In this document: positions 1 to 12,178 of the stretch, in pieces | Layout of the letters: each line of letters starts with the position of its first letter | Numbering within the stretch: the first letter of the stretch is position 1 | IMG/VR virus record: IMGVR_UViG_2778261086_000006 | Location: 1 to 12,178 of that record | DNA length: 12,178 bases | Strand: one strand, 5' to 3' | DNA from: a virus | Lineage: Duplodnaviria > Heunggongvirae > Uroviricota > Caudoviricetes | Notes under the pieces: generated by a model | Database searches by the model: none | The model's input: only the letters and a program-made list of their open reading frames with translations | What the model was told of the DNA's origin: nothing | Position numbers and translations under genes: made by a program

Positions 1-1362
1 ATGTTTAAACCGGAACTCCTTTCCCCGGCGGGAACGCTGAAAAATATGCGTTACGCTTTCGCTTATGGCGCAGATGCTGTTTATGCGGGCCAGCCGCGTT
101 ACTCCCTGCGTGTGCGCAACAACGAATTCAACCACGAAAATCTTCAGCTCGGCATCAATGAAGCCCACGCGCTGGGGAAAAAGTTTTATGTCGTGGTCAA
201 CATTGCACCGCACAACGCCAAGCTGAAAACCTTTATCCGTGACCTGAAACCGGTGGTGGAAATGGGGCCGGATGCGCTGATTATGTCCGATCCAGGGCTG
301 ATTATGCTGGTGCGTGAGCACTTCCCTGAAATGCCGATCCACCTCTCGGTGCAGGCTAACGCCGTAAACTGGGCGACGGTGAAATTCTGGCAGCAAATGG
401 GCCTGACCCGCGTGATCCTCTCTCGCGAGCTGTCGCTGGAAGAGATTGAAGAGATCCGCAATCAGGTGCCGGATATGGAGATCGAGATCTTCGTTCACGG
501 CGCACTGTGCATGGCCTACTCCGGTCGCTGCCTGCTCTCTGGCTATATCAACAAGCGCGATCCGAACCAGGGTACCTGCACCAACGCCTGCCGCTGGGAG
601 TACAACGTCCAGGAAGGGAAAGAAGATGACGTTGGCAACATCGTACACAAGTACGAGCCGATTCCGGTGCAAAATGTTGAGCCGACGCTGGGTATCGGCG
701 CGCCAACCGACAAAGTGTTTATGATCGAAGAAGCCCAGCGTCCGGGCGAGTATATGACCGCGTTTGAAGATGAGCACGGCACTTACATCATGAACTCGAA
801 AGATCTGCGCGCCATCGCCCATGTAGAACGCCTGACCAAAATGGGCGTGCATTCGCTGAAAATCGAAGGCCGTACTAAATCTTTCTACTATTGCGCACGC
901 ACCGCACAGGTTTACCGTAAAGCTATCGATGACGCCGCTGCGGGCAAACCGTTCGATACCAGCCTGCTGGAAACTCTGGAAGGTCTGGCGCATCGTGGCT
1001 ATACCGAAGGTTTCCTGCGTCGTCATACTCACGACGATTATCAGAACTACGAATACGGTTATTCAGTTTCTGACCGCCAGCAGTTTGTTGGTGAGTTTAC
1101 CGGTGAGCGCAAGGGGGACCTCGCGGCGGTAGCGGTGAAAAATAAATTCTCCGTTGGCGACAGCCTTGAGCTGATGACGCCGCAAGGCAACATTAACTTT
1201 ACCCTTGAGCACATGGAAAACGCCATAGGTGAAGCGATGCCGGTCGCACCAGGCGATGGTTATACTGTGTGGCTCCCGGTCCCGCAGGATCTTGAGCTCA
1301 ATTACGCTCTGCTGATGCGTAATTTCTCCGGGGAAACCACGCGTAACCCACACGGTAAGTGA
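1..1362 (+). CDS. yegQ: Peptidase U32-family protein YegQ (TrhP-like), complete
   Basis: ATG at 1, TGA at 1360-1362, 453 aa. Contains the U32 signature E-I-F-V-H-G-A-L-C-M-A-Y-S-G-R-C (nt ~481-531). Length and sequence match my recollection of E. coli YegQ, which lies next to cyaR. Confidence 0.88.
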   Translation: MFKPELLSPAGTLKNMRYAFAYGADAVYAGQPRYSLRVRNNEFNHENLQLGINEAHALGKKFYVVVNIAPHNAKLKTFIRDLKPVVEMGPDALIMSDPGLIMLVREHFPEMPIHLSVQANAVNWATVKFWQQMGLTRVILSRELSLEEIEEIRNQVPDMEIEIFVHGALCMAYSGRCLLSGYINKRDPNQGTCTNACRWEYNVQEGKEDDVGNIVHKYEPIPVQNVEPTLGIGAPTDKVFMIEEAQRPGEYMTAFEDEHGTYIMNSKDLRAIAHVERLTKMGVHSLKIEGRTKSFYYCARTAQVYRKAIDDAAAGKPFDTSLLETLEGLAHRGYTEGFLRRHTHDDYQNYEYGYSVSDRQQFVGEFTGERKGDLAAVAVKNKFSVGDSLELMTPQGNINFTLEHMENAIGEAMPVAPGDGYTVWLPVPQDLELNYALLMRNFSGETTRNPHGK

Positions 1363-1396
1363 TTAATTTCGATTATTTTTCCCGGATGGAAAATTC

Positions 1397-1439
1397 TTAG
1401 AAACCGATCACATACAGCTGCATTTATTAAGGTTATCAT
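1397..1439 (+). promoter_or_regulatory. Candidate CyaR promoter: imperfect CRP-like site (TTAGA-N6-TCACA, 1397-1412) and -10-like TATCAT (1434-1439)
   Basis: Read directly upstream of the sRNA 5' end at 1447. CyaR is known to be CRP-activated. Left half-site is a poor match, so the exact site is uncertain. Confidence 0.35.
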
Positions 1440-1446
1440 CCGTTTC

Positions 1447-1533
1447 GCTGAAAAACATAACCCATAAAATGCTAGCTGTACCAGGAACCACCTCCTTAGC
1501 CTGTGTAATCTCCCTTACACGGGCTTATTTTTT
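1447..1533 (+). ncRNA. cyaR: CyaR (RyeE) Hfq-dependent small RNA
   Basis: Sequence GCTGAAAAACATAACCCATAAAATGCTAGCTGTACCAGGAACCACCTCCTTAGCCTGTGTAATCTCCCTTACACGGGCTTATTTTTT matches my memory of E. coli CyaR. It ends in a GC stem plus T6 intrinsic terminator and sits right after yegQ as in K-12. Confidence 0.85.
1507..1533. repeat. attL core: 27-bp direct repeat AATCTCCCTTACACGGGCTTATTTTTT, overlapping the CyaR terminator
   Basis: Identical 27-mer recurs at 11665-11691. Left copy is preceded by bacterial cyaR sequence, right copy by phage int-distal sequence. Confidence 0.85.
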
Positions 1534-1597
1534 ACGTACAACAAATTGAAATAAAAGGATTTATTTCTGGTCACGTCCACACATTGACCACATCGAC

Positions 1598-1622
1598 AAA
1601 AAAGCCCCTCGACTGAGGGGCT
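1598..1622 (-). terminator. Rho-independent terminator downstream of ogr (minus strand); potentially bidirectional
   Basis: Perfect stem AGCCCCTC/GAGGGGCT (1603-1610 / 1615-1622) with 4-nt loop GACT. On the minus strand it is followed by U6 (A-run 1598-1603 on +). On the + strand it is followed by TTCTGTTT. Confidence 0.6.
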
Positions 1623-1634
1623 TTCTGTTTGTAA

Positions 1635-1853
1635 TTACATCCACATAATTTGCTGCCCTGACGGCAACGGGTGTGGCCTTACGGCGTGGACTTCTCCCGG
1701 CTTCACGATGTATCGCTGTACCGACTCATAAGTGATGAACGTGGCGCTGCAATTCACGTTCTGACACTGGTGATAACGCTCTTTTGTCGTGTCAGTGATA
1801 TAGCGGCTTGTACGCGCATGTGCGGCATGCTGGCATAAAGGACAATGAAACAT
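1635..1853 (-). CDS. ogr: Ogr, zinc-finger late-gene transcriptional activator (72 aa)
   Basis: ATG at 1851-1853 with GGAAGAGGTG Shine-Dalgarno upstream. Protein MFHCPLCQHAAHARTSRYITDTTKERYHQCQNVNCSATF... has the Cys motif and matches recalled P2 Ogr / K-12 OgrK. The 93-aa track ORF is an upstream extension and unlikely to be real. Confidence 0.9.
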   Translation of the reverse strand: MFHCPLCQHAAHARTSRYITDTTKERYHQCQNVNCSATFITYESVQRYIVKPGEVHAVRPHPLPSGQQIMWM

Positions 1854-1934
1854 CGCGAGCACCTCTTCCGGTTTTATTGATGGTGCCATTTTAGTTAATT
1901 TATCCTTATAAAACAAACAGATAAAATAAAAACA

Positions 1935-3098
1935 TCACTCATCATCTTCTGTTTCGTACTCCACATCAGAAAGCCTGACCTCAAGCTCTAAAGACGTCGT
2001 GAAGCCGCTATTATTCAGAAAATGTGTCACCTTAGTGATTGTCCAGTCCTGCTCGTCTATGACGCGCTTAAAGCCTGACACTTTAACCGGTGTTTCCGTG
2101 TAAATATCTGCCCGACCGGTAGCCAGGCTGATGGAGAACTCCGCCACACCCCGTTGCAGTTTATCCCACTTCGCCTGAGCGGCGCGCATGGCCTGCGCTT
2201 TCGTGGCATATACCGTAGTCAGGGCAAAAACGTTGTCAGCCTCACCGGCCATGTATTCACCTTCGCGCGCTTCCGGTACTTTTGGCGCTTTCTTCTGCGT
2301 GACCGGTTTCGCTTTCGGGTGCTCCAGTGCGCGCAGGTGTTTTTCTTTCTTTTTGCGTTTCAGTTTTACCTTCTGCTTTTGCGGCTTCGGGTCTTTGGTG
2401 TGTAACCACTTTGCCGTTACGCCGGTGTAAGCTCCACGGTCAGCAATCGCAAAATGATGACGGTCGCCGTCGCTGCGGGTGATGGTAATCTGCGGGATTT
2501 TTTTACCGCTGGCCGTCACCCCCTGCCCCGCTTTGAGAAACAACAGTTTTCCCATTTTTACCGACACCTCACCGCCGTTGCGTTCTGCAAGACGGGTCAG
2601 GAATTTCGCATCAGACTCCTGCGACTGGTCGATGTGCGGGATTTTAATTCCGGCCAGTGACGGAGCGACACTGGCTTCCAGCCTGTTACGGGAGGCTATC
2701 GCTTCAACAATCGCACCGAGTGTGGTGTCATGCCAGGAGCCTTCCCGGCGGGAATTGAGCGTCCCGCGAAAATCTGCACTCCGGGCGCGGATGGTGACCA
2801 CATCCGGCGCGCCCCGGTGTTCAACCTCATCAACGGTGAATTTCCCTTTGCATACCAGGGCAAAACCTTTCCAGCCGATATACACCGTCAGGACAGCGCC
2901 ACGAACCGGTAGCCCGACCTGCCCGTCGGCATCGTTCAGTTCAATATCAAGCTGGTCAGCCTCAAAGCCCCGGTTATCCGTCAGGGTCATGCTCATCAGA
3001 CGGTCGCTGATATTGCCGGTAATATCCCTGCTGTCGAGCATCAGCATGTAATCCGGCGTCAGCGTACTGCCTGCATCAAATGTCAGTGCATCCAGCAT
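1935..3098 (-). CDS. D: Tail protein D (P2 gpD-like), 387 aa
   Basis: ATG at 3096-3098 overlapping the U stop. Length and position (between U and ogr) match P2 gpD as recalled. Confidence 0.82.
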   Translation of the reverse strand: MLDALTFDAGSTLTPDYMLMLDSRDITGNISDRLMSMTLTDNRGFEADQLDIELNDADGQVGLPVRGAVLTVYIGWKGFALVCKGKFTVDEVEHRGAPDVVTIRARSADFRGTLNSRREGSWHDTTLGAIVEAIASRNRLEASVAPSLAGIKIPHIDQSQESDAKFLTRLAERNGGEVSVKMGKLLFLKAGQGVTASGKKIPQITITRSDGDRHHFAIADRGAYTGVTAKWLHTKDPKPQKQKVKLKRKKKEKHLRALEHPKAKPVTQKKAPKVPEAREGEYMAGEADNVFALTTVYATKAQAMRAAQAKWDKLQRGVAEFSISLATGRADIYTETPVKVSGFKRVIDEQDWTITKVTHFLNNSGFTTSLELEVRLSDVEYETEDDE

Positions 3099-3577
3099 TA
3101 TCCCGCCCCCGTCATCCCCGTGAATCTGGTCGCCATACTGCCAGCTTTACCGATGAGCGATTCCGCCTGTTTACCGATATCGCCATAAAGCGCGGCCAGT
3201 GATTCATCAACGCGGGTGAGCGACAGCGTAAAATCAATTTTCCGGGGTGTGCCGTCTGCAAAGAAAATACTCCCTGTTTCACTTACCCTGCTGATGACAT
3301 ACATGCCGTAAATCATGCCGGTGCCATCCAGCAACGGCCACGCCCGGCCTTCATCTGCCATCAGCCTGAGCGTGGTCATCGTCAGCTTTCCGCCGGTCAG
3401 TTCGGGATAAAGCACACCGGCAAGCGTCATGTTTTCCTCACCCACACCGAGAAACTGGTAGGCCTCCCGTTTACCGATACGGGAATTTGACGGCCAGCGA
3501 TAATCTGATTCACGCTGCATGGTCTGGTGTGGCAGCGTCTGGCGCATAAAAACAAACATACCTAACGCGAGCATCAT
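3098..3577 (-). CDS. U: Tail protein U (P2 gpU-like), 159 aa
   Basis: ATG at 3575-3577. Protein MMLALGMFVFMRQTLPHQ... Length and synteny match P2 gpU as recalled. Confidence 0.8.
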   Translation of the reverse strand: MMLALGMFVFMRQTLPHQTMQRESDYRWPSNSRIGKREAYQFLGVGEENMTLAGVLYPELTGGKLTMTTLRLMADEGRAWPLLDGTGMIYGMYVISRVSETGSIFFADGTPRKIDFTLSLTRVDESLAALYGDIGKQAESLIGKAGSMATRFTGMTGAG

Positions 3578-3591
3578 TTTTCGTCACCTCC

Positions 3592-3903
3592 TTAACCGTC
3601 ATGCATCATGCTGGCACGGGCGCGCGCACGTTTATCCCGCTCGTATTTTTCGAGCGCATCCTGTAACTGGCGGTCAAGCTGTGTCCCCGGCGCAGTACCA
3701 CCCGTCAGGCTGATGTGATATTCGTTTTTACTCTGGTCCACATAAGAGCGGCCAGCCGGTGCCGTAACCGGCTGATAAGCCTGATAACCTGCATAAGAGC
3801 TGGTCGCCGGAATATAACCACCGGTGCCATACGTGGCGGCATGAGTCCTTGCGGCGGTCTGGTCAAGTGTGTCTGACTCTTTGTTGATAACCGTCGCGGC
3901 GAA
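3592..3903 (-). pseudogene. 3' fragment of tape-measure gene T (C-terminal ~103 codons, no start codon)
   Basis: Minus-strand frame translates to ...[41 protein letters not shown]...YHISLTGGTAPGTQLDRQLQDALEKYERDKRARARASMMHDG then TAA (3592-3594), directly upstream of U as in P2. The frame is closed by stops beyond 3904 and has no initiator. Confidence 0.55.
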
Positions 3904-4645
3904 TCAGCGTTGTGACGCCAGACTCGTTCAACAGGTCAGCATCGGTGCCGGACTCCTGCAAATCCCAGAATACAGATGCGCTGATGCCGGTAACACCGTT
4001 TACCCCGACGTTGGACAGCGTTTTATGCCAGCCCTGCTCCTGGTCGATTTTAGCGCGCAGACCCAGCGCACGGGCGGTGGCATACGCGGTGGCGGTGGTA
4101 CTGGTGACCGTATCCCATGCGAGGAAAACCGTAATTACATCGCCGTCGTAAGCCACACCACCGGCGAACAGGTAGCCGGGAATGTCCCGGGTAATGTTCA
4201 GGCCAATAAGATGACGGCTTGCAGGTTTGGCATCAGCAATCAGCCGTTCCATTTCCTGATACATTGCCTCTGTGATGCCACTTTCCAGTACACCAATATC
4301 AAGCCGGAAGGTGCCGGGCGGGTCACTGTTTTCCCACCACTCCGTCACGTTGATGAGATAGCCGAGCGGCTCCACCACACGCCGGATTGCACCGATAGTG
4401 CCCTTATGACAGTGGATGAAATAGGCATCGCGGATAACGGCGCGTTTTGTCGCTTCCGGCCACTTTTCATCCCACCTGTCGACCGAAAACGCCCACGCCA
4501 GCCACGGCAGCAGATTTGCCGGACAGGTATCCGGGTTCCACAGTTCACGAATCCTGACCGGCGTTTTTTCAATTTCCGCACAGGCTTTTGCGGCGGCAAC
4601 TTCAAGCGGTGATGAGCCGGTCGGCAGCAGTCGCGAATCACTCAT
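3863..4645 (-). CDS. Baseplate protein I-like ORF with aberrant C-terminal extension (260 aa); probable deletion-fusion product
   Basis: ATG at 4643-4645 overlaps the J stop. The N-terminal part ([26 protein letters not shown]...) resembles P2 gpI, which I recall as ~176 aa. This ORF instead runs 260 codons and reads into the T-fragment region in a different frame. Confidence 0.55.
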
Positions 4646-5546
4646 CCGAGCCTCCGGTCACGACGCGGTATTCGGTACAGAAAGACGCCTGCGTACTGTT
4701 GAGCACGATGTCGGCCAGCGGTGCAGTCAGTTCGACACGCTGCACGCCTTCCACATGCAAAGCGGCATAAATGGCAGACAGACGGATGTCGCGCCCCAGC
4801 CGGTGCTGTGCCGTGATGTACGCTTCCAGTTTTTTCACGGCAGCAGCGCGTATGGGTTCGCTTTCGGGACCAGGGTAAAGGTAAAGCGTGGCGTTTATCT
4901 GGTATTCAACGATGGCGGCAGACTGCACGGTCACGCGGTCGGCCACCGGCCTGACGTCCTCGCCATTAAGGGCGTTACGCACCACCGCCAGCAGGTCTTC
5001 GGATGCGACACCGTTATTTTCACGTGACAGCACAGAGATGGTGACGCAGGCCGGAGACGGACTGGTTACAGAAATATCCGCGACACGCCCGTCGGCACTG
5101 CGACCATGATACTGATAGGCCCCCACCGACCCGGCGACGCTTAAACCTTCAAACGCCTGCTGAATACGCAGACGATAATCCGTGTCAGATTCCATCACTG
5201 CCGGTGTCGGCGGGATGGTCGAATCATCTTCCAGGGTGATAATCAGGCGCGTGGTGTTGTAATTGGCACCAATCACATCAAGGTCATTACCGGCAGCACA
5301 GGCCAGCATCACCGCCCGTGCGGCCTCATTCACACGCTGACGCCAGATAAGCTCACGATAAGCATTTTCCTCCAGCAGTTTGACGAGAGGCTCAGATTCC
5401 AGCGTCAGGGTACGGGCGACCGCCTCCTGCTGGTCTTCCGGGTAAAGGGAAATCAGTGTCGCCTTGCGTTCGGCAAGAATGGTTTCAAAGTCCAGCTCCT
5501 CAACCACATCCGGTGCGGGTAGCTGGTTCAGGTCGATAATCGGCAT
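4638..5546 (-). CDS. J: Baseplate protein J (P2 gpJ-like), 302 aa
   Basis: ATG at 5544-5546. Length and synteny W-J-I match P2. Confidence 0.82.
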
Positions 5547-5550
5547 GGTT

Positions 5551-5898
5551 TCAACTCACAGGAATGGTTAACGAAAGTGGCTGGCCGGTGTCGTTGTGCT
5601 GGCCGGTTAACGTGACCGTCATTCGCCCGTCAAAACTGCGCTCAGTGGTGACGGATGACAGGGTGACGCGGGGTTCCCATTTCAGCACCGCCATGTAACA
5701 GGCGACCTTAATCTGCAACTCAAGCGCCGGGGTCTGCGGCTGGTCAATCATTGACGCCAGCAACGAGCCGTAATCACGACGCATCACCCGCGAGCCGACC
5801 GGTGTGCGCAGGATATCGCCGATACTCTGGCTGATATGCTCAAGGTCAGTGACAGTCAGGCCATCACTGCGATTCATTCCGAGATAACGCGCAGTCAT
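5551..5898 (-). CDS. W: Baseplate protein W (gp25-like), 115 aa
   Basis: ATG at 5896-5898 overlapping the V stop (TGA 5895-5897). Length and synteny match P2 gpW. Confidence 0.82.
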   Translation of the reverse strand: MTARYLGMNRSDGLTVTDLEHISQSIGDILRTPVGSRVMRRDYGSLLASMIDQPQTPALELQIKVACYMAVLKWEPRVTLSSVTTERSFDGRMTVTLTGQHNDTGQPLSLTIPVS

Positions 5899-6530
5899 AG
5901 AGGTCCCCCTGTTGTGCCGCCGCTGTCGCCGGGGTGTTTATGGGTATGAAGTACCTTACCGTTTGATGAGAGTTCACCGCCGGTGTGTTCAATGTTGCCG
6001 CGCATCGTCCCGCCCTTCTGCACTTCCAGCGTGCCGGTAATCAGCCTGTTGGTGCAGACCACCTCCGGTGTGTCCAGGGTGACGCGGGTTGATGCTTTCA
6101 CCATGACCACCGGCACCGTGGCGGTAACAGAATCAGAAGCCGTCACGCTGGCCGTTTTAATTCCGCTTACCGTAAGTGCACTGGTTTCGGGTTCATACTC
6201 AATCACCGCCCCGTCAGGGAAACGGATATGCAGGGCATCCGCCGACGCAGACGGCGGAGGGTTATCGCCGGAATAAATCCCCGGCAGAACAAACGCCGTG
6301 TCAAGTTCACCGCCCACGGCCAGAATCAGCACCTGCTCCCCCACGGAAGGTGCCCACCATGTGCACGAACGTCCGGCGCGATGGGTCAGCCACTGAAGCC
6401 AGTCGGTGCACATGCCGCCGGTCTGCACACGGCAGCGACCGGCTTTAAGGTTGGTTTCGACGACAAGGCCGGTACGAATCATGTTGCGCAGTGCGCGCGC
6501 GAGTTCCTGAATATTTGCGAGAGTGTTCAT
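5895..6530 (-). CDS. V: Baseplate spike/hub protein V (P2 gpV-like), 211 aa
   Basis: ATG at 6528-6530 gives MNTLANIQELARALRNMIRTGLVVETNLKAGRCRVQTGG... The track ORF start at 6566 is a TTG 12 codons upstream and is less likely. Confidence 0.78.
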   Translation of the reverse strand: MNTLANIQELARALRNMIRTGLVVETNLKAGRCRVQTGGMCTDWLQWLTHRAGRSCTWWAPSVGEQVLILAVGGELDTAFVLPGIYSGDNPPPSASADALHIRFPDGAVIEYEPETSALTVSGIKTASVTASDSVTATVPVVMVKASTRVTLDTPEVVCTNRLITGTLEVQKGGTMRGNIEHTGGELSSNGKVLHTHKHPGDSGGTTGGPL

Positions 6531-6607
6531 AACGGGAAGGATGCCGCTGGACGATACCAGCAGCAATCATGGAGGATTCTGTCAGCTGTGACACAACATA
6601 ATAAATA

Positions 6608-7363
6608 TTAGTTGTAGCACTTCTCTATAATCTTCATACACTCCTCATGAGCTAAATCATGGCTGTCAAATTCTTTATTAAAAAAGAAGAAAAACGCCTT
6701 CTTAACCTGAGGCATTTCAATAAAAATAAATTCATCAACCTTATGAAAGAAATGAAAACTCTTGTTTGATGTTTCAAAAACCATCAAAGAATTATGTTTT
6801 TTATCCTTCCATTTCGACATCAGATTGCGTCGCGATTTTCGTATAATCCTGAAGACATCCCCCGGCGTCGTATCGACATTCCCCCAAAACATTGCAACCG
6901 GAAAGTTTGCAAGGAACGGGATATAATCACCACCTTTATACCTGAGAAAGCGGTTCCGCAAATCCATTAATTGCAACTTAAAACCCATGTATTGCAACCA
7001 CCATATGATGCAATCATACTCATAATCTGTTAACTCCTCTCCCCTCTTTTCCGTAAGAAATTTCTTCAGGTTATACTCAAACACTCCCAGCAAATCAGAA
7101 TTGCACACTCTGCATGCTGGTACAGTGGCTTTAATGTAATGAGTTGACTGATTATTCTTTTTATTAATTAAAGATTTTTCAGTATTTGACTCAAAGGCCC
7201 ACTGAGGAATAATGTGCTCACGAGTAATATCGTCAGAACTCCCGCATAACACACATATATCAGCATTATGGTCAACAATAATACAATCCATAACTTTCTT
7301 TTGAGAGTGCTTTACTCTTTTTCTCAAAATAGAAAACTTTTCATCCATAAACACCCGTCTCAT
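6608..7363 (-). CDS. AT-rich cargo (moron) ORF, 251 aa: N-terminal Cys4 zinc-finger HNH-type nuclease motif plus ~160-aa C-terminal region of unknown function
   Basis: ATG at 7361-7363 overlaps the S stop (ATGA); TAA at 6608-6610. A sampled 60 nt (6621-6680) is ~32% GC against visibly GC-richer flanks. Motif C-V-L-C-G...D-D-I-T-R-E-H-I-I-P-Q-W-A-F...C-R-V-C-N fits the CxxC...DH-I-x-P...N...CxxC pattern of HNH nucleases. It occupies the S-V slot where P2 carries its non-essential moron orf30. Confidence 0.7.
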   Translation of the reverse strand: MRRVFMDEKFSILRKRVKHSQKKVMDCIIVDHNADICVLCGSSDDITREHIIPQWAFESNTEKSLINKKNNQSTHYIKATVPACRVCNSDLLGVFEYNLKKFLTEKRGEELTDYEYDCIIWWLQYMGFKLQLMDLRNRFLRYKGGDYIPFLANFPVAMFWGNVDTTPGDVFRIIRKSRRNLMSKWKDKKHNSLMVFETSNKSFHFFHKVDEFIFIEMPQVKKAFFFFFNKEFDSHDLAHEECMKIIEKCYN

Positions 7364-7818
7364 ATAACATCTTTCGATAGAATCACTAATAACTCCCTTT
7401 CTATCAATTGTATAGATTCCTTGTCAAAACCAAATAACTCACGAACAGGATATTCCACCACAGCACTATTACGCCCCGGCTTATCCTTAAGCCCTAATTG
7501 ATGTACTCGCGCAATTCGTTGCACTCCGCTGGCAAACTCCACCACCGCCGCACTCTCGCTACCTGTTGCTTTCATAAACCGGTTAGTGCGTAATTTCACA
7601 AACATTTCCCGCTTTATCCGGCCTTTCTTATTTCGCACTGGCTGGTTTTTTCTCGGTACATACGGCGTACCATCTGGGCCTTTTTGTAATTTAATTCGCT
7701 GCTGCTGGCGCTGGCGCAGTTTCTTCGCAATATCTACCGCCAGTCGCCGACGCCCTGACGGTGACAGCGACTCAATCAGTCCGGTCATCCGGTCTTCAAA
7801 ACGCTTAAACTCATTCAT
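7360..7818 (-). CDS. S: Tail completion protein S-like, 152 aa, with AT-rich 3' end
   Basis: ATG at 7816-7818 overlaps the R stop. Position between R and V matches P2 gpS. The last ~25 codons (nt ~7364-7440) are AT-rich, unlike the rest of the gene. Confidence 0.68.
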   Translation of the reverse strand: MNEFKRFEDRMTGLIESLSPSGRRRLAVDIAKKLRQRQQQRIKLQKGPDGTPYVPRKNQPVRNKKGRIKREMFVKLRTNRFMKATGSESAAVVEFASGVQRIARVHQLGLKDKPGRNSAVVEYPVRELFGFDKESIQLIERELLVILSKDVI

Positions 7819-8278
7819 CCCACTTGCTCACCAGTTCGCCATTGATATAAAGCTCCACCGGGCGGGTGACCGGCTCCGGCGGCGGAGGTTCCGGGATATT
7901 CTTCACATGCAGCGCACCGTCAACCTCACTGACCAGCGTGCGCTCGGTCAGCATCAGGCTGATACTGATATCAAAGCTGCTGTCATTGTTGATGTCTGCA
8001 TAAAATGTGAAGCCCTTTTTCTGGCCTTCGTCGGTGGTCATGATGTCGGGCTGATTTTCCCGCAGCCACGCCAGCACCGGCACGATGAGCAGGTCAAAAT
8101 CACCGGTAAAGTCGGTCACAATCACATTGAGCGTGTAACGCTTTTCGAATGACAGCGACGCCGCCAGTGTGGAGGCAATACTCCCGTTATCCACGAATAT
8201 CCGCAGCATCTCGGGGTTAGTTTTCAGCACCGTGACGGCATCAGTCAGCGCCCTGCGCAGGCTGTCGGGTTTGAGCAT
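7811..8278 (-). CDS. R: Tail completion protein R (P2 gpR-like), 155 aa
   Basis: ATG at 8276-8278 with AGGAAG Shine-Dalgarno 7 nt upstream. Length and sequence match recalled P2 gpR. Confidence 0.8.
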   Translation of the reverse strand: MLKPDSLRRALTDAVTVLKTNPEMLRIFVDNGSIASTLAASLSFEKRYTLNVIVTDFTGDFDLLIVPVLAWLRENQPDIMTTDEGQKKGFTFYADINNDSSFDISISLMLTERTLVSEVDGALHVKNIPEPPPPEPVTRPVELYINGELVSKWDE

Positions 8279-8340
8279 CGTTTTCTTCCTGACAGTGTTT
8301 AATCATTTTTACCTGGCTGGCACAACGTGCCAGCGCGTTC

Positions 8341-8502
8341 TCAAGCTGCCGGATAAGCTGCACGACGGGCAGCAGGTATTGGCGCGTCACACTCTTCGCA
8401 AACCAGCGCAGAAACACCGCAATGCTTTACCCTTGCCGCGTTAATCTGGCGCTCCAGTAATTCAGCCTGTTGTTCCTGAATAAAATCCACGTTGTCCGGC
8501 AT
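8341..8502 (-). CDS. Small TraR/DksA-type zinc-finger-like ORF (orf82 position), 53 codons, apparently truncated
   Basis: ATG at 8500-8502 overlaps the orf81-like stop. Translation MPDNVDFIQEQQAELLERQINAARVKHCGVSALVCEECDAPIPAARRAAYPAA then TGA. The CEEC-x-IPxxRR knuckle is present but the second CxxC is missing; downstream in-frame sequence (..TLCQPGKND) looks like a degenerate remnant. Confidence 0.4.
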   Translation of the reverse strand: MPDNVDFIQEQQAELLERQINAARVKHCGVSALVCEECDAPIPAARRAAYPAA

Positions 8503-8804
8503 TACCAGCTCCTTTTGTCGTTCAGTTTCTTAAATTCATCAGCGCAATAGCTGGCAATTTCAGCCGTTACTTTTGTCAGTTCGTCTACGGAGGAAATTTG
8601 CTTGTGAAATACAGCGCGTTTCACAAGTAAATTGACCACATCAGACAGGAGGTTTAATTCGTTCTGATAAATCGCGATAACAGATTCAGTTATTTCGTGT
8701 TTTTCTTTATCAAGCCTAAGTTGAATAAGAGACAAATCGCCATTTTTCATAACGGAGATTTTTAAGGCATTGTTCAGTAATACAATTGAACGAGAACAGG
8801 ACAT
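8502..8804 (-). CDS. P2 early-operon orf81-like protein (100 aa from ATG)
   Basis: ATG at 8802-8804 (the track start at 8807 is a TTG). Lies between the orf80-like and orf82-like ORFs as in the P2 early operon. Confidence 0.65.
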   Translation of the reverse strand: MSCSRSIVLLNNALKISVMKNGDLSLIQLRLDKEKHEITESVIAIYQNELNLLSDVVNLLVKRAVFHKQISSVDELTKVTAEIASYCADEFKKLNDKRSW

Positions 8805-9028
8805 CAAAGCACCTCCCCGCGAGACAATCCGATATTGTGAAATTTTTCCGACTCCTGACTGAGCAGCTCGACTATCTCCACGCGGGATAACTCCGCCTTT
8901 GTGATGTGGCGAATCATGGCGTCAAGATGAGAAGAAAAGCGCGTCGCTGCATCGGCCTGTGCTTCGGTTCTGGCCTGTTGCAGCAGTAATGCGTATTTAC
9001 CGCACTGATTTTCAGAAACTATATGCAT
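8804..9028 (-). CDS. P2 early-operon orf80-like protein, 74 aa
   Basis: ATG at 9026-9028. Position directly downstream of B in the early operon. Confidence 0.65.
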
Positions 9029-9091
9029 GACTTTCTCCAGGCAAAAAGAAGCCCCGCACGATTAAGTGCGTTAAAAACTCTGGTTAATTAT

Positions 9092-9592
9092 TTAATGCAG
9101 ATATTGCTCTGGTTTAACCGACGTCAGAATTGTCGGTGCATACTCAAACAGGCTGAATAATTCACGTAATGCACGGAATAAAGCATCACGCCAGTAACAT
9201 GACTCTTCATTAATTCGCCAGTATGGCTGGTTGAATTCTTTTTCAGTCAATCCGGCATGCATAAATAAAGTACGACGCTGACTGACTGTTAAAAAACTAA
9301 TATATGCATACTCACTTGCGCCAACCTGACGGCGTTTTGAGAATGCACCACGCAATTCATCAATTGCACATACCAGTCGTTCACGTTCGACGTCGTTCAT
9401 TTCTTCAAAACACATCGTTGCGTGACGCTGTTTTAACTGAGCATGGAAGCAAACCGTTAACCGTTCGCGCTCCATCATCTGATTATAATAATCGCATGTC
9501 TCCTGCCAGCGAGGGACGGCCAGATGCTTACCAATTATCCGGCGCATAGCTGCTGGCTGTTTTTCAACGAGATTGAGCGTCATCACTGTCAT
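9092..9592 (-). CDS. B: Replication protein B (P2 gpB-like), 166 aa
   Basis: ATG at 9590-9592 overlapping the orf78-like stop. Length and synteny cox-orf78-B match P2. Confidence 0.8.
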   Translation of the reverse strand: MTVMTLNLVEKQPAAMRRIIGKHLAVPRWQETCDYYNQMMERERLTVCFHAQLKQRHATMCFEEMNDVERERLVCAIDELRGAFSKRRQVGASEYAYISFLTVSQRRTLFMHAGLTEKEFNQPYWRINEESCYWRDALFRALRELFSLFEYAPTILTSVKPEQYLH

Positions 9593-9759
9593 TTCCAGAC
9601 CCTCCGGCTTTTCAGAAAGGTCAGAGCCTTTTTTAACGGACTCTGTTTTTTGGTGCGGATAATGATTCCCTTACGCCCCTTACCGTGGGTGATGGTGAAG
9701 TCAATCGCCCTGGGGCTTTCGTTACGCAATAACTGAGCAATACAACGAGGCTCATTCAT
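9589..9759 (-). CDS. P2 orf78-like small early protein (56 aa from ATG)
   Basis: ATG at 9757-9759 preceded by AAGGAGAA Shine-Dalgarno. The track's 64-aa version starts at a GTG (9781-9783) inside cox. Confidence 0.6.
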   Translation of the reverse strand: MNEPRCIAQLLRNESPRAIDFTITHGKGRKGIIIRTKKQSPLKKALTFLKSRRVWK

Positions 9760-9769
9760 ACGGTTCTCC

Positions 9770-10045
9770 TTAACGTGGTTCACCGAGACCTAACCACATC
9801 AACCAGCCGTCACGAATCTCTTTAGGACGGCTTTCATAAGCCAGTTTTAGTCCGTTATTCCATGCCGGAAGGTATACCCAATATTCACCAGCACGCCCCG
9901 ATACTGACTGAGGGTCAGTAATCTCAATAACTGGTAATTTCCCTTTCTCAATCATGCCCCTTACAGCTCTTGGAGTTTTACCAATGAGTTTTGCAAACTC
10001 CTGATAAGGCACGGCATCAGTCACGCTTACAAGCTGTCTATTCAT
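9770..10045 (-). CDS. cox: Cox, excisionase and repressor of Pc (91 aa)
   Basis: ATG at 10043-10045. Protein ...DAVPYQEFAKLIGK...GKLPVIEITDPQSVSGRAGEYWVYLPAWNNGLKLAYESRPKEIRDGWLMWLGLGEPR matches recalled P2 Cox. Divergent from C. Confidence 0.9.
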   Translation of the reverse strand: MNRQLVSVTDAVPYQEFAKLIGKTPRAVRGMIEKGKLPVIEITDPQSVSGRAGEYWVYLPAWNNGLKLAYESRPKEIRDGWLMWLGLGEPR

Positions 10046-10166
10046 CTGCTACGATTCTCCCTTAGTGCTTCTAATGGCTCCTAATGGCTAATTATTGCCT
10101 AAAAGGATAACTCCAGAAGCACAACATTTCACACTATCAGCAAGAAATTACGCAATCGGAGTAATT
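10046..10166. promoter_or_regulatory. Pe/Pc immunity-switch region between cox and C, with tandem 10-bp direct repeats CTAATGGCTC / CTAATGGCTA (10071-10090)
   Basis: Divergent cox and C genes flank this 121-bp region. The tandem repeat is read directly and is a candidate operator (C and Cox both recognise direct repeats in P2). Promoter hexamers not mapped. Confidence 0.5.
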
Positions 10167-10466
10167 ATGTCAATAGACGTTTCGGAGAAGTTGAAGCTAA
10201 TCCGTGAATCTGAAAGGTTAAACCGTAAAGAATTCAGTGAATTAACTGGTGTAGCCTACAGCTCACTTTCGAGCTATGAGAGCCGGTCAAAAAACGCTGG
10301 AGTTGAAGCCATAATGAAGGTCTTACAACATCCCAGATTTACTAAATATACTTTGTGGTTCATGACTGATCAGGTAGCTCCAGAAGCCGGGCAAATTGCG
10401 CCCGCTCTCGCACACTTTGGGCAAAACGAAACAACGTCGCCCCACTCCGGTCAAAAGACTGGTTAA
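10167..10466 (+). CDS. C: Immunity repressor C (P2 C-like), 99 aa
   Basis: ATG at 10167-10169 with GGAG 6 nt upstream. The C-terminal half (...FTKYTLWFMTDQVAPEAGQIAPALAHFGQNETTSPHSGQKTG) matches recalled P2 C. The 123-aa track ORF starts at an upstream TTG. Confidence 0.88.
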   Translation: MSIDVSEKLKLIRESERLNRKEFSELTGVAYSSLSSYESRSKNAGVEAIMKVLQHPRFTKYTLWFMTDQVAPEAGQIAPALAHFGQNETTSPHSGQKTG

Positions 10467-10581
10467 CAATTTATCGTGAATATATTCATCACAAGTGCCT
10501 ACTATTGGTGGCTAAATTTCAGCCACCACGAAAAAAGCGATTAGTAGTAGCAAAAAAAAGTACCACTCGGAGGGTTTTCTG

Positions 10582-11595
10582 ATGGCAATCAAAAAACTCG
10601 ATGATGGTCGATATGAAGTGGACATCCGCCCTACTGGACGTAACGGAAAACGCATCCGTAGGAAGTTTGATAAGAAAAGCGAAGCTGTCGCTTTCGAAAA
10701 ATACACGTTGTACAACCACCACAATAAAGAATGGCTATCAAAACCAACAGACAAACGACGTCTGTCGGAACTGACACAGATCTGGTGGGATTTAAAGGGT
10801 AAACACGAAGAGCATGGGAAATCTAATCTTGGAAAAATTGAAATCTTCACAAAAATAACGAATGACCCATGCGCATTTCAAATCACGAAATCCCTTATCA
10901 GCCAGTACTGCGCCACCCGAAGAAGTCAGGGTATTAAACCTTCGAGTATCAATCGTGATTTAACATGTATTAGCGGCATGTTTACAGCCCTGATTGAAGC
11001 GGAGTTATTCTTTGGTGAGCACCCTATCAGAGGGACAAAGAGGCTTAAGGAGGAAAAACCAGAAACAGGCTATCTCACACAGGAAGAAATTGCCTTACTG
11101 CTTGCAGCACTTGACGGCGACAACAAAAAGATTGCGATTCTTTGCCTGAGTACAGGAGCACGTTGGGGAGAAGCAGCTCGTTTGAAAGCAGAAAATATCA
11201 TCCATAACCGCGTCACGTTTGTTAAAACGAAAACAAACAAACCACGCACCGTCCCGATCTCAGAGGCTGTTGCCAAAATGATCGCGGATAACAAACGAGG
11301 TTTTTTATTCCCTGATGCTGATTACCCTCGCTTCAGACGAACAATGAAAGCAATAAAACCGGATTTGCCAATGGGGCAAGCCACACATGCACTAAGGCAC
11401 AGCTTTGCCACTCATTTCATGATTAATGGAGGAAGTATTATCACGCTACAACGGATACTAGGTCACACGCGGATTGAGCAAACTATGGTTTACGCTCATT
11501 TTGCGCCAGAGTACCTTCAGGACGCCATTTCTCTTAATCCGCTAAGAGGTGGTACTGAGGCCGAGAGTGTCCACACAGTGTCCACAGTAGAGTAA
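10582..11595 (+). CDS. int: Tyrosine integrase (P2 Int-like), 337 aa
   Basis: ATG at 10582-10584 with GGAGGG upstream. C-terminal catalytic motifs present (..ATHALRHSFATHF...LGHTRIEQTMVYAHF). Lies next to attR downstream of C, as in P2. Confidence 0.9.
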   Translation: MAIKKLDDGRYEVDIRPTGRNGKRIRRKFDKKSEAVAFEKYTLYNHHNKEWLSKPTDKRRLSELTQIWWDLKGKHEEHGKSNLGKIEIFTKITNDPCAFQITKSLISQYCATRRSQGIKPSSINRDLTCISGMFTALIEAELFFGEHPIRGTKRLKEEKPETGYLTQEEIALLLAALDGDNKKIAILCLSTGARWGEAARLKAENIIHNRVTFVKTKTNKPRTVPISEAVAKMIADNKRGFLFPDADYPRFRRTMKAIKPDLPMGQATHALRHSFATHFMINGGSIITLQRILGHTRIEQTMVYAHFAPEYLQDAISLNPLRGGTEAESVHTVSTVE

Positions 11596-11664
11596 CGTTT
11601 AAGGGCTTTCAGTGGTAATTTATGCCGCTCAAACCCGCATTGTACCGTTGAAAGCCCCTACTGG

Positions 11665-11691
11665 TGACACCCTAAATCTCCCTTACACGGG
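11665..11691. repeat. attR core: second copy of the 27-bp direct repeat, followed by one extra T
   Basis: Identical to 1507-1533. Located ~70 bp downstream of the int stop. Confidence 0.85.
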
Positions 11692-11765
11692 CTTATTTTT
11701 TTATGCATAAGCCCTATCTCTGGTAACCGTCTTCCATTGACCACATCGATAGAATCCTCCTTCAT

Positions 11766-11798
11766 AGCACGATGCCTTTCACTTATCGGCATCGTGCT
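11766..11798. other. Perfect 11-bp inverted repeat AGCACGATGCC...GGCATCGTGCT (hairpin, 11-nt loop) between attR and yegR
   Basis: Read directly. Lies downstream of the yegR stop on the minus strand but has no U-run on either strand, so it is not a canonical intrinsic terminator. Confidence 0.3.
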
Positions 11799-11860
11799 CC
11801 CACAGGTTCCGGCTACGCACAGCCAGAACGCGCATATTTGACGCTTACCAAAAAATATTC

Positions 11861-12178
11861 TCACTCTCCACATTTGAATGTCAGACGAGCGACACCATGT
11901 AATCCTACACCTTCTGTCTTCAGCTCAACTATTTGCATTTTTTTGCCCTGAGTAACACAGAAATGAGTTGCATCATTTTTTACTATATTTTCTGCACCAG
12001 ATATTCTACCCCTGGCTAAAGAAGCTTCGGCTTCGGTGTAGTATTGGTTATCGAGTTTACGCTGAATATTACTTTTATATGCAAGACCAAATTTACCGAT
12101 ACTTGTCTCATCATTATGCACAGCACAACCAGACATAATAAAAATACTAATTAATGATATAGCAGCTATCTTTTTCAT
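11861..12178 (-). CDS. yegR: YegR-like small lipoprotein, 105 aa, complete
   Basis: ATG at 12176-12178 (window edge). N-terminal signal peptide with lipobox (IMSGC). Length and position match E. coli yegR near cyaR/ogrK. Confidence 0.8.
   Translation of the reverse strand: MKKIAAISLISIFIMSGCAVHNDETSIGKFGLAYKSNIQRKLDNQYYTEAEASLARGRISGAENIVKNDATHFCVTQGKKMQIVELKTEGVGLHGVARLTFKCGE

Follow-up and report, generated by a model that had tools for sequence, protein, structure and literature searches.

The 3' end of cyaR is the preferred, classic attachment site of P2 in E. coli; phage 186 integrates in tRNA-Ile, and Fels-2 and SopE-phi in ssrA. At the cyaR site, the annotation of K-12 shows a "cryptic prophage PR-X" with ogrK and yegZ. 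P2 attachment sites and a P2-like remnant in K-12 are, judging by its title, the subject of a paper from 1992 (cited in PMC3091744). The sRNA gene, under its name ryeE, has been referred to in E. coli as "previously known to be targeted by phages" (PMC3603311), the general principle being that a phage copy of the 3' end of an RNA gene lets the gene survive integration (PMC3448106, PMC3603311).

The window, i.e., the whole stretch of 12,178 nt analysed here (virus record IMGVR_UViG_2778261086_000006), stems from a draft assembly, contig NNXC01000020.1. Between two attachment cores, it carries a P2 (Peduovirus) prophage of 10.2 kb, which, with a probability of roughly 95%, was integrated at the cyaR site by Int and was then turned into a silent remnant by three deletions. 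This is an already-known situation, namely a broken-down P2 in the classic cyaR (ryeE) landing site, and we found nothing contradicting integration at this site. The features of the locus are compiled in Table 1.

Scanning of the whole window revealed exactly two plus-strand copies of the 27-mer AATCTCCCTTACACGGGCTTATTTTTT, at 1507-1533 and 11675-11701, and no further copies with up to three mismatches; 200 dinucleotide shuffles yielded 0 matches. The repeat described in the first-pass annotation is therefore real and exact and its left copy was correctly located, but the right copy had been placed 10 nt too far to the left (at 11665-11691), so that the element ends at 11701 and not at 11691. 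Identity extends over exactly 27 nt, the adjacent bases being different (T/A on the left, A/T on the right). The same annotation had read the repeat as an attL/attR signature of site-specific integration, and this is borne out by the 27-mer being the annotated attP core of P2 (NC_001895, 24356-24382) and by the attP which can be rebuilt from the window ends: joining 11540-11701 to 1534-1640 gives the attP of P2 with one mismatch, the attR side being 100% identical over 162 nt and the attL side showing the mismatch within 134 nt. Thus, attL and attR have their core in common with attP, as in Campbell-type integration.

The IHF and Cox sites, the P and P' arms and the ogr terminator were located by alignment with P2 and its annotation; across the P, P', IHF and Cox sites, a single base departs from P2. 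A motif scan detected TGTGGACG (1574-1581) and TGTGGTCA (1585-1592) in the P arm as well as two copies of TGTGGACA (11568-11575 and 11579-11586) in the P' arm, all on the reverse strand. For arm-type Int sites, the consensus tgTGGaCa has been reported (PMC3448106). With two such sites per arm on both sides of the core, the locus has the layout of a P2-type integrase.

CyaR matches the Rfam model RF00112 in full length (1445-1530, model positions 1-85 of 85) with 100.7 bits (gathering score 47), and window positions 1363-1533 are identical to K-12. Folding and a terminator scan placed its terminator at 1498-1525, a hairpin with an 11-bp stem, followed by the U-tail TATTTTTT up to 1533. Of this terminator, the left 27-mer provides the loop, the entire 3' arm and the U-tail as well as the final 2 nt of the 5' arm. 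As had been proposed, the phage-derived copy reconstitutes the 3' end of the sRNA, leaving CyaR full-length and intact across attL. The attR core begins 80 nt past the int stop codon at 11595, and upstream of it neither cyaR-like sequence (local score 6 versus a shuffle mean of 7.8) nor a CyaR match, even at E<=10, was detected.

Table 1. Coordinates of predicted and annotated features of the locus (window positions).
Feature	Position	Strand	Remarks
cyaR (CyaR/RyeE sRNA), intact	1445..1533	+	Rfam RF00112 and terminator hairpin
attL core, 27 nt	1507..1533	+	left repeat copy; 3' half of CyaR terminator
IHF site, P2 attP left arm (P2 24324-24357)	1532..1565	.	one substitution vs P2 at 1542
P arm (P2 24293-24320)	1569..1596	.	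100% P2 identity; two arm-type Int sites
Terminator of ogr and F operon (P2 24265-24288)	1601..1624	.	P2 annotation and terminator scan
ogr, late-gene activator, 72 aa	1635..1853	-	aligned residues all as in P2 Ogr
D, tail protein, intact	1935..3098	-	99.0% aa identity to P2
U, tail protein, intact	3098..3577	-	97.5% aa identity to P2
T (tape measure), last 300 nt	3592..3891	-	deletion 1 junction at 3889-3891
Chimeric ORF, 260 aa	3863..4645	-	gpI residues 1-173 in frame with FI fragment
FI (tail sheath), 243-nt internal fragment (P2 18220-18462)	3889..4131	-	
J, baseplate, intact	4638..5546	-	98.3% aa identity to P2
W, baseplate wedge, intact	5551..5898	-	99.1% aa identity to P2
V, baseplate spike, intact	5895..6530	-	95.7% aa identity to P2
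Non-P2 HNH-like gene, 251 aa, AT-rich (about 35-40% GC)	6608..7363	-	S/V slot (P2 orf30); HNH-like motif
S, tail completion	7360..7818	-	54.7% aa identity to P2 S overall
R, tail terminator, intact	7811..8278	-	98.1% aa identity to P2
orf82, truncated (DksA/TraR-like zinc finger), 53/74 aa	8341..8502	-	
orf81 and orf80 homologues, intact	8502..9028	-	
B, replication helper	9092..9592	-	99.4% aa identity to P2
orf78	9589..9759	-	100% aa identity to P2
cox, excision factor and Pc repressor, 91 aa	9770..10045	-	83.5% aa identity to P2 Cox
C immunity repressor, 99 aa	10167..10466	+	64.6% aa identity to P2 C
int, tyrosine integrase	10582..11595	+	337/337 aa identical to P2 Int
P' arm (P2 24470-24496)	11561..11587	.	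100% P2 identity; two arm-type Int sites
Cox-binding region of attP/attR (P2 24399-24472)	11585..11658	.	100% P2 identity
attR core, 27 nt	11675..11701	+	right repeat copy; no hairpin by itself (fold z-score -0.19)

In its interior, the element is collinear with P2 in five blocks separated by three gaps, at 90-97% nucleotide identity, and searches with PHROG and Pfam assigned the genes to the P2 families ogr, D, U, I, J, W, V, S, R, orf80-82, B, cox, C and int. Gene content and order are hence P2-like (Peduovirus), in line with the P2-like remnant suspected from the sequence at first reading. Nucleotide similarity of S to P2 ends at 7594, which means that the 3' part of this gene was replaced. 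The chimeric ORF combines the Pfam domains Tail_P2_I and Phage_sheath_1, its gpI part being aligned to gpI of P2. Where P2 carries orf30 between S and V, an unrelated HNH-like gene is found here; it also occurs in phage R18C and belongs to a conserved family with invariant HNH-type residues, and a comparison with known defence families using PADLOC gave no match (E = 0.028).

Compared with P2, about 23 kb are missing, lost by three deletions at short, imperfect homologies of 3 to about 11 nt. Deletion 1 (junction AAC at 3889-3891) took P2 18463-21997 with the 3' part of FI, the tube gene, E and most of T; deletion 2 (junction at about 4117-4131) removed P2 12722-18219, comprising H, G, fun(Z) and the 5' part of FI. 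Deletion 3 (junction 8345-8355) joined P2 27705 to 8378 and removed about 14.3 kb, comprising the 3' end of orf82, orf83, A and ori, orf91, tin and old as well as cos, Q, P, O, N, M, L, X, Y, K, lysA and most of lysB/C. Neither a cos-like 19-mer with up to four mismatches nor ori sequence is left in the window. Without A and ori the remnant cannot replicate, without cos, terminase and capsid genes it cannot be packaged, and the loss of sheath, tube, tape measure and fibres precludes a tail, as the loss of the lysis genes precludes lysis. Lacking the full replication, packaging (cos, P, M, Q), capsid, lysis and tail set of a viable phage, the element is a defective remnant and not a functional prophage.

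A large early-to-late deletion with identical P2 endpoints was also observed in an unrelated remnant carrying a different integrase, and in a third remnant the endpoint is 4 nt off. The endpoints of all three remnants adjoin the hairpin of the O-operon attenuator, which may point to a hot spot for deletions near this attenuator that disarms P2 prophages.

The course of events was most probably as follows. A temperate P2-type phage (Peduovirus) entered via Int by recombination of the 27-nt attP core with an identical attB core in the cyaR terminator, this attB core consisting of the loop, the 3' stem arm and the U-tail. Since the cores of attP and attB do not differ, cyaR is restored to the last base in attL, and attR receives a spare half-terminator next to int. 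Afterwards, about 23 kb were lost by the three illegitimate deletions; this order, integration before deletions, is inferred. The process left a module for recombination that is intact, made up of Int and Cox, the two cores and the binding sites (P, P', IHF, Cox), together with C, Ogr, some baseplate and tail-completion genes and the one non-P2 HNH-like gene.

Int and Cox together with IHF could, judging from this module, still cut the element out; unable to replicate, the excised DNA would then be lost. Cox is annotated in the P2 record as needed for excision, and the same combination of cox, int and att in the full-length prophage vB_EcoM-720R8 supports such competence; yet, with Cox at 83.5% identity to P2 and its binding DNA at 100%, we can only infer it. 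The C repressor may still confer immunity to phages of the same immunity type.

A domesticated element under selection, retained for C immunity and for an anti-phage or selfish HNH-like gene and purged of lethal functions, appears rather improbable. Some features would suit it: the 17 or so kept ORFs outside the junctions are uninterrupted, several being at least 98% identical to P2 proteins, precisely lysis, replication and capsid genes were removed, the switch module (9700-10600) matches the full-length 720R8 at 100%, and the HNH-like family is conserved in its HNH-type residues. Recent deletions, however, would equally leave the ORFs intact, the kept tail genes build nothing without sheath, tube and tape measure, and the HNH-like cargo matches no known defence family in PADLOC. 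Moreover, the exact structure is found in one assembly only and, therefore, shows no sign of spread or long retention.

Very unlikely is a prophage that is truly full length, the three deletions being errors of a short-read draft assembly, such as jumps between two P2-like prophages of one genome. In its favour, the I::FI fusion protein was found on just one contig, the draft contig analysed here, among 153 billion gene positions, and the complete E. coli genomes contain no such compact structure. But the junctions unite non-homologous P2 positions, without repeats and with a homology far below the k-mer sizes of assemblers, and deletion 3 recurs with the same P2 endpoints in the assembly of an independent sample (L015). 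In addition, the contig continues over 71.7 kb with normal host genes on both sides, and differing P2 remnants occupy the same site elsewhere. A satellite-like or tailocin-like derivative mobilised or expressed via a P2 helper, to which the kept int, cox, ogr and both att sites and a size near that of satellite P4 might point, is effectively refuted by the absence of cos and structural genes, by the missing ori and by all genes found being ordinary P2 genes. A P4-like, helper-dependent element would carry cos and P4-type helper-exploitation genes, both of which are absent; as to an R-type tailocin, FI is cut to 243 nt and T to 300 nt, and FII, E, H and G are absent, so that, with sheath, tube, tape measure and fibres missing, none can form.

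The preferred reading, an integrated and then deleted P2-type prophage, agrees with the occupancy of the site across E. coli. An empty allele with a single 27-mer, demanded by the first-pass annotation as a check, is present in strain CFSAN061761, to which the joined flanks align without interruption over 977 nt at 100% identity. Both flanks lie within one place in 4,565 of the 5,426 complete E. coli genomes; an attL-type junction is seen in 1,129 of them and an attR-type junction (int-core-yegR) in 812, about 15%. Full-length or less-decayed prophages sit at the same site in the same orientation (L003; vB_EcoM-720R8), and other genomes harbour differently deleted P2 remnants at this cyaR site.

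In the host flank, 13 nt to the right of the core, 40 nt (11715-11754) resemble the P arm of P2 with 75% identity (local score 21; shuffles averaged 8.5 and reached at most 16) and include one TGTGGTCA motif at 11738-11745. All alleles compared, i.e., the empty one, K-12 and this window, contain this stretch, and a stable hairpin follows where P2 has the ogr terminator. Tentatively, the "unoccupied" site might be the fossil remains of an earlier P2-like prophage. The spacer between cyaR and yegR would then come from a phage, and the preferred attB of P2 would be a former attL that has been repeatedly reused.

The K-12 locus carries cyaR, the intact attL core and, as stated in the first-pass annotation, ogrK and a D fragment, the latter being a 219-nt piece (yegZ). 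Of the attR core, K-12 keeps only the last 18 nt, the first 9 nt being gone, as expected if one more deletion ran from D into attR. Like this element, PR-X has the attL core inside cyaR, followed by ogr and the 3' end of D (98% over window 1-2149); it retains about 0.63 kb of the phage, whereas the present element has its two cores, int and cox in intact form. Without int and the first 9 nt of attR, the K-12 remnant cannot recombine. Regarding the window as a less-decayed state of the K-12 locus holds for site and orientation, a single shared integration event being no more than possible: the 643 nt of shared phage DNA show 21 differences (3.3%), and the flanks differ by 1.7% on the left (yegQ) and 0% on the right.

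Prophage vB_EcoM-720R8 (ON470606) shares site and orientation, with yegR and yegS in the record, and is 99.7% identical to window 8345-11856, spanning switch, int and attR. Its genes for capsid, lysis and tail are retained, as is A, and its S/V slot is empty. The Peduovirus prophage of strain GIMC1405 also shares cyaR site and orientation, but reveals one large deletion with other endpoints and other accessory genes. P2 itself has the same 27-nt core, a 100% identical Int, a like gene order and orientation (ogr beside attL and int beside attR) and a rebuilt CyaR, whereas here C and Cox are of another immunity type and S diverges in its 3' part. As for the tRNA, tmRNA and sRNA 3'-end integrators 186, Fels-2 and SopE-phi, the target gene is restored by a phage-carried 3' end; unlike tRNA-type targets, the target here is the terminator of an Hfq-dependent sRNA, with an identity of just 27 nt.

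The 27-mer AATCTCCCTTACACGGGCTTATTTTTT occurs exactly twice in the window, at 1507-1533 and 11675-11701, both on the plus strand, in agreement with the direct 27-bp repeat reported in the first-pass annotation. The second copy, which had been placed at 11665-11691, sits 10 nt further to the right, and the element therefore ends at 11701; the annotation to use is a defective Peduovirus prophage at 1507-11701. Since the bases on either side differ between the two copies, the repeat is exactly 27 nt long. No third copy was found in the window when up to three mismatches were allowed, and none of 200 dinucleotide shuffles contained a match. The same 27-mer is annotated as attP in the RefSeq record of phage P2. 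Chance and transposon target-site duplication were both dismissed as origins: the repeat is the P2 attP core itself, and the arms adjoining it are those of P2.

The integrase is identical to P2 Int over 337/337 amino acids. The 162 nt that end with the attR core, within which lie the P' arm and the Cox-binding region, match P2 at 100%; the 134 nt rightward from the attL core, with the ogr terminator, P arm and IHF site, show one difference, at 1542. Arm-type Int motifs, whose consensus is tgTGGaCa (PMC3448106), are paired at 1574-1592 and 11568-11586. As both sides match P2 to within one base, joining the sequence left of attR to that right of attL in silico rebuilt P2 attP, so that the proposed reading of the repeats as attL and attR was borne out for cores and arms alike.

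CyaR/RyeE, the sole Rfam family above the gathering score in the window, was located at 1445-1530, where it matched the full model with 100.7 bits (threshold 47). According to folding and a terminator scan, its terminator is a hairpin with an 11-bp stem (1498-1525) and TATTTTTT after it. Of the 5' stem arm, the 27-mer includes the last two bases; the left copy, said at first to form the CyaR terminator, accordingly provides its loop, the entire 3' arm and the U-tail. Phages targeting tRNA genes often carry more extended homology left of the core. No tRNA or tmRNA target was detected in the window, and a longer cyaR homology in the phage was ruled out: left of the attR core the local alignment score against cyaR stayed below the shuffle mean, a permissive Rfam scan (E<=10) returned no CyaR match, and the attR copy on its own formed no hairpin (fold z = -0.19). 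The window illustrates how an sRNA terminator can serve as a phage landing site with the sRNA left undamaged.

The U-run of CyaR at attL (1533/1534) consists of six T followed by A, likewise in K-12, while the T-run at attR (11701/11702) and at the empty site has seven T, and the unoccupied site of Nissle is one T shorter. A small effect of this length difference on termination or Hfq binding is possible. At attR, and at the empty site too, the T-run is flanked by an inverted repeat of 8 bp made up of GGGCTTAT and ATAAGCCC (11689-11714). Overlapping the CyaR terminator in its 3' arm, this repeat could fold into an alternative hairpin of -10.5 kcal/mol.

A query for the empty site, made of window 1034-1533 joined to 11702-12178 with a single 27-mer, was compared with 5,426 complete E. 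coli genomes. Lack of such an allele would have refuted the first-pass reading; strain CFSAN061761, however, matched all 977 nt unbroken at 100% identity. Alignment of this allele with Nissle, K-12 and the two window junctions revealed a single core followed directly by TATGCATAAGCCC. Both flanks lie within one place in 4,565 of the 5,426 genomes. The attL-type junction, in which cyaR and the core are followed by the P arm and the end of ogr, was present in 1,129/5,426, and the attR-type junction, leading from the end of int through the core to the yegR side, in 812/5,426, from which we infer that about 15% of complete E. coli genomes have a P2-type int adjoining the site and that about 6% more, K-12 among them, retain the left end alone. 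With attP, attB, attL and attR all alignable, the window is a clean textbook example. In many genomes (Nissle ~1000-1170; ST131-type) an extra insertion of ~168 nt separates the att region from yegR; it is unrelated to the attachment core, which is single in those genomes.

Comparison of the interior with phage P2 (NC_001895) by blastn unveiled five collinear blocks separated by three losses and one foreign gene, listed in the table, and PHROG and Pfam scans agreed gene by gene with the P2 assignments; the original description as a P2-like prophage remnant stands. No cos-like or ori sequence is left in the window. A satellite was ruled out, as cos and structural genes are missing, and a tailocin likewise, given the missing structural genes.

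Prophage blocks, lost segments and cargo gene of the element compared with phage P2
Feature	Window position	P2 position	Strand	Content
Block 1	1507-3891	24382-21998		core, ogr, D, U, last 300 nt of T
Lost segment 1 (3.5 kb)	junction 3889-3891			FI 3' part, FII, E, E', most of T
Block 2	3889-4131	18462-18220		internal piece of sheath gene FI
Lost segment 2 (5.5 kb)	junction ~4117-4131			H, G, fun(Z), FI 5' part
Block 3	4117-6530	12721-10308		I, J, W, V
Non-P2 gene (251 aa)	6608-7363		-	S/V (P2 orf30) slot; AT-rich island ~6530-7600
Block 4	7594-8355	9139-8378		S 5' part, R, lysB/C end
Lost segment 3 (14.3 kb, across joined cos ends)	junction 8345-8355			orf82 3' end, orf83, A with ori, orf91, tin, old, cos, Q, P, O, N, M, L, X, Y, K, lysA, most of lysB/C
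Block 5	8345-11701	27705-24356		orf82 5' part, orf81, orf80, B, orf78, cox, C, int, core

The deletion junctions show imperfect homology of only 3 to ~11 nt, as would be expected of illegitimate recombination. The second deletion joins gpI residues 1-173 in frame to the sheath fragment, giving a 260-aa chimera, and the third cuts orf82 to 53/74 aa; neither the I::FI fusion ORF nor the truncated orf82 should be given as a gene in the annotation, both being deletion artefacts. The window is an exact substring of NNXC01000020.1, a 71.7-kb draft contig of GCA_002486895.1, and the deletions might in principle reflect misassembly, in line with the I::FI chimera occurring solely on this contig and the compact structure being found in 0/5,426 complete E. 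coli genomes. We consider this unlikely, since the junctions contain no repeats long enough to mislead an assembler and the third junction, with the same P2 endpoints, recurs in an independent sample.

That sample (SRR30296986) yielded a Logan contig with an unrelated remnant, bearing another integrase and repressor, in which the endpoints of deletion 3 (P2 27705 joined to 8378) are identical at 3306-3316. In the decayed P2 at cyaR of strain GIMC1405, the lysC-side endpoint (19909-19914 of that locus) is 4 nt off, and all three endpoints lie ~20 nt from the annotated O-operon attenuator hairpin. The recurrence could reflect either a hot spot or shared ancestry. A 29-mer spanning the deletion 3 junction was absent from IMG/VR and JGI metagenome contigs and was not in one piece in any of the 5,426 complete genomes.

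The foreign gene has a GC content of ~35-40% and belongs to a small family nearly confined to Enterobacterales; phage R18C has it as well, and so do 77-97 of the 5,426 complete E. coli genomes (~1.5%). Its product gave no Pfam match at E<=0.01, no defence-family match (PADLOC best only E = 0.028), nothing meaningful in a PDB sequence profile search and no PDB match at E<=0.001 or informative fold match by Foldseek. The invariant CxxC...EH...N...CxxCN residues of the family fit an HNH-type pattern, and weak, sub-threshold matches to Pfam HNH_5 were seen in 16/16 members examined. As the ATG overlaps the S stop codon and the adjoining 3' part of S has diverged from P2, a free-standing homing-type nuclease would be at least as good a fit as a defence gene. 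GIMC1405 (9568-11501 and 17761-18840 of its locus), another decayed P2 at the same site, carries other accessory genes: its S/V slot holds a GTP pyrophosphokinase gene, and its fun(Z) slot a DUF5677 gene together with a short recombinase gene. The different S/V genes of the two elements identify this slot as a variable cargo position.

Cox and the C repressor are 83.5% and only 64.6% identical to their P2 counterparts, which assigns the element to another immunity type. Its switch (9700-10600) is 100% and window 8345-11856 is 99.7% identical to Escherichia phage vB_EcoM-720R8, a full-length prophage whose record has yegR and yegS attached and which hence occupies the same site. Immunity of the source strain to P2-like phages with the 720R8 immunity type, though not to P2 itself, would be predicted. 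Integration follows the classic Campbell model: P2 Int, assisted by IHF, recombined attP with its identical counterpart in the terminator of cyaR, and the sRNA was restored because the phage has the same 27 nt; the deletions would have come afterwards, disarming the prophage. According to the P2 record annotation, Cox is required for excision. With int, cox and all cis sites intact, excision appears plausible, and a circle incapable of replication or packaging would presumably be lost.

Over 40 nt, the host flank at 11715-11754 is 75% identical to window 1562-1601, the P2 P arm; the local score is 21, where shuffles average 8.5 and reach at most 16. The flank includes one arm-type Int motif, TGTGGTCA, and a hairpin lies beyond it at 11766-11798. 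The same sequence was found at three other loci (L006, L005 of Nissle and L002), and the flank is present in unoccupied sites too. Judging by this resemblance, it may be the fossil of an older P2-like prophage end.

P2 integration at cyaR is correct and a feature of an already known kind, as follows from the P2 record, from a comparative study (PMC3603311) that describes E. coli ryeE, as cyaR was formerly called, as "previously known to be targeted by phages", and from a 1992 title, listed among the references of PMC3091744, on attachment sites of P2 and a P2-like remnant of K-12. New here is solely this deletion derivative, and its significance extends little beyond a correct annotation. Apart from the 10-nt slip, the initial observation was confirmed and its interpretation is supported. 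As background, E. coli B harbors a defective P2-like prophage, the source of P2 Hy dis.

In K-12, the MG1655 annotation lists cyaR, "cryptic prophage PR-X", ogrK and the pseudogene yegZ at the site, in agreement with the ogrK and D fragment named for this strain in the first-pass annotation. K-12 is 98% identical to window 1-2149 and 100% to 11684-12178; just the last 18 nt of its attR core are kept, fused to D sequence. A single deletion from D into attR would convert a prophage like this one to the K-12 remnant. The view of the window as a less-decayed state of the K-12 site holds for site and orientation, while a common integration event is at most possible: in the 643 nt of phage DNA that the two have in common, 21 positions differ (3.3%), compared to 1.7% in yegQ and 0% in the right flank. 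At this site the element represents an intermediate stage, with full-length P2 prophages on one side of it and the 0.6-kb remnant of K-12 on the other.

Follow-up and report, generated by a model that had tools for sequence, protein, structure and literature searches.

The decay by deletion of grounded prophages has been well described (PMC6379469; PMC13586616), and defective P2 elements are known to lose their mobility functions while cargo is retained (PMC13586616, PMC6379469). Two described systems can be set beside the locus reported here, phage P2 itself (NC_001895, 33.6 kb), with its gene order V-W-J-I-H-G / fun(Z) / FI-FII-E-E'-T-U-D-ogr, and PR-X of E. coli K-12 (ogrK and yegZ), an element of P2 origin at the cyaR-adjacent attachment site, which keeps ogr and a fragment of D. 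The window, by which the whole stretch of 12,178 nucleotides that was analysed is meant, contains a defective ('grounded') P2-like prophage of 10,195 bp from an E. coli draft genome. Site and P2 origin are shared with PR-X, but with only 629 bp PR-X represents a far later stage of decay, whereas the element in the window has kept both att cores and still possesses 20-odd open genes, int, C and cox among them. Equally, gene order and the att core (27/27) are those of P2, with the proteins V, W, J, I (residues 1-173), U, D and R being 95-99% identical and the fragments of T and FI 97-98% identical to their P2 counterparts. On the other hand, the element has, at 10.2 kb, no head, tail, lysis or replication functions; its orf30 position is taken by a cargo gene other than that of P2, and its S allele is divergent. 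Its late region is very probably the scar of short-homology deletions in a decaying P2-like prophage, which created an accidental in-frame fusion of the baseplate gene I to an internal piece of the tail sheath gene FI (I::FI').

Read on the opposite strand, the window is identical to a part of NNXC01000020.1 (E. coli draft genome GCA_002486895.1). The prophage occupies the 3' end of cyaR between the host genes yegQ/trhP (1-1362) and yegR (11861-12178), and, according to the open reading frame listing and homology, it lies antisense on the plus strand of the window. Compared with P2 by blastn, the window resolves into five collinear blocks of 90.7-97.1% identity (Table 1), and the P2 stretches 12722-18219, 18463-21997 and 27706-33593 plus 1-8377 are absent from it. 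P2 gene order together with the duplicated att core identifies a P2-like prophage; the full essential gene set of a functional phage is not found. As H, G, FII and E are without a match, FI and T survive in fragments only, and the Q-lysB block and A are gone, the element is a defective remnant. Full-length survivors are ogr, D, U, J, W, V, S, R, orf81, orf80, B, orf78, cox, C and int. The cargo gene between S and V found no match in Pfam, NCBIfam, PADLOC or PDB sequences, its only match being phrog_10503, a family of unknown function.

Table 1. Features of the P2-like prophage remnant and its borders in the window
Feature	Window position	Strand	P2 position, evidence and remarks
CyaR sRNA gene, host	1445..1530	+	Rfam RF00112, 100.7 bits, full length; 3' end overlaps attR core
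attR core	1507..1533	.	27/27 identical to P2 attP core
blastn block	1507-3891		P2 24382-21998; att core, ogr, D, U, T 3' end
ogr, late-gene activator, intact	1635..1853	-	collinear with P2 24036-24254; Pfam Ogr_Delta
Gene D, intact, 387 aa	1935..3098	-	tblastn 387/387 aa, 99% to P2 gpD
Gene U, intact, 159 aa	3098..3577	-	tblastn 159/159 aa, 97.5% to P2 gpU; Pfam Phage_P2_GpU
T', final 99 codons of T plus stop, aa 717-815	3592..3891	-	tblastn 98% identity, E 7e-58, frame -2
Chimeric ORF, 260 aa	3863..4645	-	gpI 1-173, gpFI 192-270, YQQRVRHT, stop
Junction B, FI/T	3889..3892	-	P2 18462/21998; out of frame
blastn block	3889-4131		P2 18462-18220; within sheath gene FI
FI', internal piece of tail sheath gene FI, aa 192-270/396, native frame	3893..4125	-	blastn, tblastn, Pfam
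blastn block	4117-6530		P2 12721-10308; I, J, W, V
Junction A, I/FI	4126..4127	-	P2 about 12712/18220; in frame
Gene J, intact, 302 aa	4638..5546	-	tblastn
Gene W, intact, 115 aa	5551..5898	-	tblastn
Gene V, intact, 211 aa	5895..6530	-	tblastn; first gene of the V operon, which now continues into T'-U-D
Cargo gene, low GC, 246/251 aa	6608..7363	-	P2 orf30 position, between S and V
Gene S, 152 aa, divergent allele	7360..7818	-	55% identical to P2 gpS
blastn block	7594-8355		P2 9139-8378; S, R, lysC 3' end
Gene R, intact, 155 aa	7811..8278	-	tblastn
orf82 truncated, aa 1-53/74 (TraR/DksA zinc-finger protein)	8341..8502	-	Pfam, tblastn
Junction C	8345..8355	-	P2 27705/8378; imperfect 11-bp repeat GCTG(C/A)CGGATA
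blastn block	8345-11701		P2 27705-24356; orf82' through int, att core
Early genes orf81, orf80, B, orf78, cox, all open	8502..10045	-	ORFs, blastn
Immunity repressor C, 99 aa	10167..10466	+	
Integrase, intact, 337 aa	10582..11595	+	
attL core	11675..11701	.	27/27 identical to P2 attP core and attR

An earlier note on this DNA had described an I-like open reading frame that is lengthened to 260 aa and ends at 3863 in a frame other than that of the adjacent T fragment. Both observations hold, backed by strong homology and not by chance resemblance, with frame -1 versus -2 and with 84 extra codons relative to the 176 aa of P2 gpI. Read codon by codon, the open reading frame consists of gpI 1-173 (...DGDVITV), followed by FI 192-270 (FLAWDTVTS...LIRRDG) and YQQRVRHT before the stop, the last being eight codons of T DNA in a register shifted by one base; the 84 additional codons thus comprise 79 FI codons and 8 out-of-frame T codons in place of the last three codons of I. 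Both gpI aa 1-174 and gpFI aa 192-272 were located by tblastn in frame -1, at 4645-4124 and 4126-3884, respectively, while the retained FI DNA as delimited by blastn amounts to 243 bp with 96.7% identity to P2 and 99.6% identity to the prophage of strain UPEC85. In agreement, Pfam recognizes in the chimera a complete Tail_P2_I domain (E 2e-55) and a partial Phage_sheath_1 domain (E 4e-14), PHROGs report a tail protein and a tail sheath, and NCBIfam is in accord. Membership of the gpI family is evident from PF09684 (186.9 bits against a cut-off of 20.6, model positions 1-139 of 139) and TIGR01634 (213 bits against a cut-off of 30.05), although the native end of the 176-aa protein (...VITVYPG) is not kept, its last three residues having been swapped out. 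A complete sheath protein (approximately 396 aa) is not encoded, as FI is represented by aa 192-270 only and the match to PF04984 spans model positions 88-158 of 168, which is less than half of one domain; PF17482 (Phage_sheath_1C) found no match in the chimeric open reading frame.

As window 3889-4131 matches FI, the extension of the open reading frame is sheath-derived and only its last eight codons derive from T. The source of the extra codons had previously been sought in T, with a frameshift near 3904, or in H. A single deletion from I into T would account for the eight terminal codons being T DNA out of frame; the preceding stretch, however, is 97-99.6% identical to FI and resembles nothing in T or H, and when the P2 proteins I, H and T were aligned by tblastn, as had been proposed for locating the breakpoint, T homology stopped at 3891 and H gave no match, which leaves this explanation with next to no probability. 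Equally, the sequencing error that had been suspected near 3866-3906 is dispensable, since the frame change sits exactly at the junction of FI and T (3889-3892). Neither among the 1,215 members of the 90% cluster of P2 gpI, almost all of which are, like P2 gpI, 176 aa long, nor among 5,426 complete E. coli genomes does an intact relative encode a 260-aa gpI with the C-terminus seen in the window, so that the reading as a deletion stands.

Downstream of the chimera, U is preceded by only the C-terminal part of the tape-measure gene T, as had been recognized, although the piece comprises 99 codons and a stop (tblastn T aa 717-815) and not approximately 103 codons. It has no start, an in-frame stop is located five codons upstream of the junction, where a stop had indeed been noticed, and no ATG occurs before the last few codons; in comparison with a full-length gpT (815 aa with a start codon, encoded downstream of E/E'), there is a promoterless C-terminal fragment, and E is absent. 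The earlier inventory of missing genes is right for H, G, Z/fun, FII and E, none of which has a tblastn match anywhere in the window, and has to be amended for FI, of which 243 bp are kept. Similarly, the deletion then postulated for the late region explains its anatomy but has to be replaced by two junctions, which bracket the FI fragment. Lost are H, G, the Z/fun cargo locus, FII, E/E', most of FI and most of T. With H (fibre), G (fibre assembly), most of the sheath, FII (tube), the E/E' chaperones and 88% of T removed, no tail can be built.

The deletions also bear on transcription. In the annotation of P2, both the V-operon terminator (15639-15666) and the pF promoter (17555-17628) fall within the stretch removed at junction A, and a search of the minus strand from I::FI' to U gave no terminator-like site or hairpin. 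Since the terminator and pF are lost, T', U and D would be transcribed only by read-through from pV, and T'-U-D have probably become an appendage of the V operon. The region upstream of V shows gap-free identity with intact relatives; an Ogr-box TGT-N12-ACA inspected there by eye is of ambiguous spacing.

For the description of the late-region junctions, P2 and the closer relative UPEC85 were used as parents. At junction A, gene I is broken three codons before its stop and joined to FI codon 192, the product reading ...GTAATTACGGTTT / TCCTCGCATGG... from the parents ...ACGGTTTACCCCGGATAA in I and ...GGCCGGATTTCCTCG in FI, with a perfect microhomology of 2 bp (TT) within the imperfect repeat CGG(T/A)TT. 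This deletion, of 5.5 kb relative to P2, includes the last three codons of I, H, G, the V-operon terminator, the fun(Z) locus, the pF promoter and the 5' 190 codons of FI. At junction B, 243 bp beyond junction A, FI codon 270 is joined to T codon 717; here the product is ...CGCGACGGTT / ATCAACAAAG... and the parents are ...GACGGTTTCCGC in FI and ...TCGG(G/T)GTTATCAAC in T, which gives a microhomology of 3-4 bp (GGTT with UPEC85 as parent, GTT with P2). About 3.5 kb relative to P2 are missing at this place, namely the 3' part of FI, FII, E/E' and the 5' 88% of T. Such microhomologies suggest short-homology, RecA-independent deletion of the replication-slippage or template-switch type. By chance, junction A preserved the reading frame and junction B did not, with the 260-aa open reading frame as an accidental outcome.

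The odds of one event versus two are roughly even. A single event of serial template switching (I to FI to T or the reverse), with the FI piece as templated filler, has a probability that comes close to one half. The heptamer ACGGTTT ends both upstream parents (I, P2 12706-12712; FI, P2 18457-18463), and from the start of I to the end of T it exists in only two plus-strand copies in P2, UPEC85 and the prophage of strain Combat13F7, while random pairs of positions have a 7-mer in common within +/-2 nt at a frequency of 5e-4; equally, a CGG(N)TT-like sequence lies at each of the four breakpoints. The coincidence of the heptamers was, however, spotted post hoc. Genomes with junction A only or junction B only, the intermediates of a two-step history, were found neither among the 5,426 complete genomes nor by 32-mer scans of sequence collections, an absence that agrees with a single event but carries little weight, since the collections contain few close relatives of the draft genome. 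Furthermore, other strains carry single deletions from I into FI that left the FII-T region intact, which makes a two-step history entirely feasible.

Junction C connects DNA of the lysC/R-upstream region to orf82. The corresponding deletion of approximately 14.3 kb has taken the 3' part of orf82, orf83, A, orf91, the tin/old locus, cos and the genes Q-P-O-N-M-L-X-Y-K-lysA-lysB, hence functions in replication, cargo, cos, head and lysis. The genomes IAL7250, EC_Lstone01 and L5_E1779 were considered as carriers of the same junction and rejected; their deletions are similar but distinct, with lysC-side breakpoints at P2 8378, 8374 and 8306 and A-side breakpoints at 28209, 28279 and 28215, respectively, and their remnants are unrelated to the one in the window. 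It can be observed that the lysC-side breakpoints cluster beside an annotated attenuator hairpin (P2 8399-8417), which the lysC-side site GCTGCCGGATA (P2 8368-8378) adjoins. The presence of ACGGTTT at both late-region junctions and the recurrent lysC-side breakpoint by the hairpin could mark sequence-determined deletion hotspots that channel the decay of P2 prophages.

The fusion is rare. A 361-bp probe across junctions A and B was recovered from none of the 5,426 complete E. coli genomes, while the 243-bp FI piece as such was matched in 1,655 of them, with no match crossing either junction. By exact protein look-up, the 260-aa protein occurs on one contig, NNXC01000020.1, and scans for 32-mers across each junction found none in the viral, metagenome and species-representative genome collections, the last of which has little power for a junction search, as it contains one genome per species. 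The best match among E. coli genomes with adjacent I and T fragments was provided by the dog isolates Z1323PEC0011 and H26, which were rejected as instances of the same event because the locus is another one and the T fragment is on the opposite strand.

Intact prophages, on the other hand, occupy the cyaR-adjacent site in many strains. Combat13F7 (NZ_CP019245) harbours an intact P2-like prophage at the same cyaR/yegQ-yegR site, which aligns with window 1-3891 at 98.4% identity and no gaps, is 97.8% identical over 4117-8355 and even shares the cargo gene located between S and V. The intact prophage of UPEC85 (NZ_CM137000) at this site, likewise aligned gap-free, is 99.2% identical over window 1-3892 and carries retron Eco8 as its hotspot cargo. 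In contrast to the window, both keep a 176-aa I, H, G, hotspot cargo, FI, FII, E and T as well as the head, lysis and replication genes. The absence of the junctions from other genomes, combined with intact relatives at the same site, indicates that the scar is recent and strain-specific.

As the junctions rest on one assembly, which is moreover a draft, an assembly or sequencing artefact was considered, in which the prophage would in fact be intact or otherwise arranged and the contig would have collapsed P2-like repeats. In E. coli, several P2-like prophages often coexist, the median being 3 matching places in a genome, and this can confuse assemblers. Collapse of repeats, however, needs long identical stretches, and joins of 2-4 bp are far below any assembler k-mer; three separate junctions are present within a 10-kb element, all flanked by gap-free alignments, the contig has been reported in 2 samples, and analogous deletions are found in complete genomes of long-read quality. 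An artefact can consequently be considered very unlikely.

A protein search with the chimera revealed three other fusions of Tail_P2_I to sheath sequence (P0016, P0022 and P0018; contigs of GCA_031631535.1, GCA_025425255.1 and GCA_018460965.1), all in defective P2-like prophages. As in the window, a deletion of 5.4-5.7 kb with a microhomology of 2-12 bp leads from inside I into FI and leaves an in-frame open reading frame. Unlike in the window, these prophages are located at the fieF/pfkA site, their breakpoints are P2 12619/18028, 12444/18031 and 12484/18127, and the whole C-terminus of FI is kept with no second junction; FII-E-T-U-D are intact downstream of the fusion at two of the loci (L007, L008), and the contig of the third (L009) ends inside the fusion open reading frame. 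Judged by these sequences, deletions from I into FI recur independently. Since the protein search can detect only in-frame fusions, their in-frame state is subject to ascertainment bias and carries no weight.

These cases are also pertinent to the idea that the 260-aa protein is a native long gpI or a functional fusion under selection, for example a dominant-negative baseplate protein directed against superinfecting P2-like phages. In-frame joining at junction A, the nearly complete gpI (173 of 176 aa), the three further in-frame fusions, and an intact ogr and V operon, which make expression upon trans-activation conceivable, are in line with this idea. The chimera, however, is known from one contig only as opposed to the 176-aa gpI that dominates the 1,215-member cluster, and its sheath part is a partial domain that ends in eight out-of-frame residues. 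Furthermore, the other fusions differ in breakpoints and FI portions and therefore share no conserved common architecture, the search that found them is restricted to in-frame cases, and no PADLOC defence family matches the chimeric open reading frame at E <= 0.01. A native or selected function is thus very improbable. In its most specific form, for which an equally small chance is seen, the chimera, along with the intact genes V, W, J, U and D, might be expressed from pV upon induction and would then poison the baseplate or tail-fibre assembly of an incoming phage. Induction would then depend either on the resident OgrK or, upon superinfection by a heteroimmune P2-like phage, on the Ogr of that phage, and the near-complete gpI with its misfolded sheath appendage would constitute dominant-negative superinfection interference by a defective prophage. 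Most likely, the chimeric open reading frame is an accidental, non-functional by-product of the deletions, a pseudogene product.

The deletional scar as preferred here has consequences for annotation. The 260-aa 'phage tail protein I' should read chimeric pseudogene I::FI', and 3592-3891 should read T pseudogene fragment. With sheath, tube, tape measure, fibres, heads, lysis and replication lost, the remnant is incapable of producing particles or tailocins. On the other hand, int, cox, C and the hotspot cargo gene have survived all three short-homology scars, which fits the published picture of cargo retention. The locus is a clean example of known prophage decay and no new kind of system, and can be seen as a snapshot of decay at the cyaR-side P2 site, between the intact prophages and the 629-bp PR-X. 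Beyond correct annotation its significance is slight, although those who model deletion bias could find some modest interest in the way particular short motifs are reused as breakpoints.

The heptamer ACGGTTT forms the upstream-parent sequence at both late-region deletion junctions, I to FI (junction A) and FI to T (junction B), and just these two plus-strand copies occur in the I-T interval of P2 and of the intact prophages of E. coli UPEC85 and Combat13F7. That the heptamer is common to both junctions, for which the chance expectation is about 5e-4 when calculated post hoc, hints that junctions A and B arose in one serial template-switch event.

Fusions of baseplate gene I to sheath gene FI by in-frame deletion have arisen independently in three more E. 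coli strains, in each case in a defective P2-like prophage at fieF/pfkA; the FI-side breakpoints of two of them, P2 18028 and 18031, lie just 3 bp apart. Equally at fieF, in another defective P2-like prophage, that of E. coli Z1323PEC0011, a fragment of T adjoins a truncated I and is annotated as running against the direction of U (L002 9469-10476). The same genes as in the window have here been rearranged independently, perhaps by an inversion-deletion.

Coordinates of junctions, fusions and genes
Feature	Sequence	Position	Strand	Remark
ACGGTTT	window	3886-3892		phage-sense parent P2 18457-18463
ACGGTTT	window	4126-4132		phage-sense parent P2 12706-12712
I::FI fusion	L007	10001-11236
I::FI fusion	L008	10001-11062
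I::FI fusion	L009	10001-10911
Cargo gene	window	6608-7363	-	246/251 aa; between S and V, where P2 has orf30
Gene S	window	7360-7818	-
cyaR with att core	window	1445-1533		cyaR: Rfam, 100.7 bits
Third junction	window	8345-8355
Remnant junction	L011	~1651-1656
Remnant junction	L005	~20903-20909
Remnant junction	L012	~1721-1728

Gene S is a divergent allele, shared with Combat13F7, that has just 55% identity to P2 gpS; it is flanked by P2-like R (98%) and V (96%), and its mosaic boundary adjoins the cargo gene. The latter, low in GC (36-40%), encodes a CxxC...H...CxxC-N (HNH-like) motif; its sole match is phrog_10503, a family of unknown function, with no sequence match in Pfam, NCBIfam, PADLOC or PDB. 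As a GTP pyrophosphokinase gene occupies the same position in another strain, the cargo gene may be an uncharacterised defence-hotspot gene.

The gene for the CyaR sRNA and the att core of the prophage overlap. Integration of the P2-type element takes place at the 3' end of cyaR, in its terminator, and restores the gene. The same site harbours in K-12 the 629-bp remnant PR-X (ogrK, yegZ).

At the third deletion junction, which falls on an imperfect 11-bp repeat, GCTG(C/A)CGGATA, the lysC side (P2 8378) is joined to orf82 (P2 27705). Head, lysis and replication genes have been deleted independently in three unrelated P2-like remnants (L011, L005, L012), with lysC-side breakpoints at P2 8378, 8374 and 8306 and, in two of the three, A-side breakpoints 6 bp apart (28209 and 28215). 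In all cases the lysC attenuator hairpin adjoins the breakpoints, and this clustering suggests a possible deletion hotspot beside the hairpin.

Follow-up and report, generated by a model that had tools for sequence, protein, structure and literature searches.

The gene that lies between the tail genes S and V in a decayed P2-like prophage is predicted to encode a zinc-finger nuclease of the HNH type with a novel C-terminal domain, and its product probably serves as a weapon when mobile elements compete; more specifically, we tentatively favor an inter-element conflict nuclease that would be expressed late in the phage cycle. P2-like prophages, which occur in ∼30% of Escherichia coli genomes, have been proven to harbor anti-phage systems, and published surveys center on their A-Q, Z/fun, and int-proximal hotspots. 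The S-V interval, third of the classical variable sites, is usually empty; filled sites carry candidate defense genes and the HNH family described here, which is distinct in joining a nuclease signature to a new C-terminal domain. The window (the whole stretch of 12,178 nucleotides analyzed, IMG/VR record IMGVR_UViG_2778261086_000006) holds a deleted prophage remnant: the prophage is defective and its late PO promoter is deleted, so the action that the gene would have in intact phages may not occur here.

The open reading frame (ORF) has two forms, the longer of which supplies the residue numbering used throughout:

6608..7363, minus strand: longest ORF form, from the first in-frame ATG at 7363, 251 aa
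6608..7348, minus strand: HNH-protein coding sequence, from the family-consensus start M6, 246 aa plus stop

The ORF list reproduces exactly the 251-aa, ATG-initiated frame on the minus strand that an earlier note had pointed out. The true start is probably at 7348, giving 246 aa; this position (M6) is favored by the family alignment, by the PGAP annotation, and by the annotation of phage R18C (741 nt). Comparative analysis shows that the ORF is a real gene under purifying selection and not a chance reading frame, because it has 44 clusters of homologs and a dN/dS of 0.12 to 0.22, similar to the values for S and V; its full length is kept across genera at 54 to 69% identity. The GC content of the ORF is 0.36, compared to 0.55 to 0.59 in R, V, W, and J. 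The earlier note had singled the region out for its composition, and it does show the sharpest GC drop within the late genes, but it is not the sole AT-rich stretch of the window: the blocks at 1351-1650, 8551-8850, 9001-9300, 10051-10350, and 11851-12150 lie at 0.37 to 0.40 GC. The AT-rich block does not begin with the ORF: its onset lies within S, ∼110 to 160 nt short of the 3′ end of that gene.

The predicted HNH module and the C-terminal domain

The predicted protein divides into two main parts:

7049..7255, minus strand: zinc-finger HNH (beta-beta-alpha-metal) module, residues 37-105
6611..7048, minus strand: C-terminal domain, residues 106-251, ∼145 aa, with helices, a four-strand sheet, and a terminal helix

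The HNH signature named in the earlier note withstood comparison with relatives and with a structural model. Its motif residues are all present (C37-x2-C40, E49-H50, N70, and C84-x2-C87-N88, with E96 within the helix); C37, C40, E49, H50, N70, C84, C87, and N88 are invariant among 17 family members, and 59 superfamily relatives share C37, C40, E49, C84, C87, and N88 without exception and H50 with a conservation of at least 90%. The Pfam family HNH_5 (PF14279) is matched by 43 of these 59 relatives at an E value of ≤0.01 (best E value, 1.8e-7), and the ORF itself reaches an E value of 0.012 and 16 bits against a cutoff of 27.5, over the first 22 profile positions only. The full-length AF2 model (pLDDT 77, pTM 0.82) contains a strand at 46-50, a second strand at 80-84, and a helix at 85-105, with pLDDT above 90 in these blocks; the isolated N-terminal module folds at lower confidence (pLDDT 66). 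At the level of the model, the protein thus displays the beta-beta-alpha-metal core topology of the His-Me finger superfamily, with an acidic residue and a histidine ending strand 1 (E49-H50) and an asparagine in the helix as the putative metal ligand (N88), and the two C-x2-C pairs of the zinc-finger subclass (C37, C40, C84, and C87) are found in 59 of 59 relatives. Conservation and model together support the identification of the product as a zinc-finger HNH-type nuclease, with activity predicted. It shares with HNH_5 the motif order C-x2-C ... (D/E)-H ... N ... C-x2-C-N as well as the modeled topology but differs in having ∼29 residues inserted between the strands, extra N-terminal helices, and the ∼145-aa C-terminal domain.

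A conserved zinc finger could instead be a noncutting scaffold with a binding or regulatory role. The score of the ORF below the HNH_5 threshold is compatible with this idea, as are the low confidence of the AF2 model in the interstrand insertion and the outcome of structural searches: Foldseek comparisons to the PDB and BFVD gave nothing significant, including to any nuclease. Sequence and profile searches of the PDB also gave no match. Among the weak BFVD matches, HNH-annotated phage proteins are enriched (ranks 3, 5, 7, 9, 11, 12, 18, and 33). Conservation at or close to invariance, even in very distant relatives, extends beyond the zinc ligands to E49, H50, and N88, the residues with a putative role in catalysis. 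Because loss of catalysis would not predict the conservation of these residues, we consider a noncutting scaffold highly improbable. The product would instead be a DNA nuclease of ∼29 kDa belonging to the HNH (His-Me finger) superfamily, with the N-terminal helices packed against the HNH module. A structural zinc would be coordinated by C37, C40, C84, and C87; the general base would come from E49-H50, where the first strand ends; and N88, located where the helix begins, would bind the catalytic metal, aided by N70.

The C-terminal part had been described as free of recognizable motifs, and this was borne out: residues 106 to 251 matched no Pfam domain and no known fold or family in profile and structure searches. 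The domain nevertheless contains a series of invariant residues (W122, K129, Q131, F139, P149, P155, P167, S192, F203, F206, H207, and E231). Its most likely function would be to select the target or to gate the nuclease, and a DNA-binding role may exist, since the domain is without known fold. For the protein as a whole, no Pfam, NCBIfam, or PADLOC family scored above threshold, and the gene family is described in no curated library.

Position in the S-V site and transcriptional setting

The ORF is flanked by the following features:

7360..7818, minus strand: gpS, tail completion/virion morphogenesis (Pfam Phage_tail_S, 1.8e-28), the upstream neighbor
7360..7518, minus strand: AT-rich 3′ tail of S, codons 101-152, GC3 of 0.31 compared to 0.53 in the head
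7349..7359, minus strand: spacer of 11 nt from the S stop codon to the consensus ATG of the ORF
6580..6598, minus strand: TGT...ACA element, a putative late-activator-type site upstream of V, proposed from position and similarity to P2 pV only
6542..6565, minus strand: GC-rich hairpin with a stem of 9 bp and a loop of 6 nt, lying between the activator-type site and the start codon of V
5895..6530, minus strand: gpV, baseplate spike (Phage_base_V, 9.9e-20; Phage_spike, 5.4e-28), the downstream neighbor

In P2, the same S-V site is occupied by orf30, as the earlier note had stated. Its question whether the ORF might simply be an orf30 homolog is answered in the negative: BLASTP against orf30 (NP_046770) gives an E value of 0.47, orf30 lies in the opposite orientation, and the two genes coexist in one locus (L063). 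True orf30 homologs are readily recognized (99% in L017 and 37% in L063). The likeness between the two genes lies in their shared variable region, their AT-rich composition (34% GC in orf30), and their non-essential character, whereas orf30 is unrelated in sequence, is placed on the opposite strand behind the O-operon terminator, and encodes long hydrophobic stretches. Elsewhere the slot holds PADLOC candidates, namely, PDC-S59 (6e-31) and a RelA/SpoT protein, PDC-S33 (6e-17).

The gpS of the window is a variant allele; in alignments with an empty site and with P2, its first ∼90 nt match the P2-type S and the remainder is divergent. The full variant 3′ end occurs in 79 genomes and the ORF in 77, a near 1:1 linkage, and the S tail motif IQLIERELL is common to ORF carriers in other genera. 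On these comparisons, the S tail and the ORF are inherited as one cassette. A locus with an ATPase cargo on the other strand (L015) also has an AT-rich S tail, which weakens the tail as an ORF-specific signal.

The spacer between the S stop codon and the ORF is 11 to 13 nt in all six lineages compared, leaving no room for a promoter or terminator. Consensus scans found no sigma70-like promoter upstream of the ORF in the window, R18C, L003, or L013; in the other two lineages sigma70-type matches occur at background density, and none is conserved. No terminator was found between S and the ORF; P2 instead has a terminator after S. Because it starts so close to the S stop codon, with neither signal between, the ORF appears to close the late O operon (...R-S-ORF), and a co-directional, closely spaced gene with no signals of its own looks late-expressed rather than lysogen-expressed. 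Such wiring is unusual for prophage cargo and predicts action during lytic growth.

This setting bears on one of the two readings in the earlier note, a single-gene defense or abortive-infection nuclease, which would here be expressed in the lysogen. Transcription would then come from a cryptic promoter inside the AT-rich end of S, and infection would activate the protein via its C-terminal domain. The candidate defense cargo of the slot and the defense-like neighborhoods of relatives (see below) are in keeping with this proposal; in addition, the GC3 of the S tail is maintained at 0.31 to 0.42 despite synonymous saturation between genera, and a tail so rich in AT could hide a non-consensus or H-NS-controlled promoter. 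We nevertheless judge this reading quite improbable: no conserved sigma70-type promoter was found in four of six lineages and the matches in the other two do not rise above background, the AT-rich tail also accompanies the opposite-strand cargo of L015, and the other four cargo types examined (E. coli and P2) form separate opposite-strand units, whereas the ORF is co-directional with S. The PADLOC search proposed as a check was run and returned no significant match for the ORF, and NCBIfam likewise gave none.

On the downstream side, a comparison of spacers from ORF-bearing, empty, and P2 loci places the start of the TGT...ACA element 10 nt after the ORF stop codon, and in empty sites the equivalent TTGTG... 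directly follows the S stop. Homology to P2 and to empty-site phages resumes ∼45 nt upstream of the V ATG, the true start of gpV being MNTLANIQ at 6530. The GC-rich hairpin is kept in ORF-bearing and empty loci and is missing from P2 itself; RNAalifold on six lineages recovers it with nine pairs, one of which shows a double compensatory change. A transposon-like insertion was considered and rejected: there are no terminal inverted repeats and no target-site duplication at the ORF, only short chance repeats.

Distribution, descent, and the homing and lytic alternatives

The analysis supports the view that the ORF is accessory cargo of horizontally mobile appearance, lodged where P2-like phages have their classical orf30 variable region. 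It is carried by 77 of 5426 E. coli genomes and occupies about 5% of the P2-like S-V sites of this species; ∼69% of the sampled S-V sites are empty. In all 44 informative viral loci it directly follows S, and no plasmid copies were found. The family comprises about 35 subfamilies at 50% identity, and the superfamily has ∼900 representatives. Within E. coli, the dS of the ORF (0.045 to 0.11) is about equal to that of its flanks (0.06 to 0.13), and between genera its identity is no higher than that of R, S, V, and W. Neither dS nor cross-genus identity shows a sign of recent horizontal spread, and on these comparisons the ORF has co-diverged with the phage backbone. When the window is compared to R18C, a recombination breakpoint falls exactly at the ORF/V junction (dS of 0.007 to 0.03 on one side of it and 0.08 to 0.11 on the other), and it is the sole local breakpoint.

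The gene is not entirely new to the literature. Phage R18C encodes the same gene as ORF16 (QDP43509; 98.8% identical, with the same position and orientation), reported in 2019 as only a rare hypothetical moron of unassigned function for which PSI-BLAST gave nothing (PMC6823313). The description of the gene as undescribed therefore fails for its existence and stands for the HNH assignment, which that report lacks. R18C grows as a viable lytic phage; the window, by contrast, holds a deleted remnant. Literature searches found no mention of the protein accessions or of phrog_10503, and in the P2 hotspot papers no mention of the S-V slot or of the HNH gene was found.

Free-standing HNH homing endonucleases of phages include the T4 Mob proteins and I-HmuI-type enzymes, and a purely selfish gene of this kind, the other reading in the earlier note, is the main rival to a conflict nuclease. 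Late in a mixed infection, or when two P2-like genomes replicate together, such an enzyme would cut an S-V allele lacking the ORF, and repair templated by the genome that carries it would copy the ORF with the adjacent S tail (co-conversion); the divergent S tail and interrupted junction would render the carrier immune to cleavage. Much of what is observed is as this model predicts: an HNH module encoded co-directionally between two conserved essential genes without transcription signals of its own, a clean presence/absence polymorphism at a fixed site that is mostly empty, strict fidelity to that site (44 of 44 viral loci), a flank co-inherited at near 1:1 (77 versus 79 genomes), the breakpoint, relative to R18C, at precisely the ORF/V junction, and no need of a partner gene. 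Unlike the known enzymes, however, the ORF has no NUMOD, IENR, helix-turn-helix (HTH), or AP2-type DNA-binding module detectable with Pfam, and it co-diverges with the backbone: its dS equals that of its flanks within E. coli, and although old it is still at only about 5% of the P2-like S-V sites of the species. Full-length relatives with 38 to 62% identity reside in places that lack the S-V target (an ICE, chromosomal islands, and defense clusters), and the AT-rich variant S tail occurs with different cargo too (L015). We therefore regard homing as possible but somewhat unlikely; were it true, the gene would add to the few cases documented for temperate phages of the P2-like group.

Some zinc-containing His-Me finger nucleases process DNA late in phage growth, T4 endonuclease VII being one example, and by analogy the product might be an accessory nuclease for the phage's own lytic cycle, acting, for example, in host DNA degradation or in trimming or debranching before packaging. 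Late-operon wiring, co-divergence with the backbone under purifying selection as strong as that on the neighboring structural genes, the presence of the gene in the viable lytic phage R18C, and a likeness in kind to endonuclease VII all lend this idea some weight, and the many relatives that lack the gene would be explained because a lytic accessory can be useful but dispensable. Several observations nonetheless make it unlikely: the ORF is missing from P2 itself and from ∼95% of the P2-like prophages of E. coli, Pfam Endonuclease_7 is not matched, and relatives in an ICE and in defense-type islands do not suit phage housekeeping. A role with the terminase can be set aside by position; the terminase-associated HNH proteins of cos phages, of the HK97 gp74 type, are encoded adjacent to the terminase or portal genes, but in intact relatives the ORF follows R and S and is found eight to nine genes downstream from the gene for the small terminase subunit.

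Relatives in defense-like settings and a proposed late role in conflict

Outside the S-V site, full-length relatives lie beside CBASS, BrnTA, and integrase genes (L024), among ThsB_TIR, 8xMP, DUF4062, and T5orf172 genes (L075), and in an ICE where the gene adjoins an integrase and a KAP NTPase (L007), and a 338-aa superfamily relative is found beside SduA_C (Shedu) and SLFN_AlbA_2 genes (L031); these defense-island-like contexts are four single loci, counted without a background statistic. Two relatives of 300 to 360 aa (P0124 and P0157) and the full-length family member P0045 lie on contigs too short to be informative about their neighborhoods. There is no conserved two-gene system, because the downstream neighbors of the relatives are mutually unrelated. 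The ORF resembles the PADLOC candidate PDC-M01B weakly (E value of 0.028, residues 14 to 59), and PDC-M01 itself is a two-gene candidate; a 315-aa relative matches PDC-M01B at 9.7e-6, and among the 59 relatives there is a single match.

Taken with the gene's own setting, these contexts point to the reading that we tentatively prefer, a nuclease used in conflict between mobile elements. In P2-like phages the gene looks to be the final cistron of the O operon and precedes the V promoter, so that the protein would be made together with the late proteins upon induction, during lytic infection, or upon trans-activation of the late genes. It would then cleave DNA belonging to competitors that share the cell, whether a co-infecting or co-resident phage or a satellite, and would serve in late-phase exclusion or defense, not as a constitutive barrier of the lysogen. 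Catalysis, expression timing, and the kind of target are each inferred. The reading is consistent with the invariant HNH residues, the 43 of 59 matches to HNH_5, and the modeled topology; with a slot that also holds the candidate defense genes PDC-S59 and PDC-S33; with relatives beside CBASS, ThsB_TIR, KAP NTPase, and SduA_C genes; and with a low-frequency population pattern among many alternatives (77 of 5426 genomes, ∼69% of S-V sites empty).

Several points pull against a conflict nuclease. No PADLOC, NCBIfam, or Pfam family is matched above threshold and only 1 of 59 relatives touches a PADLOC candidate, the support from defense islands consists of four anecdotes with no statistic, and no target, partner, or immunity function is identifiable. 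A late-only gene cannot protect the lysogen, unlike the known P2 morons, and an HNH gene that is co-directional, squeezed between conserved genes, and variably present carries the classic signature of free-standing homing. Compared to the defense cargo of the P2-like hotspots (old, tin, and fun; Rousset 2022, Vassallo 2022), the ORF is similarly an AT-rich accessory gene at a variable locus, but the hotspots lie at A-Q, at G-FI, and near int/C and hold separate units expressed in the lysogen, whereas the ORF is embedded in the late operon and matches no defense model.

A bolder version of the conflict reading, which we consider distinctly doubtful, is that the gene founds a conflict system of a new, single-protein kind: a nuclease that a helper phage keeps in its late operon and that is directed against satellites or serves in late-phase exclusion. 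It would be made only upon firing of the late genes. A P4-type satellite that trans-activates the late genes of a resident P2-like prophage would thereby cause the nuclease to be made, and the novel C-terminal domain would guide destruction of the DNA of the satellite or of a rival phage. Such an exclusion or anti-satellite nuclease would constitute a new architecture of effector and sensor and a new logic of phage-borne defense, and its relatives in ICEs and defense islands would be versions reused as stand-alone defense genes.

The HNH gene and its protein family

The 251-aa ORF appears in the ORF listing at window positions 6608 to 7363 on the minus strand, with gpS as its upstream neighbor (Pfam Phage_tail_S, 1.8e-28), gpR preceding S, and gpV downstream (Pfam Phage_base_V and Phage_spike). 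Its GC content is 0.36 versus 0.55 to 0.59 in the adjacent late genes R, V, W, and J, which bears out the earlier note's description of an AT-rich ORF between S and V; the ORF is a real gene. The note had also called it the sole compositionally deviant region, which holds against the late genes but not across the window, other parts of which are also 37 to 40% GC. The AT-rich block begins within the last 110 to 160 nt of S. A start at M6 (ATG at 7348, 246 aa) is preferred by the family alignment, PGAP, and the record of R18C, a viable lytic phage with a near-identical gene.

The Cys/His/Asn motif is found in the ORF as the note had quoted it. Clustering at 90% identity shows a small family of 44 clusters, almost all from Enterobacterales. 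An exhaustive profile search recovered 35 representatives with E<1e-30; at E<=1e-3 there were 888, many of which are proteins of 300 to 360 aa that share only a segment corresponding to residues ~28 to 130. Across 59 such relatives, C37, C40, E49, P53, W55, C84, C87, N88, and W122 are invariant, H50 is conserved at at least 90%, and 43 of the 59 match Pfam HNH_5 (best 1.8e-7). The AF2 model (pLDDT 77, pTM 0.82) places a strand at T47-H50, a second strand at T80-C84, and a helix at R85-E105, a predicted layout that is beta-beta-alpha-metal with a floppy insertion of ~29 residues. Together these results support the zinc-finger HNH signature first read from the sequence, and the ORF very probably encodes an HNH protein. 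In profile searches of the kind that the note had proposed, the ORF itself had no significant match in PADLOC, NCBIfam, or Pfam, including the Pfam HNH families, and its PHROGs entry, phrog_10503, is listed as function unknown; a noncatalytic role nevertheless seems highly improbable. The C-terminal ~145 residues, in which no motif had been recognized, indeed have no known relative that we could find, and the family alignment shows them to be conserved as strongly as the HNH part. The family is uncurated and its C-terminal domain is novel. At one locus (L023, 1531-3328), two HNH genes lie in tandem close to a Gp49 (HigB-like) gene: a 255-aa full-length family member directly precedes a 323-aa protein that also carries an HNH_5-type motif (1.9e-5).

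Occupancy of the S-V slot

S and V flanks of this type occur in 1627 of 5426 complete E. coli genomes, and we counted the slot occupants in 35 two-flank loci sampled at even intervals.

Occupants of the S-V slot in the sampled loci
Empty, 66-nt S-V spacer: 24/35
P2 orf30-size insert: 6/35
HNH ORF: 2/35
ATP-binding protein: 1/35
RelA/SpoT protein: 1/35
Other hypothetical protein: 1/35

Cargo at individual loci
L015 (E. coli slot), 1138-2382, opposite strand: ATPase, 414 aa, PADLOC candidate PDC-S59 (6e-31)
L016 (E. coli slot), 1177-2256, opposite strand: RelA/SpoT-domain protein, 359 aa, PADLOC candidate PDC-S33 (6e-17)
L063 (phage locus), opposite strand: second cargo, an orf30 homologue
L067 (phage locus), 3785-4828, codirectional: second cargo, 347 aa, N-terminal membrane segment, no Pfam match

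Every non-HNH cargo in the sampled slots lies on the strand opposite to S and V. We found the HNH ORF in 77 of the 5426 E. coli genomes, chromosomally in all of them, with no copy in the plasmids searched. In some phages (L059, L063, L064, and L067) a second cargo sits between the HNH ORF and V. The S-V site is a little-noticed fourth cargo or defense locus of P2-like prophages.

Whether the ORF is a homologue of P2 orf30 had been left open, and we reject this identity: the two lack similarity (E 0.47), and orf30 (261 aa) lies on the opposite strand, flanked by a terminator annotated for the O operon and by the pV activator site. Genuine orf30 homologues are readily recognized (99% in L017, 37% in L063), and the L063 phage has both cargos in tandem, in the order S, ORF, orf30 (other strand), V. 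The HNH ORF and orf30 are independent cargos.

R18C is the sole carrier among 50,697 phage records (98.8% identity), and its authors listed the gene in the orf30 position as a rare moron, function unknown, with PSI-BLAST giving no result (PMC6823313); the proposal that the gene is undescribed is therefore right only in part, since that listing came with no HNH assignment. P2-like phages have three classical variable regions, and the orf30 site is among them (PMC3091744). The gene goes unmentioned in studies of P2-like hotspots, which cover the A-Q, Z/fun, and int-proximal sites and a broad "downstream of GpL" bin.

Late-operon position and history of the cassette

The ORF runs in the same direction as S and V, and in six lineages only 11 to 13 nt separate the S stop from the consensus ATG of the ORF. 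We found no terminator in the S-ORF gap, whereas P2 has one after S, and no conserved upstream sigma70-type promoter in the six lineages scanned, with zero matches in the window, R18C, L003, and L013 and only background levels in L008 and L011. A TTGTG...ACA late-activator-type element starts within 0 to 13 nt of the ORF stop, and empty sites have the same type of element directly after the S stop; the ORF therefore fits precisely into the gap that separates the S end from the V promoter. From this arrangement we read it as the final cistron of the O operon and infer late expression. Such placement is unusual, at a site that is a known variable one. A classical defense moron expressed in the lysogen is hard to square with this wiring and is decidedly unlikely, although the gene's relatives do keep company with defense genes (see below).

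A further element separates the late-activator-type site from the V start codon:
6542-6565, minus strand: GC-rich hairpin, 9-bp stem, one compensatory pair

The hairpin is conserved in the window, L003, L008, L011, L013, and L014, which include ORF-bearing and empty loci, and is absent from P2; it could be an O-operon terminator lacking a U-tract or a pV leader element.

Compared with an empty site, the window S matches over ~90 nt and diverges over the rest of its length, with homology returning ~45 nt upstream of the V ATG. The full variant S 3' end is present in 79 genomes versus 77 with the ORF, and the middle of this S allele alone in ~18 more. ORF carriers of other genera have an S tail resembling that of the window. 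Carriers from Enterobacter, Kosakonia, a soil metagenome, and one other genome have an ORF of 33 to 36% GC and S-tail GC3 of 0.31 to 0.42 beside V GC3 of 0.61 to 0.76, yet ORF identity between these carriers is 54 to 69%, no closer than that of R, S, V, and W. Within E. coli, ORF dS (0.045 to 0.11) is the same as in the flanks and dN/dS is 0.12 to 0.22. The gene is therefore a long-standing resident under selection: it has codiverged with its backbones without ever ameliorating, and it did not invade recently. The P2-type S allele has a tail of normal composition (GC3 0.54), variant alleles have tails of GC3 0.29 to 0.42 despite saturated synonymous sites between genera, and a low-GC3 tail also stands beside different cargo (L015). 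gpS itself comprises mosaic alleles (window 7360-7730, minus strand; L014, L015, and L001).

Among IMG/VR homologues of at least 54% identity, S lies directly upstream and V downstream in 44 of 44 informative loci. The breakpoint between the window and R18C at the ORF/V junction is the single local anomaly, and no terminal repeats were found flanking the cassette. In one E. coli prophage (L029, 6001-6730) a frameshift splits the ORF and the major capsid gene is also frameshifted; here the gene decays together with the phage and is not kept on its own.

Candidate functions and the prophage remnant

An HNH gene that is codirectional, set between conserved genes, present or absent, and coinherited with its flank has the look of a homing endonuclease. 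A free-standing, purely selfish element is possible but doubtful, as there is no sign of recent spread, the gene is stable at low frequency, and relatives occur in an ICE and defense-type islands. One (62%) lies in an Erwinia conjugative element just past TraG, with an integrase and a KAP NTPase nearby; another, of 260 aa, stands alone in an island that also holds integrases, BrnT/BrnA, and a CBASS operon; a third (38%) is surrounded by ThsB-type TIR, 8xMP, DUF4062, and T5orf172 genes; a 338-aa Paenibacillus superfamily member adjoins SduA_C and SLFN_AlbA_2 genes; and a 41% Bacteroidota relative has unremarkable chromosomal surroundings. These contexts, individual cases without a background statistic, show that the protein is found in the company of defense genes and needs no S-V target. 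We tentatively prefer a putative nuclease made with the late proteins and acting on competing DNA in the same cell, because this reading fits most of the evidence; such late-phase exclusion would shade into homing-type marker exclusion. A putative nuclease serving the phage's own lytic cycle would share the late timing and seems unlikely. The gene is a reasonable candidate for experiment, and no surprise.

The prophage here is a remnant, and the gene's role in intact phages may not occur in this strain. In the window, yegQ is followed by the CyaR sRNA gene and then by the P2-like prophage. The prophage genes come in the order ogr, D, U, a fusion of gpI and sheath, J, W, V, ORF, S, R, and beyond a junction at ~8355 lie early genes (a zinc-finger fragment of DksA/TraR type, DUF5405, DUF2732, cox, C, and int).

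1445-1530, plus strand: CyaR/RyeE sRNA gene, complete (Rfam RF00112, 100.7 bits), at the prophage edge with yegQ on one side and ogr on the other
3863-4645, minus strand: gpI-tail sheath fragment fusion, 260-aa ORF

Intact relatives align to positions 1-8355 only; the head genes and late PO promoter have therefore been lost, and lysis genes and gene A are also missing. At the junction, R and a lysC stub abut the DksA/TraR fragment; remnant features map to 3577-4645 and ~8279-8502. Two early ORFs between DUF2732 and cox, in a region of 40 to 49% GC, have no Pfam match (9092-9592, minus strand, 166 aa; 9589-9783, minus strand, 64 aa). The CyaR gene probably indicates where the attachment region of this P2-like phage lies.

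What the first reader, a model, noticed from the sequence alone, without database searches (positions are those of the whole stretch)
8279..8502. Early-late deletion junction: orf82-like TraR zinc-finger ORF truncated and joined directly to R
In P2 the early operon continues orf82-orf83-A, then old/tin, cos, capsid (Q-L) and lysis genes before R. Here the TraR-like ORF stops after 53 codons with half its zinc-finger missing, and R starts ~60 bp further on. An 8-bp perfect inverted repeat (GCTGGCAC-AAC-GTGCCAGC, 8316-8334) lies at the presumed junction. The deletion leaves no terminator that I can recognise between the Pe-driven early genes and R-S-cargo, so these may now be co-transcribed from the C-repressed early promoter.
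Basis: partly seen in the sequence, partly recalled or inferred. Interest (0 to 1): 0.45.

Follow-up and report, generated by a model that had tools for sequence, protein, structure and literature searches.

The report
Deletion scar in decayed P2 prophage
This is the scar of a roughly 13-14 kb deletion that disabled a P2-type virus resident in an E. coli chromosome; that is ordinary prophage decay, except that many unrelated strains have independently broken the same short stretch of the same gene.

Summary
Window 8502-8341 (- strand) encodes the first 51 residues of the P2 TraR-like protein Orf82 plus two foreign codons. The second CxxC and the C-terminal helix are lost. R starts 62 nt downstream.

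The junction is at 8355-8345 (TATCCGGCAGC). It joins P2 coordinate 27705 in orf82 to 8378 in lysC. It deletes orf83, A/ori, cargo, cos, and the head and lysis genes: about 14.3 kb on P2 coordinates, or 12,844 nt against an intact prophage at the same site.

The 8-bp inverted repeat is real, but the deletion did not create it. It is a native lysC hairpin that the P2 record annotates as a "putative attenuator". It lies 10 nt on the late side of the junction and has no U-tract.

The element has two further microhomology deletions and is a dead remnant bounded by perfect att cores. Co-transcription of R-S-cargo from Pe is plausible but untested. R-S-cargo is a native arrangement that predates the deletion.

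Unexpectedly, the orf82 breakpoint (GCTTAY|CCG) recurs in at least 10 junctions with different partners, across three integrase types. The lysC site has three different left partners. The cause is unresolved. The A nickase is not supported, evidence for Int is weak, and no CRISPR spacer was seen.

The parts
8341..8502 (-). orf82' : truncated TraR/DksA-like gene. It has 51 Orf82 codons plus Ala-Ala-stop read from lysC-derived sequence in another frame. The first CxxC (C35-C38) is kept. The second CxxC and the C-terminal helix are lost.
   Evidence: function of intact Orf82 from PMC9239242
8345..8355 (-). Deletion junction. The 11-nt stretch TATCCGGCAGC is shared by both parents. TATCCG (8355-8350) is perfect microhomology. 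The G at 8349 is the late-type base, so the crossover lies within TATCCG. It joins P2 27705 (orf82) to P2 8378 (lysC).
8241..8344 (-). 3' remnant of lysC (Rz1-like spanin gene). It lacks its start, signal sequence and lipobox, and overlaps the start of R by 38 nt as in P2.
   Evidence: P2 lysC 8202-8492; R 8455
8316..8334 (-). Native lysC hairpin (8-bp stem, 3-nt loop), equal to P2 8399-8417 'putative transcription attenuator; O operon'. It is followed by CAGGUAAAAAUGAUUAAAC, with no U-tract.
7811..8278 (-). R, tail completion gene. Intact at 155 aa. It has lost its late promoter PO.
7360..7818 (-). S, tail completion gene. Intact at 152 aa, R18C-type allele.
6608..7348 (-). Cargo gene of 246 aa, on the same strand, starting 12 nt after the S stop. 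AT-rich, with no Pfam or PADLOC match. A native neighbour of S in phage R18C and in intact prophage L130.
8502..9028 (-). orf81 (DUF5405, 8807-8502) and orf80 (DUF2732, 9028-8804). Intact early genes upstream of the junction.
9055..9070 (-). Terminator-like hairpin plus T-rich tail between B and orf80. Corresponds to P2's annotated putative rho-independent terminator 26980-27007.
9092..10045 (-). cox (10045-9770), orf78 and B (9592-9092): the promoter-proximal part of the early operon.
10046..10173 (-). Early control region, with a TTGACA -35 hexamer at 10173-10168 in the position of P2 Pe. The whole C-Pe-cox module is 100% identical to isolated phage vB_EcoM-720R8.
10167..10466 (+). C immunity repressor gene. 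Intact at 99 aa. Non-P2 immunity type.
4117..4131 (.). Second deletion junction (I | sheath FI), about 5.3 kb lost (H, G, cargo, FI 5'). 15-nt imperfect overlap. Creates a 260-aa I'-FI' fusion ORF at 4645-3863.
3889..3891 (.). Third deletion junction (FI | T), about 3.5 kb lost (FI 3', FII, E/E', most of T). 3-nt microhomology.
1507..1533 (-). P2 att core (27/27), at the ogr-side prophage boundary.
11675..11701 (-). P2 att core (27/27), at the int-side prophage boundary.

Best explanation
Window 8345-8355 is the scar of a single large internal deletion in a P2-like (Peduovirus) prophage. The prophage is integrated at the cyaR/yegQ-yegR attachment site of E. coli.

Shown:
- The deletion joined codon 50/51 of orf82 to the 3' part of lysC, 77 nt upstream of R.
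- The two parental sequences share TATCCG(T/G)CAGC: 6 nt perfect and 10 of 11 overall.
- The deletion removed the rest of orf82, orf83, the replication gene A with ori, the cargo locus, cos, the terminase, portal and capsid genes, and the whole lysis cassette.
- It is one of three microhomology deletions in this element. The element can no longer replicate, package, lyse or build a tail.
- The truncated Orf82 has lost half of its Zn-binding globular domain and the C-terminal helix.

Inferred:
- The deletion arose by RecA-independent short-homology illegitimate recombination. A DNA 3' end in orf82 (...GGCTTAY), produced by a stalled or collapsed fork or by a nick, re-annealed at a short match downstream. 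Both host sites place the prophage so that chromosomal forks run co-directionally with early transcription.
- Truncated Orf82 is probably inactive.
- R, S and the cargo gene have lost the late promoter PO. They now have only the C-repressed early promoter Pe upstream, so they are probably silent in the lysogen and read through only on derepression. The intervening hairpin is the same one that P2 late transcripts must cross to express R and S.

The orf82 end of this junction is not a random position. The same few nucleotides have been used repeatedly and independently with many different downstream partners.
For: Junction mapping.

Parental haplotypes and microhomology: (nearest intact early relative reads GTGCAGCTTATCCGTCAGC).

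Extent of loss against an intact prophage at the same site: (12,844 nt, plus deletions of 5,310 and 3,538 nt).

Perfect att cores.

Truncation of the TraR domain. Intact Orf82 binds RNA polymerase and is expressed from Pe: PMC9239242.

Hairpin is native and lacks a U-tract.

Modules are 99.5-100% identical to isolated phages.

Recurrence:
- The same orf82 breakpoint is joined to lysC, R, K/lysA, H, FI, FII, T, two places in A, and the cargo-proximal region.
- These occur in prophages with 337-, 326- and 331-aa integrases.
- They include NCBI assemblies and one complete genome.
- Partners share only 3-6 nt of terminal microhomology (TAT, TAC, TTACC, TTATC, CTTAC, TATCCG).

Independent assemblies of the same junction: (NCBI GCA_002486895.1 and Logan SRR30296986).
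Against: - No expression data exist, so the transcriptional consequence is inference only.
- The mechanism of joining (replication slippage, MMBIR, or end-joining after a break) cannot be told apart from sequence alone.
- The microhomology is modest. P2 alone offers about 50 equally good 9/11 pairs between orf82-A5' and lysB/lysC, so microhomology does not explain why these particular sites are used.
- The window and L005 share the identical junction, so one of them could have inherited it rather than formed it anew.
- The ascertainment of recurrent junctions is biased. It required a retained Orf82 N-terminus, or both halves lying within about 1.8 kb of each other.
Confidence: 0.9

Rival explanations
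1. The orf82|lysC junction arose once and is shared by descent. It reached the second prophage type (L005, with a 326-aa integrase) by homologous recombination or gene conversion between co-resident P2-like prophages. On this reading the window's junction is inherited, not independently formed.
For: - The window and L005 have exactly the same breakpoint and encode the identical 53-aa product.
- E. coli genomes often carry two or more P2-like prophages (median 2 places per genome).
- Flanks are 95-97% identical, which is enough for homologous exchange.
Against: - The two copies differ at 66-68 positions over 2 kb.
- The differences include standing polymorphisms 4 nt from the microhomology on the early side (8359 A/G) and 20 nt away on the late side (8325). 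That leaves too little homology to anchor a conversion tract.
- Each allele matches a different intact relative.
- In R-S, the window and L005 differ at 14 of 600 nt, yet each has an intact-phage neighbour at 7 and 1 differences respectively.
- Both sites are independently recurrent with other partners.
Confidence: 0.3
2. The recurrent breakpoints are produced by a site-specific enzyme rather than by passive microhomology. Candidates are P2 Int acting on secondary att-like sites, the cis-acting A nickase at a pseudo-origin, or a host nuclease or CRISPR-Cas3 acting at a defined target in orf82.
For: - The left end is fixed to within a few nucleotides in at least 10 junctions, while the right ends range over more than 20 kb.
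- The att core read on the other strand contains GGCTTAT (the orf82 site) and CCCTTACACG. The latter matches the gene-A partner of L146 over 10 nt, in register with the breakpoint.
- The 8-mer TCCTGTCA occurs both 3-4 nt 3' of the annotated ori nick and about 25 nt 3' of the orf82 site.
Against: - Across 9 sites, similarity to the att core is only marginally above 754 background TAY sites (mean 4.8 against 3.9 of 12; p about 0.04, post hoc, driven by one site).
- The sites are inverted relative to the real att cores, and no junction ends at att.
- The ori nick sequence itself does not resemble the breakpoints.
- No spacer-like 32-nt hits to the zone were seen among 5,426 E. coli genomes.
- Cluster-1 junctions would keep a type I-E PAM plus protospacer intact.
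- A second cluster 20 nt upstream uses unrelated microhomologies.
- No IS sequence is present at any junction.
Confidence: 0.25
3. The remnant is a domesticated element kept by selection. The deletion usefully placed R-S-cargo under the C-repressed early promoter, so that the cargo (a possible defence gene) is switched on only when an incoming phage or satellite derepresses Pe.
For: - C, Pe, cox, B, orf80-81, R, S and the cargo are all intact.
- The S-V position is a known cargo locus in P2 (orf30 in AF063097).
- Several independent remnants keep the same early block.
Against: - The modules are 99.5-100% identical to those of isolated phages, so the intact ORFs are explained by youth and need no selection.
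- The cargo already follows S in intact phages.
- Other remnants delete R, S or the cargo site altogether (L134, L137, L141).
- The exact element is rare: 2 contigs, and none of 5,426 complete genomes.
- The cargo has no recognisable defence domain.
Confidence: 0.07
4. The junction is an assembly chimera, or the 53-aa ORF is a genuine short gene of complete P2-like phages.
For: Short-read assemblies can misjoin repeats, and many P2-like prophages coexist in one genome.
Against: - The shared stretch is only 11 nt, far below any assembler's k-mer.
- The same junction is found in an NCBI assembly (71.8-kb contig) and in an unrelated Logan run on a different haplotype.
- Analogous junctions occur in complete genomes.
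- All 120 IMG/VR phage contigs and all listed intact phages have the 74-aa gene and normal lysC.
Confidence: 0.02

Closest known systems
Cryptic P2 remnant of E. coli K-12 at the same locus (yegQ-cyaR-ogrK-yegZ-yegR), and defective P2-like prophages in general
   Same: - Same attachment site, with att core copies at both ends and CyaR overlapping the core.
- Same orientation.
- Same kind of decay by internal deletion that leaves ogr and D at one end.
- The K-12 gene names come from my own knowledge. ogrK, yegQ and yegR annotations are seen.
   Different: - This element is a much younger and larger intermediate (10.2 kb).
- It still carries int, C, cox, B, orf80-81, R, S, V, W, J, U, D and ogr.
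- Its modules are 99.5-100% identical to those of isolated phages.
Short-homology (microhomology) illegitimate recombination in E. coli, as measured by aberrant lambda prophage excision (Spi- assay), and the MMBIR / alt-EJ models
   Same: - The junction carries a few to about 10 nt of shared sequence.
- No mobile-element ends are present.
- The paper describes this class of event as RecA-independent, originating from disturbed replication and DSB resection, with 3' overhangs aligned by microhomologies of around 9 bp (PMC11372144).
- All three deletions in the window fit this pattern.
   Different: - Here one end is reused at nucleotide resolution with many partners, which microhomology alone does not predict.
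- The genetic requirements (RecA, RecQ, SSB, ligase) are untested for these events.
TraR/DksA-family RNA-polymerase secondary-channel regulators (F TraR, lambda Orf73, P2 Orf82)
   Same: - Residues 1-51 are 96-98% identical to P2 Orf82 and its relatives.
- Intact Orf82 binds RNA polymerase, inhibits rrnB P1 and is expressed from Pe (PMC9239242).
- The N-terminal helix and first CxxC are retained.
   Different: - The second CxxC and the C-terminal helix (the beta-lobe Si1 contact) are deleted.
- Pfam score falls below the gathering threshold.
- That paper reports no TraR homologue lacking the C4 finger, so the truncated product is most likely non-functional.
Intrinsic (rho-independent) terminators and attenuators
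   Same: GC-rich 8-bp stem with a 3-nt loop. The identical element in P2 is annotated 'putative transcription attenuator'.
   Different: - No U-tract follows the stem.
- The consensus scan does not call it a terminator.
- In P2 the essential genes R and S lie downstream of it in the same operon, with the operon terminator annotated after S. It therefore cannot be an efficient stop.

Membership tests
P2-like (Peduovirus) prophage | 27-nt P2 att core duplicated at both ends of the element | tested here: met
   Two 27/27 copies at 1507-1533 and 11675-11701; 0 expected by chance.
P2-like (Peduovirus) prophage | P2 gene order and high nucleotide identity (int-C-cox-B-orf80-82 ... R-S-V-W-J-I ... 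U-D-ogr) | tested here: met
   94-99.8% identity to P2 and relatives. Synteny is kept except for three deletions.
P2-like (Peduovirus) prophage | Complete set of replication, packaging, head, lysis and tail genes (a functional phage) | tested here: not met
   orf83, A/ori, cos, Q-L, X, Y, K, lysA, lysB, H, G, FI, FII, E and T are absent or truncated.
TraR/DksA C4 zinc-finger family (PF01258) | CxxC-17-CxxC zinc finger | tested here: not met
   Only C35-x2-C38 is present. C56 and C59 are deleted.
TraR/DksA C4 zinc-finger family (PF01258) | Score at or above the Pfam gathering threshold | tested here: not met
   22.3 bits against a 24.9 cut-off. Intact Orf82 scores 43.6.
TraR/DksA C4 zinc-finger family (PF01258) | N-terminal helix with DxxDxA-type acidic tip | tested here: met
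   MPDNVDFI... is retained unchanged. P2 Orf82 naturally lacks A8 (PMC9239242).
TraR/DksA C4 zinc-finger family (PF01258) | C-terminal helix contacting the RNA polymerase beta lobe; RNA polymerase binding | tested here: not met
   Residues 52-74 are deleted. Binding itself cannot be tested with these tools.
Intrinsic terminator | GC-rich hairpin | tested here: met
   8-bp stem at 8334-8316 on the - strand.
Intrinsic terminator | U-rich tract immediately 3' of the stem | tested here: not met
   The stem is followed by CAGGUAAAAAUGAUU, and the terminator scan does not report it.
Microhomology-mediated illegitimate recombination (deletion) | Short sequence shared by both parental sites at the junction, with no extended homology | tested here: met
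   TATCCG perfect, 10/11 overall. The other two junctions have 3 nt and an imperfect 15 nt.
Microhomology-mediated illegitimate recombination (deletion) | No transposon, IS or att end at the junction | tested here: met
   Both sides align to phage sequence right up to the shared nucleotides.
Microhomology-mediated illegitimate recombination (deletion) | RecA independence; dependence on end resection and ligase | not testable with these tools
   Requires genetic experiments.
Int-promoted secondary-site deletion | One endpoint at att, or both sites resembling the att core | tested here: inconclusive
   No endpoint lies at att. Core similarity is marginal (p about 0.04, driven by the L146 partner).
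Tailocin / domesticated phage-tail cluster | Complete tail gene set plus a release (lysis) module | tested here: not met
   Sheath, tube, tape measure, fibre and the whole lysis cassette are missing from the window. A relative, L008, keeps all tail genes but has no lysis genes.

The most novel reading that the evidence does not exclude
P2-like prophages contain discrete fragile sites: a zone of about 30 nt in orf82 (ATACCTGCTG...GCTTAY|CCG) and hairpin loops in lysC and at the 5' end of A. A specific lesion (an enzyme-made nick or a programmed fork barrier) at these sites repeatedly starts rightward deletions. These remove replication, packaging and lysis genes, so different E. coli lineages disarm these prophages in parallel and by a predictable route.
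Probability: 0.25. Interest if true: 0.6.

Novelty: new member of a known kind. Interest (0 to 1): 0.4.

Why it matters
The junction itself is routine. It documents how a resident P2-type phage loses its dangerous functions (replication, packaging, lysis) in a single step through a short-homology deletion, and it catches a young intermediate on the way to the ogrK/yegZ-type stump found in K-12.

The more interesting result is the recurrence. The same few nucleotides of orf82 have been used as a deletion endpoint at least ten separate times, with partners ranging from gene A to the tape-measure gene, in prophages at three chromosomal sites. The lysC partner of this window is itself reused.

If this reflects a site-specific lesion rather than chance and sampling, prophage inactivation in E. 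coli would be partly deterministic. That is directly testable by measuring deletion spectra in P2 lysogens.

The result also matters for annotation. Truncated 'TraR/DksA' ORFs of about 50-88 aa in E. coli genomes are deletion scars, not small regulators.

Tried and rejected
1. A nickase acting at a pseudo-origin. The ori nick region (GCGCCTCG^GAGTCCTGTCAA) does not resemble the breakpoints. Only a shared 8-mer, TCCTGTCA, lies about 25 nt downstream of the orf82 site. Not supported.

2. Int acting at secondary att sites. One partner (L146, CCCTTACACG) matches the core strikingly. Over all sites the similarity is marginal (p about 0.04, post hoc), the sites are inverted relative to att, and no endpoint lies at att.

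3. CRISPR self-targeting. No spacer-like short hits to the 80-nt zone were seen among 5,426 genomes. This check was limited, because only the best place per record is counted and only one of the five partial records was examined. Cluster-1 junctions would also leave a type I-E target intact.

4. IS-mediated adjacent deletion. No IS sequence is present at any junction.

5. Common descent of all late-site junctions. The R-S flanks are not monophyletic.

6. Secondary structure as the cause.
   - The lysC site (z about -3) and the A site lie in hairpin loops.
   - The orf82 zone is not significantly structured (z +0.2 to +0.6).
   - Three of three sites falling in loops is weak evidence.

7. Polarity test by counting copies of the left and right flanks (1,805 against 1,735 places). 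This is suggestive of left-retaining truncations, but it is confounded by allelic divergence at the orf82/orf83 boundary.

8. Scans for further junctions.
   - GTDB species representatives: none.
   - JGI metagenomes: one hit, an intact phage carrying a SNP.
   - IMG/VR: one hit, a 1-nt frameshift.

9. Literature searches for the P2 'attenuator', the specificity of the A cleavage site, and P2 deletion hot spots found nothing usable.

10. Rfam: only a sub-threshold osmY hit over the hairpin (20.8 against 46.9 bits). Treated as chance.

11. The cargo protein has no Pfam or PADLOC match.
Full report
CONTEXT

The window is a 10.2-kb remnant of a P2-like (Peduovirus) prophage. It lies between yegQ (1-1362) and yegR (11861-12178) and is bounded by two perfect copies of the 27-nt P2 att core, at 1507-1533 and 11675-11701. 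The sRNA CyaR (1445-1530) overlaps the first core.

The source is E. coli assembly GCA_002486895.1, contig NNXC01000020.1, which is 100% identical to the window over window 341-12178, all of the window that the fetched locus covers.

On the - strand the gene order is: cox, orf78, B, orf80, orf81, orf82', [junction], lysC', R, S, cargo, V, W, J, I'-FI', T', U, D, ogr. C and int lie on the + strand.

CHECK OF THE OBSERVATION

ORF 8502-8341 (53 aa) is identical to the closest intact Orf82 (phage vB_EcoM-720R8) through residue 51, then ends Ala-Ala-stop. P2 Orf82 has 74 residues. The first CxxC is kept, and the second CxxC and everything after it are gone. The Pfam zf-dskA_traR match covers profile positions 5-24 of 36 and scores 22.3 bits, under the 24.9 cut-off. 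Intact P2 Orf82 scores 43.6.

R begins at 8278, 62 nt after the ORF's stop, with its own AGGAAG ribosome-binding site.

The inverted repeat GCTGGCAC-AAC-GTGCCAGC is at 8316-8334 exactly as described.

WHERE THE JUNCTION IS

Homology to the early region of P2-like phages runs from 8800 down to 8345. Homology to the late region runs from 8355 downwards. Base-by-base comparison with P2 (AF063097) places the join between P2 27705 (orf82) and P2 8378 (lysC), with the 11 nt TATCCGGCAGC common to both.

The nearest intact early-side relative reads TATCCGTCAGC at this place. The parental match is therefore 10 of 11, with TATCCG perfect. The remnant carries the late-type G at 8349, which places the crossover inside TATCCG (8355-8350).

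The ORF's stop codon comes from lysC sequence read in another frame. So the ORF is joined to a 77-nt tail of lysC, not directly to R.

On P2 coordinates the missing interval is 27706-33593 plus 1-8377, about 14.3 kb. Against an intact prophage at the same chromosomal site (E. coli Combat13F7, L130) it is 12,844 nt. It covers the 3' end of orf82, orf83, A with ori, the cargo locus, cos, Q, P, O, N, M, L, X, holin, endolysin, lysA, lysB and the 5' part of lysC.

THE INVERTED REPEAT

The repeat corresponds to P2 8399-8417, which the reference record annotates as 'putative transcription attenuator; O operon'. All 120 intact IMG/VR contigs retrieved with this sequence have normal lysC upstream of it. 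It is therefore native. It was not created by the deletion, and it lies 10 nt on the late side of the shared stretch.

As RNA it forms an 8-bp stem with a 3-nt loop, but CAGGUAAAAAUGAUU follows it. There is no U-tract, and the terminator scan does not call it.

In P2 the essential genes R and S lie downstream of this hairpin in the O operon, whose terminator is annotated after S. The hairpin therefore cannot be an efficient stop.

THE REST OF THE ELEMENT

Compared with L130 there are two more internal deletions:
- I|FI at 4117-4131: about 5.3 kb lost, with a 15-nt imperfect overlap. It creates a 260-aa I'-sheath fusion ORF.
- FI|T at 3889-3891: about 3.5 kb lost, with 3 nt shared.

The element cannot replicate, package, lyse or assemble a tail.

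It is nevertheless young. Its C-Pe-cox module is 100% identical to isolated phage vB_EcoM-720R8, and its S-3'/cargo module is 99.5% identical to isolated phage R18C. The cargo gene follows S on the same strand in R18C and in the intact prophage L130. 'R-S-cargo' is therefore an inherited arrangement, not a product of the deletion.

TRANSCRIPTIONAL CONSEQUENCE (INFERENCE)

The deletion removes the late promoter PO, which serves R and S in P2. The only recognisable upstream promoter is the early promoter, whose TTGACA -35 sits at 10173-10168, overlapping the start of C.

Two structures lie between it and R:
- the terminator-like hairpin between B and orf80 (9070-9055), which is P2's annotated putative terminator;
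- the lysC hairpin.

Neither is likely to stop transcription fully, because A in the first case and R and S in the second lie downstream of them in P2. Read-through from Pe into R-S-cargo on derepression is therefore plausible, and silence in the C-repressed lysogen is expected. Nothing here tests it.

Intact Orf82 is an experimentally characterised TraR homologue. It binds RNA polymerase and inhibits rrnB P1, and its overexpression stops growth (PMC9239242). The truncated product lacks half of the globular domain and the C-terminal helix, and is probably inactive.

THE SAME JUNCTION ELSEWHERE

The exact 53-aa product occurs in only one other place, a Logan contig (L005). That contig has a different integrase (326 aa), a different repressor and different secondary deletions.

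The breakpoint is identical, but the two copies differ at 66-68 positions over 2 kb. The differences include positions 8359, 8325 and 8286, close to the junction. The 8359 alleles match different intact relatives.

In 600 nt of R-S, the junction-bearing elements differ from each other by 13-21 nt, against a median of 15 for all phage pairs. Each has an intact-phage neighbour at 1-7 differences.

I judge independent origin more likely than descent followed by conversion, at roughly 2:1. It is not proven.

RECURRENT BREAKPOINTS

Three complete E. coli genomes carry other early-late fusions. Mapped on P2, these are 28215|8306 (L001), 28209|8378 (L007) and 28279|8374 (L008). The lysC site of this window (...GATA|TCCGGC...) therefore has three different left partners.

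A protein search with the 53-aa ORF then showed many Orf82 variants that are normal up to Tyr50 and afterwards diverge into different tails. Their DNA shows the same exit from orf82, within GCTTA(Y)CCG, joined to a range of partners:

| Partner | Loci |
|---|---|
| lysC | window, L005 |
| inside R | L137 |
| K/lysA | L140 |
| 3' end of H | L139 |
| 3' end of FI | L138 |
| FII | L134 |
| 3' end of T, with filler | L141 |
| two positions in A | L135/136, and L146 (a complete genome) |
| region upstream of a SIR2/DUF87 cargo | L131-133, 23 contigs |

These lie in prophages with 337-, 326- and 331-aa integrases. The partners share only 3-6 nt of terminal microhomology with the orf82 site.

A second cluster about 20 nt upstream (ATACCTGCTG(C)) accounts for three more DNA-verified junctions. 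One of these uses the same point in gene A (P2 ~28279) that is the left breakpoint of L008.

Of about 25 distinct non-frameshift Orf82 fusions, about 10 break at codon 50 and about 9 at codons 43-46. Only 2 break anywhere in codons 51-74.

P2 alone offers about 50 equally good 9/11 microhomology pairs between this region and lysB/lysC. Microhomology therefore does not explain the choice of site.

WHAT MIGHT CAUSE THE RECURRENCE

The pattern is a fixed left end, variable right ends, and a match confined to the last few nucleotides of the retained side. It fits a DNA 3' end (...GGCTTAY) that forms at this site and re-primes or re-joins downstream. This is the scheme proposed for short-homology illegitimate recombination and MMBIR (PMC11372144; PMC2621351, listed).

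At both the yegR and cpxP sites the prophage is oriented so that chromosomal forks enter from int and run co-directionally with early transcription. This rests on the gene order seen and on my own knowledge of the K-12 map. The nascent leading strand would then carry exactly that 3' end.

I could not identify the lesion:
- The ori nick sequence of the A protein does not resemble the sites.
- Resemblance to the att core is striking for one partner but marginal overall (p about 0.04).
- No CRISPR-spacer-like hits to the zone were seen.
- No IS is present at any junction.
- The lysC and gene-A sites fall in the loops of predicted hairpins (z about -3 and -1.5). The orf82 zone is not significantly structured.
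- Copy counts in complete genomes show about 70 more left flanks than right flanks (1,805 against 1,735 places). Allelic divergence at orf82/orf83 could contribute to that difference.

ASCERTAINMENT

The fusions were found in one of two ways: both halves lay within about 1.8 kb of each other, or the Orf82 N-terminus was retained. Nothing can therefore be said about deletions that start further left. Junctions that keep only the right side of the site would also have been missed.

Such junctions are rare:
- 3 of 5,426 complete genomes carry fusions of the first kind.
- 5 of 1,600 records have only a partial match to the zone.
- There are none in IMG/VR, JGI metagenomes or GTDB representatives.

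VERDICT

Two corrections apply: the inverted repeat is native and lies off the junction, and the ORF is joined to a lysC remnant rather than directly to R.

As a feature it is ordinary. The reuse of the orf82 and lysC breakpoints across independent lineages is unexpected and remains unexplained. It is what lifts the interest above that of a routine cryptic-prophage junction.

Noticed in passing
window 1445-1530 (+), overlapping att core 1507-1533: A full-length CyaR/RyeE sRNA (Rfam RF00112, 100.7 bits). Its 3' end overlaps the P2 att core, so the prophage-supplied core copy completes the sRNA gene at this integration site.
   Followed up: partly
window 6608-7348 (-): AT-rich 246-aa cargo gene directly after S on the same strand. 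It has no Pfam or PADLOC match. It contains CxxC...EH...CxxC motifs that look HNH-like by eye. It is 99.5% identical in isolated phage R18C and is present in intact prophage L130. It is a candidate accessory or defence gene at the S-V cargo position, where P2 has orf30 on the opposite strand.
   Followed up: partly
window 3863-4645 (-), junctions at 4117-4131 and 3889-3891: Two further internal deletions (about 5.3 kb and 3.5 kb) remove H, G, cargo, FI, FII, E and most of T. They create a 260-aa in-frame fusion of tail protein I (Pfam Tail_P2_I) with a fragment of the sheath protein.
   Followed up: yes
window 8335-8355 and P2 8365-8417 (L002 1488-1540): In intact phages the lysC breakpoint lies in the loop of a first hairpin (AAGTGCCG-ATATC-CGGCAGCTT), immediately 5' of the annotated 'attenuator' hairpin. 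The pair folds significantly better than shuffles (z about -3). The deletion removes the 5' arm of the first hairpin.
   Followed up: partly
P2 ~28262-28290 (L003 ~3263-3291); L008 and L142: A hairpin with a T-run inside the 5' part of gene A (AATAAAAGCCCG-GTGCA-CGGGTTTTATT) is used as a deletion endpoint twice, in its loop. It is the left end in L008 and the right end in L142.
   Followed up: partly
L008 (E. coli GIMC1405, NZ_CM139235.1 1790731-1814037): A remnant at the same site keeps the complete tail gene set (R to D), ogr and the early block, but has lost A, cos, and the head and lysis genes through an A|lysC fusion. It carries a GTP pyrophosphokinase gene at the S-V cargo position, and a DUF5677 gene and a tyrosine recombinase gene between tail-fibre assembly gene G and the sheath gene FI. 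The architecture is tailocin-like but has no lysis module.
   Followed up: no
L130 41772-43319; L131 6609-9663; L135 8444-10921: The tin/old-position cargo differs in each relative. It is an RNA-directed DNA polymerase in L130, a SIR2_2 plus DUF87 ATPase pair in L131, and a SacI-like restriction enzyme plus C5 methylase in L135. This fits a defence-gene hot spot.
   Followed up: no
L145 3977-4001, and proteins P0004, P0012, P0025, P0061: Several Orf82 variants are 1-nt frameshifts or tiny deletions at the same spot (the CCC run in GCTTACCCG). They read into ...VVFPVSQSLKQKTNITGERHEYSY. The site therefore also collects small mutations.
   Followed up: partly
window 8276-8334 (-): Weak sub-threshold Rfam hit to the osmY sRNA model (20.8 bits against a 46.9 gathering score) over the hairpin and R leader. 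Treated as chance.
   Followed up: yes
protein P0044: One Orf82 'variant' ends in DRKSTRLNSSHLSQSRMPSSA. By my recollection this is the translation of an Illumina adapter, so it would be an assembly artefact in a public contig rather than a biological junction.
   Followed up: no

Follow-up and report, generated by a model that had tools for sequence, protein, structure and literature searches.

The stretch of DNA that we analysed (the window, 12,178 nt, positions 1 to 12,178 of IMG/VR record IMGVR_UViG_2778261086_000006) holds a P2-type prophage beside the small RNA gene cyaR. The DNA to the right of the int-side junction of this prophage, which should be plain chromosome, carries a second and diverged copy of a sequence from the arm of the phage attachment site. 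Why should host DNA beyond an att core look like phage DNA? The first-pass annotation had answered that a P2-type relic already occupied the site when the resident element integrated. Our comparisons bear this out and refine it: there is a relic, but it is neither the ogrK-D' remnant known from K-12 nor a peculiarity of this strain. We believe that the block at 11715–11749 is very probably the decayed Int P-arm site of an ancient P2-type element, which would have been integrated by Int at the cyaR core in an ancestor of E. coli. This reading is carried by the phage-native nature of the arm, the derived status of the flank, longer alleles of the flank, and remnants of a P' arm and a core at its distal end.

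Following the P2 convention, we call the arm next to ogr P and the one next to int P'. The left junction of the window is therefore cyaR-core-P, and the right junction is P'-core-flank. The P2 att core is made up of the 3' half of the cyaR terminator and its T-run, and the 27-bp repeat that borders the resident element is the annotated attP core of phage P2. The features of the locus are collected in Table 1. In a blastn comparison, the resident element of about 10.1 kb aligned with P2 in five collinear pieces of 91–97% identity, which were separated by large gaps in P2 coordinates. It retains ogr, D, U, J, W, V, R, orf80-82, B, cox, C, and int, together with parts of T, FI, I, and S. Compared with P2, it lacks all capsid, terminase, lysis, tail-fibre, and A genes. 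H/G, most of FI-T, tin, and old are also absent. By its sequence, the element is a defective P2-type prophage. Its exact arrangement was found in one piece in none of the complete E. coli genomes of the collection, where the best coverage was 65%. Window positions 6531–7593 had no match in P2; a 251-aa ORF on the minus strand (6608–7363) lies there, at the position of the P2 orf30 moron, and is probably a different cargo gene.

Table 1. Features of the cyaR locus (positions in the window, except for the last line).
Feature	Position	Strand	Remarks
yegQ	1–1362		
CyaR (RyeE) sRNA gene	1445–1530	+	Rfam RF00112, 100.7 bits, E 1e-19
att core copy 1, 27 bp, AATCTCCCTTACACGGGCTTATTTTTT	1507–1533		Junction of cyaR and ogr-side P arm; perfect direct repeat with 11675–11701
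IHF site of resident P arm	1532–1565		Mapped from AF063097 protein_bind feature
Resident P2-type prophage, internally deleted	1534–11674	-	ogr, D, U, T', FI fragment, I', J, W, V, non-P2 ORF, S', R, orf82'-B, cox, C, int
Int arm-type site of P arm, intact copy of the block	1569–1596		Boxes GTCCACA (1575) and GACCACA (1586); P2 annotation 'Int, P arm'
ogr terminator	1601–1624		Mapped from P2 GenBank annotation
P' arm Int boxes, two TGTCCACA	11567–11590		Boxes at 11568 and 11579; 3' end of int; P2 annotation 'Int, P' arm'
att core copy 2	11675–11701		Junction of resident P' arm with putative fossil; perfect direct repeat
Putative fossil P arm	11702–11750		Shortened spacer (11702–11714), then decayed Int arm site (11715–11749)
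E. coli-specific putative fossil insert, part in window	11702–12178		About 318 bp more past the window end
Two hairpins 3' of yegR	11767–11829 (11767–11799, 11806–11829)	-	RNA fold -45.3 kcal/mol, z -3.5
yegR, 105 aa, orphan gene inside the insert	11861–12178	-	RefSeq annotation
Putative decayed P' arm and core at insert end	K-12 (L001) ~3190–3295		

The observation from which the question arose proved sound in most of its details. The 15-mer CATTGACCACATCGA occurs exactly twice in the window, at 1582–1596 and 11735–11749, as had been noticed, and two matches were found in 0 of 200 dinucleotide shuffles. The surrounding block, which had been put at about 35 bp and 75% identity, extends over 40 nt without gaps at 75% identity (1562–1601 vs 11715–11754), or over 36 columns with gaps. 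The gapped alignment has a local score of 38, whereas 2000 shuffles gave a mean of 17.3 (sd 2.4) and a maximum of 29. The motif TCTGGT stands 16 nt upstream of the 15-mer in both copies (1566–1571 and 11719–11724), so that the equal spacing that had been claimed holds, and the phage-side copy does adjoin the ogr terminator. The distance from the core was given correctly as 49 nt for the phage side. For the chromosomal side, the 43 bp of the first-pass annotation has to be replaced by 34 nt from the end of the 27-bp core, and the two registers are thus 15 nt apart. Neither direct alignment nor the phage search gave convincing similarity for the window allele past these 40 nt or so. When the flank (11702–11870) was compared at low stringency with 50,697 phage records, the only matches were two records that contain host flank and chance 24-nt matches in Vibrio phages. 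The 36-nt block is below database significance in such a collection and was therefore compared by direct alignment.

By the P2 annotation mapped onto the window, the phage-side copy of the block is the site at which Int binds the P arm, and the resident P arm is 99.3% identical to that of P2. [quoted passage not shown] GTCCACA and GACCACA, the two boxes of the block, represent this consensus in reverse complement. Many P2-like phages matched the P arm without matching the core. In an alignment of P2, YPM4, L-413C, R18C, P24B2, and Klebsiella phage Kp4845, the IHF box, both Int boxes, and CATCGAC were common to all, and the last five of these phages have cores that are unrelated to the P2 core. 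The same module was present in cyaR-site prophages of at least eight other genera, including Trabulsiella, Citrobacter, Scandinavium, and Enterobacter. Because it is common to phages with unrelated cores and to cyaR prophages across genera, we consider the P-arm module to be phage-native. The comparison of the flank with the ogr-proximal arms of P2-like phages, which the first-pass annotation had proposed as a check, thus gave a match with a P arm that is not tied to one core.

The copy in the flank is a degenerate version of the same module. It keeps a single intact Int box, GACCACA at 11739–11745, which is identical to the corresponding phage box and whose reverse complement TGTGGTCA matches the arm consensus at 7 of 8 positions. 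At the position of the second box, GTCTTC stands in place of the phage GTCCACA. The IHF box AAATAAAAGGATTTAT is absent from the window allele, and alleles B and C retain only GGATTGAT, which lies opposite GGATTTAT of the phage IHF box. With its second box destroyed and its IHF box lost or half kept, the sequence of this arm is not that of a functional P arm. It also has the subtype-specific bases of the P2/YPM4 arm.

Other E. coli alleles preserve more of the arm than the window does. In strains YL03, 7/2, and CFIAFB20140388, the spacer between core and block is 11 nt longer (core followed by ATACATAAACCGTAAAGACGGATTGATCCCTGGTC). From the core as far as CATCGAT, alleles B and C could be aligned with P arms of several genera, and the only gap was one of 4 nt. 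The spacer between core and block measures 13 nt in the window allele, 24 nt in alleles B and C, and 28 nt in P2, and the core-to-box distance accordingly differs by 11 nt among alleles and is 4–15 nt shorter than in the phage. By this comparison, the allele of the window and K-12 is the longer allele minus a further 11 nt. The four E. coli alleles gave z values of 8.6–11.4 against P arms, and the proximal end of the insert is thus homologous to a P arm. The 30 nt around the surviving box vary less than the adjacent hairpin region, a comparison of four alleles only, and in allele C the box itself is mutated to GACCAAA. At 11689–11714, an inverted repeat of 8 bp without mismatches (GGGCTTAT ... 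ATAAGCCC) bridges the boundary between core and flank; the K-12-type allele is the only one with an intact copy, and the repeat is degraded in the longer ones.

The flank belongs to the species and not to the strain. Positions 11702–11900 were found in 5418 of 5426 complete E. coli genomes, with 100% identity in K-12. An artificial junction query, in which cyaR and the core were joined straight to the flank, matched in one piece in 4203 of the 5426 genomes. For example, E. coli C122 has core and flank without a younger prophage and matched at 100%. The block thus belongs to the regular attB of sites without a younger prophage. The ancestral junction without the insert was found in one piece in none of the complete E. 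coli genomes, and H125, a candidate for such a genome, turned out to carry a prophage. These results indicate that the insert is fixed in E. coli.

K-12 offers a second check that had been proposed. Its order is cyaR/core, P arm, ogrK, truncated D, partial core (CTACACGGGCTTATTTTTTT), and then the same flank with the block and yegR. The K-12 interval between cyaR and ogrK resembles the phage-side arm of the window, not the flank, and the flank follows beyond the partial distal core of K-12 without similarity to ogr or D. The ogrK-D' remnant ends as a 20-nt partial core fused to the truncated D (L001 2481–2500), and its deletion runs from inside D into the distal core. The K-12 remnant is therefore a separate and younger layer, which is nested between cyaR and the flank in the same way as the prophage of the window.

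To place the flank in a wider frame, YegQ loci of 80 Enterobacteriaceae species were collected, in 68 of which the distance from core to yegS was measurable. The cyaR core is conserved across the outgroup loci with 0–3 mismatches. In 50 of the 68 species, yegS begins 74–144 nt after the core, and in Escherichia sp. E1V33 the distance is 85 nt, whereas it is about 870 nt at E. coli sites without a younger prophage. The empty sites of the outgroups share a recurring motif after the core, TTTCATCCTGTTCT[G/T]AC ... GATACACTT, which in E. albertii stands beyond the distal core of the relic. The E. coli-type flank was found in no outgroup species examined, neither at the empty site of E1V33 nor beyond the relic of E. 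albertii, and the insert is thus derived. The time of its insertion is poorly bounded, because only two Escherichia lineages other than E. coli were sampled.

An old insertion at the core predicts that the ancestral motif, and possibly also a degenerate core, should be present beyond yegR; both were found in K-12. The ancestral B-arm motif, as GACTTTCATCCTGTTCTGAC, lies beyond yegR and just upstream of yegS (L001 3303). Seven nucleotides before it, at the spacing of E1V33, stands AATCCTCCATACTTGAACTGACTTTTT, which matches the core at 18 of 27 positions; across 5.2 kb and both strands, no other 27-mer except the two real cores matches so well. Strain YL03 has 19 of 27 at this place. At a fixed position, such a match has a binomial probability of about 1e-4 to 2e-5. 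The decayed core ends 88 nt before yegS, exactly as does the true distal core of the E. albertii relic. Immediately upstream, CCATTGCAAGCTCCTGGTGGTAAC resembles the end of the P' arm, CCGTTGAAAGCCCCTACTGGTGAC. When the end of the P2 P' arm plus core was compared with this place in an anchored 60-nt test, the score was 19 (shuffle mean -9.6, maximum 7), which was reached by 0 of 5000 shuffles and 0 of 5000 genomic 60-mers. An unanchored local alignment of the P' arm with the K-12 intergenic region was weak (score 22, shuffle p about 0.04); the match is convincing because its position is fixed by the outgroup comparison. The distal end of the insert is thus homologous to phage attachment sequence as well.

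About 18 other species have inserts of 0.24–4.4 kb between core and yegS, and several of these carry partial distal cores 78–88 nt before yegS (25/27, 23/27, 23/27, 19/27, and 18/27). Relics with partial distal cores occur in E. albertii, Enterobacter, and other genera. Such similar inserts in other species show that relic formation at the cyaR core is recurrent. Six Enterobacter loci (L010, L073, L075, L079, L085, and L087) share an insert of about 550 bp that reaches from the core to the ancestral motif upstream of yegS; it has no trace of a P arm and only weak distal core matches (14–16/27). One of these, Enterobacter hormaechei B17-3 (L010, 6001–8170), encodes a YegQ with 100% amino acid identity to that of the window and has the E. 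coli-type core with 0 mismatches, and the DNA past its core is the Enterobacter insert. From its sequence, this locus would be either a recombinant or a labelling problem.

The interior of the E. coli insert tells less about its origin. The insert measures 795 bp in K-12 and 973–985 bp in alleles with a 170-bp indel, and its GC content is 38–40%, compared with 50–58% in yegQ and yegS. Besides yegR and the two hairpins 3' of this gene, it comprises an AT-rich upstream region. Searches at the DNA and protein levels detected no gene of P2 or of another phage in it, apart from matches to records that include host flank. When the four alleles were compared by six-frame tblastn and short-word blastn with P2, the resident element, and 12 cyaR-site prophages or relics, the P-arm block was the only similarity. 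The intergenic region between yegR and yegS likewise matched, among phages, only the same record contaminated with host flank. The 170-bp indel is AT-rich and lies just 3' of the yegR stop codon (L003 3656–3829, and also in E. coli Nissle-type and L099 alleles), which corresponds to about 11856–11857 of the window; it holds a 41-aa ORF (MHIFILSVMGYSSTPLLNVSNNDKQIDETKAEFLFYAAIRK) that one phage record annotates as hypothetical. The hairpins at 11767–11829 are probably the 3' end of yegR and have no similarity to phages. They lack a U-run and vary more among alleles than yegR itself. We had considered the hairpin at 11767–11799 as a relic of the ogr terminator, but it has no sequence similarity to it and fits a 3' structure of yegR.

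YegR homologues are found almost only in E. coli and Shigella. The protein matched no family in a local copy of Pfam, and in PHROGs it matched phrog_21109, a family that was probably built from prophage predictions extending too far into host DNA. Two deposited phage records, ON470606.1 (Escherichia phage vB_EcoM-720R8) and AY639599.1 (Phage TP), include chromosomal flank of E. coli (yegR, yegS, gat repressor; yegQ fragment). Host flank in deposited records probably explains the PHROGs family of YegR. Distant homologues (P0070, P0074, P0050, and P0038) lie in IS-rich or ordinary chromosomal contexts and not in phages, so these relatives were set aside as a pointer to a phage origin; a further homologue, P0048, comes from a frameshift-ridden assembly. 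Inactivation of yegR has been reported to give no phenotype in chemostats (PMC3708739).

Other explanations of the block have to be weighed against an old integration. That two AT-rich intergenic stretches resemble each other by chance is hardly credible: the block is short and the alignment outside it is poor in the window allele, but the shuffles never produced two copies of the 15-mer or an equal local score (z about 9–11), and the distal core and P' arm, which had been predicted, give independent support. It is just as implausible that the flank is part of the K-12 ogrK-yegZ relic or was made by the integration of the resident element. Both share the locus with it. However, the K-12 remnant has a partial core of its own with the identical flank after it, its cyaR-ogrK interval matches the other arm, and flank and block are present in the 4203 genomes without a younger prophage. 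Integration duplicates the 27-bp core only, and unoccupied sites have the block, which excludes the duplication by the integration mechanism that the first-pass annotation had named as the finding that would speak against it. It had also named an end of the similarity at 35 bp. On the proximal side of the window allele the similarity does end there, but this is overridden by the longer alleles and the distal remnants.

The likeness could also have arisen in the opposite direction, if P2 had acquired its P arm from the E. coli DNA that follows cyaR, aberrant excision being one possible route. The flank in attB and the P arm in attP do lie at corresponding places, on the same side of the core, and elements at tRNA genes are known to have host-derived, extended homology between attP and attB, with long common cores mentioned (PMC3448106). 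We nevertheless regard such a capture as very improbable. The module with both Int boxes and the IHF box is found in phages with other cores and hosts and in prophages of many genera, while the E. coli copy is the degenerate one, with one box destroyed and the IHF box truncated. The flank is missing from all empty sites of the outgroups, and the capture leaves the decayed distal P' arm and core unexplained. Under a different proposal, the block, with its Int box and partial IHF site, functions within attB or has come to do so, and selection has retained it because it influences P2 integration or excision there. The surviving box, with its match to the consensus and its identity to the phage box, would suit this, as would the lower variability around it, although four alleles are too few to show constraint. 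The cyaR site is also the preferred P2 site of E. coli C. Against it stand the mutated box of allele C, the destroyed second box, and the variable distance between core and box, which is hard to fit with a fixed nucleoprotein geometry. On sequence grounds retained function seems unlikely, and it would be compatible with a fossil origin instead of an alternative to it.

We therefore return to an ancient integration at the cyaR core and propose the following history. The ancestral order would have been yegQ-cyaR-(about 85 nt)-yegS. A P2-type element may have integrated at the 27-bp core of cyaR after the split from the E. albertii and E1V33 lineages, which would have given cyaR/core - P arm ... 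P' arm - core - yegS. The interior would later have been lost or replaced, leaving about 0.8–1.0 kb of AT-rich DNA including yegR, which may have come along with the element. The proximal core serves as the cyaR terminator and for this reason stayed perfect, and the distal core, without such selection, would have decayed to 18–19 of 27 positions; the sequence of these steps is likewise conjectural. With its proximal core intact, the site (core plus fossil) remained usable as an attB for P2 and was used repeatedly. The later users would be the element behind the ogrK-D' remnant of K-12, the 10-kb deleted P2 of the window, and full prophages elsewhere, each located on the cyaR side of the fossil. 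That later P2-type phages integrated between cyaR and the fossil explains why a P arm-like sequence stands right of the resident int-side junction. The label 'prophage' is applied to the oldest layer on the basis of about 60 nt of sequence at one end and 60–100 nt at the other.

One further idea follows from this arrangement, and we put it forward as a doubtful one. The canonical E. coli attachment site of P2 would then not be a naive attB but the cyaR-core-P arm edge of a species-wide fossil, in which the surviving Int box and half IHF site, to judge from their letters, might still bind Int or IHF. In that case, any resident prophage would have a pseudo-attP at its int-side junction (P' arm - core - fossil P arm), and the fossil could affect the integration efficiency of P2-type phages or the stability of their prophages, compared with the fossil-free sites of other species.

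At the textbook P2 site, the cyaR terminator, P2-type insertions appear to be layered, and no fewer than three generations of them can be read at one locus. This suggests an origin for the E. coli-specific orphan gene yegR, which may be cargo or a survivor of the ancient integration. For annotators, the sequence to the right of the int-side junction is not plain chromosome, and programs that set prophage limits from att repeats or arm motifs can be led astray; this host flank is already part of one GenBank phage record. The locus also provides a natural decay series, from the intact prophage through relics of 10 kb, 3.4 kb, and 0.6 kb to the 0.8-kb fossil, which could be useful for understanding how prophages decay and why erosion affects the distal att repeat but spares the one next to the gene. 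In the searchable full-text literature, which does not cover the 1992 paper on the P2 attachment site, we found no earlier description of a phage-derived yegR flank, and a prior description is possible.

The fossil can be compared with several known systems. The cryptic P2 remnant of K-12 (ogrK and the yegZ/gpD pseudogene) has the same att core and orientation and went through the same process of internal deletion, and its distal core is partly deleted. In contrast, it is younger, restricted to some strains, and has recognisable P2 genes, whereas the fossil lies outside it, is fixed, and consists of arm and core remnants only. With the P arm of P2 attP (AF063097), the fossil shares its position relative to the core, the subtype bases (TCTGGT.AC and CATTGACCACATCGA), and one identical box. 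It differs from this arm by the destroyed second box, the lost or half-kept IHF box, a spacer that is 4–15 nt shorter, and the lack of an ogr terminator or ogr after it. The relic of E. albertii NBRC 107761 (L012, 3.4 kb between cores) has the same core, a truncated P arm, and an intact end of the P' arm, and its distal core (25/27), 88 nt before yegS, lies at the same anchor point as the decayed core of E. coli. Unlike the fossil, it is far less decayed, and it is an independent insertion into an ancestral site that was free of the fossil.

At tRNA and tmRNA att sites, serial or tandem occupancy by islands and prophages leaves decaying att repeats. As at cyaR, selection on the RNA gene keeps the proximal repeat there, distal repeats decay, and newer elements insert beside the gene. 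The cyaR locus differs in that the target is the terminator of an Hfq-dependent sRNA and in that the oldest layer is fixed in the whole species. The fossil is thus a new instance of a well-known phenomenon, in which prophage remnants decay while their att site is used serially.
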